Source: Acetobacteraceae bacterium (GTDB taxonomy: Bacteria > Pseudomonadota > Alphaproteobacteria > Zavarziniales > Zavarziniaceae). Taken from it: DNA of 64,000 nucleotides. Each line of letters starts with the position of its first letter. Positions within the stretch are counted from its first letter, which is position 1. The translations under genes were made by a program, and so were the position numbers. Below are positions 1 through 64,000 of the stretch, one piece after another. Under the pieces are notes generated by a model that saw only the letters and a list, made by a program, of their open reading frames with translations, had not been told where the DNA came from and did no database searches. The stretch covers positions 11,724 through 75,723 of the forward strand of contig CANCOY010000001.1 in NCBI GenBank assembly GCA_947379865.1. The letters run 5' to 3'.

Positions 1-685
1 GCACCACACCCAGCCTGCCCGGCCCCACTTCACCCACGGCGGAGCCAACGGGGGCGTGCAGGCGCAGGGTGGTGCCGATGTCCTTCATCAGGGCCTCGGA
101 CGCTTCGGGACCAATGCGCCCGGCCAGTTCGTCGAGGCCGCACATGTCGAGCAGGGTCAGGCGCACGTCGCTGCCCATGGCCTTGGCCGCCTGCAGGCGG
201 TCATTGGCGGCGGTGCGGAAATCGGCCACGGCCAGCAGGCCCTGTTCCTTGTCCTTGCGATTGGCAAGGGCAGATTCGGCATGGGCCGCCTGGGCGATGC
301 TGATGCTGAGGTGTATCAGCCCGCCTTCCACAACCCGGCCACCACTCAGGGCAACGCCCATGTCCCGGCCGCTGGTGCGCTTCAGGAACAGGGTGGTGGG
401 GTCCAGACGCCCGCCATCGGGCACATTGGCAAGGGCCAGTTCGATGAAGCGGCGGTCGGCATCGGCCACCAGATTGAGAAACCGGAACCCGGCCAGTTCG
501 TTCTCCATCCGGCCGGTCAGCGCCCGGGCCGCGCCCGAGGCAAAGGTGATCACCCCCGCCGGATCCAGTTCGATCAGCAGGTCGGCCGAGGCAAAGGAAA
601 AGGCGACAAACCGCCGGCGGTCCGCCGCAAGCTCGCGGGCGCGGGCCTTTGCCGCCTGATCCGATGGCGTGGCTACGTCAGACAT
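1..685 (-). CDS. PAS-like / degenerate GGDEF-like signalling protein, 3' end cut by window edge
   Basis: Own translation from the ATG at 683-685: MSDVATPSDQAAKARARELAADRRRFVAFSFASADLLIELDPAGVITFASGAARALTG... The frame is open to position 1 and is absent from the ORF track because it runs off the edge. The GGDEF position reads GPGRL. Confidence 0.5.
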   Translation of the reverse strand, partial: MSDVATPSDQAAKARARELAADRRRFVAFSFASADLLIELDPAGVITFASGAARALTGRMENELAGFRFLNLVADADRRFIELALANVPDGGRLDPTTLFLKRTSGRDMGVALSGGRVVEGGLIHLSISIAQAAHAESALANRKDKEQGLLAVADFRTAANDRLQAAKAMGSDVRLTLLDMCGLDELAGRIGPEASEALMKDIGTTLRLHAPVGSAVGEVGPGRLGVV

Positions 686-848
686 GGCGGCTACCTTCCT
701 GCCGGGCAGATTTCATTTGGCCGCTGGTGGCCAGTTGATCGGGCATGGGGGCACCCCATTGCATGCGCTCGTTCAGCGCGACGCCCGCTATTCTTGCCCT
801 GCAAGGGTTAAGGACGCGTAAAACTGGCGACCCCGGCCGGCGTCGCAC

Positions 849-882
849 AAAAAAAGACACCCCGCCGAGCCTTGGCGGGGTG
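849..882 (-). terminator. Rho-independent terminator with no annotated gene upstream on its strand
   Basis: Perfect 9-bp stem CACCCCGCC (858-866) / GGCGGGGTG (874-882) with a 7-nt loop. On the minus strand it is followed by TCTTTTTTTG (A-run 849-855). Confidence 0.6.
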
Positions 883-1018
883 CTGTAGTGGCATGGAGTT
901 GAAGACCTACCGTCCGCAGCAATAGTGGCGATTTGATGGCGGCGGCTTGTGAGGCTGGCGGCACCTCTTTGGCAGACGCTGCTGGAAGAGGTGGGGGTGT
1001 TCGGCCTATATAGGCGTC

Positions 1019-1864
1019 ATGACCATGCAGCCCTTCGTCAAGATGCACGGCCTCGGCAACGATTTTGTCGTGCTCGATGCCCGCACCAATCCCCTTGGCC
1101 TCGATGCCCGCGCCGTGCGCGCCATTGCCGACCGCAAGACCGGCGTTGGCTGTGACCAGCTGATCGCCATCGAGCCGTCTGATACGGCGGACGCCTTCAT
1201 GCGCATCTGGAATGCCGACGGCGAGGAGGTGGAGGCCTGTGGCAATGCCACCCGCTGCATCGGCGCCCTGCTGATTGCCGGCGCCGGCCGCAATGACGTG
1301 ACGGTGGAAACCCTCGCCGGCATCCTGACCGCCAGCGCCGCCGCCGATGGCGAGGTGGCGGTGGACATGGGGGCAACCCGCCTGTCCGCCCTCGACATTC
1401 CGCTTGCCCGCGACCTCGATACCCTGCATGTGCCCGTCACCGTTCACGGCCAGACGCTGGATGGCGTGGCGGTGAATGTCGGCAATCCGCACATCGTCTT
1501 TTTCGTGCCCGATGCCGAGGCCGTGGACCCGTCGCACCTTGGCCCTGCCATCGAGCATGACCCCATGTTCCCCCGCCGGGTCAATGTTTCCTTCGCCAGT
1601 GTTGGCGCCGATGGCGTGATCCGCCTGCGGGTGTGGGAGCGTGGCGTGGGCGTCACGCGCGCCTGTGGCACCGCCGCCTGCGCCAGCATCGTGGCCGCCA
1701 CCCGCCGGGGCCTGGCCCAGCGCAAGGCCCAGGTGCGGCTGGATGGCGGCACCCTCGCCATGGAATGGCGTGAAGACGGCCATGTGATGATGACCGGCCC
1801 GGTGGCGCTGAGCTTTACCGGCCTGCTGCCCGCCAATCTGCTCAGCCCCCTGCCAGAGGCCTGA
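1019..1864 (+). CDS. dapF: Diaminopimelate epimerase
   Basis: 281 aa. N-terminus FVKMHGLGNDFVVLD, plus the two catalytic-Cys contexts (NADGEEVEACGNATRC and ERGVGVTRACGTAA). Confidence 0.95.
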   Translation: MTMQPFVKMHGLGNDFVVLDARTNPLGLDARAVRAIADRKTGVGCDQLIAIEPSDTADAFMRIWNADGEEVEACGNATRCIGALLIAGAGRNDVTVETLAGILTASAAADGEVAVDMGATRLSALDIPLARDLDTLHVPVTVHGQTLDGVAVNVGNPHIVFFVPDAEAVDPSHLGPAIEHDPMFPRRVNVSFASVGADGVIRLRVWERGVGVTRACGTAACASIVAATRRGLAQRKAQVRLDGGTLAMEWREDGHVMMTGPVALSFTGLLPANLLSPLPEA

Positions 1865-1868
1865 GGCG

Positions 1869-1904
1869 ATGCCAGAGACGATGCCAGAGACGATGCCCGA
1901 GACG
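1869..1904. repeat. 12-bp tandem repeat x3 (ATGCCAGAGACG), each unit carrying an in-frame ATG
   Basis: 1869-1880 and 1881-1892 are identical; 1893-1904 has one mismatch. Encodes MPET-MPET-MPET at the mtaB 5' end. Confidence 0.9.
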
Positions 1905-3203
1905 ACAAAGGGGCGCGAGGCTGGCCCGGGCCCGGAGATCCTTACCTTTGGCTGTCGTCTGAACATCTATGAGTCCGAGGTCATGCGCCGCCATGCCGGG
2001 GCGGGCGGCGAGGCCGAGCGGCTGGTGATCGTCAACACCTGCGCCGTGACCGCCGAGGCCGTGCGCCAGGCCGGCCAGGCCATTCGCAAGGCCCGGCGCG
2101 AGCGCCCCGATGCCCGCATCATTGTTACCGGCTGCGCCGCCCAGATCGAGCCCGAGCGCTTTGCCGCCATGCCCGAGGTGGACCAGGTGCTGGGCAATGC
2201 CGAAAAACTGCTGGCCGCAAGCTTTGCCCCCGCCCCGGCAGCCGACTTTGGCATCGCCTCCGACGAACGGGTGCGCGTGGGCGACATCATGAGCGTGCAC
2301 GAGACCGCCGGCCATCTGGTGGAGGGTTTCGAGAGCCGGGCGCGCGCCTTCCTGCAGGTGCAGAACGGCTGCGACCATCGCTGCACCTTCTGCATCATTC
2401 CCTTTGGCCGTGGCCCCTCGCGCAGCGTGCCCATGGGGGCGATCACCGAACAGGCCCGGGCGCTGGTGGCAGCGGGACACCGGGAACTCGTGCTGTCCGG
2501 GGTTGACCTCACCTCTTATGGCCATGACCTGCCCGGCCGCCCAGCGCTGGGCGACCTCACCCGCCGCCTGCTGGAGGCGGTGCCGGAACTGCCGCGCCTG
2601 CGCCTGTCTTCCCTTGATGCGGTGGAGGCCGACCCGGCCTTGTTCCGCCTGATCGAGACGGAGCCGCGCCTGATGCCCCACCTCCACCTCAGCCTGCAGG
2701 CCGGCGACGATCTGGTGCTGAAGCGCATGAAGCGCCGCCATCTGCGGGCCGATGCCGTGGCCTTTGCCGCCCGGGTCCGCGAAGCCCGGCCCGATGTGGC
2801 CCTGGGCGCTGACTTCATTACCGGCTTTCCCACCGAGACCGAGGCCATGTTCCGCCGCACCCTCGACCTGGTTGAGGAATGCGGCCTCGTCTGGCTGCAC
2901 GTCTTCCCCTATTCACCGCGCCCGGGAACGCCGGCCGCCCGCATGCCCCAGGTGCCGGGCGACATCGCCCGCGACCGCGCCCGCCGCCTGCGCAGCGCCG
3001 GCACCGCAGCACTTGCTCGTTTTCTCGACACCGAGGTGGGCATGGTGCGTGACGTGCTGGTGGAACGCACCGGCGAGGGGCGCACGCCGCAGTTTGCCCC
3101 GGTCAGCCTGACCGGTCCGGCGGCAAGCCTGCCCCCAGGCAGCATTCTTGCCGCCCGCATCACCGCCGCCAGCGATGGGCGCCTTGTGGCGGAGGCCGCA
3201 TGA
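1869..3203 (+). CDS. mtaB: tRNA methylthiotransferase, MiaB-like (MtaB type), radical SAM
   Basis: 444 aa. UPF0004 N-domain (ILTFGCRLNIYES), CDHRCTFCIIP radical-SAM cluster, TRAM-like C-terminus. Conserved dapF-mtaB-ftsY order. Start is ambiguous among three tandem ATGs. Confidence 0.85.
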   Translation: MPETMPETMPETTKGREAGPGPEILTFGCRLNIYESEVMRRHAGAGGEAERLVIVNTCAVTAEAVRQAGQAIRKARRERPDARIIVTGCAAQIEPERFAAMPEVDQVLGNAEKLLAASFAPAPAADFGIASDERVRVGDIMSVHETAGHLVEGFESRARAFLQVQNGCDHRCTFCIIPFGRGPSRSVPMGAITEQARALVAAGHRELVLSGVDLTSYGHDLPGRPALGDLTRRLLEAVPELPRLRLSSLDAVEADPALFRLIETEPRLMPHLHLSLQAGDDLVLKRMKRRHLRADAVAFAARVREARPDVALGADFITGFPTETEAMFRRTLDLVEECGLVWLHVFPYSPRPGTPAARMPQVPGDIARDRARRLRSAGTAALARFLDTEVGMVRDVLVERTGEGRTPQFAPVSLTGPAASLPPGSILAARITAASDGRLVAEAA

Positions 3204-4174
3204 CAGACGGGCCCGACGACAAGGAGAAATCCGCAAAGGGCGGCTGGCTGCGCCGCCTGCGCGAGGGTCTGAGCCGCTCCACCGGCGTCCTGACCGAAAG
3301 CATTGGCAGCATCTTCACCAAGCGCCGCCTCGACAATGAGGCGCTGGATGAGCTTGAGGAGGTGCTGATCCGCGCCGACCTGGGTGTGCGGGTTGCCGGT
3401 CGCATCAGGGCGGCGGTGGCCAAGGGCCGCTTTGACCGGGAAATCAGCGCCGAGGAAATCCGCGAGGCTCTGGCCCAGGAACTGGCCGTGATCCTGGCGC
3501 CGGTGGCACAGCCCCTGGACCCCGACGGGGCAGGCGCCACCAGCCCCCGGGTGATCCTGTTCGTCGGGGTGAACGGCGCCGGCAAGACGACCACCATCGG
3601 CAAACTCGCGCGCCTTTTGGCAGGACAGGGCAAGCGGGTGATGATCGCGGCGGGCGACACCTTCCGCGCCGCCGCCGTGGAACAGCTGCAGGTCTGGGGC
3701 GAGCGGGCCGGTGTGCCCGTGGTTACCGGCAAGGTGGGCGCAGACGCCGCCGGCCTTGCCTTCGAGGCGCTGGAACGGGCCCGGGCCGAGGGCTTTGCCG
3801 TGCTGCTGATCGACACCGCCGGCCGCCTGCAGAACAAGGAAGGCCTGATGTCGGAACTGGCCAAGATCCGCCGGGTGCTGGCCAAACTCGACCCCGCCGC
3901 CCCGCACGAGACCCTGCTTGTGCTGGACGCCACCACCGGCCAGAACGCCCTGTCCCAGGTCGAGGTCTTTGGCGAGATTGCCAAGGTTACAGGCCTGGTG
4001 ATGACCAAGCTGGATGGCACGGCGCGCGGTGGCGTGCTGGTGGCGATTGCCGAGCGCTTTGGCCTGCCCATCCGCATGATCGGCGTCGGCGAAGGGGTTG
4101 AGGACCTGCAGGATTTTGATGCCCTCGCCTTTGCCCGGGCGCTGGCCGGCAGTGCGGCGCGGAGCGAGGCATGA
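3200..4174 (+). CDS. ftsY: Signal recognition particle receptor FtsY
   Basis: 324 aa. SRP GTPase motifs GVNGAGKTTTIGKLA, DTAGRL, TKLDGTARGG. 4-nt overlap with mtaB. Confidence 0.95.
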   Translation: MTDGPDDKEKSAKGGWLRRLREGLSRSTGVLTESIGSIFTKRRLDNEALDELEEVLIRADLGVRVAGRIRAAVAKGRFDREISAEEIREALAQELAVILAPVAQPLDPDGAGATSPRVILFVGVNGAGKTTTIGKLARLLAGQGKRVMIAAGDTFRAAAVEQLQVWGERAGVPVVTGKVGADAAGLAFEALERARAEGFAVLLIDTAGRLQNKEGLMSELAKIRRVLAKLDPAAPHETLLVLDATTGQNALSQVEVFGEIAKVTGLVMTKLDGTARGGVLVAIAERFGLPIRMIGVGEGVEDLQDFDALAFARALAGSAARSEA

Positions 4175-4731
4175 AGCCCCTGGTACGCCTTGCTATCGAG
4201 GCTGGCCCGCTGGCCGTCTTCATGATCGCCAATGGCCGCTTTGGTCTTTATGTCGGCACCGGAATATTCATGGTGGCGACCCTCGCCAGCCTTCTGGCCG
4301 CCTGGCTGATCGAACGGCGCCTGCCGCTGGTGCCACTGGCCACGGGCGCCTTTGTGCTGATCTTTGGGGGGCTGACGCTGGCCCTGCACGACGACTTCTT
4401 CATCAAGGTAAAGCCCACCATCGTGAACGGCCTGTTTGCCGTTCTGCTGGCCGGTGGCATGCTGAAGGGCCGTTCTTTGCTCAAGCCCGTGTTCGGCGCC
4501 ATGCTGACCCTTGATCCGCAAGGCTGGCGGCTGCTGACCTGGCGCTGGGCCGGATTTTTCCTTGTGCTGGCTGCCCTCAACGAAGCCGTCTGGCGGACCC
4601 AGACGACGGACGCCTGGATCGCCTGGAAGCTGTTCGGGGCCATGCCCCTGACCATTATCTTCAGCCTGCTGCAGGTGCCGCTGATCCGGCGGCACATGCC
4701 GGCAGAAGCCGGCAACGACACCGCCGGCTGA
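4171..4731 (+). CDS. yciB: Intracellular septation protein A (YciB/IspZ family)
   Basis: 186 aa, five predicted TM helices, typical N-terminus EAGPLAVFMIAN, FIKVKPTIVNGLFA motif. Translationally coupled to ftsY. Confidence 0.85.
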   Translation: MKPLVRLAIEAGPLAVFMIANGRFGLYVGTGIFMVATLASLLAAWLIERRLPLVPLATGAFVLIFGGLTLALHDDFFIKVKPTIVNGLFAVLLAGGMLKGRSLLKPVFGAMLTLDPQGWRLLTWRWAGFFLVLAALNEAVWRTQTTDAWIAWKLFGAMPLTIIFSLLQVPLIRRHMPAEAGNDTAG

Positions 4732-4737
4732 GGCGCC

Positions 4738-5313
4738 TCAGTCCTCCTTGAACGCCACGCCGCGCATGCTGTCGCCCACCTCGCCCGCCGGGTTGGTGAA
4801 CGGGGCAAAATCCGTCTGCCCCATGACGGCGCGATGGTTCTGCAGGGCCCAGAGCACTGTGGGGAAGGCAATGTCGTCCCAGGGAATTTCATCCCAGTCG
4901 AACAGCGCCACCTCAAGGCTCTCCTCGCCCACCCCGAACACGGGTTCGGCCAGGGTCGCGCGATAGATCAGCTGCACCTGGCTGAGACGCGGGATGTTGT
5001 AGACGGCCAGCAGCCGGTCGAGGGTGATTTCGGCCAGCGCTTCTTCGCGTGCCTCGCGGCGGGCACCATCCTCGGTTGTCTCGTGTTCCTCGAGATACCC
5101 GGCGGGTAGCGTCCAGAAGCCCTTGCGCGGGTTGATGGCGCGGCGGCAGAGCAGAATCTTCGCGCCAAAGGTGCACACTGCGCCGACCACAACCTTTGGG
5201 TTCACATAGTCGATCCAGCCACAGCTGTCACAGACCATCCGTTCACGGCTATCGCCGTCGGGAAGCCGTTTGCTGAAGGCATGACGTGTGACGTCATCTG
5301 ATGAATTCGCCAT
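4738..5313 (-). CDS. NUDIX hydrolase with N-terminal zinc-ribbon-like CxxC
   Basis: 191 aa. CDSCGWIDYVNPK followed by a Nudix box (GYLEEHETTEDGARREAREEA). Confidence 0.85.
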   Translation of the reverse strand: MANSSDDVTRHAFSKRLPDGDSRERMVCDSCGWIDYVNPKVVVGAVCTFGAKILLCRRAINPRKGFWTLPAGYLEEHETTEDGARREAREEALAEITLDRLLAVYNIPRLSQVQLIYRATLAEPVFGVGEESLEVALFDWDEIPWDDIAFPTVLWALQNHRAVMGQTDFAPFTNPAGEVGDSMRGVAFKED

Positions 5314-5456
5314 GATCTTTAAATTCCCTTCACTGATTTTACTGATGATAACTACTGATTAATGAATCTATACCGACGTATGCAATTTTTCTGCTTACAT
5401 CGGATCGGAGAATCGCTATAGTCTGCCCACATGATTTTCATGTTGGAGCCAAACAA

Positions 5457-5963
5457 ATGTCCATCGCTTCTGCACCGGGCCCGGAAACCGCCGAGCTCTC
5501 AGTATTTGTCAGCCACCTCGTTCGCCGCAGCCAGCAGCGTGCGGTTGATCTTTTCGCCAAGGCCGTGGGCACCGACGGTCTGACGCACCAGCAGTTCATT
5601 CTTCTGCTTGCGGTCGATCAGAACCCGGGCACCACCCAGACCCGTCTTGTACAGGTTACCGGTATTGATCGCAGCACGCTGACGGACATGATTGGTCGCC
5701 TCGGCGCCCGTGGCTATCTGAAGCGCAAGACGGCGATGCACGACAAGCGCGCGAATGAAGTGTCGATCACGGCAAAGGGCCGCAAGGCGCTGCAGGCCGC
5801 GATGCCCGCCGCCGTTGCCGCCGACCAGGCCTTTATCCAGGATCTGCCGACGGCCAAGCGCTCTGCTTTTGTCGATGCCCTGAAGTCGCTCAGCAGCGTG
5901 ACCGAGGTTGAGCCTGAGGCCCCGGCCCGTCCGCGCCGCCGCCGCACCGCCCGCGTCAGCTAA
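5457..5963 (+). CDS. MarR-family transcriptional regulator
   Basis: 168 aa. Winged-HTH signature LTHQQFILLLAVDQNPGTTQTRLVQVTGIDRSTLTDMIGRLGARGYLKR. Divergent from the NUDIX gene across an AT-rich gap. Confidence 0.85.
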   Translation: MSIASAPGPETAELSVFVSHLVRRSQQRAVDLFAKAVGTDGLTHQQFILLLAVDQNPGTTQTRLVQVTGIDRSTLTDMIGRLGARGYLKRKTAMHDKRANEVSITAKGRKALQAAMPAAVAADQAFIQDLPTAKRSAFVDALKSLSSVTEVEPEAPARPRRRRTARVS

Positions 5964-6105
5964 GACACGGCACAAGGCTGCGGCCACGGCAGAGCCTTCC
6001 TTTTCAGGAGCAGGGCTTGTCGGGGTCTTGTCTTGGGGAAGAGGGCCGGTACGCCGGCCTAGCAATCTGCCGGCGGCCCCCCGCGCGGGGGCCGCGGGCG
6101 GCTGG

Positions 6106-6423
6106 TCAGGCTGTCAGGTCAAGCACGGCGCCGGGACGCTGAGCCTGCTGCTGTGCCGAAATGGCGCTGGTGCGCTCGGCGGACTGGTCTGTTTGCGGCG
6201 CATTACGGCGCTGCCGCTCTGCATCATTGGCGGCGGCAACCTTGGCCGCTGTCGCGTTGCGTTCTGCAACCCGGCTGGCAGCAACCCGATCAGATTTTGC
6301 CAAGTCCACCACGGCCTTTTCCATGGCGCGGGACTGCCGACGTGACTGCACCGGCCGCTCCACCGCTAAGCGGTCTGCGGTGGCAATGGCGGCACGAACG
6401 GCGGCGCTGGGGCGGATGTCCAT
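6106..6423 (-). CDS. Small Ala/Arg/Gln-rich hypothetical protein
   Basis: Internal ATG of ORF 6106..6450 (MDIRPSAAVRAAIATADR...) preceded by AGGAGA 5 nt upstream. No recognisable domain. Confidence 0.45.
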   Translation of the reverse strand: MDIRPSAAVRAAIATADRLAVERPVQSRRQSRAMEKAVVDLAKSDRVAASRVAERNATAAKVAAANDAERQRRNAPQTDQSAERTSAISAQQQAQRPGAVLDLTA

Positions 6424-6529
6424 CCAACTCTCCTGCAGGATCCCGTGCACCCGAAGGGGTCGGGCTCACCGGCAAAGGTTACAGCCGGACAATACTCCCG
6501 CCGTTGCAGGACCCAAGGCACGAAAGATC

Positions 6530-6600
6530 CACTTTGGCGCAACGCGCCAGGGGCACTTTGGCGCGAGCCGCCAGGAGCACTTTGGCGCCAGGGGCTCACA
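6530..6600. repeat. 24-bp tandem repeat, about 2.6 copies, each with a TGGCGC-N3-GCGCCA-like palindrome
   Basis: CACTTTGGCGC starts at 6530, 6554 and 6578. Lies between the ccmI stop (6615) and the start of the small ORF (6423). Confidence 0.85.
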
Positions 6601-6614
6601 TTATCCCCAAAGCC

Positions 6615-7841
6615 TCAGGGCAGCCCTGCAGCGGCCCGTGCCTTGGCGAGTTCTGCCTTGATGGCGGGATCAGCGGGGGCGAGTGCCGCCGCCTTGCCCC
6701 AGGCCTCAGCCGATTTCTTTGCCTCACCCAGCACGCCATAAGCGCGGCCGAGGCGCGTCCAGCCCTCTACATCCGCCGGATTGGCCGCCAGCTTGTCGGC
6801 CAGGCGCTGCACCATGCTGCGGATCATGGCATTGCGATCATCCGGCGCCATCTGCTGGGCCGCCTGCACATCAGCCGCACTTGGCCCCGGGGCGCCAGAG
6901 GCAACCGGGGGTGGGGCCTGCACGGGCGCTGCCGGCGGGGGGGCCGACGGCGGGGGGGCGGTGGGGAATTTCGCCGGTGTGATGCCCAGTTCACGCGCCA
7001 CCGCATCAACCCGGCTCTGGATCTGGCCAAGATAGGGGGCCTCTGGTGGCGTATCGCGCCCCAGCTTCACCCAGGCCTCATAAGCGCCGCGCTTGTCGCC
7101 GGACTGATAGATGCCAAGGCCCAGATAGAACAGGGCGCCGGGATGATGGGGATCCAGCTTCAGCGCCGTCTCCATGGCGGCGCGCGCGGCCGGCGTGACC
7201 GCCCCTTCGGCGGCATAGACCAGAGCCTCACCTTCAGAAACCTTGAGGTCGGCATCCACGGGCGACAGGGCCGCGGCACGGCCATAGGCGGCGGCGCCCT
7301 CGGCAAAACGGCCGGTCTCCATATAGGTGCGACCCAGCAGGGTCCATCCCTCGGCATCGTCCGGCTTTTCTGCGAGCTTGGCCGCCAGCTTGTTGGCAAG
7401 TTCGCCCAGGGCGGCACTCTGCTTGGCGTCCGTGGCCGCCGCCGCTGTTGCCTCACCAGCGCGGGAGGCAAAGGGCTGGTCGGGCAGACCGGGGGTGCCA
7501 AGATTGGCATAAAGGCCAAAGCCCACCAGCGGCACAATCAGTCCCGCCACGATCAAGCCAGTCCTGCCACCCCGACCAACCGGCTGTGCCGCGGCACTGG
7601 CGCGCTCGGCAGCCCTCAGCAGACGCCGCTCGATCTCGAGCCGGGCCGCTGCCGCTTCACCGGCACCGATCAGGCCGCGCTCTTCGTCGGCCACAACCTC
7701 GTTCAGCTGGTCGCGATAGACTTCCACATCATGGGCGGCCGCTGCGGGGCCTGTCGGGCCGTCCCCCTTTCTCAGCAGGGGGGCGACGAGAAGGGCGACC
7801 ACGGCAAGCGTCATGCCAAGGAAAATGAGCCAGAGCGCCAA
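6615..7841 (-). CDS. ccmI: Cytochrome c-type biogenesis protein CcmI (CycH), TPR-containing
   Basis: 408 aa. N-terminal TM pair, TPR-like repeats, Pro/Ala-rich linker. Last gene of the ccm operon. Confidence 0.85.
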   Translation of the reverse strand: MALWLIFLGMTLAVVALLVAPLLRKGDGPTGPAAAAHDVEVYRDQLNEVVADEERGLIGAGEAAAARLEIERRLLRAAERASAAAQPVGRGGRTGLIVAGLIVPLVGFGLYANLGTPGLPDQPFASRAGEATAAAATDAKQSAALGELANKLAAKLAEKPDDAEGWTLLGRTYMETGRFAEGAAAYGRAAALSPVDADLKVSEGEALVYAAEGAVTPAARAAMETALKLDPHHPGALFYLGLGIYQSGDKRGAYEAWVKLGRDTPPEAPYLGQIQSRVDAVARELGITPAKFPTAPPPSAPPPAAPVQAPPPVASGAPGPSAADVQAAQQMAPDDRNAMIRSMVQRLADKLAANPADVEGWTRLGRAYGVLGEAKKSAEAWGKAAALAPADPAIKAELAKARAAAGLP

Positions 7842-7855
7842 GTCAGATCACCGTT

Positions 7856-8383
7856 TCAGGATTTTGTCGGGCCGGAGGCGGCCGGATCATGGGTAAGGGA
7901 GGCAACGCGCGCCTGCTCATCCGGGCTGAGCGGCACAGGCGCCACAGCTTCGGGACGGCGTCTATAGACAGTGCCGGCCAGCGCAAGCGCGCCTGTCAGC
8001 AGCGCAACCGGCGCAAGCCACAGGATCAGGGTCAGGCCCTTGAAAGGCGGCTTCAACAAAACCCAGTCGCCATAGCGGGCCACCAGATAGGCCTTCACCG
8101 TTTCATTGTCATCGCCGGCGGCAATGCGCTCGCGCACGATCCGTCGCAGATCCCGCGCCAGTTCGGCGTTTGAATCCTCGATGGACTGATTTTGGCAGAC
8201 AAGGCAACGCAGGCCCTTGGACAGTTCAATGGCGCGGGCCTCCGCTGCCGGATCAGGCAGGCTCGGGTCGATCACCATGGCGCCAGCCGGGGCCGCGGCC
8301 CCCACAAGACCACAAAGGCCAAGCATGGCCGCTGTCAGCAGGCCCAGCGCGGGGCGGCGCAGGCGCAAGAAAAGCTTTGTCAT
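7856..8383 (-). CDS. ccmH: Cytochrome c-type biogenesis protein CcmH (CycL)
   Basis: 175 aa. LRCLVCQNQSIEDSNAELA motif (CXXC). Confidence 0.9.
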   Translation of the reverse strand: MTKLFLRLRRPALGLLTAAMLGLCGLVGAAAPAGAMVIDPSLPDPAAEARAIELSKGLRCLVCQNQSIEDSNAELARDLRRIVRERIAAGDDNETVKAYLVARYGDWVLLKPPFKGLTLILWLAPVALLTGALALAGTVYRRRPEAVAPVPLSPDEQARVASLTHDPAASGPTKS

Positions 8384-8931
8384 TTCATCAGCCTTGCCGC
8401 CAGCGGCAGGACCTGGGATTCCAGGACCTCCGGGGTCAGGGGGCCAACAACCTTGAAGGCAACATTGCCCTGACGGTCGATCAGATAGGTCTCGGGCACG
8501 CCATAGACGCCCCAGTCAAAGCCCACCCGGCCGTCGCGGTCGGCGCCAATCTTGTCATAGGGATTGCCCAGGCTTTGCAGCCAGCCCCGGGAATCCTCCG
8601 GCCTGTCCTTGTAGGAAATGCCATAGATGGGCAGGCGCTTTTTCTCGGCCAGCGCCATCAGCAGCGGGTGTTCCAGACGGCAGGGCCCGCACCACGAGGC
8701 AAAGACGCTGACCAGCGACACCTTGCCCTCCAGGTCGGCCCGCGAGAGGCCGCCCGGCAGGCCTTCCACCGCAGGCAGATCGAAGGCGGGGGCTGGCTTG
8801 CCGATCAGGGGCGAAGGGATCTCGCTGGGGTGCAGATAAAGACCCTGATAGAGGAACCCGGCCAGTCCCGCAAAGACGAGGACCGGCAGGAGATAGAGCA
8901 GGTTGCGGCGCGGCTCGCCCGGTGTGGTCAT
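8380..8931 (-). CDS. ccmG: Thiol:disulfide interchange protein CcmG/DsbE
   Basis: 183 aa. Thioredoxin fold with WCGPC and the GVYGVPETYLID motif. Confidence 0.9.
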   Translation of the reverse strand: MTTPGEPRRNLLYLLPVLVFAGLAGFLYQGLYLHPSEIPSPLIGKPAPAFDLPAVEGLPGGLSRADLEGKVSLVSVFASWCGPCRLEHPLLMALAEKKRLPIYGISYKDRPEDSRGWLQSLGNPYDKIGADRDGRVGFDWGVYGVPETYLIDRQGNVAFKVVGPLTPEVLESQVLPLAARLMK

Positions 8932-8940
8932 GGCCCGGTC

Positions 8941-10932
8941 CTATTCGGCAGGCGCGGGGCGCGCGGCGGGTGCAAGGCCGGCAGCGGCCTGGCGCGGCGC
9001 CCCGATACGGTGCCGCCGGTCCGACAGCGAGAGCATGCCCCCCAGCACCATGAAGAGACCGCCACCCCAGATCCACTGCACCAGCGGCTTGAAATAGAGC
9101 CGGGCGGCCCAGCCATCACCCTGGGCCTCGCCGATGACGACATAGAGATCCCCACCCAGGGTCGGGCGGATGGCCGCCTCGGTCGTGGCCATGGGCGGTG
9201 TCGGATAATTGCGGGCCTCGGGCGACATGGCATAGAGGAACTTGCCATCGCGCGAAACCTCGAAACGGCCCCGCAGCGCGGTATAGTTTGGCCCCTCGAC
9301 TTCCTCGACACCCCGGAAGGCAACAAAGTAACCGCCCACTTCCGTCACGTCGCCGGGCTTGAGCACGATCAGGTGCTCCTCCGTGAAGCTCTCGGAAGAG
9401 ACAATGCCGATCAGGGTGACCGCAATGCCGAGATGGGCCAGCGTCATGCCAATCGACGAACGCGGCAGACGGCGCAGACGGCGGAACACGTCGGCGGGCG
9501 GCGCCTTGAACAGCCAGATGCGCTCGGCCAGTTCGATCAGCACCCCAATGGCAACCCACGCCGCCAGGGAATAGCCAAACAGTGCCAGCACCGAAACCTT
9601 GGACACCTGCCACCACACCACGGCGGCGATCAGCAGGGCGGCGAGGAAGGCAAAGCGCAGGCGGCCAATGGCACCTGCCAGATCCCCCCGCTTCCATGCC
9701 ATCAGCGGGCCAATGCCCATGGCCGCAAACAGCGGCACCATCAGGGGGCCAAAGGTCATGTCGAAATAGGGCTTGCCCACCGAAACCTTCTCACCCGTGA
9801 CGGCGTCGAGCAGCAAAGGATAGAGCGTACCCAGCAGCACCGTGGCCGCAGCGGTCGAGAGCAGCAGATTGTTGAGCAGCAGGCTGCCCTCACGGCTCAT
9901 GGGTGCAAACAGGCCGCCACCCTTCAGGGCCGGCGCCCGCACCGCATAGAGCGTGAGCGAGCCGCCCACCACCACCAGCAGGAAGCCCAGGATGAAGACG
10001 CCGCGTGCCGGATCTGTGGCAAAGGCATGCACCGAGGTGAGCACGCCCGAGCGCACCAGGAAGGTGCCCAGCAGGCTGAGGGAGAAGGTGACGATGGCCA
10101 GCAGGACAGTCCAGCTTTTCAGCGTGTCGCGCTTTTCCACCACGATGGCGGAATGCAGCAGCGCCGTACCCGCCAGCCAGGGCATGAACGACGCGTTTTC
10201 CACCGGATCCCAGAACCACCAGCCGCCCCAGCCCAGTTCATAATAGGCCCAGTGCGAGCCGCCCACGATGCCAAAGGTCAGCAGCACCCAGGCCGCCAGC
10301 GTCCACGGCCGCACCCAGCGCGCCCAGGCCGGATCAACCCGGCCCTCGAGCAGGGCAGCAATGGCAAAGCTATAGGCCATGGAGAAGCCGACATAGCCGA
10401 GATAGAGGAACGGCGGATGGAAGGCGAGGCCCGGATCCTGCAGCAGGGGATTGAGGCCCATGCCGTCGACCGGCGCCGGATCCATGCGGGCAAAGGGGTT
10501 GGACGTCAGCAGCATGAACAGGTCAAAGCCAACCGCGATCAGGGCCTGGACCGCCAGCACACGCGCCCTGAACGGGGCGGGCAGATTGGTGCCGAACAAC
10601 GCCACCGCCGACCCGAAGACCGCCAGCACCAGCACCCAGAGCAGCAGGGAACCCTCGTGGTTCCCCCAGACGCCGGCAACCTTGTAGAGCATGGGCTTCA
10701 GCGAGTGCGAATTGGCCACCACATTGGCGACCGAGAAATCGGACACCACATAGCACCAGGTGAGTGCAGCAAAGGAGATGGCCAGCAGCACGGCCTGTGC
10801 CACGGCGGCGGGCCGGGCGAGTGCCACCCAGGGCGCGATGTTGCGGGCAGCACCCACCAGCGGCAGGGTGCCCTGCACCATGGCCACGGCAAGCGCCAGA
10901 ATGAGGGCAAAATGGCCGATCTCGGGGATCAT
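8941..10932 (-). CDS. ccmF: Cytochrome c heme lyase subunit CcmF
   Basis: 663 aa polytopic protein. WGGWWFWDPVENASFMPW tryptophan-rich motif. Confidence 0.95.
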   Translation of the reverse strand: MIPEIGHFALILALAVAMVQGTLPLVGAARNIAPWVALARPAAVAQAVLLAISFAALTWCYVVSDFSVANVVANSHSLKPMLYKVAGVWGNHEGSLLLWVLVLAVFGSAVALFGTNLPAPFRARVLAVQALIAVGFDLFMLLTSNPFARMDPAPVDGMGLNPLLQDPGLAFHPPFLYLGYVGFSMAYSFAIAALLEGRVDPAWARWVRPWTLAAWVLLTFGIVGGSHWAYYELGWGGWWFWDPVENASFMPWLAGTALLHSAIVVEKRDTLKSWTVLLAIVTFSLSLLGTFLVRSGVLTSVHAFATDPARGVFILGFLLVVVGGSLTLYAVRAPALKGGGLFAPMSREGSLLLNNLLLSTAAATVLLGTLYPLLLDAVTGEKVSVGKPYFDMTFGPLMVPLFAAMGIGPLMAWKRGDLAGAIGRLRFAFLAALLIAAVVWWQVSKVSVLALFGYSLAAWVAIGVLIELAERIWLFKAPPADVFRRLRRLPRSSIGMTLAHLGIAVTLIGIVSSESFTEEHLIVLKPGDVTEVGGYFVAFRGVEEVEGPNYTALRGRFEVSRDGKFLYAMSPEARNYPTPPMATTEAAIRPTLGGDLYVVIGEAQGDGWAARLYFKPLVQWIWGGGLFMVLGGMLSLSDRRHRIGAPRQAAAGLAPAARPAPAE

Positions 10933-11393
10933 GGCTTGGTCACTCCCTCTGGCCCCGCGCCGTCTTTCCAGCGCCCGGATTTCTTCAGGGCGGCGGCGAC
11001 TTCGGGGGGCATATATTTTTCATCGTGCTTGGCGAGGATGTTGCTCGCCATAAAGACGCCATCGGCCCCAAGGCTGCCTTCGGCCACCACCCCCTGCCCT
11101 TCACGGAACAGGTCGGGGACGATGCCGCGATAGCTGACGGGCACGGTCTTGCTGAGGTCAGTAACCTTGAAGGTTATGGTCAGGCCATCACTCTGGCGCA
11201 CGACACTGTTTTCCTCGACAAGGCCGCCGATGCGCAGGCGCTGGCCCGGTGTCACATGATGGCTCTCAAGCTCGCTGGGGCTATAAAAGAAGACAAGGCC
11301 ATCGCCATAGGCATTGAGCATGAGGGCCACGGCCACGCCAAGGCAGCTCATGCCGGCGACCACCGTCAGCAGGCGGCGGCGCTTGCGGGTCAT
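10929..11393 (-). CDS. ccmE: Heme chaperone CcmE
   Basis: 154 aa. Single TM; C-terminal AKHDEKYMPPEV contains the heme-binding His. Confidence 0.95.
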   Translation of the reverse strand: MTRKRRRLLTVVAGMSCLGVAVALMLNAYGDGLVFFYSPSELESHHVTPGQRLRIGGLVEENSVVRQSDGLTITFKVTDLSKTVPVSYRGIVPDLFREGQGVVAEGSLGADGVFMASNILAKHDEKYMPPEVAAALKKSGRWKDGAGPEGVTKP

Positions 11394-11599
11394 GATGATG
11401 GGTCCTGGGGGGCGGCGCGCCGGGCACGCCGGTCGCCGCGGTCGCCAGCCTCAAGGGCGGCAAGCTGGCGGGCGCTGTGGCGCAGGGCACGACGGCTGGC
11501 CAGGGCAAGGCCCGCCATCACCAGCGCCGCAAAGGCATAAGACGGCCAGACGAAGGCCGCATAGCCGCCCATGGCGAGATAGGTGCTCAACTGATCCAC
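11390..11599 (-). CDS. ccmD: Heme exporter protein CcmD
   Basis: 69 aa. GGYAAFVWPSYAFAALVMAGL single TM. Positioned between ccmC and ccmE. Confidence 0.8.
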   Translation of the reverse strand: MDQLSTYLAMGGYAAFVWPSYAFAALVMAGLALASRRALRHSARQLAALEAGDRGDRRARRAAPQDPSS

Positions 11600-11603
11600 G
11601 CGT

Positions 11604-12341
11604 TTACGCTCCCGCCTCTGGCTCGACCCGGGCGAGCGCCAGGGTGCGCACGCGCCGCGCGATGATTTCCGCCTTGATGCGCCACAGCAGCAGGGCGACG
11701 AAATAGACGTTGAAGGCCGCCATCATCACCAGCAATGGCACCAGGATGGAGACATCGATGGCCGGCCCATTCATGCGCACGATGGAGGCTGGCTGGTGCA
11801 GGGTGTTCCACCAGTCCACCGAAAACTTGATGATGGGAATGTTCACAAAACCCACCAGCGCCAGGATCGCCGCCGCCCGGGCCGCCCGCGTGGGGTCATC
11901 AATCGCCTGCCACAGGGCGATATAGCCAAGGTAGAGGAAGAACAGCACAAGGAACGACGTCAGCCGCGCATCCCAGACCCACCAGGTGCCCCACATGGGC
12001 TGGCCCCACAGGGCGCCCGAGACAAGGGCAATGGCGGTGAAACCGGCGCCAAGGGGTGCCGCCGCCTTGGCCGAGAGATCTGCCAGCGGATGTTTCCAGA
12101 TCAGGGCAATGGCACTGGCCAGCGCCATCAGGCTGTAGCAGGCCATGGCCATCCAGGCCGCCGGCACATGCACGAACATGATGCGCACGGTCTGGCCCTG
12201 CTGATAGTCCGGCGGGGCGACCGCAAGACCCAGATAAAGGCCCACGGCCAGCAGCAGCACAGCCAGACCCGTCGCCCACGGAGAGACGGCGTCGGCGATG
12301 CGCAGGAACCGCGTGGGATTGGCAAAACGGTGCAGGCTCAT
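11604..12341 (-). CDS. ccmC: Heme exporter protein CcmC
   Basis: Internal Met 61 (MSLHRFANPTRF...) of ORF 11604..12521. The longer TTG-started version would overlap ccmB. WGTWWVWDARLTS WWD motif. Confidence 0.9.
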   Translation of the reverse strand: MSLHRFANPTRFLRIADAVSPWATGLAVLLLAVGLYLGLAVAPPDYQQGQTVRIMFVHVPAAWMAMACYSLMALASAIALIWKHPLADLSAKAAAPLGAGFTAIALVSGALWGQPMWGTWWVWDARLTSFLVLFFLYLGYIALWQAIDDPTRAARAAAILALVGFVNIPIIKFSVDWWNTLHQPASIVRMNGPAIDVSILVPLLVMMAAFNVYFVALLLWRIKAEIIARRVRTLALARVEPEAGA

Positions 12342-12381
12342 CCGGCTAATCTGGTGCGGGGGGCGGTTCAAGGCAACCGGC

Positions 12382-13047
12382 CTATTCAAGAGAAAGCCTG
12401 AGCGCCGCCGCCGCCGCAAGGGGAGACAGCACCAGACTTGCCAGACTGGCGGCCCCCAGCAACGACAGGGCGCCGCCAGCGGGAAAGCCATGCACCACCG
12501 CGTCCACCGCCCCCACCCCAAAGATCAGTACGGGGACATAAAGCGGCAGCACCAATAGGGAAAGCAGCACGCCGCCCCGCCTGATGCCCACGGTAAGGGC
12601 GGCGCCAATCGCCCCGATCAGGCTAAGCGCCGGGGTGCCCAGAGCCATGGCCGCCAGCAGCATGGGCACGCCCTTCAGGGGTACATTCATCAAGAGGCAG
12701 AGCACGGGTGCGGCAAGAAGCAGCGGCAGGGCATTGGCCAGCCAATGCGCCAGGCACTTGCCCAGCACCACCAGGCTGAGCGGCAGGGGACCCAGGGCCA
12801 GCAGATCGAGGCTGCCGTCCTCCAGATCTGCCTGGAACAGGCGGTCGAGCGTCAGCAGGGTGGCCAGCAGCGCCGCCACCCAGATCACACCCGGGCCAAT
12901 CCGCCCCAGCAGTTCAAGTTCCGGCCCCACGCCCAGGGGAAAGAGCGCCACGGTCACCACAAAGAAGCTGACAGCCATGGTGGCCGCCCCGCCCTGGCGG
13001 CCGGCCAGCCGCAGATCACGCGCCACCAGGGCAAGAAAGGCGTTCAT
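12382..13047 (-). CDS. ccmB: Heme exporter permease CcmB
   Basis: 221 aa, six TM helices. Typical N-terminus ALVARDLRLAGRQGG. Confidence 0.9.
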   Translation of the reverse strand: MNAFLALVARDLRLAGRQGGAATMAVSFFVVTVALFPLGVGPELELLGRIGPGVIWVAALLATLLTLDRLFQADLEDGSLDLLALGPLPLSLVVLGKCLAHWLANALPLLLAAPVLCLLMNVPLKGVPMLLAAMALGTPALSLIGAIGAALTVGIRRGGVLLSLLVLPLYVPVLIFGVGAVDAVVHGFPAGGALSLLGAASLASLVLSPLAAAAALRLSLE

Positions 13048-13718
13048 CGGCGACCAAGGTTGAGGGTGCCCGCATCAGCGAGGCCCAGGTCCACATGGCT
13101 TGCCGCCATGACCATGCCGCCCGCCGCCCGGTGCCGCGCCACCAGCGCCGCCAGCCGCGCCACCGAGGCGACATCAAGCGACACCGACGGCTCGTCCAGC
13201 AGCCACAGCGGCCGTCCAGCCGTACCCAGAGGGGCCAGCGCCAGCCGGGCCAGGCCCAGGCGGCGGCGCTGCCCGGCAGACAGAAACCGCGCCGGCAGGT
13301 CGCCGAGGCCGCCCAGATCAACTTCCTCCAGCGCAGCCTCCACGGCGTCCGGCACGCCGCCGAAGCCGGCCCAGAAACGCAGGTTTTCGGCAAGGCTGAA
13401 GGCGGGTTTCACGCCATCAAGATGGCCGACATAGACAAGCTGGCTGGCAAAGACCTCAGGCTCATCAGCCACGGCAGTGCCACGCCAGCTCAGGCGGCCG
13501 GCAGCCATGGGGATGAGGCCGGCGACCAGGCGCAGCAGCGAGGATTTGCCAGCGCCATTCGGCCCCGACAGGATCAGCGCCTCGCCGGGCGACAGGGCGA
13601 AATCCAGATCCTGGAACACCGTGCGCTCGCCCCGCACACAGGCAAGGCCGCTCGCCCGCAGCGCCGGGGTGGTGTTTTCCGGTGCAGCCGCCACGTCAGG
13701 ACCCGTCAAAGCTGCCAT
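13044..13718 (-). CDS. ccmA: Heme ABC exporter ATP-binding protein CcmA
   Basis: Walker A GPNGAGKSSLLR, signature LSAGQRRR, Walker B LWLLDEP. Start placed at Met 24 of ORF 13044..13787 to limit overlap with the upstream crotonase gene; 13787 or 13754 are also possible. Confidence 0.85.
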   Translation of the reverse strand: MAALTGPDVAAAPENTTPALRASGLACVRGERTVFQDLDFALSPGEALILSGPNGAGKSSLLRLVAGLIPMAAGRLSWRGTAVADEPEVFASQLVYVGHLDGVKPAFSLAENLRFWAGFGGVPDAVEAALEEVDLGGLGDLPARFLSAGQRRRLGLARLALAPLGTAGRPLWLLDEPSVSLDVASVARLAALVARHRAAGGMVMAASHVDLGLADAGTLNLGRR

Positions 13719-14466
13719 GGCGCCCGGCCCCTGCGGCAAATCGCGCGGCGCCATCACGCGCACCGGCGGCCAGGGAGCGTTCGCCATGGTGCAGTTCGTT
13801 TTCCATGGCGGCGTCGAAATTCAGGTCCCATTGCTCGTAAGCGCTGAGGCGGTCGCCGCGCAGGCAATCCTGCGGGAAGGCGGCCAGTTCATGGGCCAGC
13901 GCCTCAGCGGCGGCACGCGCCCCACCCTTTGGCACCACCCGATTGGCCAGGCCCATCATCAGGGCCTCGTCCGCCTGCACGGGGCGCCCGGTCATGATCA
14001 GGTCCAGCGCCCGGGAATGGCCGATCAGGCGGGGCAGGCGCACGGTGCCGCCATCGATCAGGGGCACGCCCCAGCGGCGGCAGAACACACCCAGCACGGC
14101 ATCTTCCTCAACCACGCGCAGGTCGCACCACAGGGCCAGTTCCAGCCCGCCCGCCACCGCATGGCCTGCGATGGAGGCGATCACGGGCTTGGACAGCATC
14201 AGCCGGCTTGGCCCCATGGGGCCGTCGCCATAGGCCGTGACGCGGTTGGCGCCCGTACCCGACGCAAATGCCTTGAGATCAGCGCCTGCGCAGAAGGTGC
14301 CATGGTCGCCATGAAAGACGGCAACGCTGGCGGCAGGATCGGCATCGAACGCGCGAAAGGCCTCGGCCAGGGCCTCAGCCGTTGGGCCGTCCACCGCATT
14401 GCGCGCCTCGGGCCGGCTGAGAATCACCGTCGTGACAGGGCCGGAGGTTTCAACGTGCACGGCCAT
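13696..14466 (-). CDS. Enoyl-CoA hydratase/isomerase (crotonase) family protein
   Basis: Met 20 (MAVHVETSGPVTTVILSRPEARNAV...) of ORF 13696..14523. FCAGADLK oxyanion-hole motif. Confidence 0.85.
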   Translation of the reverse strand: MAVHVETSGPVTTVILSRPEARNAVDGPTAEALAEAFRAFDADPAASVAVFHGDHGTFCAGADLKAFASGTGANRVTAYGDGPMGPSRLMLSKPVIASIAGHAVAGGLELALWCDLRVVEEDAVLGVFCRRWGVPLIDGGTVRLPRLIGHSRALDLIMTGRPVQADEALMMGLANRVVPKGGARAAAEALAHELAAFPQDCLRGDRLSAYEQWDLNFDAAMENELHHGERSLAAGARDGAARFAAGAGRHGSFDGS

Positions 14467-14704
14467 GGAACGGCATCCTTTGCAGGGCAGGCTTTGCAGG
14501 GCGGGAGAGGTTCCCCGGCGCATTTAAGCCAAAGGTGGCCCCCGGCGCCAGCGTGGCAGGGTATTCAGCCTTGGGAAGTACGACCAGAAGCATGGATGAA
14601 GCCTTGAGCGCAGCGCATAATTGATGCACGAATTCCCCGGCGCGGATGCAACAAGGTGCGCACGTACCTTTGCGGCCCCCGCAACCCATTCTGGAGGCAG
14701 CCAC

Positions 14705-17398
14705 GTGAGCGCACTCGACAGCCTGAAAACCCGCCGCCAGCTCAAGGTTGGCACCAAGACCTATGATTATTTCAGCCTGAAGGCTGCGGCAAAGACCCTG
14801 GGCAACATCGACCGCCTGCCGGTCAGCCTCAAGGTGCTGCTGGAAAATCTGCTGCGCCATGAAGATGGCCGCACCGTCAGCCTCGACGACATCAAGGCCG
14901 TGGCGACCTGGCTCGAGACCCGCTCGTCGGACCGCGAGATCGCCTTCCGCCCGGCCCGCGTGCTGATGCAGGATTTCACGGGCGTGCCGGCGGTGGTGGA
15001 TCTGGCCGCCATGCGCGCCGCCATGTCGGCCATGGGGGGCGATGCCAAGAAGATCAACCCGCTGTCGCCGGTTGACCTTGTCATCGACCATTCGGTGATG
15101 GTGGATGCCTTTGGCAGCAAGTCTGCCCTGAAGCAGAACACCGACCTTGAGTACGAGCGCAATGGCGAGCGTTACGAATTCCTGCGCTGGGGCCAGGTGG
15201 CGTTCGACAATTTCCGCGTCGTGCCGCCGGGCACCGGCATCTGCCACCAGGTGAACCTGGAATACCTTGCCCAGACCGTGTGGACGGGCAAGAACGGCCG
15301 CAAGAGCGTGGCCTATCCCGATACGCTGGTCGGCACCGACAGCCACACCACCATGGTCAACGGCCTGAGCGTGCTCGGCTGGGGCGTGGGCGGCATCGAG
15401 GCCGAGGCGGCCATGCTGGGCCAGGCCATTTCCATGCTGATCCCCGAAGTCGTCGGCTTCAAGCTGACGGGCAAGCTGCGCGAAGGCGCCACCGCCACCG
15501 ATCTGGTGCTGACCATCACCCAGATGCTGCGCAAGAAGGGCGTGGTGGGCAAGTTCGTGGAATTCTATGGCAAGGGCATCGGCGACCTGTCGCTGGCGGA
15601 CCGTGCCACCGTCGCCAATATGGCACCGGAATATGGCGCCACCTGTGGCTTCTTCCCGGTGGATGAAGAAACCATCGCTTATCTGAAGTCCACCGGCCGC
15701 AAGGCCGACCGTGTGGCGCTGGTGGAGGCCTATGCCAAGGCCCAGGGCCTGTGGCGGACCAACCGCACGCCGGACCCCGTGTTCACCGACACGCTGGAAC
15801 TGGACATTTCCACCGTTGAGCCAAGCCTCGCCGGCCCCAAGCGGCCGCAGGACCGTGTGCCCCTGACCCAGGTTGCCAGCAACTTCCGCGATGGCCTGGA
15901 ACCCGGCTTCGGCAAGGCCGGCGCTGAGGAGCAGGACCGCAAGGTTGCCGTCAAAGGCACCAAATATTCCATCGGCCATGGCGACGTGGTGATCGCCGCG
16001 ATCACCAGCTGCACCAACACCTCCAACCCCAGCGTGATGCTGGGCGCAGGCCTTGTGGCGCGCAATGCCGTGGCCCTGGGCCTGAAGGTAAAGCCGTGGG
16101 TCAAGACCAGCCTGGCGCCGGGCAGCCAGGTGGTGAGTGACTATCTGGCCAAGGCCGGCCTGCAAAAGCCCCTCGACAAGCTGGGCTTCAACACGGTGGG
16201 CTATGGCTGCACCACCTGCATCGGCAATTCCGGCCCGCTGCCCGATGAAGTGGCTGATGCCGTAACCAGTGGCGACCTTGTGGTGGCCTCTGTGCTGTCG
16301 GGCAACCGCAATTTCGAAGGCCGCGTGAACCCGCATGTGAAGGCAAACTACCTTGCCTCGCCCATGCTGGTGGTGGCCTATGCCATTGCCGGTTCGCTGA
16401 ACATCGACATCGCCAAGGATCCGCTGGGCACCGACAAGGCGGGCAAGCCCGTCTACCTCAAGGACATCTGGCCCTCCAACAAGGAAGTGGCCGACACGGT
16501 GCGCAAGTGCGTGACCGCCAGCATGTTCCGCGCCCGCTATTCCGATGTCTTTGCCGGCGACGCCAAGTGGCGCAAGATCAAGACCGCGAAGTCGCTGACC
16601 TATACGTGGAACAAGAAGTCCACCTATGTGCAGCACCCGCCCTATTTCGAGGATATGCCGGCCGAGCCCGCCGCCATCGGCGATGTGACGGGCGCACGTC
16701 TGCTGGGCATCTTTGGCGACAGCATCACCACCGATCACATCTCGCCCGCCGGTTCCATCAAGAAGGATGGCCCCGCTGGCAAGTATCTGGTGGCCCACAA
16801 GGTCAAGCCCATCGACTTCAACTCTTATGGTGCCCGGCGTGGCAACCATGAAGTGATGATGCGCGGCACCTTTGCCAATATCCGTATCAAGAACGAAATG
16901 GTTCCGGGTACGGAAGGTGGCCTCAGCAAGGTGTTCCCGGCGGGTGATGTCGTGTCGATCTATGACGCGGCCATGACCTACAAGAAGCTGGATACGCCGC
17001 TGGTCATCTTTGCCGGCAAGGAATATGGCACGGGCTCCTCGCGCGACTGGGCGGCCAAGGGCACCATGCTGCTGGGTGTGAAGGCCGTGATTGCCGAAAG
17101 CTTCGAGCGCATCCATCGCTCGAACCTCGTCGGCATGGGCGTGCTGCCCCTGCTCTACCCGGAAGGTGTTGATCGCAAGTCGCTGAACCTGACGGGCGAT
17201 GAAGTGATCGACCTCAAGGGCATTGCCGGTGGCATCAGCCCGCGCATGACCATCGACTGCACCATCACCCGCGCCGATGGCACGGTGGATCACCTGCCCC
17301 TGCTCTGCCGCATCGACACGCTGGACGAGGTGGAATATTTCCGCCACGGCGGCATCCTGCACTATGTGCTGCGCTCACTGCTGAAGCCCGCCGCCTGA
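14705..17398 (+). CDS. acnA: Aconitate hydratase A
   Basis: GTG at 14705 preceded by GGAGG (14693-14697). About 897 aa. Fe-S ligand contexts [10 protein letters not shown] and [10 protein letters not shown]. Confidence 0.95.
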
Positions 17399-17425
17399 GG
17401 CTTTCAGCAGCCTGATCCGTGATTT

Positions 17426-17452
17426 GGGGCGTCCCTTGGGGCGCCCCTTTTC
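17426..17452 (+). terminator. Intrinsic terminator after acnA
   Basis: GGGGCG (17426-17431) / CGCCCC (17442-17447) stem followed by TTTTCATTT. Confidence 0.55.
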
Positions 17453-17491
17453 ATTTGTGCCCGACAAAAGAAAAAAGATGGTGGGAACAGA

Positions 17492-18190
17492 ATGACGGCA
17501 CCACTCAGCGTTGATGCGGCCATCCTCGGCCGCCGCTCCATCCGCGCCTTCCGGCCAGATCCCGTGCCGCGTGCCGTGGTAGCGGAGATCCTGGGGATTT
17601 CTGCCCGGGCGCCCAGCGGCACCAACATGCAACCCTGGAAGGCCCATGTGGTGACAGGTGCCGCCCGCCACGCCCTGTGCACCGCCGTGGTGGCCGCTGC
17701 GGACGCGGTACATGCCGGCACCAATGCCGAGGTTCACGAGGCGGAATACCGCTATTACCCCGCCCAATGGCAGGAGCCCTATATCGGGCGGCGGCGCAAG
17801 GTGGGCCTCGACATGTATGCCCTGCTTGGCATCGGCAAGGGTGAGGGGGCGGCCATGCACGCCCAGCACAACCGCAATTTCACCTTCTTTGATGCACCGG
17901 TGGGGATCTTCTTCACCATCGACAAGCACCTAGAGATCGGCTCGTGGCTCGACTATGGCATGCTGCTGCAAAACGTCATGCTGGCCGCCCGCGCCCGCGG
18001 CCTCGACACCTGCCCGCAAGCCGCCTGGCCCCGCTTCCACCGCATCATCCGCACCCACCTCGGCTTTCCCGAAAGCGAGACGGTAATCTGCGGCCTCGCC
18101 CTGGGTTTCGCCGACGAGAGCGCGGCGGTCAATTCACTGGTAACCGACCGTGTGCCTCTGGAGGACTGGACCACCTTCCACGGGGAGTGA
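17492..18190 (+). CDS. Nitroreductase family protein
   Basis: 232 aa. N-terminus AILGRRSIRAFRPDPVP...APSGTNMQPW is typical of the NADH/FMN nitroreductase fold. Confidence 0.85.
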   Translation: MTAPLSVDAAILGRRSIRAFRPDPVPRAVVAEILGISARAPSGTNMQPWKAHVVTGAARHALCTAVVAAADAVHAGTNAEVHEAEYRYYPAQWQEPYIGRRRKVGLDMYALLGIGKGEGAAMHAQHNRNFTFFDAPVGIFFTIDKHLEIGSWLDYGMLLQNVMLAARARGLDTCPQAAWPRFHRIIRTHLGFPESETVICGLALGFADESAAVNSLVTDRVPLEDWTTFHGE

Positions 18191-18225
18191 GAGGGCCTGC
18201 TGGTAGATTGATGCTTGCGCAGCAC

Positions 18226-18537
18226 CTAAACCAGCAGAAGTTCAACGCGCTTGCCGCAGGCCTTTGCATAGCGGCGGATCGTCTCGAATGTCGGCGAGTG
18301 TTTGGGATCACGCATGGAGCTTTCCAGACGCGAAACGGCGCTTTTGGACGTCCCCATCCGGACCGCAATTTCGTCCTGGGTGAGGCCCGATTGTTTGCGC
18401 GCCTCAAGAAGAGACCGCAGCGCGGCATAGTCATCGGCGCCCGCCTCCCAAGCCTCTTTGAAGCCGGGCCTCCGCATCGCCTTTTCCAGGGCCTTCTTTC
18501 CGTCGTGACGGACGGGCTTGAACCCTTGATCGCTCAT
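18226..18537 (-). CDS. higA: XRE-family HTH antitoxin (HigA-like)
   Basis: Met 76 of ORF 18226..18762: MSDQGFKPV...LTQDEIAVRMGTSKSAVSRLES. ATGA overlap with the upstream toxin gene. Confidence 0.8.
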   Translation of the reverse strand: MSDQGFKPVRHDGKKALEKAMRRPGFKEAWEAGADDYAALRSLLEARKQSGLTQDEIAVRMGTSKSAVSRLESSMRDPKHSPTFETIRRYAKACGKRVELLLV

Positions 18538-18854
18538 GGCCGCGCCTCCTTCAATCGCTTGCGAGCCAGCTTGAGGTCCTTGGCGGGCGTCGCCTGGCTC
18601 TTTTTCACAATGCCGTGCAGGATCACCAGCGTGCGACCGACCTGCGTACAGTAGAACGCGCGGCCGATTCCTTCTGGTCCCTTGCACCGTAGCTCGAACA
18701 ATCCGTCGCCCATCGGACGCGCATGAGGCATCCGAAGATCGAGGCCATCCTCCTCCAGCCATTCAATCAGGCGGAGATAGTCGGCATAGATGCCGACCGG
18801 CCATTCCTCGATCTCCCGCCTCACGCGGTCGTTGTAGTAGAGAACCGTCCACAT
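18534..18854 (-). CDS. higB: RelE/ParE-superfamily toxin (HigB / phage Gp49-like)
   Basis: 106 aa. MWTVLYYNDRVRREIEEWP...GLFELRCKGPEGIGRAFYC...LVILHGIVKKSQATP. Toxin-first gene order. Confidence 0.8.
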   Translation of the reverse strand: MWTVLYYNDRVRREIEEWPVGIYADYLRLIEWLEEDGLDLRMPHARPMGDGLFELRCKGPEGIGRAFYCTQVGRTLVILHGIVKKSQATPAKDLKLARKRLKEARP

Positions 18855-18959
18855 GGCGACGTGTTACCATATTTGATAACTTCTGTCGACCTCTTCAAGG
18901 CACCGCGCGTAGGACCACCGCCGCCCTCGTCGAGGGCGGCAGAGGTCCAGATCAATCCC

Positions 18960-20873
18960 CTACTGCAAGGTTTGGCCCATCACGGCCGCCAGGCGGCGGG
19001 CGAAGGCGGCGGGGTCGGGGACGGGTTCGCCCTCGACGATGCGGGCCTGGTCGAGCAGCAGATGGGCGGCATCTTCCAGGCGTTCGCTGGCACCGGGCTT
19101 GGCGGCGTCCAGCGCCAGGCTGCGTACCAGGGCGTGGCGGGGGTTGATTTCCAGCACGCGCGGGGTGGGCGGCAGGCCCTCGGCCCGCTGGCTGCGCAAC
19201 ATGCGGGCCAGGTGCATGTCCAGCGCCCCTTCGGCCGCAACCAGGCAGACGGCGGAATCCGTCAGGCGGCTGGAGGTGCGCACATCGGCAATCGCCTCCC
19301 CCAGCACCTGCTTGAGCAAGGCGACCAGGGTGCCAATTTCCGCATCACGCACGCCGTCTTCCGGCTCGGCCGGGGCCTCCACCGGCTCAATGGCATCAAG
19401 CTCGTTACCACCGCGCGTGACCGACTGGAACGGCTTTCCATCAAAATCATGGGCGGCCGACAGCCAGAAATCGTCCACTGCATCGGACAGCAACAGCACC
19501 TCTACATCGCGGGCGGCAAAGCCTTCCAGCTGGGGGCTGCGGCGGATGGTGTCGAGGTCGTCGCCGGTGATGGTGTAGATGCTGCTCTGGTTCGGCTTCA
19601 TGCGCGCCACATAGTCGGCAAGGCTGACCACATCGTCGCCCGACCGGGTGGTGCGGAAGCGCGCCAGCTTCAGCAGCTGTTCGCGCCGCTCGCCATCCTC
19701 ATAGATGCCTTCCTTCAGCACGGCGCCGAAATTGCCCCAGAATTTCTTGTATCCCTCGGCATCGCTTTCGGCACGCTTCTCGAGGTCGGTCAGCACGCGC
19801 TTGGTAATGGCCTGGCGCATGCGGGCGATCAGCGGGTTATTTTGCAACATCTCGCGCGAGAGGTTGAGCGGCAGGTCCTGGCTGTCCACCACACCCTTGA
19901 GGAAGCGCAGATAGCCCGGCAGCAGCCCGTCGCAATCATCGGTGATGAAGACGCGCCGCACATAGAGCTTCACGCGGTGCTGGCGCTTGGGATCGAACAG
20001 GTCGAACGGTCGTTCCTCGGGCACGAACAAGAGGCTGGTGTATTCGATCTTGCCTTCGGCCTTGAAGTGGAAGGTCGCCCACGGATTGTCGAAGGCATGG
20101 CCGACATGGCGATAGAACTCACCATACTGTTCTTCGGTGATCTCGCTGCGGGGGCGCGTCCAAACGGCGGCGGCCTCGTTCAGGGTCTCCACCGTGTCGG
20201 CGTCCGTGGCCAGCTTCACCGGCAAGGCGACGTGATCGGAATAGGTCTTCACCACGCGCTTCAGGCGCACGGGGTCAAGCCATTCATCCTCGCCCTCGCG
20301 CAGGCTGAGGACGATCTCGGTGCCCCGGTTGCTGCGCTCGGCAGGCGTCACCTCAAAGGCGCCGAGGCCATCGGACGCCCAGGCCCAGGCGCCATCAGCC
20401 CCCGCCTTGCGGCTGGTGACCACCACGCGGCTTGCCACCATGAAGGCGGAATAGAAGCCCACGCCAAACTTGCCGATCAGCGAGACATCGTTCGCGGCAT
20501 CGCCCGACAGCTGGTCCACAAAGGCATTGGTGCCCGAGCGCGCGATGGTGCCAAGGTTGGCAATCAGCTCGTCCCGGTCCATGCCGATGCCATTGTCGGC
20601 AATGGTCAGGGTACGGCCATCCTTGTCGAACGAGATCACCACGCCGAGGTCGGCATCATCCCCCAGCAGATGGGGTTCGGTGAGGGCAAGATAGCGCAGA
20701 CGATCGCACGCATCAGAGGCGTTGGAGATCAACTCGCGCAGGAAGATTTCCTTGTCGGAATAGACCGAGTGCACCATCAGGTGCAGCAGGCGCGAGACCT
20801 CCGCCTGAAAGCTAAGAGTCTCGCTTGCCGGACGGCCGGCGTCAGCAGCGGGGGACGGTTTATCCATGGCCAT
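18960..20873 (-). CDS. htpG: Molecular chaperone HtpG (Hsp90)
   Basis: 637 aa. FQAEVSRLLHLMVHSVYSDKEIFLRELISNASDA and GKFGVGFYS motifs. Confidence 0.95.
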   Translation of the reverse strand: MAMDKPSPAADAGRPASETLSFQAEVSRLLHLMVHSVYSDKEIFLRELISNASDACDRLRYLALTEPHLLGDDADLGVVISFDKDGRTLTIADNGIGMDRDELIANLGTIARSGTNAFVDQLSGDAANDVSLIGKFGVGFYSAFMVASRVVVTSRKAGADGAWAWASDGLGAFEVTPAERSNRGTEIVLSLREGEDEWLDPVRLKRVVKTYSDHVALPVKLATDADTVETLNEAAAVWTRPRSEITEEQYGEFYRHVGHAFDNPWATFHFKAEGKIEYTSLLFVPEERPFDLFDPKRQHRVKLYVRRVFITDDCDGLLPGYLRFLKGVVDSQDLPLNLSREMLQNNPLIARMRQAITKRVLTDLEKRAESDAEGYKKFWGNFGAVLKEGIYEDGERREQLLKLARFRTTRSGDDVVSLADYVARMKPNQSSIYTITGDDLDTIRRSPQLEGFAARDVEVLLLSDAVDDFWLSAAHDFDGKPFQSVTRGGNELDAIEPVEAPAEPEDGVRDAEIGTLVALLKQVLGEAIADVRTSSRLTDSAVCLVAAEGALDMHLARMLRSQRAEGLPPTPRVLEINPRHALVRSLALDAAKPGASERLEDAAHLLLDQARIVEGEPVPDPAAFARRLAAVMGQTLQ

Positions 20874-20970
20874 GCTCGCTAGGTCGATTCAGGAGGGTGG
20901 GCGGAAGGGTGGCATCAGGCATGACGGCGGCGCGGGACACCTGTCACCGCACCGCGCGACAATCCCCACC

Positions 20971-20999
20971 ATATGTGCCGGTGGGCGGGTGCCTTCAAG
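20971..20999 (-). promoter_or_regulatory. Candidate sigma-32 (RpoH) heat-shock promoter of htpG
   Basis: Minus strand reads CTTGAA-N16-CACATAT about 95 nt upstream of the htpG start. Resembles CTTGAA-N13-17-CCCCATNT. Confidence 0.35.
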
Positions 21000-21005
21000 A
21001 CCCCG

Positions 21006-22211
<1,206 letters not shown>

Positions 22212-22221
22212 GAGCGTCTCC

Positions 22222-24168
22222 TCAGGCGGCGGCCGCGCGGCGCCGGCGGCGCAGCCGGATGCCGGCGACCACCAGGGCCAGGACAGCGAGGCAAAGCGGG
22301 ATAAACCCGATATTCAGGACCCTGAGGGTCATTTCCAGCCGGTCGATGTCCCGCTGGAGGTTGAGCTGGACTTCCCGCAGCTGGCGGCGCGTCTCGATCA
22401 CCTGGGCGCGCGCCTCGGCAATCGCCTTGTCGGTTTCGGCACTGGCGGCCCCGCCAAGCGGATCGGCGCGGCGCAGCTCCTGGACCTGGCGCTGGGTTGC
22501 CTCAAGCTTGGCCTGCAGGCGCTGCTGCTGCGACAGGAACTGCTGTTCCGCATCGCGGCGCAGGCGCTCCATCACCAAAAAGGGGCGGCTGGCCTCGCCC
22601 CGGCTGCGCAGGCTGATCAGGGCATCACTGCCCGAGAGGTTTTCCACCGCATTGACGATGAAGGTGCCGTTATCAGCCGTGGGCACCGTGGTGCGTTGGC
22701 CATTGGCATTCTGTTCCTGCACCCAGAAGCGGTCGTCGATCAGGTCGCTGTCGGCCACGACAATGATGTTGATCGGCCGGCTCGCCTCCTTGATCTGGGG
22801 CAATTCCGGGGCACCGGCACCGGGGGGCAGGGTATCCACCGGCCCGTTTGCATCGGGCGGCAGCTCCTCTGCCTTGGCGGGGCCCTGTTTGGGCGGACCA
22901 TCGGGGAAAGCGGTGCGGGCCGGGCCGGCCACGCGCGCCGCCAGGATCTGGGCGGTTCCCGAGGAACGGAAGCCGCGAATGAAATCCTCTGGCGCCGTGC
23001 GCAGCTGGGCCATGCGGGTTTCCACCAGCTGGGATTCCAGGGTCGAGCTGATAAGCGGTGTAAGCTTTGTCGTGGCCCCCTCAAGCGGGGTGATGGCACC
23101 CGCCGTGCCCATGACGATCTGGTTGAGATCGGCGGTAACGGCATCATCCTTGGCCATCTGCGCGCCCGGGATCGTCAGCCACAGCATGTAGTCCACAAAC
23201 TGCTGGCGCTCGCCCGAGATGCTGACCCTTGTGGCCAGCTGCCGGTCGGCCACCAGCTTGGTGTTGTCCACCTTGATGCCCCAGGCCGTGAACAATTTGT
23301 CGAGGCCAGAGGCCACACGAAAGCCCTGGGGCGGCCGCCCGTCGGGGCCGGGCGTGGTTGCCACCTCCGAGAAGGGATCCACCAGGGCCAGCACGCGCCC
23401 GCCCCCCATGACGAACTGGTCAATGGCATAAAGCGCCTGGTCCGAGAGGGCGCCGGGATGGGCGATCACCAGCAGGTCGATATGCTGGCCAATCTCGCGC
23501 AGGTCGGGCGCAAACATGCGCACGTCAAAGAACTGCTGCAGCTGCTCATAGACGGCAAAGGGATGGGCCTGGCCGCGCATGGCCGCCGCCGCCCCACCCA
23601 TGCCGGTGTCGAGCGGCAGGCTGGAGATGATGCCAACCACCTTTTTCTTGGGCGCCAGCAGATTATGCAGCATCCGCGTCAGGTCATATTCAAGGAACGG
23701 CTGGCGCTCGGCCGAGAACAGCGGGATCGTGCCGCGCGTATCCGTGGGACCACTGCCAGACAGACCAAAATAGAAGGTGTCGCCGCTGTCGAGCGGTGTG
23801 CCCGTGAGGCCAAGGGCGTTTGCCGCGTCCTCGTCCTCGCTGAAGGGCTCGGGGTCGATCACCTGCAGCCGCACCATGCCATGGCTGGCGGACACGATCT
23901 CGTCCAGCATCTCGCGCACGCGCGCGCCATAGGGCTTCAGCTCGGGATGGTCGTTGGACAGGCGCTCGGAAAAATAGAGGCGCAGGCGGATCGGCTCGTT
24001 GAGGGTGGCCAGCACGGCCCGCGTGCCCTCGGACAGGGTGTAGAGCCGGTTCTGGGTCAGATCCAGCCGTGCGCCCGTCAGCGTGGCGTTGCTGAGGGTG
24101 TTAATCCCCAGGAACAGGATGGCGATCAGGATAAGGGCAAGGCCCGCACCGAACTTGCGTTGGGTCAT
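22222..24168 (-). CDS. GldG-family ABC-transporter auxiliary component
   Basis: Met 21 (MTQRKFGAGLALILIAILFLG...) of ORF 22222..24228. N- and C-terminal TM anchors, coiled-coil region near the C-terminus. 4-nt gap to the permease gene. Confidence 0.75.
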   Translation of the reverse strand: MTQRKFGAGLALILIAILFLGINTLSNATLTGARLDLTQNRLYTLSEGTRAVLATLNEPIRLRLYFSERLSNDHPELKPYGARVREMLDEIVSASHGMVRLQVIDPEPFSEDEDAANALGLTGTPLDSGDTFYFGLSGSGPTDTRGTIPLFSAERQPFLEYDLTRMLHNLLAPKKKVVGIISSLPLDTGMGGAAAAMRGQAHPFAVYEQLQQFFDVRMFAPDLREIGQHIDLLVIAHPGALSDQALYAIDQFVMGGGRVLALVDPFSEVATTPGPDGRPPQGFRVASGLDKLFTAWGIKVDNTKLVADRQLATRVSISGERQQFVDYMLWLTIPGAQMAKDDAVTADLNQIVMGTAGAITPLEGATTKLTPLISSTLESQLVETRMAQLRTAPEDFIRGFRSSGTAQILAARVAGPARTAFPDGPPKQGPAKAEELPPDANGPVDTLPPGAGAPELPQIKEASRPINIIVVADSDLIDDRFWVQEQNANGQRTTVPTADNGTFIVNAVENLSGSDALISLRSRGEASRPFLVMERLRRDAEQQFLSQQQRLQAKLEATQRQVQELRRADPLGGAASAETDKAIAEARAQVIETRRQLREVQLNLQRDIDRLEMTLRVLNIGFIPLCLAVLALVVAGIRLRRRRRAAAA

Positions 24169-24172
24169 CACC

Positions 24173-24907
24173 TCAGCCCGCCTTCTTGACGTCGATGACA
24201 ATGGCATTGGCAGCGAGCCAGAGCACAATCAGCGAGGCAAAGTACAGAACATCACGCACATCGATCACGCCCCGGATGATGGCCGTGAAATGGGTGAGGA
24301 AGCTGAACGAGGCGATGGTGTCCACCAGGGCCTGAGGCGCCCAGGCCGAGAAGAAGCCCAGCACCACCGGCAGCCCCGCTACGGTGAACAGAAAGCAGAC
24401 CACCACCGACAGCACGAAGGCAATCACCTGGTTCCGTGTCACTGCCGAAATGCACGAGCCAATGGCCAGATAGCCGCCCGCCATGAACAGCGAGCCGATG
24501 TAACTGGCCAGGATCACCCCATTATCAGGGTTCCCCAGGTAATTCACCGTGATCCAGAAGGGGAAGGTGAGCGCCAGAGCGAGGCCCGTGAAGGCCCAGG
24601 CCGCCAGGAACTTGGCCAGCACCGCCGCCCACAGCGGGATCGGCAGGGTCAGCAGCAGCTCAATCGTGCCTGACTTGCGCTCTTCCGCCCACAGCCGCAT
24701 GGAGATTGCGGGGATCAGGAACAGATAAAGCCAGGGGTGGAAGATGAAGAACGAGCCCAGATCCGCCTCGCCACGCTCGAAGAAGCGGCCAAGGTAGAAG
24801 GTGAAGATGCCCGTGACGAACAGGAAGATCACGATAAAGACATAGGCCAGCGGCGTTGCGAAATAGCCGCCGAATTCACGCCGGAAGATGGTGCCGATCT
24901 TGTTCAT
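24173..24907 (-). CDS. ABC-2 type transporter permease
   Basis: 244 aa, six TM helices. Follows the ATPase gene. Confidence 0.85.
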   Translation of the reverse strand: MNKIGTIFRREFGGYFATPLAYVFIVIFLFVTGIFTFYLGRFFERGEADLGSFFIFHPWLYLFLIPAISMRLWAEERKSGTIELLLTLPIPLWAAVLAKFLAAWAFTGLALALTFPFWITVNYLGNPDNGVILASYIGSLFMAGGYLAIGSCISAVTRNQVIAFVLSVVVCFLFTVAGLPVVLGFFSAWAPQALVDTIASFSFLTHFTAIIRGVIDVRDVLYFASLIVLWLAANAIVIDVKKAG

Positions 24908-24916
24908 GGCTGCCCC

Positions 24917-25858
24917 TCAGATCGCGTCGCGTGTGTCGGACGTGGTCAGGCGCCGGAACACTTCATCAAGGCGGCCGGCTTCGGCCACCAGCCTGTCCAC
25001 GGCCCAGCCATTGAGGCGTGCCAGTTCGCCCACTTCGGCGACCACGGGGCGACCACCCTCGGGATAGATCAGGAAGGCACGGCCACTTTCATCCGCCGCC
25101 TCGACCCGGGCAACACCTGCCAGGCCCGCCAGCGCATCGGCCACACCCGGCTGCGCGGCGGCAAGCCTGAGGGTGACACAGTTGTGGAAGCGCGACATGG
25201 CCTCAAGCTCGGCCGGGGTGCCATCGGCCACGATACGGCCGCGATCGATGATCACCGCGCGGGAACACACCGCGTCCACCTCCTCCAGAATGTGGGTGGA
25301 GATGATGATGGCCTTGTTCTTGGCCATGGCCTGGATCAGGCCACGCACCTGGTGCTTCTGGTTGGGGTCGAGGCCATCGGTGGGCTCGTCAAGGATCAGC
25401 ACGTCGGGATCATGCAGGATCGCCTGCGCAATACCCACCCGGCGCTTGAAGCCCTTGGACAGGGTTTCGATCGGCTGGTCCAGCACGCCGCCGATCTCGA
25501 CCTTCTCGATGGCATTGCGGATGGCGCCCCTGCGCCCCATGCCCTTCATGTCGCGGATGTCGGCGATGAATTCGAGGAAACTGCGCGGTGTCATGTCGGG
25601 ATAGGCGGGGGCACCTTCCGGCAGATAGCCGATGCGCCGCTTGGCCGCCAAAGGCTCGCGGGCCATGTCATGGCCGCAGATGAATACCCGCCCGGCGGTG
25701 GGCGCCAGAAAGCCGGTGATCATCTTCATCGTGGTGGATTTGCCGGCGCCATTGGGCCCCAGAAAGCCCATCACCTCGCCCCGCCTGACCGTAAAGGCAA
25801 GGCCATCAACGGCGACGAACGGGCCAAAGGCCTTCACCAGTCCCTGAATTTCGATCAT
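24917..25858 (-). CDS. ABC transporter ATP-binding protein
   Basis: Met 11 (MIEIQGLVKAFG...) of ORF 24917..25888. Walker A GPNGAGKSTTMK, signature LSKGFKRR, Walker B ILILDEPT. Confidence 0.9.
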   Translation of the reverse strand: MIEIQGLVKAFGPFVAVDGLAFTVRRGEVMGFLGPNGAGKSTTMKMITGFLAPTAGRVFICGHDMAREPLAAKRRIGYLPEGAPAYPDMTPRSFLEFIADIRDMKGMGRRGAIRNAIEKVEIGGVLDQPIETLSKGFKRRVGIAQAILHDPDVLILDEPTDGLDPNQKHQVRGLIQAMAKNKAIIISTHILEEVDAVCSRAVIIDRGRIVADGTPAELEAMSRFHNCVTLRLAAAQPGVADALAGLAGVARVEAADESGRAFLIYPEGGRPVVAEVGELARLNGWAVDRLVAEAGRLDEVFRRLTTSDTRDAI

Positions 25859-26165
25859 GTCCCCACGCTCTGACACGCCACCCGACACCGCAGGCGGCCC
25901 ACGGCCGGATCGGTCGACCCCCTAGATGACGACCCATCCCCGGAAGGTCAAGAGTCCGGACCCAATGATCCCGGATGTCAAACCTGGCAACTGGTTGATG
26001 AAGGCTTCATCCGGATCCCGCTGCACACGGGCAGGAGGGGGGCGGGGGGGCTTGGATCCCATCCGCGCGACGACCGGACCCGGACGAAGCCAACACCCAC
26101 ACACTCCCCCCGCAATGGGGCGCCAGAAGGGCTGAACTGAGGCGATTTTGTGGCGGGGTTGCCCC

Positions 26166-27287
26166 TCATACCCCTGCGCCAGGTGCCCGCGTCGGGGCAT
26201 CCGCATCCTTTTCGGTCAGCAGTCTGAGGAGGGGGGGGTTGATGAAGAGTTTTTCCCGGCCGGCCTTCATTTCCTGCAGAACGCCAATATCGCAAAGGCG
26301 CTTCAGATAGACCGAGGCCGACTGACGGCGGGCAATGCCGGCATCGACCAGGTCAGCGATACGGCAATATGGCTGCACGAACACCATTTCGACGAGCTCA
26401 CGGGAATAAATCCCCGCCGCATCCCGTCGGATGGTTTCGGCCGTCCCGTCGAGCAGGTGGCGGATGGCGGTGATCCTGGCGGTTGTCCAATGCGCGGTCT
26501 CGGTGATGGCGCTAAGCATGTAGAGGACCCATTCTTCCCAGGCGCCGTCGGTGGTGACTTTCAGTAGCAACCGATAATACTCCGCCTTGTGGCGGATGAT
26601 GTAGCGGCTGAGATAGAGCACCGGGATGCTAAGCAGGCCCTTTTCCACTAGAAACAACAGATTCAGCACACGGCCGGTGCGGCCATTGCCATCGGTGAAG
26701 GGATGGATCGCCTCGAACTGATAGTGCATGACGGCCATGCGGATCAGCGGGTCTACGTCTTCAGTTGCATGAATATAGCGCTCCCAGTCAGCGAGTTTGT
26801 CACGCAGAAGCATCTCACCCTCGGGCGGTGTGTAGATCACTGCCCCATCCACATCATTGACGAGGCGGGTGCCGGGTGTGGAACGAATATCAATGGTGCT
26901 GCCCTTGATGGTCTGGCAGATGCGCACCGCCGTCGCCGTCGTCAGGGGCCTCTGGTTCAGCAGTGCGAAGCCTTCATAAAGCGCAACGCGATAGCGCAGA
27001 GCCTCGCGTGTTGCCGGGTCGGCCTGGCTGTTTGCCTCGTTGGCAAAGCGGAACAGCCGGTCGCTGGTGGTGACGATGTTCTCGATCTCGGAACTGGCCT
27101 GGGCTTCCAGCAGTGGAATGCTGTTGATCAGCACCGCCTGATTGGGGATCAGGTCTCCCGCCACCTTGAGTTCTGCAAGCGCAGCCCGGGCCGTGATGCA
27201 GGCCTTGAGGACGGCCCGTGTCTCCACGTCTACCTGCGGCGGCAGGCCAGGCAGGGCATTATAGGGGCGGCTGGGGTCGAACGTCAT
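26166..27287 (-). CDS. fic: Fic-family protein (class II, N-terminal inhibitory helix; probable AMPylase)
   Basis: Met 39 (MTFDPSRPYNALPGLPP...) of ORF 26166..27401. Fic motif HPFTDGNGRTGR. SSEIEN matches the inhibitory (S/T)xxxE(G/N) motif. Confidence 0.85.
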   Translation of the reverse strand: MTFDPSRPYNALPGLPPQVDVETRAVLKACITARAALAELKVAGDLIPNQAVLINSIPLLEAQASSEIENIVTTSDRLFRFANEANSQADPATREALRYRVALYEGFALLNQRPLTTATAVRICQTIKGSTIDIRSTPGTRLVNDVDGAVIYTPPEGEMLLRDKLADWERYIHATEDVDPLIRMAVMHYQFEAIHPFTDGNGRTGRVLNLLFLVEKGLLSIPVLYLSRYIIRHKAEYYRLLLKVTTDGAWEEWVLYMLSAITETAHWTTARITAIRHLLDGTAETIRRDAAGIYSRELVEMVFVQPYCRIADLVDAGIARRQSASVYLKRLCDIGVLQEMKAGREKLFINPPLLRLLTEKDADAPTRAPGAGV

Positions 27288-27288
27288 A

Positions 27289-27491
27289 TGTCGATGAAAC
27301 CCGATAAAATCGACACGTTTCGCAAACGTGTCGATGCCATCGACATGTTTCCAGAACGTGTCGATATTTCCTGATTTTATCGACATGTTGGGTATGAGCA
27401 AGGGGGATTTGGGCCACCCCAGCAGCCTCGTTCATGTCGATGTGATCGACAGATTTGGCGAATATGTCGATTTTTTTGTGTTTTATCGACA
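27289..27491. promoter_or_regulatory. Phased array of ten ATCGACA/TGTCGAT heptamers (operator- or iteron-like) upstream of fic
   Basis: Copies start at 27289, 27309, 27329, 27339, 27359, 27379, 27435, 27445, 27465 and 27485, alternating in orientation. 27309-27335 is a palindrome with perfect 12-nt arms. Confidence 0.8.
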
Positions 27492-27671
27492 TGTCCGAGG
27501 ATGGGCGGTACCGGAGACAAGGAGTTTAGCAGCCGTCAGTTGTGTAATCTGAAGATGTATTTCTCCGTTTAAAAACAGCCATATGTGGTATTTTGGCTGG
27601 ACACAGAAAGCGAGGCGACCTATGTTCTTCCCATGGGCGACGCCCCGGGGTCCTCGTATTGGGGGCCGGAT

Positions 27672-27702
27672 AAAAGGTCCGCTTTGCGGGCCTTTTGTTT
27701 TT
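27672..27702 (+). terminator. Intrinsic terminator-like hairpin (T-runs on both sides)
   Basis: AAGGTCCGC (27674-27682) / GCGGGCCTT (27686-27694) with one G-U pair, followed by TTGTTTTT. Preceded by an A-run, so it could also act on the minus strand. Confidence 0.5.
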
Positions 27703-27725
27703 CAGCCGTCCCCCTCTCCCCTCAC

Positions 27726-27759
27726 AGCAAAACGCCCGCCGGATTGCTCCGGCGGGCGT
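27726..27759 (-). terminator. Intrinsic terminator of the BI-1/YccA-family gene
   Basis: Perfect 11-bp stem ACGCCCGCCGG (27732-27742) / CCGGCGGGCGT (27749-27759). On the minus strand it is followed by TTTGCTG. Confidence 0.6.
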
Positions 27760-27783
27760 CTGTCCAATCAGCAGCGGCTGCGA

Positions 27784-28533
27784 CTATTCGCGGCGCTGGC
27801 CGAAGAGCTGCATCAACATGATGAACAGGTTGATGAAGTCGAGGTAGAGGGTCAGCGCGCCGGAGATGGCGAGCTTGCCCAGCGAGGCGCTGTCGTAGCT
27901 CTCGCTATAGAGATCCTTGATGCGCTGGGTGTCATAGGCGGTGAGGCCGGCGAAGACCAGCACGCCGATCACCGAAATCGCGAACTGCAGGGCCGAGGAG
28001 GCCAGGAAGATGTTCACGATGGAGGCGACCAGCAGGCCAATGAGGCCCATGATCAGGAACGAGCCAAAGCCCGACAGGCTGCGCTTCGTCGTATAGCCAT
28101 AGAGGCTGAGGCCGCCAAAGGAAGCCGCCGAGATGAAGAACACCCGCGCCACGCTGGCACCCGTGTACTGCAGCAGGATCGAGGCGATGGAGACACCCAT
28201 CACTGCGGCAAAGACCCAGAACACCGCCTGGGCCGTGGCCACCGACATCTTGTGGATGCGCATGCCAAAGAACAGGGCGAGGCCAAGCGGCGCGAACATG
28301 GCGATCATGCCCAGCAGGTTCGGGGCAAAGTGGCCAGGCCGAACCATGGATTCCGCAAAGAACACGTCCCTGAGACCGGTGTTTGCCAGCAGATAGGCGG
28401 AAATGCCGGTCAGCAGCACACCCGACGTCATGTAGTTGTAGACGGACAACATGTGGGACCGCAGGCCCTGATCGAGTTCCGCCTGGGCAGCGCCAGCCCG
28501 ACCGGCCAGGTTGCCCTTGTACATTTCAGCCAT
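27784..28533 (-). CDS. Bax inhibitor-1/YccA family membrane protein
   Basis: 249 aa, seven TM helices. LRSHMLSVYNYMTSGVLLTG and the C-terminal LYLDFINLFIMLMQLFG are typical. Confidence 0.9.
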   Translation of the reverse strand: MAEMYKGNLAGRAGAAQAELDQGLRSHMLSVYNYMTSGVLLTGISAYLLANTGLRDVFFAESMVRPGHFAPNLLGMIAMFAPLGLALFFGMRIHKMSVATAQAVFWVFAAVMGVSIASILLQYTGASVARVFFISAASFGGLSLYGYTTKRSLSGFGSFLIMGLIGLLVASIVNIFLASSALQFAISVIGVLVFAGLTAYDTQRIKDLYSESYDSASLGKLAISGALTLYLDFINLFIMLMQLFGQRRE

Positions 28534-28609
28534 TGAAACCTTCTCCCCTCGGAAGTTGGCAGGAGCCTAGCATATCGGGTGGCGGGATGCGTGGTTCAAG
28601 CACCCGGCC

Positions 28610-31171
28610 TCAGGCTTCCCGCAGAACCGGTGCGGCTTTGCGCCCCAGCGCCCGCCAGGTGCCCACAAGCCCGAGGACGACGGTCAGCCCCACACTGCCA
28701 AGTACCGTCAGCCCAAGGCGGCCCGGCAGCCACCACCAGGTCGCGTTCATCAGCTTGGCCACCAGCACCCATGAGGCAAGGCCACCGATCAGCGCCGCCA
28801 CAAGTGCTGCCGCCAGCCCCAGCAGGGCATATTCGATCAGATAGGCGCCCAGCACGTCGCGCCGCGTGGCGCCCAGCACCTTCAGGATCACCGCCTCATA
28901 AACCCGGTGCCGGTGCCCGGCCGCCATGGCACCCGCCAGCACCAGAACCCCCGCCACCAGGGTGACAGACGCCGCCGCACCAATGGCCATGGCGATGTCG
29001 TCCAGCAGGCGGCCGGCGGTGGCCAGCGCCTCCTTCATGGCGATCACCGAGACATTGGCAAAGCGGCTGGTGATCGCCTCGAAGATTGCGGCCTCCGCTG
29101 CCGCGTCGCGGGCATGGATGGTGGCAAGGAACGTGTGGGGGGCCGCCTCCAGGGCGCCGGGCGCAAAGACGATGGTGAAGTTGATGCCAAGGCTGGTCCA
29201 GTCGATGCGCCGCAGATTGGCGATCCGCGCCTCCACCTCGCGCCCCAGCACATTGACGCTGAGGCTATCGCCCACGCCGATTCCCATGGCCTTGGCAATG
29301 TCGGCGTCGAACGAGATCAGCGGTGGCCCGCGATAGTCTGCCGGCCACCAGTCGCCCGCCACCAAAGTGCTGCCGGCGGGTGGCGTTGCGGCGAACGTCA
29401 GCCCCCGGTCGCCCCGCAGGGCCCAGCGGCCGTCGGGCGCCACCGGCCAGTCCTCTGCCGCCACACCCTTCACCCGGGCGATCCGGCCGCGCAGCGACGG
29501 CACGCTGGCAAACTCGCCCGCCCCCGGCACCGCCGCCACGGTGGCGGCGAGGGTGGCCAATTGGTCTGGCTGGATATCCACCAGGAAGAAGGCGGGGGCG
29601 GCGGCCGGCAGGCGATCTGCCACCTCACGCGCCAGATTGCCCTGTACCAGCGAAATGGTCACCAGCAGCGTCAGGCCCAGACCCAGCGACAGCAGCACCG
29701 CCCCGGTCTCTGCCCCCGGCCGGTGCAGGTTCGCCAGCGCCAGTCTGAGGCCAGGATGGCGCGGCCGGGGCAGGCGGCGCACGCCCGCGATCAGCAGGAA
29801 GGCCGTCAGCCGCAGGGCCAGAAAGGCAAGGGCTGCCCCCACCACGAACCAGGCCGCCAGGCGCTGGTCTGCCGCTGTCAGCACCGCTAGCGCCACCAGC
29901 ACAAGCAGGGCAAGGGCCGTCATCACCACATAGACAGGGCGCGGCCATAGGCGGCTTGGCGCCACCAGATGGCGGAACAGGCCAGCCGCCGGCACTTCCC
30001 GGGCGCGGGCGAGCGGCCAGATGGCAAAGGCCAGCGACACCAGAATGCCAAAGGCCGCCGCCAGCAGCAGGGGCAGCGGATAGAATCCCAGCACCGCCGC
30101 CACGGGCAATTTGTCAGCCAGCATGGCCGTAAGCAGCGGCGGGATGGCAAGGCCCAGCCCAAGACCAAGGCCAATGCCCAGCAGGGCAAGTGCCATGATC
30201 TGGATCAGATAGATCTGGAAAATCAGACCGCCCGGCGCCCCCAGGCACTTCAGGGTCGCGATGGTCTCGGTCCGCGCCGCCAGATGGCCGCGCACGGCAT
30301 TGCCCACACCAACCCCACCCACCAGCAGGGCAGTAAGGCTGGTCAGGGTCAGGAACATGGTCATGCGGTCGACGAACTGGCGGATGCCGGGCGTGCCATT
30401 TGTGCGGTCGCGCACCCGCCAGCCCGCATCAGGCAAGGCCTGCCGCACCGCCTCGGCAACCTGGGTGGGCGAGGCATCGGCCGGCAGTTTCAGGCGCCAG
30501 GCCACCTGCATCAGGGTGCCCGGCTGGACGAGGCCCGTTGCCGCCAGCGCCGCCCGGCTGATCAGCACGCGCGGGCCAAGGGCAAAGGCCTCGCTCGCCT
30601 TGTCGGGCTCGCGGCTGATGGTGGCTGTAATCGAAAACGTTTCCTTTCCCAGCACCAGCCGGTCACCCACCACCAGGCCAAGGCGTGTCAGCAGGCTGGC
30701 CTCAACCGCTGCCCCGGGCAGGCCGCCTGCACCGGCAAAGGCACCCTCAAGCGGCAGCACCGGCGCCAGATCCACCTGCCCATAGAGCGGATAGGCGCCG
30801 TCCACCGCCTTCAATTCCACCAGGGTGCGCTTGCCCGAGGGCAGGCCTTCCGCCATGGCGCGCATCTGGATGGTCTCTGACGGCGTGCCGCGGGCCGCGA
30901 TCCAGGCCTGTTCCTCAACCGAGGCGGCGCGCTGGGACAGGCGGAACTCCATGTCGCCCCCCAGCAGGGCCTGCCCGTCACGCGCCAGCCCCTGGCCAAT
31001 CGCCGCCGAAAGCGAACCCACCCCGGCAATCGCCCCCACCCCCAGGGTGAGGCAGGCCAGAAAGACGGTGAACCCCTTCAGCCCCTGGCGCAGTTCCCGC
31101 CGCACCAGCCGGAAGGCCAATCCCATGCTGCCCATGCTGCCCCTGCTGCCCACACCGGACACCCCCGTCAT
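28610..31171 (-). CDS. FtsX-like ABC transporter permease (YbbP-like, duplicated FtsX domains)
   Basis: 853 aa, about 10 TM helices. RLVRRELRQGLKGF N-terminus. ATGA overlap with the ATPase gene. Confidence 0.85.
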   Translation of the reverse strand: MTGVSGVGSRGSMGSMGLAFRLVRRELRQGLKGFTVFLACLTLGVGAIAGVGSLSAAIGQGLARDGQALLGGDMEFRLSQRAASVEEQAWIAARGTPSETIQMRAMAEGLPSGKRTLVELKAVDGAYPLYGQVDLAPVLPLEGAFAGAGGLPGAAVEASLLTRLGLVVGDRLVLGKETFSITATISREPDKASEAFALGPRVLISRAALAATGLVQPGTLMQVAWRLKLPADASPTQVAEAVRQALPDAGWRVRDRTNGTPGIRQFVDRMTMFLTLTSLTALLVGGVGVGNAVRGHLAARTETIATLKCLGAPGGLIFQIYLIQIMALALLGIGLGLGLGLAIPPLLTAMLADKLPVAAVLGFYPLPLLLAAAFGILVSLAFAIWPLARAREVPAAGLFRHLVAPSRLWPRPVYVVMTALALLVLVALAVLTAADQRLAAWFVVGAALAFLALRLTAFLLIAGVRRLPRPRHPGLRLALANLHRPGAETGAVLLSLGLGLTLLVTISLVQGNLAREVADRLPAAAPAFFLVDIQPDQLATLAATVAAVPGAGEFASVPSLRGRIARVKGVAAEDWPVAPDGRWALRGDRGLTFAATPPAGSTLVAGDWWPADYRGPPLISFDADIAKAMGIGVGDSLSVNVLGREVEARIANLRRIDWTSLGINFTIVFAPGALEAAPHTFLATIHARDAAAEAAIFEAITSRFANVSVIAMKEALATAGRLLDDIAMAIGAAASVTLVAGVLVLAGAMAAGHRHRVYEAVILKVLGATRRDVLGAYLIEYALLGLAAALVAALIGGLASWVLVAKLMNATWWWLPGRLGLTVLGSVGLTVVLGLVGTWRALGRKAAPVLREA

Positions 31172-31929
31172 GCCGACACGCGGTCAGCGACGGAGGCAAG
31201 GGTGCCGCTGCCAGTGCCCGGCCCATCCCCCGCAATACGCCCGTCTGCCACCCGCACCACCCGGTCGCAGGCCTCAGCCAGGCGGGGGTCGTGGGTCACC
31301 AGCACCAGCGTCGCCCCCCGACGGGCGCGGGCGGCAAACAACAGGTCGACAATGGCCGCCCCCGTGACGCCGTCAAGATTGCCCGTGGGTTCGTCCGCCA
31401 GGATCAGGGGCGGGTCACCGGCCACGGCACGGGCCAGCGCCACGCGCTGCTGCTCGCCGCCAGACAGCTGGGAGGGGTAATGGGTGATGCGGTGGCCAAG
31501 GCCCATGGCCTCAAGCTCGGCCCGGGCGCGGTCAAAGGCATCACGCCGCCCGGCAAGCTCCAGGGGCACGGCAACATTTTCCAGCGCCGTCATGGTGGGG
31601 ATCAGATGAAAGGACTGGAAGACGATGCCCACATGGGCGCGGCGGAACAGCGCCAGCCCGTCTTCACTGAGGCCCACAAAGTCGGTGCCGGCGATCTGCA
31701 CCCGGCCAGAGGTTGGCCGCTCCAGCCCTGCCATCACCGCCAGCAGGGTTGACTTGCCAGAGCCCGATGGGCCAACCAGACCCAGCGCCTGGCCCTTTGG
31801 GATGGAGAGATCGATGCCCCGCAGAATGTCCACATCGCCCGCCTCGCTGCCCAGTGTCAGCGCCAGCGCCTCCAGCAGGACCAGGGGATCTGGCGTGATC
31901 AGGGGATTGCTTGCCGCACTCAGGGCCAT
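31168..31929 (-). CDS. ABC transporter ATP-binding protein (YbbA-like)
   Basis: Met 43 (MALSAASNPLI...) of ORF 31168..32055. Walker A GPSGSGKSTLL, signature LSGGEQQRVALARA. Confidence 0.85.
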   Translation of the reverse strand: MALSAASNPLITPDPLVLLEALALTLGSEAGDVDILRGIDLSIPKGQALGLVGPSGSGKSTLLAVMAGLERPTSGRVQIAGTDFVGLSEDGLALFRRAHVGIVFQSFHLIPTMTALENVAVPLELAGRRDAFDRARAELEAMGLGHRITHYPSQLSGGEQQRVALARAVAGDPPLILADEPTGNLDGVTGAAIVDLLFAARARRGATLVLVTHDPRLAEACDRVVRVADGRIAGDGPGTGSGTLASVADRVSA

Positions 31930-32632
31930 GGCCACACTCCTGCCCGGGCCAGGGGTCGGCCGGAAGCTTGTCCATGCATATGGCCCGGGGACACGTTTTT
32001 TCAACGCAAGCGCCGCACTGCTCTGCCTCCTTGGCGCCGCTGCCAGCCCGGCCACCGCCGCACCCCTCAGGGTACTGACCTTTGGCGACAGCCTCAGTGC
32101 CGGCTATGGCGTGCAGCCGGAAGAAGGCTTTGCCCCCCGTCTGGAACAGGCCCTGAAGCAGGCGGGGCTGGATGTGGTGGTGAAGGACGCCAGCGTGTCG
32201 GGCGATACCACGGCAGGTGGCGTCAACCGCCTCGACTGGGCGCTGGCCGCCTTTGGCGCCGAGAAGCCCGATCTGGTCATCGTGGAACTTGGTGCCAACG
32301 ACATGCTGCGCGGCCTCGACCCGGCTGAGCCCCGGGCCAATCTGGACCGCATCCTCAGCCGTCTTGCGGCCGAGGGGGTGCCGGCCCTGCTGGCGGGCAT
32401 GCGCGCCGCCCCCAACCTTGGCCCCGCTTATCAGGCCCGCTTCGATGCGATCTATGGCGAGCTGGCGAAAACCCACAAGGTGGTGTTGCACCCCTTCTTC
32501 ATGGCCGCCGTGGTGGGCAAGCCCGAGCTGATGCAGGCCGACATGCTGCACCCCAACCCAAAGGGCGTTGACGCCATGGTGGCCGAGATCCTGCCCAGCG
32601 TGACCAGGGCCCTTGGCAAGACCGGCCCCTGA
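31928..32632 (+). CDS. SGNH/GDSL arylesterase-lysophospholipase (TesA-like), exported
   Basis: Met 102 of ORF 31625..32632. GDSLSAGYG block I, GANDMLRG block III, and DMLHPN near the C-terminus. Divergent from the ybbA-like gene, as in the E. coli tesA-ybbA-ybbP arrangement. Confidence 0.8.
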   Translation: MATLLPGPGVGRKLVHAYGPGTRFFNASAALLCLLGAAASPATAAPLRVLTFGDSLSAGYGVQPEEGFAPRLEQALKQAGLDVVVKDASVSGDTTAGGVNRLDWALAAFGAEKPDLVIVELGANDMLRGLDPAEPRANLDRILSRLAAEGVPALLAGMRAAPNLGPAYQARFDAIYGELAKTHKVVLHPFFMAAVVGKPELMQADMLHPNPKGVDAMVAEILPSVTRALGKTGP

Positions 32633-32693
32633 TCCGGCCTTTTGCCAATATCCCACTCCGTGCCATAAGGGGGGAAACGTGAGGGGGAAACAG

Positions 32694-33728
32694 ATGAAGT
32701 ATCGCCAGCTTGCCCACACCGGCCTTGATGTGTCGGTCATTTGCCTTGGCACCATGACCTGGGGTGTCCAGAACACCGAGGCTGAGGGCTTTGCCCAGAT
32801 GGACATGGCCTGGGACCGGGGCGTGAACTGGCTGGATACGGCCGAGATGTATCCGGTTCCCCCCACCGCCAGCACCCAGGGCGCCACCGAGACCATCATC
32901 GGCAACTGGATGAAGGCAAGGGGCAACCGCGACAAGGTGATTGTCGCCACCAAGGTGGCGGGCCGCCAGCCCGGCTCCCACATCCGCCCGCCGGAAAGCC
33001 GGGTCAATGCCGCCCATATCAAGGCCGCACTCGACGCCAGCCTGAAGCGCCTGCAGACCGATTATGTCGACCTCTATCAGGTCCACTGGCCCGAGCGGCA
33101 GGTGAACAATTTCGGCCGGCTTGGCTATGTGCCCGGCAAGGACGAGGACGCGGTACCCCTGCTTGAGACGCTGGAGGCCCTGGCGGCTGAAGTGAAGGCC
33201 GGTCGCGTGCGCCATATCGGTGTCTCCAACGAGACGCCCTGGGGCGTGATGAACTATCTGCGCCTGGCCGAGGCCCATGGCCTGCCGCGCATTGCCTCCA
33301 TCCAGAACCCCTATTCCCTGGTCAACCGCAGCTTCGAGATTGGTCTGGCGGAAATCGCCCATCGCGAATCCGTGGACCTGCTGGCCTATTCGCCGCTGGC
33401 CATGGGGGCGCTGTCGGGCAAGTACCTGGAGGGCAAGCCGCCGGGTGCCCGCATGACCATCTTCGACCGCTTCATCCGCTATCTGGTGCCAGCCGGCATT
33501 GCTGCCACCGCGCGCTATGTGCAGCTGGCCCGCGACCATGGCCTCGACCCCAGCCAGATGGCGCTGGCCTTTGTGAATTCGCGGCCCTTCAACGGCGGCA
33601 CGATCATTGGCGCCACCACCCTGGAACAACTGGCGCTGGACATCGATTCCATTGATGTGACCCTGTCGAAAGAGGTCCTCGACGGGATCGAGGCCATCCA
33701 CCGCGAGATCAGCAACCCCTGCCCCTGA
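32694..33728 (+). CDS. Aldo/keto reductase (Tas-like NADP(H)-dependent oxidoreductase)
   Basis: Met 28 (MKYRQLAHTGLDVSVICLGTMTWG) of ORF 32613..33728, preceded by GAGGGGG. DLYQVHWP motif. Confidence 0.9.
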   Translation: MKYRQLAHTGLDVSVICLGTMTWGVQNTEAEGFAQMDMAWDRGVNWLDTAEMYPVPPTASTQGATETIIGNWMKARGNRDKVIVATKVAGRQPGSHIRPPESRVNAAHIKAALDASLKRLQTDYVDLYQVHWPERQVNNFGRLGYVPGKDEDAVPLLETLEALAAEVKAGRVRHIGVSNETPWGVMNYLRLAEAHGLPRIASIQNPYSLVNRSFEIGLAEIAHRESVDLLAYSPLAMGALSGKYLEGKPPGARMTIFDRFIRYLVPAGIAATARYVQLARDHGLDPSQMALAFVNSRPFNGGTIIGATTLEQLALDIDSIDVTLSKEVLDGIEAIHREISNPCP

Positions 33729-33768
33729 ACCACGGTTCAGGCGGCGGGCGCCACAAGAGGGTGCGCTT

Positions 33769-34371
33769 ATGCGTGTCTTTGTCGGGCTTGACCTGCCCGC
33801 ACCCCTCACCACCCGGCTGGGCCTGCTGAAGGGCGGCCTGCCGGGGGCGCGCTGGGTGAAGCCAGAGAACATGCACGTCACCCTGCACTTTCTGGGGGAG
33901 GTGGACGGTGCGCGGCTGGACGATGTGGATCTGGCCCTGTCCGGCGTCATGGCCGAGCCGTTCACCCTGCAGCTTGCCGGGGCCGGGGAATTTGGTGGCG
34001 CCAAGGGGCCGCGCGTGGTCTGGGCCGGCCTTGCCCCCTCACCAGCCCTGGAACAGCTGCACGGGCGGGTTGCCGGTGCACTCGCCCGCTTTGGCGTGGA
34101 GACAGAGGCGCGGCGCTTTGTGCCCCATGTCACCCTGGCCTGGCTGCGCGATACGCCGTACGAGCGGGTGGCGGAATTTGTAACCCACCACGCCCTGCTG
34201 GCCAGCGACCCCTGGCCCGTCGCCAGCCTGCACCTCTATTCCTCCCATGCCGGGCGCGAGGGACATGATTACCGTATCGAGGCAAGTTACCCCTTTGCCG
34301 CCAACCTCATGGAGGCGGCCTGGGACGAAGACGACGAAGATGAAGAACCGGGAACGGAGGAGTGGGGATGA
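33769..34371 (+). CDS. thpR: RNA 2',3'-cyclic phosphodiesterase (2H phosphoesterase, ThpR/LigT)
   Basis: 200 aa. Two HxT motifs (MHVTLHFLG and PHVTLAW). Acidic C-terminal tail. Confidence 0.85.
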   Translation: MRVFVGLDLPAPLTTRLGLLKGGLPGARWVKPENMHVTLHFLGEVDGARLDDVDLALSGVMAEPFTLQLAGAGEFGGAKGPRVVWAGLAPSPALEQLHGRVAGALARFGVETEARRFVPHVTLAWLRDTPYERVAEFVTHHALLASDPWPVASLHLYSSHAGREGHDYRIEASYPFAANLMEAAWDEDDEDEEPGTEEWG

Positions 34372-35084
34372 CTGGCAGGCGGATCGTGATCCTGACGGGG
34401 GCCGGCATCTCGGCTGAATCAGGCCTTGGCACCTTTCGCGACAAGGATGGCCTGTGGACGAAGGTGCGCCTGGAAGACGTGGCGACGCCGGAGGGCTTTG
34501 CCCGCGACCCCGAGGGCTGCCATGCCTTCTATAACGCACGGCGTGGCGGCATGATTGCGGCCCGGCCCAATGCCGCCCATTTCGCCCTGGCCCGCCTGGA
34601 AGCAGGCCTTGCCGAACGCGGGGCGGGCGAGGTGCTGATCGTCACCCAGAATATCGACGACCTGCACGAAAAGGCCGGCAGCACCAACCTGATCCACATG
34701 CATGGCGAGATGGGCAAGGCACGCTGTGGCCATTGCGAGCATGTCCTCCCCTGGGCGGGCGACCTTTCCACCGCTTTGGCCTGTGGCGCCTGTGGCCGCA
34801 GCGGCGCCATGCGGCCCCATGTGGTCTGGTTCGGCGAAATGCCCTTTGACCTCGACCGCATTGCCGAGGCGCTGGCCGACTGTGACCTGTTCGTGTCCAT
34901 CGGCACCTCGGGCAATGTCTATCCCGCCGCCGGTTTTGTCGCGGACGTGCGCCGCCGTGGCCTGGCCCGCACCCTGGAACTCAACCTCGAACCCTCTGAA
35001 GGCTTCTCCCTCTTCGAAGAACGCCTCTATGGCCCCGCCACCGAAATCGTCCCCGCCTGGGTGGAGGCGCTGCTGGAGGGGTGA
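34362..35084 (+). CDS. cobB: NAD-dependent protein deacylase (Sir2 family)
   Basis: 240 aa. GAGISAESGLGTFRD, QNIDDLHEKAG, Zn-ribbon CxxC...CxxC. Confidence 0.9.
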   Translation: MGMTGRRIVILTGAGISAESGLGTFRDKDGLWTKVRLEDVATPEGFARDPEGCHAFYNARRGGMIAARPNAAHFALARLEAGLAERGAGEVLIVTQNIDDLHEKAGSTNLIHMHGEMGKARCGHCEHVLPWAGDLSTALACGACGRSGAMRPHVVWFGEMPFDLDRIAEALADCDLFVSIGTSGNVYPAAGFVADVRRRGLARTLELNLEPSEGFSLFEERLYGPATEIVPAWVEALLEG

Positions 35085-35445
35085 GGAGAAATCTGGCGCA
35101 TGCCTGTAACGAGGCGCTTGGGAGGATCGCCGTCAAAGCCGATCATGCCCCTGCCAGTACCCTGATTTGGTATATTTGAGAGCTTCAATGGCTTCCAGGT
35201 TCTCAGCAGGCAGACTGGAGACCTGGGCAGGACACGCCTTGTTGCTGGCCGACCCAGCCACGCACGTCTTGCCGAGGGCCGTAGCCCCAGATGACCGGAG
35301 AACGCCCGCCGGCGCCGGCGGTCACGCGGGCTTGATCAATGGCCGTGTCGATATGGTTTTTATATAGTCTAATAACTGAGGGCAGCACTCAGCAAACGCG
35401 GCCCTTGAACAAGCTTCACTCGACCAGGCAAGTCAGAGATCCTTC

Positions 35446-37164
35446 ATGAAACAAAATTTCGGCATTCTATCAATCTCTCCAGCCTATCTTGGCGGATTTT
35501 TTGCTGTCCTTATGATTGGCCTCGCTGGTATTGGCGGCGTCCTGAATTACTCGGCGATTCCATTTTGGGATACCTGGGATGCCGCCCTCTCCATGATGCT
35601 GCGCCTCCATGATGGAGATACGACGGTATGGTGGTCCCAGCATAACGAGCACAGACTTATTCTCGCGCGCGCCCTGATCTGGTTTGATTTTAAGTTCTTT
35701 GACGGAATGGGATATTTTCTAGTTTTCTTTAACTACGGACTTTGTGCAATATCAGGAGTAATTTTCTATTGTTTTATGGAAAAAATTAATTATCATGACA
35801 ATAATTCTAAAAATAAAACAAACAGAATGGCACTGTATTTTTTCTTGATTGGCAGCACATTTTTATGGACTCAGGTGGAAAATTTTGTTTTGGGTCTAAA
35901 TTGCAATTTTTTTATGGCGCAATTGTTGCCATTAATTGCTTTTTACTGTCTTGCCAGATCTTCTGTTTCGGGCTCACGGCGAGATTTTTTGATTGCCTCC
36001 CTGTTCGGAACCCTTTCTGCAGGCACGCTGGCGAGCGGTGTGGTGATTGCGCCCCTCATGCTTGGCTACGTCCTGGTGCTGCGGCAGGGCTTGGCCAGGG
36101 CTGCCACCCTTGGCGTTATTTCCATTACGATTATGTTTTATTACTTTAATGGTTATGTAACGCCATCGGAGCACGGTTACGCGGGCAGCGCTTTCATCCA
36201 CCACCCGATTGGCGTGTTCAACTATGCCATGATGTTTCTTGGCTGTCCGTTCAACTTCCTGGTAGGGGGTGGGCGGCTTGGCAAGCTGGTGGCGCTCAAT
36301 TCCGGTATTGTCTTTACGATCATGTTTGCCGCTCTCGTGCGGAGATGGATCTATACCGTAGAGAAATCGCCGTTTACGGCCGCGCTGCTTTTTTTCATCG
36401 CCTATATCGGGATCTCTGCCGTAGCGACTGGCGGCGGCCGTCTAGTCCTTGGTGAGGCGAGCGCCTTTGCTTCCCGCTATACCACACCGGCCATCATGGG
36501 CTGGGTGGCGCTGCTTCTGCTGCTGTGGCACCGCTCAGGCGACCGGCCGGCCACAAACACCAGACGCCCTGTGATTTTTTTCACAGCTATCGGTGCCCTT
36601 ATGCTGGCGTACCAGGTCCAGGCGCTCAGGAATGCAAGCGCGACGCTGTTTCCAAGAGAGGTTGCCGCCCTTGCCCTGAGTCTCGACATCAATGACGAGG
36701 CCGCAATCAGGAAGATCTATCCCGTTCCCCACCGCGCCCTGATGCTCAGCCGGGCAGCCCTTCCCCTTGGCCTGTCGATTTTCGGGCAGCCCCCTTATGC
36801 AGGCCTCTGGCACGAGATGGGGACACCCCTTGCGCTGCCAGAGGCCCCGGCCTGCCTTGGTGCGCTCGACGCGGCCATACCGGTCGCCGGGGCGCCCGCC
36901 TACATCCAGGTGACCGGCTGGCTGATTGATCCCCAGACGCGCTCAGCCCCAAAGACCATCCGTTTCATCGGTGATCAGGGCCTTGTGGAGGGGATCGCAA
37001 TGGTGGGCCAGAGGCGCAACCAAGTCGGCAAGACGATCGATCGGGACACAGGATATGCCGGCTTTGTCGGCTATCTTCGGGCCGGTTCTGCCGGCACAAG
37101 CGTCACCGCAACCGGCGGCGGGGCAGGGTGCAGGATCAGTTTCCATATTCCGCCACTGACCTGA
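35446..37164 (+). CDS. Polytopic inner-membrane protein with a C-terminal soluble domain; function unknown (GT-C-like topology is a guess)
   Basis: 572 aa, at least 10 hydrophobic segments, no diagnostic motif recognised. The 5' third contains a segment of about 31% GC (hand count, 35701-35880). Confidence 0.7.
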   Translation: MKQNFGILSISPAYLGGFFAVLMIGLAGIGGVLNYSAIPFWDTWDAALSMMLRLHDGDTTVWWSQHNEHRLILARALIWFDFKFFDGMGYFLVFFNYGLCAISGVIFYCFMEKINYHDNNSKNKTNRMALYFFLIGSTFLWTQVENFVLGLNCNFFMAQLLPLIAFYCLARSSVSGSRRDFLIASLFGTLSAGTLASGVVIAPLMLGYVLVLRQGLARAATLGVISITIMFYYFNGYVTPSEHGYAGSAFIHHPIGVFNYAMMFLGCPFNFLVGGGRLGKLVALNSGIVFTIMFAALVRRWIYTVEKSPFTAALLFFIAYIGISAVATGGGRLVLGEASAFASRYTTPAIMGWVALLLLLWHRSGDRPATNTRRPVIFFTAIGALMLAYQVQALRNASATLFPREVAALALSLDINDEAAIRKIYPVPHRALMLSRAALPLGLSIFGQPPYAGLWHEMGTPLALPEAPACLGALDAAIPVAGAPAYIQVTGWLIDPQTRSAPKTIRFIGDQGLVEGIAMVGQRRNQVGKTIDRDTGYAGFVGYLRAGSAGTSVTATGGGAGCRISFHIPPLT

Positions 37165-37340
37165 GGCAGGCGAACACGATAACGCCGCAGACGCGCCTCA
37201 GCGAGGATCTGGGGATCGATTCCCTCAAGTTCATCGAACTTGAGGGAATCGAACAGGAGCTGAACATCGCCATCAGTGACGATGCCGTGGCCTCTGTCCG
37301 CGACCTTGGCGGCCTGCTCGAGGCTTTGGCCCTGGCCTAG
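37128..37340 (+). CDS. Acyl-carrier-protein-like fragment (helix II-IV only; possible gene remnant)
   Basis: 70 aa, GTG start overlapping the preceding gene by 37 nt. EDLGIDSLKFIELEGIEQEL matches the ACP phosphopantetheine-site motif DLGxDSL. The helix I region is missing. Confidence 0.35.
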   Translation: MQDQFPYSATDLRQANTITPQTRLSEDLGIDSLKFIELEGIEQELNIAISDDAVASVRDLGGLLEALALA

Positions 37341-37351
37341 GGCGCCCAGCC

Positions 37352-37798
37352 CTAGCCCCCGTCGCCAATGCCCTCATCTGGCCCCGCGCCATCCGCTGCA
37401 TCGGGCGCTGCTTCCAGCGCTTCCATCTGGGCGTCGGAGAGGCCGAAGTGGTGGCCGATTTCGTGGATCAGGACATTGCGCACCAGATCGCCGAGGCGCT
37501 CGCCCGTCTCGCACCATTCGTCGAGGATGGGGCGGCGGTAAAGGAACACCATGTCCACATGGGTACCCGCATCGCCCACCGATTTTTCGGTCAGGCTGGT
37601 GCCTTGATAGAGGCCCAGCAGCTCATAGGGGCTTTCAAGCTCCATGTCGGCGCAGGTCTCTTCGTCCGGGAAATCCTCCACCCGGATGATGACACCGGCC
37701 GCCATGGCGCGCAGCTCTGGCGGGATCTCGCCAAGGGCATGGTCGGCAAGCGCCTCGATATCGGCGAGACTGGGGGCAAGACTGTCTGACATGGTCAT
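37352..37798 (-). CDS. Minimal zinc metallopeptidase family protein (Zincin_1/DUF1025-like)
   Basis: Met 13 of ORF 37352..37834. [13 protein letters not shown] (HExxHH) motif. Start at 37792 is also possible. Confidence 0.75.
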
Positions 37799-37825
37799 GA
37801 ACACACCCGGCATGAGGAGAAGCCA

Positions 37826-38119
37826 ATGAGACAACGGATCACAGGCACGGCCCGCACGGAAGCCCTGGCAAGCCTACCCGCCTGGACAGAGGTGCCGGGC
37901 CGCGACGCCATCAGCCGCCGCTTCACCTTCGCCGACTTCAACGAGGCCTTCGGCTTCATGACCCGCGCCGCCTTGCTGGCAGAGAAGATGGACCATCACC
38001 CCGAATGGTCCAATGTCTACAACAAGGTGGACGTAACCCTCAGCACCCACGACGCCGGCGGCCTCACCGACCTTGACCTGGCCATGGCCAGAGCAATGGA
38101 TGGCTGGGCGGGGGGGTAA
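37826..38119 (+). CDS. phhB: 4a-hydroxytetrahydrobiopterin (pterin-4-alpha-carbinolamine) dehydratase
   Basis: 97 aa. [44 protein letters not shown] is the family signature. Confidence 0.9.
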
Positions 38120-38185
38120 GGGCCTCTCCCCAAACGAAAACGGGGGGCCGGTGGCCCCCCGTCTGGATCTGCGCAGGTGCGGAGA

Positions 38186-38950
38186 TTACTTCGGCGACAT
38201 GCGGATGGAGCCGTCGAGGCGGATGGTCTCGCCGTTCAGCATGTTGTTCTCAACGATCTGGCGGGCCAGCTGGGCGTATTCCTCGGCATTGCCGAGGCGG
38301 GCCGGGAAGGGCACCTGGGCGCCAAGGGCGCGGCGGACTTCTTCCGGGGCGCCGGCCAGCAGCGGCGTGTTGAACAGGCCCGGCGCGATGGTGCAGCAGC
38401 GCACGCCGATCTGGGCGAGGTCACGGGCGATGGGCAGGGTCATGCCGACAACGCCACCCTTGGAGGCGGAATAAGCGGCCTGGCCGATCTGGCCGTCGAA
38501 GGCGGCGACCGAGGCGGTGTTGATCACGACGCCGCGCTGGCCATCGGCATCCACCGGCTCGAGGGCCGACATGCCGGCGGTCGACTTGGTGATGCACATG
38601 AAGGTGCCGAGCAGGTTGATGCGGATGATCAGCTCAAAGCTCGACATCGGGTGCTCGCGGCCCTTGGAGACCGTGCGCTGGGCAATGCCGGTGCCGGCAC
38701 AGTTCACCAGGATGCGCTCCTGGCCGTGGGCGGCGCGGGCCTTGGCGAAAGCGGCGTCGATGGCCTCTTCGCTGGTGACGTCGGCCTTGCAGAACACGCC
38801 GCCGATCTCCTTGGCAACCTGCTCGCCCAGATCTTCTGTCCGGTCGAAGATGGCGACCTTGGCGCCGTGCCTGGCCAGCTCACGCGCCGTGGCGGCGCCC
38901 AGACCCGATGCACCGCCGGTGACAATGGCGGCAATACCCTGAATGTTCAT
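38186..38950 (-). CDS. Short-chain dehydrogenase, 3-hydroxyacyl-CoA dehydrogenase type-2-like
   Basis: 254 aa. TGGASGLG cofactor motif, catalytic YSASK. Confidence 0.85.
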   Translation of the reverse strand: MNIQGIAAIVTGGASGLGAATARELARHGAKVAIFDRTEDLGEQVAKEIGGVFCKADVTSEEAIDAAFAKARAAHGQERILVNCAGTGIAQRTVSKGREHPMSSFELIIRINLLGTFMCITKSTAGMSALEPVDADGQRGVVINTASVAAFDGQIGQAAYSASKGGVVGMTLPIARDLAQIGVRCCTIAPGLFNTPLLAGAPEEVRRALGAQVPFPARLGNAEEYAQLARQIVENNMLNGETIRLDGSIRMSPK

Positions 38951-39066
38951 GGTGCTTCACTCCCGCTTTGGTTTTGGGCACTTGAGAATTTGGGGCGTCT
39001 TAGCAGATCGGCGCGGACGAGGCGAGTGTCCGGGTTCGGCTGGATACAGCTTTCCCCTCAGTTCCC

Positions 39067-39099
39067 CACTCAACCCTCCACTCAACCCCCCACTCAACC
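39067..39099. repeat. 12-bp tandem repeat x3 (CACTCAACC core)
   Basis: Cores at 39067, 39079 and 39091. Spans the NUDIX stop codon (39094-39096) and lies upstream of the SDR gene. Confidence 0.85.
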
Positions 39100-39546
39100 G
39101 ATACGCGGCGCAGCCAGGCTAAGCAGGATTTCGACGAGGCCACCCTCCGTCACCTTCATGGCGGCCTGGGCGGGGGAGAGCCAGCGGGTTTCGCGCTGGT
39201 GGCGTTCCGGCCAGTCGTCCAGCTGGCGCTCCACATCCATCACGAAGACCTTCACCAGACAGGGCTCAACCGTGCCGTCCAGCAGGCGCTTTTCGCTGAG
39301 ATAGCTGCCAATGGACCGGGGCCTCACCTGGCCGATCAGGCCGGCTTCCTCCCAGGCTTCCTTGGCGGCGAGTTGATGGGGTTTCAGCTTGGATTCGGGC
39401 TGGCCCTTGGGGATGATCCAGCGCCGCGTGCCCCGGCTGGTGACAAGCAGCACCTGCATCTCCCCGTCCACCAGGGTGATGGGGAGGGCCGCATACTGCT
39501 TTTTCAGGGTGGGTTTGCCTGCAGCCATAACACCGGATCCCGTCAT
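39094..39546 (-). CDS. NUDIX hydrolase
   Basis: 150 aa. WIIPKGQPESKLKPHQLAAKEAWEEAG Nudix box. Confidence 0.8.
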   Translation of the reverse strand: MTGSGVMAAGKPTLKKQYAALPITLVDGEMQVLLVTSRGTRRWIIPKGQPESKLKPHQLAAKEAWEEAGLIGQVRPRSIGSYLSEKRLLDGTVEPCLVKVFVMDVERQLDDWPERHQRETRWLSPAQAAMKVTEGGLVEILLSLAAPRIG

Positions 39547-39588
39547 CCGCCGGGCACCGCGCCCGACGCACCAATCAACACCCCTGTT

Positions 39589-40665
39589 TCAGGATGCGGC
39601 AGTATTTCCCAAGCCTGGCTTCGCCGCCATCTGCCCCGTCGTCGCAGGGGCCGCCAGCGGCCCGGTCGTGGCAGGGGCCTCCAGCGCCACAGGCACAAGG
39701 GCCAGGGGCGGCTGGGCGTTCCGGCGGCGGTCGCGGGCCTGTTCGCGGCGGGCCAGATAGAGAGTGGATCCCACAATGACCATGGCGCCTGCCAAGGTCC
39801 AGCGGTCCGGCACCTCGCCGAACCAGAAATACCCAAACAGGCCGGCCCACACCAGCCGCACATAGTCGAACGAGGCCACAAGGCTGGCCTCGGCCGCCGC
39901 ATAGGCCCGCACCATGCAGCTCTGCCCGGCGGTGGCGGCAAGGCCCATGGCCACCAGCACCACCATCTCGTGCCCCGTGGGCTGCACCCAGACCAGGCTG
40001 GCCGGCACGACCGAGACGGCGGTGGAAAAGACGCCGAAATAGAAAACAATGGTGCTGGGATTGTCGTTCCGCGCCATGGTCTTGATCAGCACCATGGAAC
40101 AGGCCGCCAGAAAGGTGGAGAGCAGGGCAAACAGCGCCGCCGGGTCCACCGTGCCGGCCGGGCGCAGCATGATCATCACGCCGGCAAAGCCGGTGATGGT
40201 GGCAATGCCGCGATCAAGCCTGATGCGCTCGCCCAGAAACAGGGCAGCCAGCACCAGCAGGAACAGCGGATTGGCAAAGCCGATGGCGGTTACATCGGCC
40301 ATGGGCAGATGCACCATGGCGTAAAAGCCCGTCATCATGGCGGACGAGCCCACCACGCCCCGGGCAATCTGCAGCCAGGGCCGGCTGGTGCGCACGCCAT
40401 CAAGACCCATGCGCAGGATGAACGGCAGGATGGCCGCCAGCCCGAACAGGGCGCGGAAGAACGCCACCTGGAACGGGTGCAGGCGGCCACCGGCATATTT
40501 GGCCGCCGCAATCATGATCGCAAAGAAGATGCCGCACAAAAGCATCCACGACGCGCCGCGCACAACGGGGCTGGCCGCCGCAAAGCGGGCACCAAGCTGA
40601 CGGTGAAGAGCGCCGGGACGGATCAAACGGGCCTCCCGCTGGGCAACTGCGCGGCCCCGCGCCAT
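39589..40665 (-). CDS. DMT-superfamily (EamA) transporter
   Basis: 358 aa, 10 TM helices in two EamA halves. N-terminal start uncertain. C-terminus has an imperfect 27-bp duplication (APATTGPLA/APATTGQMA). Confidence 0.8.
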   Translation of the reverse strand: MARGRAVAQREARLIRPGALHRQLGARFAAASPVVRGASWMLLCGIFFAIMIAAAKYAGGRLHPFQVAFFRALFGLAAILPFILRMGLDGVRTSRPWLQIARGVVGSSAMMTGFYAMVHLPMADVTAIGFANPLFLLVLAALFLGERIRLDRGIATITGFAGVMIMLRPAGTVDPAALFALLSTFLAACSMVLIKTMARNDNPSTIVFYFGVFSTAVSVVPASLVWVQPTGHEMVVLVAMGLAATAGQSCMVRAYAAAEASLVASFDYVRLVWAGLFGYFWFGEVPDRWTLAGAMVIVGSTLYLARREQARDRRRNAQPPLALVPVALEAPATTGPLAAPATTGQMAAKPGLGNTAAS

Positions 40666-40700
40666 CCCCCTCGGGAAGGCGCGGGGTATCGTTTGGCGGC

Positions 40701-41678
40701 TCAGCGGGTCTTGACGACTGCCTTGCCCTGCACCTTGCGCTGCATCATGTCGTTCAGGGCCGAGGCCACGTCTTCCATGGCATATTCGGCGCTGACATGG
40801 GGGTGCAGCTTGCCTTCGTCGAACCAGCGCATCATCTCGTCGAGGTTCTGGCGGTGCAGTTCGGGATCGCGGCGGGTGAAGTCGCCCCAGAACACGCCCA
40901 CCACCTGGCAGCCCTTGAGCAGGGCCAGGTTCACGGGCAGCTGCGGGATCCGGCCAGAGGCAAAGCCCACCACCAGCAGGCGGCCTTCCCAGTTGATGCA
41001 GCGGATTGCCTCGTCAAAGGCATCGCCACCCACGGCGTCATAGATGACATCTGCACCCTGGCCACCGGTGAGTTCCTTGACGCGGTCGCGGATCTTCTCG
41101 TGGCTGTAGTTGATGACCTCGTCGGCGCCGAACTTGCGGCAGAGCGCCAGCTTCTCGTCGGTGGAGGCAGCGGCAATGACGCGCGCGCCCATCACCTTGC
41201 CCAGTTCCACGGCGGCCAGGCCCACGCCACCGGCGGCCCCCAGCACCAGCAGGGTCTCGCCCGGCTTGATGTTGGCGCGCTGCTTCAGGGCATGGTGAGA
41301 CGTGCCATAGGTCATCAGGAAGGCGGCGCCCGTGGCATAGTCCATGGAGTCCGGCATCTTCACGACGCGGTCGGCGCCGATCACGATTTCGTCGGCAAAG
41401 CCGCCCCAGCCGCACATCACGATGACGCGGTCGCCAATGGCATAGCCCGTGACACCCTCGCCCAGTTCCGAAATCTGGCCCGCAGCCTCGCCGCCGGGGG
41501 AGAAGGGCATCTGGGGTTTGAACTGGTACTTGCCCTGGATGATCAGCACATCGGGAAAATTGACGCCGGCGGCATGCAGCGCCACGCGCACTTCGCCCTT
41601 GCCCACGGGCTTTGAGGCGATTTCCTCGATGACCAGACTCTCAGGCGGTCCATATTCCTTGCACAGCACGGCCTTCAT
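40701..41678 (-). CDS. NADPH:quinone oxidoreductase (MDR / zeta-crystallin family)
   Basis: 325 aa. MKAVLCKEYGPPESLVIEE..., LVLGAAGGVGLAAVELGK Rossmann motif. Confidence 0.9.
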   Translation of the reverse strand: MKAVLCKEYGPPESLVIEEIASKPVGKGEVRVALHAAGVNFPDVLIIQGKYQFKPQMPFSPGGEAAGQISELGEGVTGYAIGDRVIVMCGWGGFADEIVIGADRVVKMPDSMDYATGAAFLMTYGTSHHALKQRANIKPGETLLVLGAAGGVGLAAVELGKVMGARVIAAASTDEKLALCRKFGADEVINYSHEKIRDRVKELTGGQGADVIYDAVGGDAFDEAIRCINWEGRLLVVGFASGRIPQLPVNLALLKGCQVVGVFWGDFTRRDPELHRQNLDEMMRWFDEGKLHPHVSAEYAMEDVASALNDMMQRKVQGKAVVKTR

Positions 41679-41792
41679 GGCGTTCTCCCCTTTGATGCGT
41701 GCTTGGGTTTAGCACGGTCGGGGTGCGGCAATAAAGCCAGCGGTGCAGCAGTGGCCCCCATGTCAGAGGGTCCTGTGTCAGCCGTGCTTGCG

Positions 41793-42377
41793 TCAGTCGA
41801 TGTCCTCGCCGGGATAGGCGCCCCAGATCTGGTCGCGCGGCAGCCAGCCGCGCCGGTTGGCAATCTCCATCTCGCACCATGACAGGCGGCACTTCAGCAG
41901 CCGGCCCTGAACCCCGGCCTCCGCCCGCAGGACAACGGCGGCCGAGGGGTCGTGATCGGACAGCAGCGTCCGCGTCTCGCCGGTGATGATGGCCGTGCGG
42001 CGGCCCGACAGCAGGGTCTTGTGCACCCAGCCAAGCGTGCCATCGGCCGCCCGGATACGTCGCCACAGATCGTATTCGGCCACCACTTCCACCGGCAGGC
42101 CCTGGCGCGTGAACTTCCAGGTGACGGGATACTGTTCCCCCGGCCCCGTGCGCAGGTTGACCTCTGCCGCCCCGAGGGAGACGAAGCGGGGAATGGCGCG
42201 GCCGGTCTCCTCCCCCTTGGTTGCCTCGGTGGCCGTGGCCGGCAAGGCCGCAAGGCCGACAAGGAAGAGGCCCGCAAGCCCGGCAAGAAAGAGGGCCGTC
42301 AGCAGGATCAGGCGCGACAGCACCGCGCCCGGGCGGAACGGCAGGGGATGACCAGAAAGGGGCAGCGCATGATGCAA
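41793..42377 (-). CDS. Exported SH3-domain protein (COG3807-like)
   Basis: 194 aa. Signal/TM segment, then RFVSLGAAEVNLRTGPGEQYPVTWKF...GWVHKTLL and a second SH3-like half. Confidence 0.7.
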   Translation of the reverse strand: MHHALPLSGHPLPFRPGAVLSRLILLTALFLAGLAGLFLVGLAALPATATEATKGEETGRAIPRFVSLGAAEVNLRTGPGEQYPVTWKFTRQGLPVEVVAEYDLWRRIRAADGTLGWVHKTLLSGRRTAIITGETRTLLSDHDPSAAVVLRAEAGVQGRLLKCRLSWCEMEIANRRGWLPRDQIWGAYPGEDID

Positions 42378-42605
42378 GGGATGGGCCTTGTGTGGGGCGG
42401 TAAACCTGCACCTGTCGATAGGGGCGAATCATGGGCTCCGCCGGCCTGCGGCAATAGTCCGCATGCGCTGCATTGCGGTCAAGCGGCCGCCGCTGAATGC
42501 ATGATACCCCATCCAGCGTTTGTGATCGCGCCTCAGGTCTGCTACTTAGGGGTGGCCGTGCCGGACCTCCATCGGGCCAGGCATGCCGCCACGCGGGGGG
42601 ACCTG

Positions 42606-43592
42606 ATGCCCACGAAAAAACCCTTGGTTATTGTCACACGCAAGCTCCCCGACGCGATCGAGACGCGGATGATGGAGCTGTTCGACACACGCCTGAACCA
42701 CGACGACCACGCCTTTAGCCAGGCCGAGCTGATCGAGGCTGTGAAGGTGGCGGACGTGCTGGTGCCCACGGTCACCGACCGGATCGATTCCCGCGTGCTG
42801 GCCCAGGCCAATCCGGAGCTGCGCCTGATTGCCTCGTTCGGCACGGGCGTTGACCATATCGACCTTGCCACGGCGCGGCAGCGCGGCATCACCGTGACCT
42901 CCACCCCCGGCGTGCTGACCGAAGACACCGCCGACATGACCATGGCCCTGATCCTTGGCACCGCCCGGCGGCTGGCCGAGGGGGAGCGCCTGCTGCGCTC
43001 GGCCAAATGGAATGGCTGGTCGCCCACGGGCATGCTGGGCCATCGCATCTGGGGCAAGCGTCTGGGCATCATCGGCATGGGCCGCATCGGCCAGGCGGTG
43101 GCGCGGCGCGCCCGGGCCTTTGGCCTGTCCATCCATTATCACAACCGCAACCGCGTTCACGAGCAGGTCGAGGCGGAGCTTGAGGCCACCTATTGGGAAA
43201 GCCTCGACCAGATGCTGGCCCGCATGGACGTGATCTCGGTCAACTGCCCCCATACGCCCGCCACCTATCACCTGCTCTCGGCCCGGCGGCTGAAGCTGCT
43301 GCCGGCGCACGCCATTGTGGTGAACACGGCGCGTGGCGAGGTGATCGACGAAAATGCCCTGACGCGCATGCTGGTGGCCGGCGAACTGGCCGGCGCCGGG
43401 CTTGACGTGTTTGAACACGAGCCTGCGGTGAACCCCAAGCTGCTGGAACTCGACAAGGTGGTGCTGCTGCCCCACATGGGCTCCGCCACCATCGAAGGCC
43501 GCCTCGACATGGGCGAAAAGGTCCTGATCAACATCAAGACCTTCGTCGACGGCCACCGCCCCCCCGACCGCGTGCTGGAAGCCCTGCTCTAG
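42606..43592 (+). CDS. D-isomer-specific 2-hydroxyacid dehydrogenase (glyoxylate/hydroxypyruvate reductase-like)
   Basis: ATG at 42606 inside ORF 41952..43592, 328 aa. GIIGMGRIGQAVARRA NAD motif, NTARG, HMGSAT. Confidence 0.9.
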   Translation: MPTKKPLVIVTRKLPDAIETRMMELFDTRLNHDDHAFSQAELIEAVKVADVLVPTVTDRIDSRVLAQANPELRLIASFGTGVDHIDLATARQRGITVTSTPGVLTEDTADMTMALILGTARRLAEGERLLRSAKWNGWSPTGMLGHRIWGKRLGIIGMGRIGQAVARRARAFGLSIHYHNRNRVHEQVEAELEATYWESLDQMLARMDVISVNCPHTPATYHLLSARRLKLLPAHAIVVNTARGEVIDENALTRMLVAGELAGAGLDVFEHEPAVNPKLLELDKVVLLPHMGSATIEGRLDMGEKVLINIKTFVDGHRPPDRVLEALL

Positions 43593-43636
43593 GGCTGCCA
43601 GCCCCCAGCCCGCCAGCAACCCTCGGGCCCCGGTTG

Positions 43637-43673
43637 CTCAGGCCCCAGTTTCTCAGGCCCCAGTTTCTCAGGC
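43637..43673. repeat. 15-bp tandem repeat, about 2.5 copies (CTCAGGCCCCAGTTT)
   Basis: Copies at 43637 and 43652, with a partial copy at 43667. The partial copy provides the TetR-family gene's stop codon. Confidence 0.85.
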
Positions 43674-44348
43674 ATTGGCCAGCGCGCCGATGCCGCGTTG
43701 CAGGATCTGGACGACGGACTCTGCGGCTGACCGGTCATCGAGGCCGGCGGCGGCGCCGGTGCCGTCTTCCAGCAGGCGGCTGAGGCCGTACATGCCCGAC
43801 CACACCGCCAGGGTGGCCTGACGGGCACGATCCGACGTGTCGTCATTGTCGCCCAGTTCCCGGCGGGTGGCGCCCATGCAGGCCGCCCAGCAGCGCTCGA
43901 AAGCCGCGGCAAGGTCGGCCGTGCGGGGCCGCGAGGCGGGATGGGCGGCAAACATCAGCCGGAACATCTGGGGATTGGCGCGGGCAAAGCGCAGAAAGGC
44001 CAGAACCATGGGCCTGATCCCGCCATGGGCCGCAGCCTCAAGTTCCGCACCCAGACGCTGGAACCCGTCCGCCGAGATGGCGTCGAGCAGGCCGTCCTTG
44101 TCGGTGAAATGATGATAGGGCGCGGTCTGGGAAACCCCGGCCGTGCGTGCGGCCAGCCGCAGGCTGAAGGCCGGCACCCCCTTGGCTTCCAGAAGCTCCT
44201 TGCCGCTTTCGATCAGCGTCGCGCGCAGGTTTCCGTGATGATAGCTGCTGCGGCCCGCATCTGCCTTCCCCTCGGCAGGCTGGTCGGCAGGTGGCGGCAT
44301 CTGGCCCGACGACGGGGCCCCTTTTTCCTGGCTCGGCATGGTGAACAT
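43668..44348 (-). CDS. TetR-family transcriptional regulator
   Basis: Met 28 of ORF 43668..44429. HTH FSLRLAARTAGVSQTAPYHHF. Confidence 0.85.
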   Translation of the reverse strand: MFTMPSQEKGAPSSGQMPPPADQPAEGKADAGRSSYHHGNLRATLIESGKELLEAKGVPAFSLRLAARTAGVSQTAPYHHFTDKDGLLDAISADGFQRLGAELEAAAHGGIRPMVLAFLRFARANPQMFRLMFAAHPASRPRTADLAAAFERCWAACMGATRRELGDNDDTSDRARQATLAVWSGMYGLSRLLEDGTGAAAGLDDRSAAESVVQILQRGIGALANA

Positions 44349-44459
44349 TTTTCCCCCCGGGGCCGCTCCGTCTTGTGCGGTGCGTACCCTGACAAAAATA
44401 TCATGGGGCAGCATTGGCGACCTGAGCAAGGAAAAGCATGGGCTGACAAAAAGTTCCCA

Positions 44460-44475
44460 ATGACGGGGGCGTCAT
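44460..44475. promoter_or_regulatory. Palindrome ATGACG-N4-CGTCAT, candidate TetR operator
   Basis: Read directly, about 112 nt upstream of the TetR-family start. Shares GGCGTCATCTTT with the second site. Confidence 0.4.
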
Positions 44476-44567
44476 CTTTCCTGTGTGAAATGATGTTTTA
44501 TTCCGCTGTCGATCTTGGCTTCGCAGCCGCAATAAGGGCCGTTTTTTTGGTGCGTCCGGGATGCATG

Positions 44568-44581
44568 TGACGCAGGCGTCA
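44568..44581. promoter_or_regulatory. Palindrome TGACGC-N2-GCGTCA, second candidate operator
   Basis: Read directly. A further TGACGC half-site lies at 44602-44607. Confidence 0.35.
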
Positions 44582-44607
44582 TCTTTTGCGGGAACCGGAT
44601 GTGACGC

Positions 44608-45186
44608 CTAGATGTGCTCGGCCATGATCTTGCGCAGGCGGGTGAAGGCAAGGCGCAGGCGCGACTTCACGGTGCCAAGGGGCAGCCCCCGCACCTCGGC
44701 GATCTCCGAATGGGAGAGGCCCTCGTAAAAGGCCTGTTGCAGCAGATCGGCCTGTTCCACCGGCAGTTCCCGGATGGCGGCCCGCAGGCGCAGGTCGCGC
44801 TGGCCGGTGCCCATGGCCTCTTCCGCCGAGGGGGGCGGCGGATTGACCAGGGCCGGGTCCATGGGGTCCACCTCGGGCCGGCGCTCGCGGCGGATCACGT
44901 CGATGCGGCGGTTGCGGGCAATGGTGAACAGCCAGGTCGCGGCCGAGGCCTGGCGGCGGTCAAAGGTGGCGGCCTTGCGCCAGACCAGGATCATGGCTTC
45001 CTGGACCAGTTCCTCGGCCTTGCCCGGATCGCTGCCGGTGCGCATCAGATAGGCCTTGAGGCGGGGCGCAAAATGGCCGAACAGGCGCGCGAAGGCCTCG
45101 CGGTCCTGATGGGCCGCGATGGCCTCGATGCAGGCAGCGAGGGCGTCTCGTTCGGCCTCCGCCGCGTCGGGCTGATTGCGATCCAT
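44608..45186 (-). CDS. ECF-type RNA polymerase sigma-70 family factor
   Basis: 192 aa. Region 2 (EELVQEAMILVWRKAATFD...WLFTIARNRRIDVIR) and region 4 (LSHSEIAEVRGLPLGTVKSRL). Confidence 0.9.
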   Translation of the reverse strand: MDRNQPDAAEAERDALAACIEAIAAHQDREAFARLFGHFAPRLKAYLMRTGSDPGKAEELVQEAMILVWRKAATFDRRQASAATWLFTIARNRRIDVIRRERRPEVDPMDPALVNPPPPSAEEAMGTGQRDLRLRAAIRELPVEQADLLQQAFYEGLSHSEIAEVRGLPLGTVKSRLRLAFTRLRKIMAEHI

Positions 45187-45322
45187 GTATCATTTAACGC
45201 CAGCCTCCCTGCCCCCGCAACACGGCCTTTCACCGGGCGGACGGCCATGCCGCAGGGCGACATCACCGGCAGGTTGCCCGGAAAGGCTGGAAATCCGGCC
45301 ACGCACCCCTTATGTTCCCGCC

Positions 45323-45856
45323 ATGCGCCATCTTCCACTGCTCCTCCTGACCGGGCTCCTCGGGTTTTTCCCGACGCTCGCTTTTGCCGATGCCCCCAAG
45401 GCGATCGGCACCTTTGGCGACTGGGTGGTCTTTGCCTCAGGCGCCCCCAAGGCCACGTCCTGCTTTGTCTCGGGCAAGCCTGCCAAGTCCGAGCCAAAGG
45501 CCGCAAAACGTGGCGAGGTTTTCCTGCAGGTCAGCTTCCGCAAGGCCAGCGGCGGCGAGCCGGCGGCAACCAACGAAGTCTCGATCATCGCCGGCTATCC
45601 CTACAAGGACGGCAGCGACGCTGAACTTGCCGTCGGCGCCATAAAGGTGGCGCTCTTTACCCAGGGTGACGGCGCCTGGGCCCGCGATGCCCACACCGAC
45701 CTTGAGGTTGTGACGGCCCTGAAGCAGGGCAAGAGCGCCACGGTCAAGGGCACCTCTGCCCGGGGCACCACCACCACCGACACCTTCGCACTCGCCGGCT
45801 TTGGCGAGGCCCTGACGGCGGCCATGAAGGCCTGTTCCGTCAAGCCGGCAGCCTGA
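45323..45856 (+). CDS. Invasion-associated locus B (IalB) family exported protein
   Basis: Met 50 ([22 protein letters not shown]...) of ORF 45176..45856. FGDWVV...C motif typical of IalB. Confidence 0.75.
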
Positions 45857-45864
45857 GCGCGCCC

Positions 45865-47076
45865 GTGACCGATTTCCTCTCTGATGCGGGCCTCGCCTCT
45901 GGCGCGGCCCTGGTGCCTGATGCAGGCCTCGCCTCTGGCGCGGCCCTGGTGCCCGATCCCGGGGTGGCGCCGCCGCTGGCTGCCGCCCCCGGCCTTGCCG
46001 ACCTTGTGGGTCTCGACCGCGAGGAACTGAAGCAGATCGTCACCGCCGTGGCGGGCGACCGGGCCGGGGCCATGCGGGCCAACCAGCTGTGGCACTGGCT
46101 CTATCACCAGGGCGCCACCAGCTTCGAGACCATGACCACCCTGTCCAAGGACCTGCGGGCCAAATTGGCCGAGGTGGCCCGCGTCAGCCGGCCAGAGGTC
46201 GTGCGCGCCCTTGTTTCCAGCGACGGCACCCGCAAATGGCTGCTGCGCTTTGCCGACGGGCAGGAGGCCGAGACGGTCTTCATTCCCGATGGCGAGCGGG
46301 GCACCCTGTGCGTCTCCAGCCAGGTGGGCTGCACCCTGACCTGCCGTTTCTGCCACACCGGCACGCAAAAGCTGGTGCGCAACCTGACGCCGGCCGAGAT
46401 CATCGGCCAGGTGATGCTGGCGCGCGACGCCCTTGGCGAATGGCCCAGCCCCACCGACGGGCGCCTGTTGTCGAACATCGTGATGATGGGCATGGGCGAG
46501 CCGCTCTATAATTTCGAGAATGTGGCCAAGGCGCTGCACATCGCCATGGACAATGAGGGGATTTCCCTGTCGCGCCGGCGCATCACCTTGTCCACGGCGG
46601 GCGTGGTGCCCATGATCGAGCGCTGCGGGGCAGAGCTTGGCGTGCAACTGGCCATCAGCCTGCACGCCGTCACGGACGAGATCCGCGATGTCATCGTGCC
46701 CATCAACAAGAAATACCCGATCAAGGAACTGATGGCCGCCTGCCGCGCCTATCCCGGCCTCAACAATGCCCGGCGCATCACCTTTGAATATGTGATGCTG
46801 GATGGCGTGAACGACACCCCGGCCGATGCCCGCGCCCTGGTGCGCCTGATCAAGGGCATCCCGGCCAAGGTGAACCTGATCCCCTTCAATCCCTGGCCGG
46901 GCGCGCCTTATGCCCGCTCCAGCGATACGGCGATCAAGACCTTTTCCGACATCGTCTTTGCCGCCGGCTATGCCAGCCCGGTGCGCACGCCGCGCGGCGA
47001 GGACATCATGGCCGCCTGCGGCCAGCTGAAGTCCGACAGCGTGAAGCTGCGACGAAGCGAGCGCCTGCCGGCCTGA
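45865..47076 (+). CDS. rlmN: 23S rRNA/tRNA (adenine-C2)-methyltransferase RlmN, radical SAM
   Basis: 403 aa as tracked. [11 protein letters not shown]-like motif, [11 protein letters not shown] cluster, MGMGEPL, and C-terminal AACGQL. The true start may lie downstream of the 36-bp duplication. Confidence 0.9.
45883..45954. repeat. 36-bp tandem duplication (2 mismatches)
   Basis: 45883-45918 and 45919-45954. Encodes [12 protein letters not shown] twice if translated. Confidence 0.9.
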
Positions 47077-47109
47077 CAGGCGGCCCTGAAACGGGCTGAT
47101 CTGCCGCGC

Positions 47110-47138
47110 TTGGCAAGCGGACCACAATCCCTATACTC
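47110..47138 (+). promoter_or_regulatory. Candidate sigma-70 promoter of argG
   Basis: TTGGCA (47110-47115), 17-nt spacer, TATACT (47133-47138), about 75 nt upstream of the argG ATG. Confidence 0.35.
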
Positions 47139-47212
47139 GCGCCGCCCCACGGGCGGGGCACCCCCAGCCCTTATTCGTGCTGCCCCTGCGGGGGCGCCTC
47201 CAGGGACCCGAC

Positions 47213-48427
<1,215 letters not shown>

Positions 48428-48471
48428 GCAGCCTCAGGTTACAAACTCTCCCGTCAGGCCGCCTGCCCTCA

Positions 48472-49350
48472 TCAGGCAAGGCCGGCCTGGCGGCGGGCGG
48501 CCGTCAGGGTGTTCTGCAACAGGCAGGCGATGGTCATGGGGCCAACGCCGCCCGGCACCGGCGTGATGGCGCCAGCCACCTTCACCGCCGAGGCGAAATC
48601 GACGTCGCCCACAAGGCGCGTCTTGCCCTCGCCCGCGTCAACGCGGTTGATCCCCACATCAATCACCACGGCGCCGGGGCGGATCCAGTCCCCCGGGATC
48701 ATCTGTGGCCGGCCGATGGCTGCCACCAGAATATCCGCCCTGCGGCATTCCTCGGCCAGGTCGCGGGTACGCGAATGGGCAATGGTCACCGTGGCATTGG
48801 CATGTACCAGCAATTGGGCCACCGGCCGCCCCACCAGGCTGGAGCGCCCCAGCACCAGGGCCCGCCGGCCCGAGAGATCGGCCCCCAGTTCATGTTCCAG
48901 CAGCATCATGCAGCCAAGCGGCGTGCACGGCACCAAAGCCGGCAGGCCCGCCGCCAACCGCCCGGCATTGACCACATGCAGGCCGTCCACATCCTTGTCC
49001 GGGTCGATCAGGGCGATGACCTGTTGCGCGTCCAGATGGTCTGGCAAAGGCAGCTGTACCAGAATGCCATGCACCATGGGGTCAGCATTCAGGCGGGTGA
49101 CCAGGGCATGCAGGGTGGCCGCATCAGTATCGGCGGGCAGGCGATGCTCGAACGAGGCCATGCCGGCTTCCCGGGTCTGCACCCCCTTGGAGCGCACATA
49201 GACCTGGCTGGCCGGATCTTCCCCCACCAGCACCACCGCAAGGCCGGGGACGAGGCCATGGTCCCGCGCAAGGCCCGCCACCTCCACCGCAATGCGGCCA
49301 CGCACCTCTGCGGCAAAGGCCTTGCCATCGATCAGCCGGGCATCGGTCAT
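48472..49350 (-). CDS. folD: Bifunctional methylenetetrahydrofolate dehydrogenase/cyclohydrolase
   Basis: Met 11 ([13 protein letters not shown]) preceded by [14 protein letters not shown] and PGGVGPMT motifs. Confidence 0.95.
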
Positions 49351-49395
49351 GGGGGGCTCCTTAGCTGCGCCTGCCCGCACGGGGCTGCGGCTGCC

Positions 49396-49755
49396 TTAAG
49401 CCAGAGGGCGGCTTTCCGCAAGGCCGGAGGCCAGTATTGGCCCCAGTGCCACATGGATGGCGGCCAGCAGGGCCTGTGGATCGCCACCCACCAGCACCGT
49501 CTTGTGGCGGTCACGCGGGCCACCCACCAGGCTGAGGCGGCCGGGGGCAAGCCCAAGGGCCTCGGCCAGCAGGCGCAGCAGGGCCGCATTGGCGGCACCC
49601 TTTTCCGGCACGGCGCGCACCTTTACCGCCAGCGCCGGGCGGCCATCCCGGGTGGCCGAAAGGCCCTCGATCTGGTCGCGGGCGGATTTCGGCGTCAGCC
49701 GAACGGCGATGCGCACGCCATCGGCCACGGCCGTAAAGGGACTGGCGCCCTCCAA
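49396..49755 (-). CDS. yggU: DUF167 (YggU) family protein
   Basis: In frame with ORF 49396..50211. VRIAVRLTPKSARDQIEG...KGAANAALLRLLAE is typical. Start is tentative (TTG at 49755), just after the yggT stop. Confidence 0.65.
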   Translation of the reverse strand: MEGASPFTAVADGVRIAVRLTPKSARDQIEGLSATRDGRPALAVKVRAVPEKGAANAALLRLLAEALGLAPGRLSLVGGPRDRHKTVLVGGDPQALLAAIHVALGPILASGLAESRPLA

Positions 49756-49757
49756 GC

Positions 49758-50057
49758 CTAGTAGAATCCACCCAGCATGCGCGGCAGATCGGCCCGCACG
49801 AAGCCCTGGATAAAGACGAGGAGGAAGTAGAGGACGATGAACGAGAGATCGAGGCCACCAACCGACGGAATGACCGAGCGCAGGGGCCTGAGTGCCGGTT
49901 CCGTAAGGCGATAGACCGTATCGCCCACCATGCGGACGATCTGGTTCGAGGTGTTGATCACCCCAAAGGCAACCAGCCAGCTCATGATCGCCGAGGTGAT
50001 CAGGACCCAGATATAAAGGGTGATGGCAAGATCGAGGACGTTGAGGAGGGCGTACAT
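49758..50057 (-). CDS. yggT: YggT family membrane protein
   Basis: 99 aa, two TM helices. TEPALRPLRSVIPSVGGLDLSFIVL motif. Confidence 0.85.
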   Translation of the reverse strand: MYALLNVLDLAITLYIWVLITSAIMSWLVAFGVINTSNQIVRMVGDTVYRLTEPALRPLRSVIPSVGGLDLSFIVLYFLLVFIQGFVRADLPRMLGGFY

Positions 50058-50226
50058 GGGACCTCTGGGATGGGGTGTTCTCTCTTAGGGCCTTCGCCCG
50101 GCGCCGGCAAGCGGCACAACCGCCTCGGGCCTTCGCTTCAGAGTGGCGCTTGACACCCGCAAAGGCCATGGCCATTGTGCCCCCCGCAACGCGTACCGGG
50201 CCTGCCCGCACGCGCGCGATCCCCGG

Positions 50227-50302
50227 GGGGCCGTAGCTCAGTTGGTAGAGCGCCTCGTTCGCAATGAGGAGGTCAGCGGTTCGATTCCGCTCGGCTCCAC
50301 CA
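50227..50302 (+). tRNA. tRNA-Ala (anticodon CGC)
   Basis: Hand-folded cloverleaf. Acceptor GGGGCCG/CGGCTCC with the G3:U70 Ala identity pair, anticodon stem CCTCG/TGAGG, loop TTCGCAA, T-loop TTCGATT, encoded CCA. Confidence 0.9.
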
Positions 50303-50408
50303 TTCCCCCCGGGTGACGGATCAAGGGCTTGAGCCTTGGTCCCGCTGCGGTGGACATCCTTCGAAATTCAAGCTGCCACCACTTTGCCACACGCAGAGGA
50401 TGGAAATC

Positions 50409-50804
50409 TCAGCCGATCAAATCGTCATGCTTTCCAAGTCGCCACAATGGAATGGCGAGGGAAAGGCCGCCGGCCAATATCCAGACGTCGCCGATCAGGT
50501 GCCCCATGTGCTGTGGGCTCATAAGCGCGTGGTAAAGCATGACCAAGCCATGGGTGAAGCTGGATATCGCGACAAACCATAGAAAACTGGTGTGACTGAG
50601 CGGGTTCTTTATGGCGCGCGCCGCGCACAGGCCCACGGCAACATAGATACTCACGATCATCTGGTCATAGATCGCGTTATAGGGCGGCCACCGCCAGCCT
50701 GCCAACAAGTCGAAATAGACAGCGGCTGGAATTCCGAACAACCCGCCAAACGCCCAAACAATTACAGCGCTGCGCAAAGAAACTACCAGAGCATCATGCT
50801 TCAT
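50409..50804 (-). CDS. Small four-TM membrane protein, function unknown
   Basis: 131 aa, four hydrophobic segments. Lower GC than the surroundings. Confidence 0.55.
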   Translation of the reverse strand: MKHDALVVSLRSAVIVWAFGGLFGIPAAVYFDLLAGWRWPPYNAIYDQMIVSIYVAVGLCAARAIKNPLSHTSFLWFVAISSFTHGLVMLYHALMSPQHMGHLIGDVWILAGGLSLAIPLWRLGKHDDLIG

Positions 50805-50926
50805 CTGATAATCCCCACCAGAGATTTTTGAGACGCCTCAGGATCGCCGAGGACAGCTTGCCTCAAGCTAAGCTGCCACTTTTGTATCGTCCAGCATGGC
50901 CCGGCAACGACCCCTGGCCTCAGCTT

Positions 50927-50939
50927 GGGGGGGGGGGGG
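50927..50939. repeat. Homopolymeric G13 tract
   Basis: cagcttGGGGGGGGGGGGGcgc read directly. Intergenic, about 120 nt upstream of the 50804 start on the minus strand (C13 in that sense). Confidence 0.9.
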
Positions 50940-50996
50940 CGCATCTCCAGTTTCGGAGACACCCTTCGCCGATTGGCGGCGCTACCAGCAAGGTCA

Positions 50997-51028
50997 GAAA
51001 AAAGGGGGCGCCAGAAAGACGCCCCCTT
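50997..51028 (-). terminator. Intrinsic terminator of OmpA-like gene 1
   Basis: AAGGGGGCG (51002-51010) / CGCCCCCTT (51020-51028). On the minus strand it is followed by TTTTTT. Confidence 0.7.
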
Positions 51029-51051
51029 GTCCACTCCGTATCGGAAGCCGA

Positions 51052-52134
51052 TCAGGGCAGAACGATCTCCACCCGGCGGTTCTGGGGCTCGCGCACACCG
51101 TCAGCCGTCGGAACAAGGGGGGAGGCCTCGCCCTTGCCCACAACCGTGATCTGGTCGGCCGGCACGCCCAGCTGCACCAGGGCGTTTTTCACGGCGGCTC
51201 CGCGCTTCTCCGAGAGTTGCTGGTTATAGGCGGTGCTGCCCGAGCGGTCGGCATGGCCGGTCAGCTCAACCCGGGTGACGGCCAGCTGCCGGGCCGCCTT
51301 GGCCGCTTCACCGATGATGCTTGCCGCCTCGGCGGTTACGGCCGACGAATTCCAGTCGAAGAAGACAAGATAGGAGCGCGCCAGTTCCGGGGCAGGCGGG
51401 GCCGGTGGTGGCGGCGGGGCGGCAACCACCGGGATGGGGGCGGGCGGGGCGTCGCCAAACTTGTAGATCAGCGCGAGGAGAAGGGAATGATTGGACTGAT
51501 CATAACCCGAGTTGCCAAAAGCAGAATCAGAGAAAAATTTGTAGTAGTCGGCACTGTCTGCGCCTAAATAACGGTATTCTGCTGAAACGTCCCACTTATT
51601 TCCAACATCATATCGCAACCCTGCTATGGCCTGATAGGCAAAATTCAGTTTTTTGACATGGCCCGAATTTTGATAACGAAAATATACATCTACATTCGAG
51701 GCCCCAATACCAGCCCCAACATAGGGTGTAACTGATGTACCGGTCGGAATATCATAAAGTGCGCTCAGCATGGGTGTAACAGATGTCACATGACCGATGC
51801 CGGTGCTGGTACCAAAGCTGTAACTGATTTCCTGATCAAAGGAGTTGTACCGATAAACGACATCTGCCTGCAGACGGAATGAACCAAAGCTATAACCGGC
51901 AAGCGCACCGGCAGCAAAACCGGTCTTGTGCGTAAAATCATCCTGCGGATCGTAGAAGCCGCCCGTGCCATGATAGTTGCCGCTGGATCGTTCCGTAAAA
52001 TTCAGACCGCCAAGGCCACCGGCATACCATCCCGATGCTTCGTCGGAGTGTGCAACACGCGCACCCACGCCAAGTGTCATGACGATGGCAGAAGAAATGG
52101 CGGCAACCCGGGCAAGGCGTGCTGGATGAAGCAT
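51052..52134 (-). CDS. Outer-membrane beta-barrel protein with a Pro-rich linker and C-terminal OmpA/peptidoglycan-binding domain (paralogue 1)
   Basis: Met 10 (MLHPARLARVAAISSAIVMTLG...) preceded by GGGGAG. C-terminus TGHADRSGSTAYNQQLSEKRGAAV...NRRVEIVL. Confidence 0.85.
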   Translation of the reverse strand: MLHPARLARVAAISSAIVMTLGVGARVAHSDEASGWYAGGLGGLNFTERSSGNYHGTGGFYDPQDDFTHKTGFAAGALAGYSFGSFRLQADVVYRYNSFDQEISYSFGTSTGIGHVTSVTPMLSALYDIPTGTSVTPYVGAGIGASNVDVYFRYQNSGHVKKLNFAYQAIAGLRYDVGNKWDVSAEYRYLGADSADYYKFFSDSAFGNSGYDQSNHSLLLALIYKFGDAPPAPIPVVAAPPPPPAPPAPELARSYLVFFDWNSSAVTAEAASIIGEAAKAARQLAVTRVELTGHADRSGSTAYNQQLSEKRGAAVKNALVQLGVPADQITVVGKGEASPLVPTADGVREPQNRRVEIVLP

Positions 52135-52241
52135 CTTGAGCTCCCCTTCAAGACTGATCATTCTGTATAATGATTAAGTCTTTTCAGCGAGACAAGCAGC
52201 TTTGTACCTGTGGCCTTGCCAGGATTGGTGGCGTCACCAAC

Positions 52242-52268
52242 AAAAAGGGGGCGCCCAAAGACGCCCCC
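52242..52268 (-). terminator. Intrinsic terminator of OmpA-like gene 2
   Basis: GGGGGCG (52247-52253) / CGCCCCC (52262-52268). On the minus strand it is followed by a T-run. Homologous to the 50997-51028 hairpin. Confidence 0.65.
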
Positions 52269-52291
52269 GATCCTTCGCCGTGTTCAAACCT

Positions 52292-53347
52292 TCAGGGCAG
52301 GACGATTTCCACCCGGCGGTTCTGGGGTTCGCGCACACCGTCCGCCGTCGGCACAAGGGGGGAGGCCTCGCCCTTGCCCACAACCGTGATCTGGTCGACC
52401 GGTATGCCCAGCTGCACCAGGGCATTTTTCACGGCAGCGCCGCGCTTCTCCGAGAGTTGCTGGTTATAGGCGGTGCTGCCCGAACGGTCGGCATGGCCGG
52501 TCAGCTCAACCCGGGTGACGGCGAGTTGCTGAGCCGCCTTGGCCGCCTCGCCGATGATGCTTGCCGCCTCAAGGGTTACGGCCGACGAATTCCAGTCAAA
52601 GAAGACCAGATAGGAGCGGGCCAGTTCCGGCGCAGGCGGGGCCGGCGGCGGCGGCGGCGCGGCAGCCACCGGTGCGGGGGCCGCCGGGGCGTCGCCGAAC
52701 TTGTAGGTCAACCCAAAGAGGATTGTGTGATTGCCATAGCTATAGCCACGCGTTCCGTTCTGCGCGTTATCCAGATAGTTCTTCTGCTCGGTGGCGAAGT
52801 AGCGGTATTCCGCGCTGGCATCCCAATTGGCCGCAATGTCATAGCGCAGGCCCGCAATGGCCTGATAGGCATAGGCCCATCTGCCGACACGCTGGCGGGT
52901 GGCACTGGGATCATCGGTATAGCGATAGAGAACCTTGGCCATGCCAACGCCGGCACCCACATAGGGTGTCAGGCCTGCTCCAGCGGGGATGTCGTAGAGC
53001 ACGCTCGCCATGGGTGCCAGTGACGAGACACTGCCAATCTTGGTGTAAACGGTGCCGTCATAGGTCTCCACGTCAAAGCTGTTGCGCCGCTTGACCACGT
53101 CGACCTGCAGGCGGAAGGGCCCAAAGTCATAGCCCGCCAGCAGCCCGGCGGCAAAGCCGGCCTTGTGGGTGTAGTCATCCTGGCGATCGTTGATTGTACC
53201 ATGGGACGTGTCGGTGAGGTTCAGCCCACCCAGGGCACCCGCGTACCAGCCGGTGGCCTCCTCTGAACGGGCGCCACCGGCGCCCATTGCCATGACGAGG
53301 GCAGAAGAGATGGCCGCAAGCTGAACAAAGCGGAAGGGACGAGACAT
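52292..53347 (-). CDS. Outer-membrane beta-barrel / OmpA-domain protein (paralogue 2)
   Basis: Met 5 (MSRPFRFVQLAAISSALVMAMG...) preceded by GGAG. C-terminal 130 aa are nearly identical to paralogue 1. Confidence 0.85.
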   Translation of the reverse strand: MSRPFRFVQLAAISSALVMAMGAGGARSEEATGWYAGALGGLNLTDTSHGTINDRQDDYTHKAGFAAGLLAGYDFGPFRLQVDVVKRRNSFDVETYDGTVYTKIGSVSSLAPMASVLYDIPAGAGLTPYVGAGVGMAKVLYRYTDDPSATRQRVGRWAYAYQAIAGLRYDIAANWDASAEYRYFATEQKNYLDNAQNGTRGYSYGNHTILFGLTYKFGDAPAAPAPVAAAPPPPPAPPAPELARSYLVFFDWNSSAVTLEAASIIGEAAKAAQQLAVTRVELTGHADRSGSTAYNQQLSEKRGAAVKNALVQLGIPVDQITVVGKGEASPLVPTADGVREPQNRRVEIVLP

Positions 53348-53510
53348 GACAAACTCCATCCTGTAATACCTGTTCAGTAAGATGAATACCTCCCGTCAGT
53401 TGGGCAAGCGGCTTTGGCTTTGAGGCCGTGCAAACCGGGCCTTGTGTTGCCGGCGCGCCACGGCAGGCCCGGCGCGGATAGCGACCCTCGCTAAGCCGCC
53501 TTCACTCCGT

Positions 53511-54152
53511 TCAGAAACGATAGCCAAAGCCCATGCCAACCAGCGTGGGATCAAGGTCGAGGTCCGCCGTCACCGCGCCACCGTTCAGCTTGGCCGTGGT
53601 GTTGAGGAACACCTGCTTGATGTCGAGGTTCAGGAACCAGCGCTCGCTCACCGCCACATCAACGCCCGCCTGCAGGACGGTGCCAAAGTTGTTGTCGAGG
53701 CTGGCGCTCTGCAGCCCGCTTTTGGGGTTCACGTCATAAAACCAGGTGTAATTGATGCCGACTCCCATATAGGGGCTGATGCTGCCCTGGGGCAGGAAAT
53801 GGTACTGGATGGTCAGGGTGGGCGGCAGCAGGCGCGCCTCCACCACATCGGCCCCAAGCGCCGTCGAGGTCGCCATGTGCTGCGGCGAGGCGGCGATCAC
53901 CTCGAACGCGATGTTTGGCGTCAGGAAATAGCTGAGATCAACCTCAGGCGTATATTCCGTACTTACATCAAGTGAGCCGCCAAGGGGCGTCACACTGGCA
54001 TCCGCCTGGGGAATGACGCCCAGCGCACGGGCGCGCACAAGGATGCTGCCCTGCTCCTTGCCGACGCCCTCGGCCAGGGCGGGGCCTGACAGAGCAGGGG
54101 CGGCCAGGCCGGCAGCCGTGGCCATGCAAAGGGTGAGAATGCTCTTCTTCAT
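53511..54152 (-). CDS. ompW: OmpW family outer-membrane protein
   Basis: Met 59 (MKKSILTLCMATAAGLAAPALSGPALA...) of ORF 53511..54326. C-terminal ...VGMGFGYRF beta-signal. Confidence 0.85.
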   Translation of the reverse strand: MKKSILTLCMATAAGLAAPALSGPALAEGVGKEQGSILVRARALGVIPQADASVTPLGGSLDVSTEYTPEVDLSYFLTPNIAFEVIAASPQHMATSTALGADVVEARLLPPTLTIQYHFLPQGSISPYMGVGINYTWFYDVNPKSGLQSASLDNNFGTVLQAGVDVAVSERWFLNLDIKQVFLNTTAKLNGGAVTADLDLDPTLVGMGFGYRF

Positions 54153-54384
54153 GATATGCAGGCTCCGCTTGCCGGGGGCGCCCCAGACGACCGCCCGGGG
54201 GAGAGGTTGCACCTCCCATCCCGCAAAAAACTGCGCCAGATCAAGTTCGTTCCGTACCCACACCAACCCGGCCGGGGCCGTTGCCGGCGGGCAACACAGG
54301 CCACCCCGCCTGAGGCGAACGGTCATGAAAACGTTACTTGAAAAATATATGATGGCGGATGATTTGCGCAGGAACTAAAAAGAC

Positions 54385-57300
54385 ATGCCGCTTTTGGGCC
54401 TCAGTGCTGTTACACAAATGAATCGATTTTCACAGATCCTTTTTCTACTCCTGGCTTTGTGCTGCACCTTTATGCTGGCAGGCGGCGGCGCCCATGCAGC
54501 CGTTCTGGCGCCCGCCTCCGTTTCTGTCGGCACTGATCACAGCTGCGCACTGATGACGGATGGAACCGTCTTTTGCTGGGGCGACAGCGCGTTTGGGCAG
54601 GTGGGCGACGGCACGACTGACCGGCACCTGTCACCCGTGCAAATCTCAGGCCTGTCCGGGGTGAGTGCGGTTACGGCGGGCGTCCAGACGTCCTGCGCCC
54701 TGCTAAGCGACCAGACCATCACCTGCTGGGGCCGCAACGACCGCGCCCAGACCGGCAACCAGCGCCAGGACCAGGCCCTCTCCCCCGTCGCCACGCTGGA
54801 CATTACCGCGGCCACGGCCGTGTCCAGTGGCCTTGATCACACCTGCGCCCTGTTGTCGGATGCAACCGTCAAATGCTGGGGCAGCAATAGCTATGCCCAG
54901 CTCGGCAATGCCTCCAACGGCAGCTTCAGGCCTGTCAGCGTCAGCATCAGCGATCAGGATGGAGTCCGCACCCTGACGGGCGTGACGGCCATTGCCTCCG
55001 GATTCTATCATAGCTGTGCCCTGGTGCGTGGTGGAACGGTATGGTGCTGGGGCTGGAACCCCTTTGGACAGGTGGGCAACGGCACCACGAACAACGCCCA
55101 ATATGCGGTGGCGGTTTCGGGATTGTCAGGCGTCCTCGCCATCTCCGCTGGCGACTTCCACAACTGTGCCGTGCTGACGGTGGGCACCGTGAAATGCTGG
55201 GGCGCCAATTTCAACGGACAGCTTGGCTCGGTAACTTCACCTGATACAGCAAAAAGTCTCATTCCAGTCGCTGTCCCGAGCCTCTCCGGCGTAGCAGCCA
55301 TATCGGCGGGCGGGTACCAGACCTGCGCCCTGCTGACGGGCAAGACGGTTTCGTGCTGGGGCGACAATACGGTTGGGCAACTTGGCGACGGCACGACGGT
55401 TTCCAGCCTCGCGCCTGTTGCCGTCTCGGGCCTGTCAAATGTGGCACTGCTGTCGGTCAGTAACACCAGTGCCTGCGCCGTGCTGATGGATGGCACGCTG
55501 AAATGCTGGGGCGGCAACGAAAGCGGCCAGATCGGGGACGGCACGACCAAACAGCGAAGCCCTCCTGTCTACACCGTCTTTCCCCAGAGCATCAGCTGGA
55601 GCCAGACCCTGTCGGGCGGGGTGGGCGACAGTGTGGCGCTGACGGCCACAGCCTCGTCCGGCCTCAGCGTCACCTATGCGGGGACGGCGGACATCTGCAC
55701 CATCAGCGGTAGCACCCTGACCCTGGTGGCGACTGGCACCTGTATTGTTACGGCTGCGCAGGCCGGAACCTCGAATTATAGTGCAGCAGACAGCGTCAGC
55801 CTCAGCTTTGACGTCACCAAGGGCACCCAGACGATCAGCTGGAGCCAGAGCCTGTCTGGCGCCGTGGGGGGCACGGTTTCCCTCGGCGCCACGGCAACGT
55901 CGGGCCTTGCCCTAACCTATGCCAGCGATACAACGGGGGTCTGCACGGTGAGCGGCACGACCCTGAGCCTGGTCAGCGCTGGCACCTGTTCCATAACCGC
56001 CTCTCAGGCGGGGAGTGATTCCTATTTCGCCACCAGCCTTACGCGCAGCTTCACCGTTGCCAAGGGCAGCCAGAGCATTAGCTGGAGCCAGAGCCTGTCT
56101 GGCGCCGTAACGGGCTCCCTCAGCCTTGCGGCCTCCACCTCGTCTGGCCTTGCGGTCTCTTTTGCCGGGACAAGCGGGGTCTGTACAGCAAGCGGCAGCA
56201 CCCTCAGCCTTGTTGCCCAGGGTATTTGTACGGTTACAGTCACACAGGCGGGCAATGACAATTATCTGACGGCAACAAGCGTCCAGAAAACCTTCACGGT
56301 TACGGCCGCCATTGCAGTTTCGCCCTCCAGCCTGTCCTTTGCCAGCAGGCCGATCAACACCACCAGCAGTGCCCAGACCATAGCCGTCAGCAATGGCGGC
56401 GGCGCCAGTTTCCAGATCACGGGCATCACTTTAAGCGGCACTGATGCCGCGGCGTTCACCGCAAGCAATGGCTGCTCCACCGTAGCGGCAGGGGCCAGTT
56501 GCACCATCTCCCTTACCTTCAAACCCACCACCACGGGCGCGAAGGCGGCGACCCTTGCCATTGCCTCAACCGCCATCGGCACGCCCTCTGTCTCGGTCAG
56601 CCTGTCTGGCACTGGCAGTGCGGCCGCGCCGATCATCGGGTTATCTGCCAGCAGCTTTTCCTTTGGCAATCAGTTCGTGGGCACCGCAAGTGCTGGCCGC
56701 ACGCTGACCATCTCCAACGCCGGGTCGGCGTCGCTTGCCATCAGCAGCAGCGTGTTGTCGGGCACCAATGCGGCCGCCTTCACCAAGACGGGTACGTGCA
56801 CCAGCGTCGCCGCCGGCGCCTCTTGTGCGCTGACCCTGGCCTTTGCACCCAGCGCCACCGGTGCGGCCAGTGCGACACTCACCATCAATTCCAATGCGTC
56901 TGGCAGTGCCGCCACCACGGTTGCCCTCACGGGCGCGGGGATCGTCACGACGCTTTCGTCGCTGGCGGGTACCATCGATGGGCCGGGCTTTGCCAATGGC
57001 ACGGGCAGCGCTGCCCGCTTCAACATGCCAAGCGGGATCGCGCTTGATGCGTCTGGCAATCTCTATGTTACGGATACGGACAACAATCTGGTTCGCAAGG
57101 TGACCACCGCCGGCGTCGTCACCACCCTGGCGGGGCAGGTGCGCACGCCGGGGGCCACCAACGCCACCGGCACCTCTGCTTTGTTCAAGGCACCCACCGG
57201 CATTGCCATCACCAGCAGCAATCTGCTTGTGGCAGACAGCGGCAATCACATGATCCGCAAGCTGACCACCGCAGGCGTTGCCACCACCCTTGCCGGCACG

Positions 57301-58929
57301 GCGGGCAGCAGCGGCACCACCGATGCCACCGGTACGGCGGCCCGGTTCAACCTGCCCCAGGGCATTGCCGTGGACAGCGCCGGCATTGCCTTTGTTACCG
57401 ACACCGGCAACAGCACCATCCGCAAGATCACCACGGCGGGCGTGGTCACCACCTTTGCGGGCAGTGCCGGCCTGCAGGGCGGCACCAATGACACGGGCAG
57501 CCTTGCCCGCTTCGCCAGCCCCCTTGGCATCACCCGCGATGCCAGCAATGTGCTTTACGTGACCGACAGCACGGGCCAGACCCTGCGCAAGATCACCACC
57601 GCCGGCGTGGTAAGCACCCTTGCCGGCGCCCATGGCCTGTCGGGCAGCACGAACGACACGGGCGCACTGGCCCGCTTCTCTGCCCCCTCTGGCGCCGTTG
57701 TCGACAGCACGGGCGCCCTCTTTGTGACGGATGCCGCCAATGGCACGATCCGCAAGGTTACATCTGGCGGTGCCGTGACCACCTTTGCAGGGACGGCCGG
57801 GGCGCAGGGCTCGGTCAACGGCACGGGGGCGGGCGCCATGTTCTACAAGCCCGTGGGCCTTGCGCGCGACGCCAGCAATACACTGTATGTGGCCGACCCG
57901 GTGGCCCATGTCATCCGCAAGATCACCAGTACCGGCGCCACCACCACCCTGGCCGGTTATCCCGCCACTGTGGGGGCCGCCAATGATACGGGCAGCCTCG
58001 CCAGTTTCCGCGACCCCTCTGCCATGGTGGCCGATGGCGCGGGCAATCTCTTCATCGCCGACACCGGCAACCACAGCATCCGCAAGGTGACGCCAGCCGG
58101 CGTGGTGACAACCTTTGCTGGAACCGCCCTCATCTCTGGCGCGACCAATGGCACGGGTGCCGACGCACGCTTCAACGGCCCCAGGGGCCTGGCGATTGAT
58201 GGCAGCGGCACCCTCTATGTGGCGGATACTGGCAACCACGCCATCCGCATGATTACCTCTGCCGGGGTGGTGACAACCCTTGCGGGCAGCGCCGGTACAG
58301 TTGGATCAACCGATGCAACGGGGGCGCTCGCCCGTTTCCGCGGCCCTGCCGCACTCGCGGTGGACAGCGCGGGCAGCACGCTTTATGTGGCGGACACGGG
58401 CAATTACACGCTCCGCAAGATCACGGTTGCAACTGGCGCCGTCAGCACCCTGGCAGGCTCGGCCGGACTTGCGGGGACGACGGAGGGAACGGGCACCGCC
58501 GCCCGCTTTGGCCTGGTTCAGGGCCTCGGCCTTGATACGACGGGCACCACCCTTTACGTCGCAGATACCAGCAACAACACCATCCGCAAGGTCGTTATCA
58601 GCACCGGCCTTACCAGCACCTTTGCGGGCACGGCTGGCAGCCGCGGCACCCTTGCGGGCACCGGCACCGCCGCCCGCTTCTCCAGCCCGTCGGCGCTGAT
58701 GGTGGACAGCGCCAACACCCTCTATGTGGGGGACGCTGGCAGTTGCACCCTGCGCAAGATCACCTCCGCCGCCGTGGTAACAACCCCGGTGGGCTCCGCC
58801 GGCACCTGCCTGTTCGCCGCCGCCAATGCGCCCTCCACCATCAGCGTGCCCATGGGCCTTGCGAAGGTGGGGACAAGCCTGTTCGTGACCCTGGGCAATG
58901 GCGTGGCGAAGGTCGCAAACATCCCCTGA
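54385..58929 (+). CDS. Giant secreted multidomain protein: signal peptide, 7x RCC1-like blades, 3x Ig-like repeats, 2x ASH/choice-of-anchor-D-like domains, 12x NHL-like blades
   Basis: 1514 aa. Seven CWG...GQ(L/V)GDG units (about aa 45-397). Three 80-aa ISWSQ(S/T)LSG repeats (aa 400-640). Two domains of about 105 aa (aa 641-852). Twelve units of about 55 aa with ARF..P.G(I/L)A.D..G.L(Y/F)V(A/T)D..N..IRK(I/V)T. An alternative start at 54418 (MNRFSQILFLLLALCC...) gives a clean signal peptide. Confidence 0.85.
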   Translation: MPLLGLSAVTQMNRFSQILFLLLALCCTFMLAGGGAHAAVLAPASVSVGTDHSCALMTDGTVFCWGDSAFGQVGDGTTDRHLSPVQISGLSGVSAVTAGVQTSCALLSDQTITCWGRNDRAQTGNQRQDQALSPVATLDITAATAVSSGLDHTCALLSDATVKCWGSNSYAQLGNASNGSFRPVSVSISDQDGVRTLTGVTAIASGFYHSCALVRGGTVWCWGWNPFGQVGNGTTNNAQYAVAVSGLSGVLAISAGDFHNCAVLTVGTVKCWGANFNGQLGSVTSPDTAKSLIPVAVPSLSGVAAISAGGYQTCALLTGKTVSCWGDNTVGQLGDGTTVSSLAPVAVSGLSNVALLSVSNTSACAVLMDGTLKCWGGNESGQIGDGTTKQRSPPVYTVFPQSISWSQTLSGGVGDSVALTATASSGLSVTYAGTADICTISGSTLTLVATGTCIVTAAQAGTSNYSAADSVSLSFDVTKGTQTISWSQSLSGAVGGTVSLGATATSGLALTYASDTTGVCTVSGTTLSLVSAGTCSITASQAGSDSYFATSLTRSFTVAKGSQSISWSQSLSGAVTGSLSLAASTSSGLAVSFAGTSGVCTASGSTLSLVAQGICTVTVTQAGNDNYLTATSVQKTFTVTAAIAVSPSSLSFASRPINTTSSAQTIAVSNGGGASFQITGITLSGTDAAAFTASNGCSTVAAGASCTISLTFKPTTTGAKAATLAIASTAIGTPSVSVSLSGTGSAAAPIIGLSASSFSFGNQFVGTASAGRTLTISNAGSASLAISSSVLSGTNAAAFTKTGTCTSVAAGASCALTLAFAPSATGAASATLTINSNASGSAATTVALTGAGIVTTLSSLAGTIDGPGFANGTGSAARFNMPSGIALDASGNLYVTDTDNNLVRKVTTAGVVTTLAGQVRTPGATNATGTSALFKAPTGIAITSSNLLVADSGNHMIRKLTTAGVATTLAGTAGSSGTTDATGTAARFNLPQGIAVDSAGIAFVTDTGNSTIRKITTAGVVTTFAGSAGLQGGTNDTGSLARFASPLGITRDASNVLYVTDSTGQTLRKITTAGVVSTLAGAHGLSGSTNDTGALARFSAPSGAVVDSTGALFVTDAANGTIRKVTSGGAVTTFAGTAGAQGSVNGTGAGAMFYKPVGLARDASNTLYVADPVAHVIRKITSTGATTTLAGYPATVGAANDTGSLASFRDPSAMVADGAGNLFIADTGNHSIRKVTPAGVVTTFAGTALISGATNGTGADARFNGPRGLAIDGSGTLYVADTGNHAIRMITSAGVVTTLAGSAGTVGSTDATGALARFRGPAALAVDSAGSTLYVADTGNYTLRKITVATGAVSTLAGSAGLAGTTEGTGTAARFGLVQGLGLDTTGTTLYVADTSNNTIRKVVISTGLTSTFAGTAGSRGTLAGTGTAARFSSPSALMVDSANTLYVGDAGSCTLRKITSAAVVTTPVGSAGTCLFAAANAPSTISVPMGLAKVGTSLFVTLGNGVAKVANIP

Positions 58930-59098
58930 GATAAAGGGGATCTGGGGCACCACAACAAAGGGCAGGCCCCATAGGGGGCGGCGTCTCTTGGGGTGGGAAT
59001 AAAGGCCATTGGTCGACTGAGATTTATTCTTTGTTCAAAGGATTTCTCCTGTTTGTGCGCCTCACGGCACCTGTTCCACGCCGTGGAGAGGTTCGCGC

Positions 59099-59127
59099 TT
59101 GACAGTTTGCTCAGCCTTCCAATTATC
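59099..59127 (+). promoter_or_regulatory. Candidate sigma-70 promoter of the VHL-beta-like gene
   Basis: TTGACA (59099-59104), 17-nt spacer, ATTATC (59122-59127). GGAAGGGA Shine-Dalgarno sequence before the ATG at 59178. Confidence 0.35.
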
Positions 59128-59177
59128 TGGGATATGCATATTCAGGCTCGCGCGGGCGGGCTGGAAGGGACATCGAG

Positions 59178-59540
59178 ATGAAGAAGTTTCTGGTGCTGGG
59201 TTGCCTGCTGGCCGGCGGTGTGTTCCTGATGCCGCAGGCGGCAAAGGCCTTTTCCATTCCCGACGGTTGTTCGGCGCAGACCCTCGCCGGTCTGAAGTCG
59301 GGCAATAGCGAGGAGGCGGCACAGATTACCTTCCGGAACATGTATCCCCGCCCCGTCGAGATCTGGTGGATCAACTTTGAAGGCAAGCCGGAGCTTTTCC
59401 TGACGATCGAGAAGGACGGCAGCGAGAAGATCGAAACCTTCGTCGGTCACATCTGGAAGGTTGTGGATACGGCCGGCAAGAAGTGCGTCTTTTCCTATAG
59501 CGCCGACAAGGGCGACGAGAGCGTACTGATCATGGAATAG
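59178..59540 (+). CDS. Small secreted protein with a von Hippel-Lindau (pVHL) beta-domain-like fold
   Basis: 120 aa. Signal peptide MKKFLVLGCLLAGGVFLMPQAAKA. QITFRNMYPRPVEIWWINFEGKPELFLTIEKDGSEKIETFVGHIWKVVD aligns gaplessly to human pVHL residues 73-121 (sequence recalled from memory). Confidence 0.7.
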   Translation: MKKFLVLGCLLAGGVFLMPQAAKAFSIPDGCSAQTLAGLKSGNSEEAAQITFRNMYPRPVEIWWINFEGKPELFLTIEKDGSEKIETFVGHIWKVVDTAGKKCVFSYSADKGDESVLIME

Positions 59541-59629
59541 GCATCGGAGAACCGCTTAACCAAGCGTTCACCGTCTGCTGGCATGATGGCGGGATGACTG
59601 ATTTTCTGTAGATCGGGCGCCCGCCAGCC

Positions 59630-60097
59630 ATGTTGTTTTCCCCTCATCGGCCGCTGCCGGGCGGCACTGCACCCCACGGCCCCCGCCGCCTGATGCTGGG
59701 TCTGGCGGCTGGCCTGCTGCTGCTATCGGCCCCTGCCAGAGTGCACGCGCAGGAAGATGGCGCGGCCACCCCGGCAGAGCGGATCACCCCCTATATCCAG
59801 CTGGAGCCGTTGCAGGCCAGCGTGATCGAGAAGGGGATGTGGATCGCCACCCTTGTGGTCGCCGCCAGCCTCGACAGCCCCACGTTCGAGACAAGGCAAC
59901 TGGCGCGCTCCCGCATGGAGCGCCTCAATGAAGCCTATCTGTTTGCGCTGTCGAATTTCGCCCGCACCAGGGTCTCCCTCGACCGCCCGGTCAATGTCGC
60001 GGTGCTGGCCAGCACCCTTCAGCGCGTGACCGATGAGGTGCTGGGGCCAGGGATCGCCAAGGTGCTGATCGGCTTTGTTGCCGTCAACAAGGCCTAG
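59630..60097 (+). CDS. Exported hypothetical protein (RR-containing signal peptide; weak FliL-like resemblance)
   Basis: 155 aa. GPRRLMLGLAAGLLLLSAPARVHA signal. No firm domain call. Confidence 0.5.
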   Translation: MLFSPHRPLPGGTAPHGPRRLMLGLAAGLLLLSAPARVHAQEDGAATPAERITPYIQLEPLQASVIEKGMWIATLVVAASLDSPTFETRQLARSRMERLNEAYLFALSNFARTRVSLDRPVNVAVLASTLQRVTDEVLGPGIAKVLIGFVAVNKA

Positions 60098-60123
60098 GCG
60101 GCCCAATCCAACCATCGAAAATG

Positions 60124-60159
60124 AAAAAGGCCGGGGCTTTTGGCCCCGGCCTTGTTTCT
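60124..60159. terminator. Bidirectional intrinsic terminator between convergent genes
   Basis: Perfect 11-bp stem AAGGCCGGGGC (60127-60137) / GCCCCGGCCTT (60143-60153), flanked by an A-run and a T-run. Confidence 0.75.
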
Positions 60160-60197
60160 GCCCTCATGCCGCCCGGTGTGACCCCGCGGCAGGCCGA

Positions 60198-61208
60198 TTA
60201 CTCGGTCAGGGTCTGTGTCTTGGCACCTTCTTCGCCGAAGACATGGATGACGCCGTCCTTGGTCTGGATCAGGGCCGCCATGGCTGCACGATCGTCGCGC
60301 GGGGCATAGACGAAGGTCTTGCCGCCGTCCTTGCTGATCTGCACGGTGCCTTCAAGGCCGATCAGCACAACGCGGCCATCGCTGAGGATGCGGCCGGACT
60401 GGATCGACGAGGTCGACTTGTTGGCAACCTGGTTCCAGGTGGTGCCGCCATCGGCCGAGTGCCAGATGTTGCCGCGCATGCCGAAGACCAGCACGCTGCC
60501 ATCCTCGAGGCCAAGGCCGTTCCAGAACGAACCGGAATAGGGGGTCTGCAGGATTTCCCAGTTCTCGCCCTTGTCCTTGGAGCGGAACACATGGCCAGCT
60601 TCGCCCGCGATCAGCAGTTCGCCGCTCTTGGCCTTGAAGATGCCGTTCATGTGGAAATCGCTGTCGCCGATCTTCTTCTGCGTCCAGGTGGCACCACCAT
60701 CAGCCGTCGTCATGTAGAGGCTGTAGGCACCAACCGCGAAGCCATTCTGGGCATCGCTGAAGTAGACGGAGAAGAGGGGCTGTTCCAGCTCGGGCTGCTT
60801 GCTCTGCACGGTCCAGGTCTGGCCGGCATCGGCGCTGTGCAGGATGACGGCATCATGGCCAACGGCCCAGCCGTTCTTCGCGTCGGCAAAGGCAATCGAC
60901 GTGAGCGTGACGTCAACCGGCACGGTGGCCTGGGTCCAGCTGGCACCCTGGTCATCGGAATAGACGATGTGGCCCCATTCGCCGACCGCCACCAGGCGTT
61001 CGCCAGCGGTGGTCACATCGAGCAGAAGCGAGGTTGCCGCAAGGCGCGAGGGGAGGGAAGGTGCATCCTTCAGCTCGCTACCCTCGGTCACTGCCTTGGG
61101 CACGACGGGGGCGAGCGTGGACTGCGCGAAGGCGGGCGCACCGGCAAGGCCCAGGCACAGGCCGGCGGCAAGACCCAGGACGGAAGAGCGGCGAAGGAGA
61201 AGGGTCAT
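60198..61208 (-). CDS. Exported Ycf48/BNR-like seven-bladed beta-propeller protein
   Basis: 336 aa. Signal peptide. Repeated S.D.G.(S/T)W Asp-box motifs (SDDQGASWT, SADAGQTWT, TADGGATWT, SKDKGENWE, SADGGTTWN, SKDGGKTF). Confidence 0.8.
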   Translation of the reverse strand: MTLLLRRSSVLGLAAGLCLGLAGAPAFAQSTLAPVVPKAVTEGSELKDAPSLPSRLAATSLLLDVTTAGERLVAVGEWGHIVYSDDQGASWTQATVPVDVTLTSIAFADAKNGWAVGHDAVILHSADAGQTWTVQSKQPELEQPLFSVYFSDAQNGFAVGAYSLYMTTADGGATWTQKKIGDSDFHMNGIFKAKSGELLIAGEAGHVFRSKDKGENWEILQTPYSGSFWNGLGLEDGSVLVFGMRGNIWHSADGGTTWNQVANKSTSSIQSGRILSDGRVVLIGLEGTVQISKDGGKTFVYAPRDDRAAMAALIQTKDGVIHVFGEEGAKTQTLTE

Positions 61209-61696
61209 TCTGGACTCACGGTCAGGAGGCTACGGGTCAGGGCTGGCGAAAGCGCCGATGAAGGCCCCCCGATGGAAAGCGGGGCGCAGGGGAAACAGTT
61301 TCTTGAGGTCACGGGCGGGAACCGCAGGGAATGCGTCGTGCCACAGGCCCCGTTTGCCGGATCCCTCTGGCTGCGCCCAAGGCCGGATACCGGCCTGTGG
61401 GTGCGCAATGCACCACCATATGTCGTCCTCCCTCACCTCTGTCGCGCTCCGTGCGCCTGTCCTGCCACCCCCGGGGGGCACCGGACAAGCACCGGACCGT
61501 CTATTTTTGGCCGTCCAGCCTTTCCAGGCACACCCCGGATCGTTCGGGGGGGCCATGGCAAGGCGGCAGCACGGCAATACATTAGCCGCGATTGCCCGGC
61601 GGATAAAGCCTGCACCGGCAGGAACCCGCCAGACAGGCGTGCAGCGGACGATTTGTTCCCCTGCCGCCCGCCATGTCAAGCAGGACCTTCGCCGGT

Positions 61697-62620
61697 TCAG
61701 GTATTGAGGTACTCCAGCGGCAGGCCCGGACGCGGCCATTCGAAGGAAACAAGCTTGCCCGTGCCAGACAGCGTCGCATAGGCCGTGCGCAGATCCTTGC
61801 CGCCAAAGCAGATGTTGGTGGTCAGCGGATCGGGCAGCGGATAGTGCTTTACGTCCTTCCCATCTGGCGAAATGGCCGTGATGCCGCCATTACCGATGGT
61901 TGCGGCGCAAACATAGCCGCCGGCATCCACCGCCAGACTGTCGAGCAGGTTGAAGTCGGGCAGGCCCACCAGCAGCGTGCCGCCATGGGCAAGCAGGCCC
62001 GGCGCCGGCGCAATCACCCCCGGCGCGGCGATGTCGAAGGCCCAGACCCGGCCGGTGAAGGTTTCTGCGACATAGAGACGCTTGTGGTCCGGCGACAGGC
62101 CGATGCCATTGGGGCCTTCCAGCGGGAAGATGATTTCCTTGCACGAACTGCCATCGGCCTTGGCATAGAAGACGCCGGTGCGGTCGCGCTCGCGATCACG
62201 GCTCTTGCCATGGTCGGTGAAGTAAAAGCCGCCGTGCTTGTCGAACACGATGTCATTGGGGCCACGCAGGGCCACGTCGCCGGCCTTGGTATACAGGGTC
62301 TCGAATTTGCCCGTCTCAGGGTCGACCACCTGGATGGAGCCGCCCTTGTAATCATGGGGCTGGTGGCCGGGGAACAGCAGGCCCTCGTGGGTCGACCATT
62401 CAAAGCCGCCATTGTTGCAGACATAGATCTTGCCATTGGGGCCCATGGCAGCGCCGTTGGGGCCGCCGCCCAGCTTGGCGATGATCGTCTGCTTGCCGTC
62501 GGCCGCCACCCGGGTAAGGGTGCCACGCTCGATCTCCACCAGAATGATGGAGCCATCGGGCATGGCGATGGGGCCTTCCGGGAACCTGAGGCCAGAGGTG
62601 ATCTCATGGAACGCAGTCAT
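61697..62620 (-). CDS. SMP-30/gluconolactonase/LRE family protein (six-bladed propeller)
   Basis: Met 8 (MTAFHEITSGLRFPEGP) preceded by GGAGGA. PNGIGLSPD and NDIVFD motifs. Confidence 0.85.
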   Translation of the reverse strand: MTAFHEITSGLRFPEGPIAMPDGSIILVEIERGTLTRVAADGKQTIIAKLGGGPNGAAMGPNGKIYVCNNGGFEWSTHEGLLFPGHQPHDYKGGSIQVVDPETGKFETLYTKAGDVALRGPNDIVFDKHGGFYFTDHGKSRDRERDRTGVFYAKADGSSCKEIIFPLEGPNGIGLSPDHKRLYVAETFTGRVWAFDIAAPGVIAPAPGLLAHGGTLLVGLPDFNLLDSLAVDAGGYVCAATIGNGGITAISPDGKDVKHYPLPDPLTTNICFGGKDLRTAYATLSGTGKLVSFEWPRPGLPLEYLNT

Positions 62621-62690
62621 TTTCTTCCTCCCCTGCGGCATCGGCGTGCCGCTTGATTTGCTCTCTGCTTAAGCCGCCAGCCGCCGGTCT

Positions 62691-64000
62691 TCAAGAAGAG
62701 ACATGGCGCGGCACTTGCCCTGCCATGCCAAGCAGCCCCTCAAGCGCCTGGCCGGCCGCCAGCAGGGCCGCCTCGCCGCGTGGCCGCCCCACCAATTGCA
62801 GGCCCACGGGCAGGCCGGCGCGGGTCAGGCCACAGGGCAGCGCCAGCACCGGGCAGCCGGTCAACGTCACGGCATAAGTGATGCCCAGCCAATGCATATA
62901 GGTCTCGAATTCATGGCCCCCCAGGCGTTCAAGCGTGCGGGCATCGGCCGCAAAGGGCGGCGTGATGGCGGCAGGGCAGACCAGCAGGTCGTGGGTGGCA
63001 AAAAAGCGCCCCATGCGTCCCACCAGTTCGCCACGCAGGCGTTCGGCGCGGGCGAGCTGTGCCTGGCTCAGGGCCTGGCCCTTTTCGATGTTCCAGATGA
63101 TGTCGGGCTTCAGCCGCGCCCGCTCGCGCGCCAGCAATTCCCCCATGGCGGCGGCAAAATTGGCGGCGCGCAACGTGTGGAAGGCCTCGTGGGCATGGGC
63201 AAAGCTGGGCGCCGCATCGTCCACCGCAATGCCCAGGTCGCCCAGGCGCAGGGCAGCGGCCGCCGTGATGGCGGCAATTTCGGGATCAACCGGCCCCATG
63301 CCCAGATCGGGGCTGAAGGCCGCGCGCAGCGGCAGCGGCCCCGCCAGCCCGTCCACGAACGAGACGGCAGGCGGCGGCAGGGCAAGCGGATCGGCATCGT
63401 CGAGGCCGACCATGGCATCAAGGAACAGGGCCACGTCGCCCACGCTGCGGCCCATGGGCCCTTCGACAGAGAGGGTATCAAAGGGCAGCGCGCGCGGCGC
63501 ATAGGGCACGCGGCCGGGCGATGGCCTGAGGCCGACCACCCCACAAAAGGCCGCCGGCGTGCGACACGACCCGCCCATGTCGGAACCCTGGGCCAGCCAG
63601 ACCTGGCCCGACGCCAGCGCCGCCCCCGCCCCGCCCGAGGAGCCACCGGGCGTCAGCGCGGTGTTCCAGGGATTGCGGGTGATCCCGAAAACCTCGTTGA
63701 AGGTAACACCCCCGGCCCCCCATTCCGGCGTGTTCGACTTGGCCAGCACCGCCCCGCCGTTCGCCTCGATCCGCGCCACCGTGGCGTCGGAACGCTGGGG
63801 CACATGATTGGCAAACACCGGCGAGCCATAGGTCGTGCGCACGCCGGCCACGTCGTTCAGGTCCTTGATGGCCAGCGGCAGGCCCGCCAGCCAGCCAGGC
63901 CGGCCGGTGATCTCTGGCCCTGCCTTCATGGCGGCGCGGGCCTGGTCGCGGGCGCGCTCCGGGCACAGGGTTGGCAAGGCGTTGAGTTGGGGTTCCGTCT
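62691..64000 (-). CDS. Amidase-signature family amidase, 5' end beyond window
   Basis: GGSSGGAGAALASG signature and LAIKDL. The frame stays open upstream of the tracked TTG at 63977 up to the window edge (…TEPQLNALPTLCPE…). Confidence 0.85.
   Translation of the reverse strand, partial: TEPQLNALPTLCPERARDQARAAMKAGPEITGRPGWLAGLPLAIKDLNDVAGVRTTYGSPVFANHVPQRSDATVARIEANGGAVLAKSNTPEWGAGGVTFNEVFGITRNPWNTALTPGGSSGGAGAALASGQVWLAQGSDMGGSCRTPAAFCGVVGLRPSPGRVPYAPRALPFDTLSVEGPMGRSVGDVALFLDAMVGLDDADPLALPPPAVSFVDGLAGPLPLRAAFSPDLGMGPVDPEIAAITAAAALRLGDLGIAVDDAAPSFAHAHEAFHTLRAANFAAAMGELLARERARLKPDIIWNIEKGQALSQAQLARAERLRGELVGRMGRFFATHDLLVCPAAITPPFAADARTLERLGGHEFETYMHWLGITYAVTLTGCPVLALPCGLTRAGLPVGLQLVGRPRGEAALLAAGQALEGLLGMAGQVPRHVSS

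Follow-up and report, generated by a model that had tools for sequence, protein, structure and literature searches.

A phased array of alternating half-sites as the probable self-bound operator of a SoFic-type fic gene

SoFic proteins form a single-gene anti-phage system (PMC12249575) that is toxic and widely transferred, and binding of such a protein to its own upstream DNA has only just been reported. The E. coli member, EcSofic, is toxic and needs dimerisation, and in one strain it is accompanied by a downstream 47-aa antitoxin, AS1; DNA binding and any operator lay outside the consideration of that work (PMC12249575). SoFic of Shewanella oneidensis (SO_4266, mloA) AMPylates EF-Tu, and as a dimer it co-elutes with the 300 bp upstream of its own gene, whereas the monomeric L31D variant does not (bioRxiv 10.64898/2026.07.09.737422, July 2026). 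In the same study, the 100-bp fragment adjoining the ATG was bound best and a random fragment of matched composition was not bound; the assay is a qualitative co-elution that names no motif, and regulation was outside its scope (bioRxiv 10.64898/2026.07.09.737422). Phage protection and EF-Tu AMPylation are known for the E. coli and Shewanella proteins only.

A second precedent is CccR of Yersinia pseudotuberculosis, a Fic protein with a C-terminal HTH that binds an inverted repeat to repress its own promoter and must dimerise to do so; the evidence consists of footprinting and repression, and the DNA-binding helices lie 70.2 Å apart (PMC9755527). With self-binding published for SoFic and self-repression for CccR, self-control is already expected for the family. 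A literature search on the heptamers described below and AMPylation returned no description of the half-site, of a phased multi-site architecture and its promoter placement, of its conservation across phyla or of a correspondence between helix and half-site. New here are the half-site ATCGACAYRTT, a putative operator layout that is conserved relative to promoter and start codon, the near-exclusive linkage of this element to fic, and a first, suggestive correspondence between recognition helix and half-site.

The fic gene of the window and the array before it

The window, by which we mean the whole 64-kb stretch of DNA analysed here, carries a fic gene whose product contains the Pfam domains PF13784 (E=9e-25), PF02661 (E=1e-15) and PF21248 (E=2e-32). 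The PADLOC SoFic model matches residues 10-359 of the protein (E=3.7e-119), which places it in the protein family of the anti-phage SoFic and EcSofic. A phmmer comparison with the SoFic structures 9tch/3eqx gives E=3.6e-145 across residues 4-362, and alignment with the Shewanella oneidensis protein shows 59% identity from end to end. Intact catalytic (HPFTDGNGR) and inhibitory (SSEIEN) motifs align with those of SoFic; class II proteins were defined by HPFx(D/E)GN(G/K)R as catalytic and (S/T)xxxE(G/N) as N-terminal inhibitory motif. The recognition-helix region reads IARRQSASVYLKRL, and the recognition regions of the two proteins are nearly identical (RRQSASVYLKRL in the window, KRQTASVYLKQL in SoFic). 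Judged by sequence, the window gene is thus a close SoFic orthologue, with the same domains and nearly the same recognition helix.

The genes around fic include ABC-transporter genes and a Bax1-I gene. The earlier note had remarked that no regulator gene is adjacent, and the ORFs and Pfam domains of the window bear this out: neither a regulator nor an antitoxin gene is evident next to fic, and the ORF list holds no convincing small gene downstream of it. The G+C content of fic (~0.58-0.60, compared with 0.65-0.70 in the surroundings) fits horizontal acquisition, and the nearest Fic relatives in a one-genome-per-species scan are alphaproteobacterial. A longer, TTG-initiated ORF (27401) reads into the array and was rejected as an artefact. 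Gene callers commonly place the fic start inside the array, so that many of the 381-404 aa entries in databases are probably overlong.

Directly upstream of the gene, a pattern search of the 64-kb window located ten exact copies of ATCGACA or TGTCGAT within 203 bp. The copies alternate strictly in strand and are spaced 20, 20, 10, 20, 20, 56, 10, 20 and 20 bp apart, confirming the positions, spacings and alternation first reported for them. The gene and the parts of the array are as follows, with the strand of each half-site start given in the ATCGACA orientation.

26166-27287, minus strand: fic, 373 aa, SoFic-type class II Fic AMP-transferase (Fic_N, Fic and a SoFic-like C-terminal winged helix)
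27289-27385, minus strand: putative proximal operator module A, six half-sites starting at 27289(-), 27309(+), 27329(-), 27339(+), 27359(-) and 27379(+)
27329-27345, no strand assigned: central palindrome TGTCGATgccATCGACA (N3), the most conserved element of the putative family operator
27386-27434, minus strand: inter-module spacer, which holds the predicted -35 box
27435-27491, minus strand: putative distal operator module B, four half-sites starting at 27435(-), 27445(+), 27465(-) and 27485(+), with its palindrome at a distance of 106 bp from the central one

Read on the fic strand, module A is TGTCGAT-N13-ATCGACA-N13-TGTCGAT-N3-ATCGACA-N13-TGTCGAT-N13-ATCGACA-t-ATG. ATCGACA occurs 22 times in the window against a shuffle mean of 4.76 per 64 kb, a count of 22 was reached in none of 100 shuffles, and the array holds ten sites where ~0.015 would be expected in 203 bp. 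The remaining twelve heptamers of the window are isolated copies. Perfect 12-nt arms at 27309-27335, another feature picked out at the outset, were recovered both from the sequence and by a repeat finder.

Other parts of the first description stood only in modified form. The array had been divided into two homologous modules. A repeat finder indeed returned a 60-nt direct repeat (27329-27388 versus 27435-27494) at 75% identity, so module B duplicates, in diverged form, sites 3-6 of module A and does not correspond to the whole of it. The claim that all sites of a module share one face of the helix holds nearly so for neighbouring sites; because the period is exactly 10 bp and B-DNA repeats every 10.5 bp, the array as a whole drifts round the helix. 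The two N3 palindromes, 106 bp apart, are separated by ~10.1 turns. The first copy adjoins the start codon (27287..27285, minus strand) as described, but a single base intervenes (ATCGACAtATG). Finally, the heptamer is real as a repeated word, with ten exact copies, but the half-site is longer: oriented alike, the ten window sites read roughly ATCGACAYRTT.

The array had also been called iteron-like. An iteron array, a replication origin, a set of DnaA boxes, a centromere-like array or a dispersed mobile repeat would each account for sites that are short, repeated and regularly spaced, and two of the sites read TTATCGACA, one mismatch from a DnaA box. Iterons and centromere-like arrays were taken to be direct repeats of ~17-22 bp beside a rep or par gene, with an AT-rich unwinding element. 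The sites here alternate in orientation, no rep or par gene and no inflection of GC skew lies nearby, the position directly upstream of fic is fixed, and elsewhere in the window the heptamer occurs in isolation only. The iteron wording is therefore dropped, and we give these readings next to no credence. An origin built on DnaA boxes was rejected separately, with only 2 of the 10 sites resembling TTATCCACA and no skew inflection.

Conservation of the array and its relation to the promoter

Homologues of the window's Fic at 70-91% identity are very numerous. Three orthologues retrieved by exact-protein look-up reside in a prophage tail module, on a Mesorhizobium chromosome and in a betaproteobacterial island beside nuclease genes, and all three carry the same array, ending at the ATG. 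An ortholog scan restricted to one genome per species yielded 80 loci at 59-73% identity, drawn from Alpha-, Beta- and Gammaproteobacteria, Gemmatimonadota, Cyanobacteria, Verrucomicrobiota, Acidobacteriota, Spirochaetota and Planctomycetota. Loci were anchored on TGTCG-N7-CGACA situated 40-80 nt before the ATG, with at most two mismatches in the ten core bases. The alignment of orthologous upstream regions that the earlier note had proposed places the array at related fic loci: the central palindrome is present in 67 of the 80 evaluable loci, and in 33 it lies exactly 56 nt before the ATG.

Around this palindrome, half-sites recur at a fixed position and in a fixed orientation. Counted over the 67 loci, they are found at -40 in 51, at -20 in 45, at 0 in 58, at +10 in 48, at +30/31 in 50 and at +50, touching the ATG, in 21. 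A six-site layout like that of module A is also seen in L001, L002, L005, L017, L243 and others, and the six proximal sites of the window are the family's canonical layout in its most perfect form. About ten loci have a second upstream palindrome (-70/-60). The closest relative, L243, whose Fic is 91% identical, has both modules at the identical 106-bp offset, with 69 of 70 site bases unchanged between diverged spacers. In E. coli, where a SoFic-type fic occurs in 279 of 5,426 complete genomes, two tandem operator modules are found. The array thus accompanies the gene through unrelated genomic contexts and phyla.

The reverse question, whether the element occurs away from fic, was approached in two ways. 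Within the fetched fic loci, TGTCG-N7-CGACA has 48 occurrences inside arrays, against a single one in the 682,559 bp that flank them; together with the excess of heptamers in the window, this upholds the initial judgement that the array is not a random repeat. Metagenomes were scanned with a pattern blind to fic, TGTCGAT-N3-ATCGACA-N13-TGTCGAT, which returned at least 120 loci. Among the 120 metagenome matches listed, 64 have the element directly 5' of a SoFic-like gene and 17 have it directly 3' of fic or beside a winged-helix-only fragment; in 2 more, fic lies elsewhere in the locus without being adjacent. Another 26 lie too near a contig end to judge, and 11 are flanked by 1.3 kb or more on either side and lack a fic gene. 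Decayed SoFic genes sit beside an intact element in metagenome cases scored as lacking fic (L173, L176, L183 and L206), and the element also occurs beside Fic homologues with a different helix (L195 and L158). Since the metagenome copies are mostly linked to fic and others lie beside a decayed fic, the motif is not dispersed as a repeat, and it does not mark out a wide regulon. The element is essentially confined to fic loci.

Taken over the family, the sites clearly overlap core promoter elements. In the family profile a TTGACA -35 box lies directly 5' of the palindrome, the palindrome constitutes the 17-bp spacer and a TAnnnT -10 box follows directly 3'; the half-site after that falls where transcription is expected to begin. 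The composite TTGACR-palindrome-TAnnnT is matched at 8 or more of 12 positions in 31 of the 67 loci, Shewanella among them. Beta- and gammaproteobacterial orthologues, like Shewanella, have a TTGAC(G/A)...TAnnnT promoter whose 17-bp spacer coincides exactly with the palindrome, the Shewanella promoter reading TTTACA-TGTCGATTGAATCGACA-TAAGCT. In contrast, alphaproteobacterial orthologues, the window among them, have weak boxes flanking the palindrome, and the window reads GAAACA...CGTTTG where the beta/gamma orthologues have a strong promoter. What the alphaproteobacterial orthologues share is TTGCnn-N16/17-TA(T/A)A(A/T)T, in which the distal half-site forms the 3' end of the spacer, so that the likely promoter of the window overlaps the distal site. 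Its predicted boxes are:

27396-27401, minus strand: predicted -35 box TTGCTC, derived from the alphaproteobacterial orthologues
27374-27379, minus strand: predicted -10 box TAAAAT, matching the consensus at 5/6 positions with a 16-nt spacer; it abuts and overlaps the site at 27379-27385

From these boxes, transcription is predicted to start near 27367, which would give a 5' UTR of ~80 nt carrying sites 5 to 1, the last of them at the start codon. A generic promoter scan returned only a minus-strand match inside the gene and a plus-strand match facing away from fic; the predicted TAAAAT box went unreported by this stricter scan. With either placement, the sites would lie across the core promoter and the signals for initiation, as the operator of a repressor does.

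A transcribed array could also act as RNA: the ~80-nt leader might fold as one long hairpin and thereby control translation or stability. The predicted leader does fold well (-37.7 kcal/mol, z = -4.06 against shuffles). Nevertheless, the proposed pairing is lost in 56-73% of the variant cells across the 67 loci, and all combinations of sites behave alike, as copies of one motif would and unlike specific helices. The predicted start of the beta/gamma orthologues lies downstream of most sites, which would leave those sites untranscribed. Rfam at its gathering threshold found nothing in the array region, and a permissive scan gave sub-threshold matches only (for example ar14, at 22.9 bits against a gathering score of 58.8). 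Control by such a hairpin appears very improbable. The only tRNA is a tRNA-Ala at 50227.

Fic as the candidate binder of its own promoter

No other gene is common to the loci, which leaves the winged helix of Fic itself as the only constant candidate binder. The half-site changes along with the recognition helix, and the layout is retained:

Most loci: helix (K/R)RQ(T/S)A(S/A)-YLK, half-site TGTCGAT
Burkholderiales clade: helix QRQAASRYL, half-site TGTCGC or TGTCGTC
Xanthomonas (63% identity): helix VTRQTAARHLKEL, CATGTTC-N7-GAACATG
Homologue at 46% identity: helix ANRQTTAKYIQKL, GAATGTTCAAA in four alternating copies ending at the ATG
Homologues at 44% identity: helix VSRPTATKYLDEL, CATGTAAAG/CTTTACATG, overlapping the ATG

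This co-variation amounts to a few clade-level events and is consequently confounded with phylogeny; as support for Fic as the binder it is suggestive and not statistical.

The published binding experiment can be read in the light of these half-sites. The probe given in Table S2 of the SoFic study (bioRxiv 10.64898/2026.07.09.737422) contains ATCGACA-N24-TGTCGAT ... TGTCGAT-N3-ATCGACA-N23-TGTCGAT, and three of its five exact heptamers fall within the best-bound fragment. The Shewanella DNA therefore has the same heptamers as the window, the TGTCGAT-N3-ATCGACA palindrome included. It differs in that the flanking sites stand N23/N24 away (three turns) and not N13, and in that no site touches the ATG, whereas the first site of the window is one base from it.

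The comparison with CccR is more distant. Both are Fic toxins with a C-terminal domain, for which a dimer on inverted repeats near the -35 and -10 of the protein's own promoter is established in CccR and proposed here. The N13 pairs of the window are 20 bp from centre to centre, or ~68 Å on straight B-DNA, compared with 70.2 Å between the CccR helices. CccR differs in being a T6SS effector and in using a single inverted repeat, its 10-bp boxes set 26 bp apart (AGATAATCAT-N26-ATGATAATCT), where the window has an array of 6-10 heptamers. The structure 7xux, which we take to be that of CccR, is matched by the window's Fic in phmmer at E = 5.9e-8, a distant relationship.

We consider the array to be, with a probability of roughly 0.85, a cis-acting operator of fic that is bound by the gene's own product. 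The earlier note had put forward a cooperative multi-dimer operator with the winged helix of Fic as one candidate binder, and the comparative sequence evidence argues in its favour: the array follows the gene, is nearly confined to fic loci, overlaps promoter elements and has a half-site that tracks the helix. The published work points the same way, in that the orthologue SoFic binds its own upstream DNA carrying these heptamers (bioRxiv 10.64898/2026.07.09.737422) and the analogue CccR represses itself (PMC9755527).

Under autoregulation of this kind, Fic would dimerise through its N-terminal helix, each winged helix would read one ATCGACAYRTT half-site, and several dimers could occupy the inverted half-sites spaced 10 or 20 bp apart. 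Occupied sites would extend over the spacer and -10 box, on across the point where transcription starts and the 5' UTR, to the start codon, and the distal four-site module may add cooperativity or looping. The likely direction of regulation is repression. In that way a toxic defence gene that moves horizontally would keep itself under tight negative control without any host regulator, and a lethal gene could establish itself in very different hosts because it brings its own promoter and operator.

Restriction-modification C proteins and type II toxin-antitoxin operators follow the same logic: a mobile, potentially lethal gene encodes its DNA binder and carries along a small operator, and expression is set independently of the host. 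The proposed fic system departs from them in that toxin and DNA binder would be one polypeptide, a separate antitoxin or C gene is lacking and the half-sites are many more. A type II toxin-antitoxin operator as such, in which the repressor is the product of an antitoxin gene co-transcribed with the toxin, was rejected, with no small regulator gene adjacent and the DNA-binding domain within the toxin itself. The resemblance is in how the system would work, not in membership.

The sites might alternatively be bound by another trans-acting regulator of the host, with fic as one member of its regulon. This would be compatible with the lack of a regulator gene adjoining fic and with the presence of the element in some loci and phages without a SoFic in the stretches read. 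It sits poorly with an array that moves with fic through at least eight phyla and unrelated neighbourhoods sharing no other gene, with a half-site that changes along with the Fic recognition helix, with the single palindrome in 683 kb of flanks and with the binding of SoFic itself to DNA bearing these sites. We regard a host regulator as very unlikely.

Element copies in restriction-modification operons and phages

A fic subfamily at 49-56% identity lies inside type I restriction-modification operons, where the element is placed between fic and hsdS. The three-site pattern used for metagenomes, TGTCGAT-N3-ATCGACA-N13-TGTCGAT, also occurs in 29 viral contigs. About four of the distinct matches look coding (VDxID codons) and about sixteen are intergenic. 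The intergenic copies are embedded in genuine phage DNA, beside head, head-closure, tail, sigma-factor and RuvC genes, and in at least ten phage loci a co-oriented ORF begins 24-60 nt downstream of the element.

In the element-bearing phage stretches that were read, neither tblastn with Fic nor searches with HMMs built on the whole protein or on its C-terminal part recovered a Fic or winged-helix homologue. No PHROG family matched the C-terminal domain alone. A scan for viral fic genes with the two peptides SEIENIV and A[VM][MA]HYQF, which can miss diverged genes, gave nine contigs, none of them among the 29 that carry the element. A phage element region compared with cultured phages by blastn found no match, and bases 1-50000 of phage T5, which is reported to be blocked by SoFic, contain neither the palindrome nor an N13 pair.

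These copies bear on a further possibility, namely that the array mainly controls the enzyme. The phased sites would then hold SoFic dimers and switch them between AMPylation and deAMPylation of EF-Tu, and release from DNA would be part of defence activation; such a role could act on top of autoregulation. There is precedent in Coxiella CbFic2, in which DNA binding induces dimerisation and switches the AMPylase to a deAMPylase, and both AMPylation by SoFic and toxicity of EcSofic need the dimer, with the C-terminal domain modulating toxicity. Ten sites are also more than simple repression seems to need, and phage genomes hold conserved copies of the element. Set against this, one chromosomal array holds only a handful of dimers, repression suffices to explain the overlap of sites and promoter, and the first 50 kb of T5 are free of the element. 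We view control of the enzyme as the main function of the array as possible but unlikely.

Together, the phage and hsdS copies suggest that the winged helix may have targets beyond its own promoter, which is compatible with the autoregulation favoured above. There is an outside chance, in our estimate, that the operator also serves in how SoFic defence senses infection or is countered. Operator-bearing DNA could titrate or recruit SoFic dimers, in which case occupancy of the DNA would be coupled to derepression of fic and to the switch between AMPylation and deAMPylation of EF-Tu; on another reading, the sites may give phages a decoy for SoFic or a means of sensing it. Invariance of all four sites amid diverged spacers in one phage lineage argues for selection on the sites in those phage genomes.

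Arrays and elements at other fic genes

Arrays of the same layout as the one upstream of fic, built from different half-sites, accompany more distant Fic/winged-helix homologues. Across the comparison loci concerned (L116:1950-2034, L118:2900-2976, L057:5900-5985 and L071:5890-5970), the alternative half-sites are GAATGTTCAAA, CATGTAAAG and CATGTTC-N7-GAACATG. Because the layout recurs in distant homologues, self-operators that end at the start codon look like a general feature of Fic/winged-helix architecture.

A fic subfamily at 49-56% identity carries the element directly past the fic stop codon (L143:5096-5182, L192:3678-3714, L128, L157, L198, L207, L211 and L234). At L143, the sites run T-N3-A-N13-T-N13-A-N13-T-N3-A (T, TGTCGAT; A, ATCGACA). 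These genes are often housed in type I restriction-modification operons, where hsdM comes first, then fic, the element and finally hsdS. The position of the element between fic and hsdS suggests that the Fic winged helix controls the downstream restriction-modification genes in the fashion of a controller protein.

Separately, the 300-bp upstream probe of Shewanella oneidensis SoFic contains, in its gene-distal fragment F3, a large unrelated palindrome, GCACGTGTATAGATA...TATCTATACACGTGC, along with more repeats of TATAGATA (Table S2, bioRxiv 10.64898/2026.07.09.737422). Another regulator may bind there, or these sequences may be part of the neighbouring gene.

Start and surroundings of fic in the window

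An ORF finder runs fic into the array, from a TTG at 27401 (27288-27401, minus strand), and public gene calls stretch homologues likewise, with database proteins reaching 381-404 aa (P0001, P0003, P0004 and others). Such over-extended calls yield spurious N-terminal peptides, such as IDTFxKxVD. Given this extension of reading frames into the array, the annotated starts of many members of the SoFic-type family are probably wrong.

Features upstream of fic, beyond the array
27672-27703, G+C-rich hairpin with T run
27732-27759, G+C-rich hairpin with T run
27784-28533, minus strand, Bax1-I gene

Both hairpins fall in the stretch that separates the array from the end of the Bax1-I gene, and probably shield fic from read-through. 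A weak Rfam match to the alphaproteobacterial small RNA ar14 overlaps them; it scores 22.9 bits, below the gathering threshold of 58.8. Across fic and its operator (26166-27400), G+C is about 0.50-0.60, lower than the 0.65-0.72 of the flanking genes, which fits recent horizontal acquisition.

Elements beside decayed or distant fic genes

Intact elements also adjoin decayed SoFic genes with internal deletions and frameshifts, as well as 70-92-aa ORFs that encode the C-terminal winged helix and nothing else (L173:5270-5406, L183:1754-1900, L206:12450-12677, L176:9836-10111; L203:4683-4895; L219:5949-6227). One winged-helix-only ORF is preceded by a small ORF that appears Doc/Fic-like by eye. SoFic genes seem to be lost frequently, with the operator outlasting them.

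Two loci have a TGTCGAT-type element (L195:780-816 and L158:7186-7222) at a distance of 110-160 nt from Fic homologues that differ in their winged-helix sequence and reach only 27-29% identity; the intervening gap at L195 includes a further palindrome, ATTAAAGATATCTTTAAT. Here the element may be the leftover of a lost SoFic gene, or may reflect cross-talk.

Elements in phage contigs

Twenty-nine IMG/VR viral contigs (L085-L113) contain the exact three-site TGTCGAT-N3-ATCGACA-N13-TGTCGAT (for example L089:4953-5010, L092:11325-11385, L106:4457-4515 and L108:2744-2780), often followed by N13-TTCGACA. In the parts of these contigs that were read, neither a Fic protein nor a winged helix of the SoFic type was found. 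The elements are mostly intergenic, with a gene in the same direction beginning 24-60 nt 3' of the element. Within one phage lineage, the sites are unchanged and the spacers have diverged; there the element is placed between two genes, a small one just downstream of the gene for the major head protein and one of unknown function, 346-349 aa long, that comes before the head-closure gene.

Follow-up and report, generated by a model that had tools for sequence, protein, structure and literature searches.

A Predicted Sec-Exported Protein Combining Three Beta-Propellers with Ig-Like Modules in an Uncultured Lake Alphaproteobacterium

Introduction

What might a bacterium do with a protein that joins three beta-propellers through a row of Ig-like modules, and is the long open reading frame (ORF) predicting it real? 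Both questions are raised by a 64,000-nucleotide stretch of DNA (hereafter the window) from an uncultured lake alphaproteobacterium related to Rhodospirillales, whose ArgG has its nearest named matches in Zavarzinia, Dongiaceae and Rhodospirillaceae, at 84–87%. The host is a diderm, with OmpW and OmpA genes on the same contig. Extracellular RCC1-type giant proteins, as well as the secreted binder BLIP-II, have been reported in the literature, and the RCC1/BLIP-II group has been termed pangenomic (PMC9218822).

The Gene and Its Genomic Setting

The gene occupies positions 54385..58929 of the forward strand and, according to the ORF list and its translation, starts with ATG and comprises 1514 codons plus a stop, with no internal stops. 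The second ATG, at 54418 (M12), is probably the functional start, since the signal peptide of the ortholog L162 aligns from M12 on. The DNA is repetitive and rich in GC, and such a frame might stem from an error of assembly or annotation: high GC does yield long spurious ORFs (a 532-aa example lies antisense at 56641-58239), a form truncated at codon 272 is present in two assemblies, and contigs assembled from short reads repeatedly end within the gene. Against this stand in-frame domain matches that span the full length with E-values far beyond chance, AlphaFold2 (AF2) models of high confidence, three contigs carrying the identical protein (one from NCBI assembly GCA_947378885.1, where it is annotated, plus two others), and independent contigs of four lake-metagenome runs, which tile the gene with zero deletion or duplication joints. 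Furthermore, a collinear ortholog from another lake metagenome, at 79% nucleotide identity, differs by indels totaling only 9 residues, and the dN/dS between the two is 0.20, being lowest in the NHL propellers (0.145–0.159), while amino-acid divergence peaks in the Ig spacers (dN 0.228). The probability of an artefact is negligible; the secreted-protein ORF of the initial annotation has stood up, also to the check for frameshifts or collapse in the repeats, and the gene is real and conserved, under purifying selection. None of the RNA runs searched holds the gene.

The repeat units, correctly given earlier as 165 bp and about 240 bp long, had also been proposed as a source of recombinational length variation. 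This proposal fails because the repeats are too diverged: units share 55–70% DNA identity, the longest exact direct repeat in the gene is 29 nt, TRF finds no tandem arrays in it, and the four runs contain no joints. In addition, the comparison of copy number with a relative speaks against length variation, as the ortholog keeps the same 7/3/2/12 copies of RCC1, ISWSQ, ASH and NHL units.

The location between outer membrane protein genes and a VHL-beta-like gene is as originally described. Upstream, on the minus strand, lie OmpW and two OmpA-like genes, and the VHL-beta-domain gene begins 248 nt downstream, preceded by a promoter-like site of its own; none of these neighbours is known to be a partner of the protein. 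A candidate sigma-70-like promoter at 54325..54353 (+), a consensus match at 9/12 positions, lies in the divergent intergenic region common to ompW, and this region is kept in L162.

Domain Architecture

The signal peptide (aa 1-38, 54385..54498, +) consists of the n-region MNRFSQ, the hydrophobic core ILFLLLALCCTFML and a signal peptidase I-type site, GGGAHA|A, whose cleavage position was assigned by inspection. It has neither a lipobox nor a twin-arginine motif, and the ortholog L162 carries an equivalent, yet sequence-divergent signal (…FLLLLFLCVVMPAGGGAHA|T). In a Kyte-Doolittle scan, it is also the sole segment whose mean over 19 aa exceeds 1.9, the same scan finding no C-terminal hydrophobic segment, and neither Pfam nor NCBIfam scans contain an autotransporter, T9SS, PEP-CTERM or toxin domain; thus, the earlier view holds, with no targeting feature other than the N-terminal Sec signal.

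Following the signal, an RCC1-like seven-bladed beta-propeller (aa 40-399, 54502..55581, +) is recognized by Pfam as WD40_RLD (4.5e-63), RCC1_2 (2.4e-59, in 7 stretches) and RCC1 (1.4e-40), and its PDB sequence matches include UVR8 (4.6e-38), HERC2 and RCC1 itself (range 1e-16 to 5e-38). All seven blades are of the CWG type, each bearing two paired Cys at a spacing of 10 residues (…SCAL…CWG). Next come three tandem ISWSQ/QTIxF repeats of 81 aa (aa 400-643, 55582..56313, +), starting at aa 403, 484 and 565 with an exact 81-aa period and 58% mutual identity, and each holding one conserved Cys pair. In Pfam they match Big_3_5 alone, below threshold (E 0.056–0.31), while proteins matching this segment carry PF22359 Big-like and PF16640 Big_3_5; AF2 models the region as all-beta with pLDDT >90, and Foldseek matches the model to tandem Ig arrays. 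The two domains that follow (about aa 644-853, 56314..56943, +) are assigned by Pfam to ASH (5.9e-17), HYDIN_VesB_CFA65-like_Ig (6.9e-16) and Cep192_D4 (7.5e-16), by NCBIfam to choice_anch_D (NF012200, 7.4e-37, 2 stretches), and by PDB sequence to FAP65, CFAP74 and VesC. Together, these models and matches support five tandem Ig-like beta-sandwiches (three ISWSQ and two ASH) between the propellers.

The C-terminal part has a 55-aa period of NHL blades, eleven of them clear and one, at the very C-terminus, degenerate; this last blade closes the protein (…GNGVAKVANIP), and AF2 models the C-terminus as beta-strands. Pfam recognizes NHL (1.2e-54) and TEN_NHL (4.1e-36). The AF2 model (pLDDT 92.1) shows a dip in confidence where blades 6 and 7 meet, and its Foldseek match to NHLRC2 (6gc1; 347 columns, rmsd 2.1 A) covers half of the query. 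Period, AF2 and Foldseek support two six-bladed propellers, one predicted from blades 1-6 (about aa 866-1195, 56980..57969, +) and the other from blades 7-12 (aa 1196-1514, 57970..58926, +). The initial annotation had read seven RCC1-like blades, three ISWSQ repeats, two ASH/choice-of-anchor-D modules and twelve NHL-like blades, that is, three beta-propellers with Ig- and ASH-like modules between them, and the scans confirm these counts as well as their order; the segmental AlphaFold modelling that it proposed, combined with Foldseek, likewise supports two NHL propellers and five Ig-like sandwiches.

Of the 28 Cys residues, 26 are arranged as 13 intramodule pairs, seven in the RCC1 blades, three in the ISWSQ repeats, two in the ASH domains and one (Cys1454-Cys1475) in NHL blades 11/12. 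Most Cys columns of the ISWSQ and ASH modules are invariant or nearly so among 15 relatives, and the pairs may well form disulfides that stabilize the protein. In the extracellular RCC1-like propeller of CRINKLY4, Cys pairs are regularly spaced on neighbouring strands (PMC4617170), and the pair in each blade here resembles that spacing. His accounts for 11 and Glu for just two of the 1514 residues; both Glu sit in loops outside the blade motif, neither at a repeated blade position.

Relatives and Recurrence of the Architecture

RCC1 and NHL had been regarded as predominantly eukaryote-type modules, a view that is not supported: an exhaustive HMMER search of the predicted proteins of public genomes and metagenomes matched 313,417 of them at E<=1e-3, the genome matches being distributed over many bacterial phyla and some archaea. 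The suggestion that the combination is not a described family stands insofar as no curated model covers its full length, but the same domain order was found elsewhere, in at least two proteins. These are the ortholog P0124 (RCC1x7-IgXx3-ASHx2-NHL, like the 1514-aa protein) and P0157 (1857 aa, 46% identity), which shares the module order with more Ig spacers (RCC1x7-IgXx6-ASHx2-NHL). The two halves of the architecture are recurrent supermodules: the RCC1-Ig and ASH-NHL junctions turn up again in many giant bacterial proteins, and among the top 150 matches about 23 span the ASH-to-NHL junction collinearly and about 8 the RCC1-to-Ig junction. The collinear relatives P0124, P0157, P0179 and P0226 have the ending …C.F…AP..I…G…F…GNGV..(V/I).N(I/V/M)P in common with the 1514-aa protein and differ in how many Ig spacers they contain (1, 3 or at least 6); unlike it, P0179 lacks ASH and P0226 lacks RCC1. 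Giant proteins with many propellers, from Verrucomicrobiota and further phyla (e.g., L041, 7615 aa; L050, 5651 aa; P0144, 5692 aa), alternate the same RCC1, NHL and ASH modules but exceed the present protein three- to fivefold in size; beside them, the 1514-aa protein is a minimal form with two heads.

Further likenesses concern single parts. The RCC1/BLIP-II group, including secreted BLIP-II of Streptomyces and CRINKLY4, likewise has seven RCC1-type repeats in an extracytoplasmic setting, and its known secreted members are binders; here, however, the blades are of the classic RCC1 length (50–57 aa, versus about 39–40 aa in the BLIP-II/crinkly type) and further modules are fused to the propeller. 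Proteins related to the Ig/ASH part are named, for instance, choice-of-anchor D protein or adhesin. Large bacterial choice-of-anchor D/Ig-like repeat surface proteins (NF012200; Pfam ASH, HYDIN/VesB-like Ig) share tandem ASH-type beta-sandwiches that score above the curated cut-offs; they also have a Sec signal, are rich in Thr, Ser, Ala and Gly, and show a modular beads-on-a-string build. Such domains are named for their co-occurrence with alternative C-terminal anchors, e.g., PEP-CTERM, LPXTG and T9SS, whereas the 1514-aa protein is without any anchor and ends in a propeller blade. The NHL propellers of NHLRC2, SOQ1 (TMt 0.75), teneurin-like proteins and the PknD sensor share fold, long 55-aa blades and the DxxGNxIRK motif, with sequence E-values down to 1e-24; in contrast to these, the present protein is a secreted bacterial one that carries two such propellers back to back, 12 blades in all, at its C-terminal end, and it has no partner domain of the thioredoxin, kinase or YD-shell kind.

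Proposed Role and Alternative Readings

We consider it somewhat probable that the product is a Sec-exported, disulfide-stabilized, non-catalytic, modular two-headed protein acting in binding or adhesion. It could instead be the cargo of a mobile element, that is, a horizontally spread surface, receptor-binding or exclusion factor serving element attachment or shielding against phages. P0157 is flanked by integrase, resolvase and AlpA, and P0179 (47% identity) by resolvase, primase-helicase and Prim-Pol, the two mobile elements, both in lower-GC hosts, having backbone genes in common; in L164, the following gene encodes a collagen-like protein matching tail-fibre families, phage proteins with RCC1 and NHL propellers occur, and the window holds a tRNA-Ala gene 4 kb upstream and a local GC dip. 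The present gene, however, matches the rest of the window in GC content (0.61–0.68), has OmpW, OmpA and housekeeping genes as neighbours, with no integrase, recombinase or replication gene next to it, and keeps its flanks in L162; a repeat of the tRNA 3' end of at least 12 nt was looked for and not found. Mobile cargo is unlikely. An exported enzyme, with one or both NHL propellers of the SMP-30/gluconolactonase, Vgb-lyase or PAL type and the other modules targeting the substrate, is quite improbable. Pfam SGL (lactonase-like) does score 3e-16 (60.2 bits against a cut-off of 26.3), and the gene of a true SGL protein lies close by (61697-62641, −). Nevertheless, SGL, Vgb and NHL models match one and the same repeat region, so that overlapping matches need not imply an SGL-type function, and the remaining matches, Vgb_lyase (35.2 against 50), Phytase-like (19.1 against 27.6) and NCBIfam ScyF (1.1e-36; 126.8 against 350), fall under their cut-offs. 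SGL- and Vgb-type sites require metal ligands, acidic or His, in the centre of the propeller, and the scarcity of Glu, off the blade motif, argues against such a site. The top Foldseek matches are non-catalytic NHL propellers (NHLRC2, SOQ1, teneurin-like), and, apart from SGL, Pfam and NCBIfam scans contain no catalytic domain above its own cut-off; the protein is thus predicted from its sequence to be non-catalytic.

The RCC1 head could also act on Ran or other GTPases of protists as a eukaryote-directed mimic or effector, like Legionella LegG1/PpgA and possibly with the VHL-beta-like neighbour. Its matches to eukaryotic UVR8, HERC2 and RCC1 and the proximity of the VHL gene fit this idea, and RCC1 effectors are known in Legionella (PMC7157520). 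Yet the classical Sec signal and the pairing of the cysteines indicate an oxidizing extracytoplasmic destination and not the host cytosol, none of the genes inspected encodes type III, IV or VI secretion, CWG-type RCC1-like propellers abound among free-living bacteria from many phyla, and the downstream promoter-like site belongs to the VHL gene itself, which leaves an effector role very improbable.

The preferred reading, a two-headed binding protein, may be pictured as follows. Cleavage of the signal peptide would leave a mature beads-on-a-string protein of about 1476 aa, with the N-terminal seven-bladed RCC1-like propeller as one head, the two six-bladed NHL propellers, rigidly paired, as the other, and the five Ig-like sandwiches as a putative stalk or spacer between them. 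The propeller faces would bind ligands, e.g., protein or glycan on particles, on other cells or on the cell's own envelope, in an adhesin-like or ligand-capturing manner, with the periplasm, the cell surface and the medium as possible sites. The label of adhesin or binding protein is a default reading for such an architecture. The parts themselves are common bacterial binding modules, and it is their combination that is uncommon.

Reality of the Gene and Selection along Its Length

The open reading frame at 54385–58929 on the plus strand comprises 1514 codons, starts with ATG and runs without interruption. The same protein is called, in identical form, in NCBI assembly GCA_947378885.1, and two further contigs carry the protein call with a later start codon. 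The gene is also tiled by contigs from three studies, which cover four lake or freshwater metagenome runs; many of the pieces are exact matches to the window, and no deletion or duplication joints were found within it in the contigs of these four runs. The ortholog P0124 is encoded on a 5.1-kb contig, L162, which stems from a different freshwater metagenome and is collinear with window positions 54200–59182 at 79.4% nucleotide identity; indels between the two genes amount to nine residues only. By the Nei-Gojobori method, dN/dS against P0124 is 0.20 overall, with values of 0.23 for the RCC1-like part, 0.19 for the Ig repeats, 0.18 for the ASH domains, and 0.16 and 0.145 for the NHL region. The small number of indels and the low dN/dS along the gene thus indicate a protein-coding sequence under purifying selection over its whole length. 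An artefactual reading frame was rejected in view of the identical calls, the tiling contigs and the constrained ortholog. The gene was also looked for in RNA runs, and was present in none.

Several local features were recorded within this region. In ERZ27280181 and ERZ27263722, two variant contigs are identical to the gene up to …GTVKCW (codon 272, window 55200) and then pass into 86 nt of foreign sequence with 44% GC, which is the same in both (L166, 10730–10815; L167, 8999–9084) and at which both contigs end. Their truncated products measure 264 and 293 aa, and the 86-nt tail has no match in plasmids or in the other fetched loci; the junction may mark an inserted element, a variant strain or a break in the assembly graph. 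Sequencing depth reaches a minimum at 55.0–55.5 kb in all four runs examined. One run's contig shows an in-frame 6-nt insertion polymorphism (CGTCAG) at window 54866, in the DNA of the loop between RCC1 blades 3 and 4, near a short GTCAGC hexamer repeat at 54934–54957. The NHL-coding region also holds a 532-aa antisense reading frame (56641–58239, minus strand), which arises from the high GC and the repeat composition and is not a gene, and several large reading frames elsewhere in the window that lack any Pfam or NCBIfam match are probably wrong-frame high-GC frames.

Domain Architecture

We regard the architecture, an RCC1-like propeller followed by three ISWSQ repeats, two ASH domains and twelve NHL blades, as very nearly certain; every repeat class lies where the initial annotation had placed it, and the names proposed there are confirmed by Pfam and NCBIfam profiles. 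The head consists of seven …SCAL…CWG…GQ(L/V)G blades (aa 40–399). The RCC1-like families considered were Pfam PF00415, PF13540 and PF25390, and the blades form seven tandem repeats of 50–60 aa that exceed the curated cut-offs. RCC1_2 matches in seven stretches (2.4e-59, 196 bits versus a cut-off of 22), WD40_RLD matches at 4.5e-63 (214 bits versus 150), and UVR8 is matched at 4.6e-38 over aa 129–389 in a PDB sequence search. These profile scores and the UVR8 match suggest that the RCC1 part would fold as a closed seven-bladed propeller.

The stalk begins with three tandem ISWSQ repeats, in which the motif recurs at aa 403, 484 and 565 with a period of exactly 81 aa, followed by a pair of ASH modules of about 105 aa each. 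The pair is matched in two stretches by choice-of-anchor D (NCBIfam NF012200; 7.4e-37, 126 bits versus a cut-off of 45), as well as by the Pfam families ASH (PF15780; 5.9e-17, 62 bits versus 27) and HYDIN/VesB-like Ig (PF22544; 6.9e-16). The ISWSQ repeats fail the Pfam Ig cut-offs (best Big_3_5, PF16640, with E 0.056 and 14.4 bits versus 35.5) and have no PDB sequence match at E ≤ 10; other proteins that match the ISWSQ query segment do match Big-like PF22359 and Big_3_5 PF16640. An AF2 model of aa 396–860 has a pLDDT of 83, rising above 90 over the three ISWSQ repeats, and is entirely beta, with about seven strands per 81 aa in these repeats. In Foldseek searches, the five-domain model matches Ig arrays with a probability of 1.0, the TM-scores being low owing to domain orientation; the matched arrays are those of hydin/CFAP ASH proteins, NUP210, the S-layer proteins SbsB and Sap, cadherins, an RTX adhesin and GhpA. 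From modelled fold and family relationship, rather than from direct profile membership, the ISWSQ repeats are probably Ig-like. The Ig-like domains of the protein most likely act as a spacer.

In the C-terminal part, twelve NHL blades recur every 55 aa, eleven of them clear and the last one degenerate, with Pfam matches to NHL (PF01436; 1.2e-54, 180 bits versus a cut-off of 20) and TEN_NHL (PF25021; 4.1e-36, 125 bits versus 27.1). The AF2 model of aa 855–1514, built with 15 sequences, has a mean pLDDT of 92.1 and a pTM of 0.77, and its only internal dip in confidence lies at the boundary of blades 6 and 7. By Foldseek, NHLRC2 (6gc1) covers half of the model (347 columns, rmsd 2.1 Å, TMq 0.45), as does SOQ1 (7djj; TMt 0.75), and tandem propeller pairs such as LRP6 align over the whole of it, at about 650 columns. 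The half-model fits and the tandem-pair fits, together with the dip between blades 6 and 7, bear out the earlier suggestion that the twelve blades form two six-bladed propellers.

Export, Cysteines and Possible Function

Residues 14–36 form the sole segment hydrophobic enough for a membrane helix, and are followed by GGGAHA|A; the P0124 frame, extended upstream of its annotated start, reads MTSHRPQWTSFLLLLFLCVVMPAGGGAHA|T. To judge from these termini, a Sec-type signal appears to be conserved in kind and diverged in sequence between the window protein and its ortholog, and the second ATG, at 54418, probably serves as the window gene's functional start codon. By inspection, a lipoprotein was rejected, since Leu precedes Cys in both orthologs and no lipobox is present, and Tat export was rejected because the twin-arginine motif is absent. 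Pfam and NCBIfam scans gave no model match for a C-terminal sorting anchor (PEP-CTERM, LPXTG, T9SS CTD or GlyGly-CTERM), and, at E ≤ 0.1, none for an autotransporter/T5SS barrel, RTX repeats with a C-terminal signal, or a C-terminal toxin domain. The C-terminus has no hydrophobic segment, and its last residues are modelled by AF2 as strands of blade 12.

The protein contains 28 Cys, 2 of them in the signal peptide and the other 26 arranged as 13 intramodule pairs: each RCC1 blade, each ISWSQ repeat and each ASH domain has one, and the remaining pair falls in the final NHL blades. Across 15 aligned relatives, the Cys columns of the ISWSQ and ASH domains are mostly invariant or nearly so. The extracellular RCC1-like propeller of the plant protein CRINKLY4 likewise has regularly spaced Cys pairs on neighbouring strands (PMC4617170). 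The Cys pairs and the signal peptide point to an oxidising, extracytoplasmic destination. Ala, Thr, Gly and Ser make up 55% of the protein, the pI is about 8.2, and Glu is almost absent (2 of 1514 residues, 0.1%, versus 3.8% Asp); its content is 0.4% in the ortholog and 0.9–1.7% in more distant relatives.

These features bear on what the propellers might do. The NHL region could be read as a catalytic propeller of the SMP-30/gluconolactonase type, since the Pfam family SGL (PF08450) matches it with 60.2 bits versus a cut-off of 26.3, no other catalytic domain appearing in the Pfam and NCBIfam scans. The match falls, however, on a region of much stronger NHL matches, and with Glu so nearly absent, an SMP-30-type metal centre is unlikely. 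The two Glu residues (aa 379 and 1367) both lie in loops, and His is confined to the GNH blade motif and the RCC1 blades. The RCC1 head might instead be taken for a Ran-GEF or a Legionella-type RCC1 effector, with a beta-wedge on a face that binds Ran and with delivery into the eukaryotic cytosol, but the Sec signal and the paired Cys speak against delivery of this protein to a cytosol. On balance, we lean towards a two-headed binding or adhesin-like protein that is exported, stabilised by disulfides and non-catalytic.

Relatives, Domain Order and Repeat Stability

An exhaustive HMMER search with aa 1–1200 against 1.84 billion cluster representatives returned 313,417 proteins at E ≤ 1e-3, a number that falls to 88,952 at E ≤ 1e-30. 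Many are giants of 2,000–7,500 aa with 10–40 matching stretches each. Matches in genomes come from Actinomycetota, Verrucomicrobiota, Myxococcota, Bacteroidota, Acidobacteriota, Planctomycetota and Pseudomonadota, and also from archaea. The RCC1 and NHL modules had been viewed as predominantly of eukaryotic type; with more than 313,000 matching proteins, and genome matches in many phyla, they are ordinary bacterial building blocks rather than a mark of eukaryotes. The RCC1/BLIP-II group is a major propeller lineage under continuous amplification, and giant extracellular RCC1-type proteins are on record (PMC9218822, bioRxiv 10.1101/2023.11.21.568195).

Scans of genome and metagenome collections returned no relative over the full length; their matches were confined to single modules, over short segments and with identities that reach about 59%. 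P0124 was recovered by the exhaustive HMMER search alone. With a 581-aa junction-spanning query, only repeat-array proteins were retrieved, none of which covered more than 75% of the query. The complete order RCC1x7-Ig-ASHx2-NHLx12 is rare: beyond the species of the window, it occurs in 0 of 160 loci from two collection scans, and, among 270 proteins, only in P0124, with three Ig repeats, and in the 46% identical P0157, with six detected. Two other collinear relatives depart from it, P0179 having RCC1x7, six Ig repeats and NHL with no ASH detected, and P0226 a different head, one Ig domain, ASHx2 and NHLx12. All four end in …GNGV..(V/I).N(I/V/M)P. Among the best 150 of the 313,417 matches, the ASH-to-NHL junction is crossed collinearly in about 23 and the RCC1-to-Ig junction in about 8. 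The window protein is best regarded as two recurrent supermodules joined in one chain.

The initial annotation had also suggested recombinational length variation. Between strains, such variation is not supported: the repeat units are diverged, the copy numbers in the ortholog are the same and the metagenome contigs contain no joints. The units share 55–70% DNA identity, the longest exact direct repeat is 29 nt, and Ig copy number varies only among distant relatives. TRF found no 165- or 243-nt array in the gene, and recombination-prone repeats were accordingly rejected.

Host and Genomic Neighbourhood

Among named taxa, the window's argininosuccinate synthase is closest to those of Zavarzinia, Dongiaceae, Rhodospirillaceae and Oleomonas (84–87% identity), the contig encodes IalB, OmpA/Omp25-like and OmpW proteins, and the window sequence is present in lake-water metagenomes. 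On these grounds, the host is an uncultured, diderm freshwater alphaproteobacterium near Rhodospirillales.

The flanking genes are as first described, with OmpW and two OmpA-like genes upstream and a VHL-beta-domain gene downstream. The former, two tandem OmpA/Omp25-like paralogs (67% identical) and OmpW, lie on the minus strand at 51052–52161, 52292–53359 and 53511–54326, divergent from the large gene; GC drops to 0.47 at 51501–52000, within the first OmpA gene. The VHL-beta gene (59178–59540, plus strand; 120 aa, Pfam VHL beta-domain 1.8e-12) begins 248 nt downstream of the large gene. Its product has its own signal peptide, MKKFLVLGCLLAGGVFLMPQAAKA|F; local GC is low (0.56), a sigma-70-like promoter match (10/12) lies at 59099–59126, and L162 conserves the region upstream of the start codon up to the end of that short contig. 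A minus-strand cluster further downstream (60198–61208, 61230–61739, 61697–62641 and 62691–63977) encodes an amidase and two further beta-propeller proteins, of which the first is BNR/Ycf48-like and the second a genuine SMP-30/gluconolactonase (SGL 2.2e-48). The plus-strand reading frames opposite it (60075–61781 and 61673–62656) were rejected as wrong-strand artefacts. Elsewhere, the low-GC stretch at 26–28 kb (0.593) contains a gene for a Fic/SoFic-like protein adenylyltransferase (26166–27401, minus strand), whose domains are Fic_N, Fic and SoFic-like_C.

A tRNA-Ala(CGC) gene (50227–50302, plus strand) is located 4 kb upstream of the large gene, at the edge of a region of slightly lower GC. 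Its 3' end has no repeat of at least 12 nt elsewhere in the window, leaving an island boundary undefined, and no integrase was found among the genes neighbouring the large gene; a genomic island at this locus was rejected on both counts. Relatives do occur on mobile elements. On the lower-GC contig of P0157 there are genes for an integrase, a resolvase and an AlpA-like protein; that of P0179, also of lower GC, has a resolvase, a primase-helicase and a Prim-Pol, and the two elements have backbone proteins in common. These related integrative elements (L163, 1–13118; L164, 1–13923) reside in lower-GC hosts, and their two collinear relatives are 46–47% identical to the window protein; in L164, the next gene (9770–10789) encodes a secreted collagen-repeat protein matching phage tail-fibre families, and phage proteins also contain RCC1 and NHL propellers. 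That the window gene is itself mobile-element cargo would agree with the setting of P0157 and P0179, but it has no adjoining mobile-element genes and the tRNA-Ala 3' end is not repeated, so that cargo is only a minor rival explanation at this locus. For the family, mobile-element carriage is a lead, and the relatives on such elements hint at horizontal exchange of these proteins.

A more far-reaching reading would make the window protein, P0124, P0157, P0179 and P0226 the defining members of a horizontally mobile family of two-headed secreted recognition proteins. In such a family, a conserved (ASH)-double-NHL tail cassette, marked by its …GNGV..V.N.P terminus, would be paired with interchangeable heads, RCC1 or another, through an Ig stalk whose length differs between members, and some members are carried by integrase/primase elements. 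These proteins would serve in specific recognition of a cell-cell, cell-particle or phage-related kind, not in generic adhesion, and outer-membrane export would rely on a signal in the folded propeller, not on a linear tag. We consider this reading improbable.

Significance

The window protein belongs among the known large modular secreted propeller/Ig proteins, and it reveals no new mechanism and opens no long-standing question. The idea that RCC1 and NHL modules in bacteria signal mimicry of eukaryotes is corrected. If our reading as an exported binding protein is right, it would provide a further case of free-living bacteria shuffling a few beta-propeller and Ig-like modules into large extracytoplasmic binders. 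As a compact and well-predicted (pLDDT 83–92) representative of modules found in more than 300,000 mostly uncharacterised proteins, it could be a tractable model for ligand discovery in such proteins.

Follow-up and report, generated by a model that had tools for sequence, protein, structure and literature searches.

The window analysed here, i.e., the whole stretch of 64,000 nucleotides, encodes at positions 59178 to 59540 of the forward strand a genuine stand-alone homologue of the VHL beta domain, as judged from profile, pairwise sequence, and predicted-fold comparisons. The protein is one ordinary member of a large, already catalogued, uncharacterised bacterial family, and the five residues that form the hydroxyproline (Hyp) pocket of human pVHL are, in the alignment of the two sequences, retained or conservatively replaced (Y to F, S to T). 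We consider it, with a probability of roughly 45%, to be an extracytoplasmic peptide-binding module whose pocket may accept a (hydroxy)proline-type residue of exogenous proteins or peptides; peptide binding, Hyp specificity, and ligand source are what we infer for this protein.

A VHL beta domain behind a predicted signal peptide

The open reading frame runs from an ATG start to a TAG stop and encodes 120 amino acids, as the sequence-only reading of this DNA had reported. Its codon bias is typical of a gene (GC3 0.80 and GC2 0.39, in a 64-kb window of 65% GC), and the gene calls of three NCBI metagenome-assembled genomes, and those of several metagenome contigs, include the identical 120-aa protein. 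The likeness to human pVHL, as stated by the sequence-only reading, was upheld by each of the comparisons made. The Pfam profile PF01847 (VHL beta domain) matched residues 39 to 100 with 47.5 bits (E = 1.8e-12), where the gathering score is 21, and in a phmmer search of all PDB sequences the significant matches were pVHL chains only, with human pVHL aligned ungapped across residues 38 to 98 (E = 3.7e-8). The human sequence used in that reading proved to be correct, being equal to the pVHL chains in the PDB, and a recount of the 49 gap-free columns (residues 49 to 97) returned the same 17 identities, alongside 28 positives, while the longer ungapped alignment contained 22 identical residues out of 60. 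The ungapped BLOSUM62 score of the 49-residue alignment was 94, whereas 100,000 shuffles averaged -60 and never exceeded 20.

The fold assignment follows the same line. An AlphaFold model, built from 7 close homologues, placed seven strands within residues 47 to 118, at a pLDDT of 78 to 92 in the domain, and by Pfam match and model the VHL beta domain, a predicted seven-stranded beta sandwich, covers residues 39 to 120 (59292 to 59537, + strand). In a Foldseek comparison of this model with the PDB, all 50 matches listed were pVHL, at a probability of 1.00 and superimposed with an rmsd of 1.6 to 3.1 Å (mostly 1.7 to 1.9 Å) over 84 to 92 columns. The alpha domain and its BC-box, which had been described as absent, are indeed lacking: the protein terminates directly past the seventh strand, at residue 120, and neither the BC-box motif (S/T/A/P)LxxxCxxx(A/I/L/V) nor a helical domain was found in the 120 residues. 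Because the Elongin-binding alpha domain is absent, a role as ubiquitin-ligase adaptor is impossible for this protein, and since its location (predicted export, in a bacterium) is wrong as well, it is not a Cullin-2 substrate receptor of the pVHL type.

The proposed Sec signal peptide was recognised by inspection as well. The N-terminus reads MKK / FLVLGCLLAGGVFLM / PQAAKA, followed by F25, and is thereby arranged like the n-, h-, and c-regions of a Sec/SPase I signal; each of the 7 close homologues retains this arrangement together with the AxA site (A22, A24), and the AlphaFold pLDDT is below 50 across residues 1 to 30. The signal peptide is predicted to comprise residues 1 to 24 (59178 to 59249, + strand), with cleavage after AKA24 and before F25, and the protein is accordingly predicted to be exported via Sec/SPase I. 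A lipoprotein reading of Cys9 was rejected, as the 8 residues that precede it place it too near the N-terminus for a lipobox cysteine. The predicted mature protein consists of residues 25 to 120 (59250 to 59537, + strand; 96 aa, 10.7 kDa, pI 4.8) and contains two invariant cysteines, C31 (codon 59268-59270, + strand) and C103 (codon 59484-59486, + strand). Cysteines at the matching positions were found in many single-domain bacterial homologues, and the sharing of this pair among single-domain relatives fits with a disulfide made outside the cytoplasm, which C31 and C103 could form.

Family distribution and conservation of the pocket

When 1.84 billion representatives were searched exhaustively with HMMER, 1091 family clusters (at 50% identity) were obtained with E <= 1e-3. 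In a word-indexed search the protein's own small clade comprised 7 clusters at 70 to 99% identity, with the next relatives outside that clade at no more than approximately 40% identity, and a search with the alignment of close homologues found no close relatives in species-representative genomes. Most bacterial relatives begin with a signal-peptide or lipoprotein-like N-terminus. Family proteins carry one to twelve copies of the VHL domain, including arrays of up to 10 to 12 tandem domains, which fit binding to repetitive polymers, and 123 of the 124 family proteins examined match Pfam VHL. Companion domains that are rare in the family include TIR, C2, ricin lectin, MACPF, LamG, calpain, DPP-IV, CAP, and trypsin, and a few members are eukaryotic, e.g., from Termitomyces and Paulinella. 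Species-representative bacterial genomes were furthermore scanned with a degenerate DNA pattern, composed by hand, that encodes the motif WI[DN][FY]xG...[YF]...T[FY]xxHxW. It matched at least 119 genome stretches, holding at least 121 open reading frames with a VHL domain, in named bacteria of many phyla. Among the matches listed, hosts included the alphaproteobacteria Xanthobacter, Roseibium, Rhizobium, Bradyrhizobium, and Hyphomicrobium, as well as Planctomycetota, Verrucomicrobiota, Bacteroidota, Cyanobacteria (including Microcystis), Micromonospora, Myxococcota, Spirochaetia, Armatimonadota, Acidobacteriota, and Chloroflexota.

The pocket positions were mapped by the ungapped phmmer alignment, in which pVHL and the protein studied here differ by an offset of 24 in their numbering, and all five correspondences named by the sequence-only reading came out as proposed. 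The pVHL residues that contact Hyp are W88, Y98, S111, H115, and W117 (PMC4195687). In the alignment the pocket wall residue W88 corresponds to W64 (59367 to 59369, + strand) and the second wall residue Y98 to F74 (59397 to 59399, + strand), with loss of the tyrosine hydroxyl, while S111, which in pVHL hydrogen-bonds the Hyp hydroxyl, corresponds to T87 (59436 to 59438, + strand), and H115-L116-W117, comprising a hydrogen-bond donor and the pocket floor, to H91-I92-W93 (59448 to 59456, + strand). A threonine at the S111 position likewise occurs in the functional VHL of Drosophila (PMC4195687), and at the Y98 position Y rather than F is found in two close homologues, P0005 and P0006. The geometry of the putative pocket rests on this ungapped alignment together with the overall superposition of the model. 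Beyond the pocket the positions that contact HIF are not conserved in the alignment with pVHL; H110 and R107 of pVHL, which contact the HIF peptide, are replaced here by E86 and E83, respectively.

Conservation across the family was counted over 363 domain copies drawn from the top 155 family proteins, which had been chosen by a profile built from the protein's own clade, and 19 positions were tabulated. The pocket positions and N78 were the best-kept of these 19: W was found at the W88 position in 343 of the 363 domains, Y or F at the Y98 position in 274 (Y 243, F 31), T or S at the S111 position in 344 (T 302, S 42), H at the H115 position in 315, W or F at the W117 position in 346 (W 327, F 19), and N at the N78 position in 352. 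Even tighter counts were obtained from the pattern-selected bacterial set, and these were discarded as circular, the search pattern itself having chosen the set.

Part of this conservation could be structural. Four residues of pVHL, F76, W117, F119, and F136, have been named as its aromatic core (PMC3688787), such that W117 and F76 belong to the core, and the conservation of N78 is probably structural as well. The protein might thus be a general protein- or peptide-binding sandwich with a ligand unrelated to hydroxyproline, in which the Trp/Tyr/Thr/His cluster binds another feature of a peptide, or this cluster might mainly stabilise the fold, the likeness of the pocket then reflecting common ancestry and not a common specificity. 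We regard this explanation as rather unlikely; the core position of W117 and F76 and the divergence of the HIF contacts outside the pocket are in its favour, whereas the polar residues at the S111 and H115 positions argue against it. Y98, S111, and H115 lie outside the four named core residues, and the retention of T/S111 and H115 in approximately 87 to 95% of the 363 domains therefore suggests a conserved polar contact.

Fusion partners and gene neighbourhood

Among the matches listed, 22 of the 121 bacterial VHL-beta genes were fused to secreted peptidases, i.e., to a DPP-IV/S9 enzyme in nine cases and to an HExxH zincin in 13. In the DPP-IV/prolyl-oligopeptidase S9 fusions the VHL domain precedes the peptidase in Planctomycetota, Lentisphaerota, and an Akkermansia MAG and follows it in Armatimonadota, thus giving two domain orders; four of these nine fusions, as well as P0044, were confirmed by Pfam. 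The zincin (approximately 300 aa, HExxH...EYWAE) is also joined to VHL in both orders, with the reverse order in P0092, and displays sub-threshold similarities to ATLF (anthrax lethal factor; 14 to 19 bits) and M90 (12 to 22 bits) and weak PDB matches to lethal factor or Pro-Pro endopeptidase (E 0.03 to 0.9). In a model of the zincin-fusion relative P0101 the VHL domains were pVHL-like, with an rmsd mostly of 1.0 to 1.8 Å, and the Foldseek matches listed for this model were filled by the VHL domains. Fusions of the VHL beta domain to trypsin and calpain were seen as well. Repeated, independent attachment to peptidases is expected of a substrate-binding module, and since DPP-IV enzymes are proline-specific, the recurrent and independent fusion to S9 peptidases points to proline-type ligands. 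This argues against a ligand unrelated to hydroxyproline. That explanation is in turn favoured by the cytoplasmic versions of the domain, i.e., the TIR-domain fusions and the IHF fusion of a retron (PMC7736814), for which extracellular Hyp ligands are unlikely.

Ricin-type lectin, LamG, or FG-GAP/ASPIC domains accompany the VHL domain in some relatives and bring a carbohydrate ligand into consideration. The domain could be a CBM- or lectin-like binder of carbohydrates or small molecules, in which an aromatic platform with Thr and His would accommodate a sugar, a glycosylated Hyp, or a metabolite. A pocket chemistry of two Trp, one Tyr or Phe, Thr, and His resembles that of sugar-binding sites, and a very weak PDB match to a CBM2 domain, which was not significant (E = 1.5), was obtained in addition. 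Such a binder nevertheless appears improbable: no glycoside hydrolase fusion was found among the approximately 270 family proteins examined, peptidase fusions are far commoner, and the Foldseek matches listed consisted of pVHL only, with no CBMs.

The genes of the window are those of an ordinary alphaproteobacterial chromosome, including a ccm cluster, acnA, htpG, argG, and folD, which are followed by a block encoding envelope proteins (two OmpA, OmpW, an RCC1/Ig/NHL repeat protein of 1514 aa, and a BNR protein). The encoded ArgG shares 86% identity with that of Zavarzinia and other Rhodospirillales, which places the host, an uncultured alphaproteobacterium of soil or water, in this general group. 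The VHL gene is preceded by a Shine-Dalgarno-like GGAAGGGA (59163 to 59170, + strand), read directly from the sequence 7 nt upstream of the ATG, and by TTGACA-16 nt-AATTAT (59099 to 59126, + strand), a promoter-like element located 52 nt 5' of the start codon. The latter has 10 of 12 consensus matches, where 0.3 such sites are expected on basis of shuffles, and by this consensus match alone it is a candidate promoter. Neither PADLOC nor NCBIfam returned a match for the protein, in the former case to any defence system, and no reverse-transcriptase gene was found near the VHL gene, which speaks against membership of retron type X. The giant RCC1/NHL protein encoded upstream was rejected as a partner, as it is not conserved upstream of the gene in 78%-identity relatives and tblastn matched one other locus only, an RCC1-like stretch in L094 that was taken as unrelated.

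Downstream, 90 nt past the VHL stop codon, starts a gene for a 155-aa exported hypothetical protein (59630 to 60097, + strand), which is possibly co-transcribed with the VHL gene. Between this gene and the convergent BNR-repeat gene a GC-rich hairpin (60127 to 60153; 11 pairs, 9 of which are G-C) is followed on the - strand by a T-run, and although such sites are not above shuffle expectation, it may tentatively be taken as a transcription end for both flanking genes. The 155-aa protein has no Pfam or NCBIfam match and only 8 homologues, and it is thus confined to the same small clade as the VHL protein; tblastn found no homologue of it in the other bacterial VHL loci. The adjacency of the two genes is kept in an 85%-identical relative and probably also in the 78% relatives, from which a functional link might be inferred. 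The 155-aa protein contains the segment ERITPYIQLEP, which resembles the LAPYIPMD site of HIF, and in one homologue a Thr stands in place of the Pro in the PYI motif.

In a further explanation the protein would act on its own to regulate or inhibit an envelope protease, as a detached copy of the exosite domain of the peptidase fusions that works by substrate competition or by docking on a peptidase or on the 155-aa neighbour. It would agree with the occurrence of the same domain as an appendage of four peptidase classes, with the peptidase-inhibitor I36 domain carried by one relative, with the co-inheritance of the VHL gene and the gene of the 155-aa exported protein in the clade, and with the HIF-like segment of that neighbour. 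The idea is based on analogy alone, no peptidase gene was found among the neighbours that adjoin the VHL gene in the window, and the Pro-to-Thr replacement affects precisely the HIF-like motif; we consider it very improbable, more so than a carbohydrate ligand.

No prolyl hydroxylase was found in the 64-kb window by a motif screen, by reading of all likely genes, or by Pfam analysis of the neighbours, which bears out what the sequence-only reading had stated. All-against-all clustering of the open reading frames in the at least 119 bacterial loci revealed no conserved neighbour and synteny only within genera. Moreover, Pfam analysis of 126 open reading frames that flank the bacterial homologues detected no recurrent partner, as no family had more than 3 members and no oxygenase was present among the families listed. 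A 2OG/Fe(II) prolyl hydroxylase linked to the VHL gene, which would constitute a hydroxylase-reader pair, was thus not encountered. The lack of a linked hydroxylase, both in the window and among the flanking genes of bacterial homologues, is in line with a peptide ligand that is unrelated to hydroxyproline.

Proposed function and comparison with known systems

For the preferred reading, a binder of (hydroxy)proline-type residues, the following mechanism can be envisaged. After export by the Sec pathway the mature protein would consist of the VHL beta domain alone and would act as a non-catalytic extracytoplasmic binder. A short, extended peptide segment would be held along the beta sandwich, with one ring-shaped residue inserted into the pocket of W64, F74, T87, H91, and W93. 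This residue would most likely be 4-hydroxyproline, or else proline, and T87 and H91 would hydrogen-bond the hydroxyl in the way S111 and H115 do in pVHL. The ligands would likely originate from outside the cell and be rich in Hyp or Pro, e.g., collagen-like proteins or the hydroxyproline-rich glycoproteins of plants and algae, and a linked hydroxylase would probably not be their source. In related bacteria the module occurs in tandem copies and also attached to secreted, proline-specific peptidases.

Several observations speak against hydroxyproline as the ligand, i.e., the presence of F74 in place of Y98, the divergence of the other HIF-contact residues, and the lack of a linked hydroxylase in the window. 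The lectin-like ricin and LamG fusions in some relatives would, in addition, fit a sugar ligand.

A broader and more tentative proposal, which we hold to be possible, is that the extracytoplasmic bacterial VHL beta domains in general are genuine hydroxyproline readers. They would then represent an old and widespread module that environmental bacteria use alone, in arrays of up to a dozen copies, or on proline-specific peptidases to capture or digest Hyp-rich matrix proteins of eukaryotes, such as collagens and the cell-wall glycoproteins of plants and algae, or to read marks set by the bacterium's own prolyl hydroxylases. To our knowledge no well-understood protein module other than pVHL reads 4-hydroxyproline, and most PROTAC drugs exploit pVHL as their handle. 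Should the bacterial relatives read Hyp as well, the origin of the module would no longer be bound to animal oxygen sensing. In that case one would also gain small, stable, and secreted Hyp binders with a disulfide for use as reagents, and the family, including its VHL-DPP-IV and VHL-zincin fusions, would represent a new class of bacterial tools directed at collagen or at the cell-wall proteins of plants and algae. The gene in the window would be valuable as a compact, single-domain test case for the family of 1091 clusters.

The sequence-only reading had regarded a bacterial protein of this kind as unusual and without a characterised function. The first part has to be qualified, as bacterial VHL beta domains are already present in Pfam and have been mentioned in two publications (PMC7736814, PMC9002001). 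The second part stands, as no tested function for any bacterial VHL beta domain was found in the literature searched, and Mestre et al. state the function of these domains as unknown (PMC7736814). The family-wide conservation of the pocket and the peptidase fusions do not appear in either of these publications, nor in the other literature found.

The closest well-studied counterpart is the beta domain of human pVHL (approximately residues 63 to 154; PDB 1LM8, 4AJY, and many further entries), with which the protein shares the Pfam family, the seven-stranded sandwich, and the five pocket positions. Unlike pVHL it lacks the alpha domain, the BC-box, and the Cul2 box, and thus any link to Elongin C or Cullin-2. 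Moreover, pVHL is cytosolic and nuclear, whereas the bacterial protein is predicted to be exported, has shorter loops in its C-terminal half (its Pfam match ending at profile position 62 of 82), differs in the HIF-contact residues outside the pocket, and belongs to an organism without a HIF pathway.

A second counterpart is human VHLL/VLP, a pVHL paralogue that, like the protein described here, consists of the beta domain only. VHLL/VLP is reported to bind hydroxylated HIF-alpha without degrading it, which illustrates that a beta domain alone can bind or shield. VHLL/VLP is a cytosolic, eukaryotic protein of the HIF pathway, whereas the bacterial protein is predicted to be exported.

Clostridial collagenases carry collagen-binding domains as substrate-binding appendages. 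In the 22 of 121 relatives listed that are fused to a peptidase, the VHL beta domain occupies a similar place beside a secreted peptidase, which is typical of a substrate-targeting module. The two differ in that the collagen-binding domains belong to an unrelated fold and family, and the protein encoded in the window contains no catalytic domain beside its VHL beta domain.

Finally, two prokaryotic proteins have a VHL beta domain in common with it. EMK97_00595 of Litorilituus sediminis was described in silico as a VHL beta domain protein that is likewise predicted to be secreted with a signal peptide (PMC9002001). The accessory protein of retron type X is cytoplasmic and combines the VHL beta domain with an IHF-like domain and a transmembrane helix (PMC7736814). 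By these descriptions the cytoplasmic, IHF-fused retron protein is set apart from the predicted exported, single-domain protein described here.

Genes flanking the VHL gene

The gene for the stand-alone, exported VHL beta-domain protein is followed on the same strand, 90 nt further 3', by an ORF encoding a 155-aa exported hypothetical protein (59630-60097, +), for which only 8 homologues were found, and the two genes are inherited together within one small clade. The mature N-terminus of this neighbour, which is predicted to be exported, reads ERITPYIQLEP, and it bears a likeness to the hydroxylation site of HIF-1alpha, LAPYIPMD. This likeness is a weak lead, because the proline in the segment is replaced by threonine in one homologue. 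Directly 5' of the VHL gene lies the gene for a secreted giant protein of 1514 aa (54385-58929, +), in which RCC1 repeats and ASH/HYDIN-type Ig domains occur alongside an extended series of NHL repeats; it is not kept 5' of the VHL gene in the relatives at 78% identity.

Compositional patches and other ORFs in the window

The giant repeat protein is encoded, together with two OmpA paralogues and OmpW, in a block of slightly lower GC content (50300-56000; 57-63% against 65-68%) that follows a tRNA-Ala(CGC) gene (50227-50302, +) and may represent an island. A second patch, of 49-60% GC (35000-37200), contains the gene for a 572-aa multi-pass membrane protein (35446-37164) with a codon usage that is atypical for the window, and it was probably acquired horizontally. 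Inspection of the translations by eye also yielded a small HigB/Gp49-like toxin-type ORF (18534-18854, -) and a putative Fic-domain protein (26166-27401, -), in which the motif HPFTDGNGRTGR is present.

VHL beta domains in peptidases and tandem arrays

Among related bacterial loci, a VHL beta domain is built into DPP-IV/S9 peptidases (L012, L036, L061, L064, L066, L068, L077, L111, and L128), at the N-terminus in most of them and at the C-terminus in the two Armatimonadota proteins; these two domain orders suggest that the fusion arose at least two separate times. Further fusions join one to three VHL beta domains to a secreted, unclassified zincin of approximately 300 aa (HExxH...EYWAE), whose matches to anthrax lethal factor, Pro-Pro endopeptidase, and M90 all fall below threshold, and were found at 13 loci (L014, L021, L030, L031, L058, L069, L070, L076, L079, L080, L092, L094, and L096) and in the family proteins P0029, P0041, P0092, and P0101. 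The L079 fusion additionally carries a trypsin-like domain. Other family members, i.e., P0008 (locus L037; Flavobacteriaceae MAG JBGTNL010000039.1) and P0009-P0013, are 900-2000 aa long and contain 7-12 VHL beta domains in tandem, with nothing else in them recognisable as a domain.

TIR fusions and a probable cytoplasmic use of the domain

A TIR-VHL beta fusion that lacks a signal peptide is encoded at locus L113 (1797-2789, +), and its TIR domain matched ThsB-like defence TIR models (E = 6.4e-10). P0094 and P0057 are further TIR-VHL beta fusions without signal peptides. The N-termini of P0079 and P0125 appear TIR-like by eye, but PADLOC gave no TIR match for either protein. Moreover, a VHL protein of retron type X has been reported (PMC7736814), which, taken together with the TIR-VHL fusions, suggests that the VHL beta domain also has a distinct role in the cytoplasm, possibly in defence.
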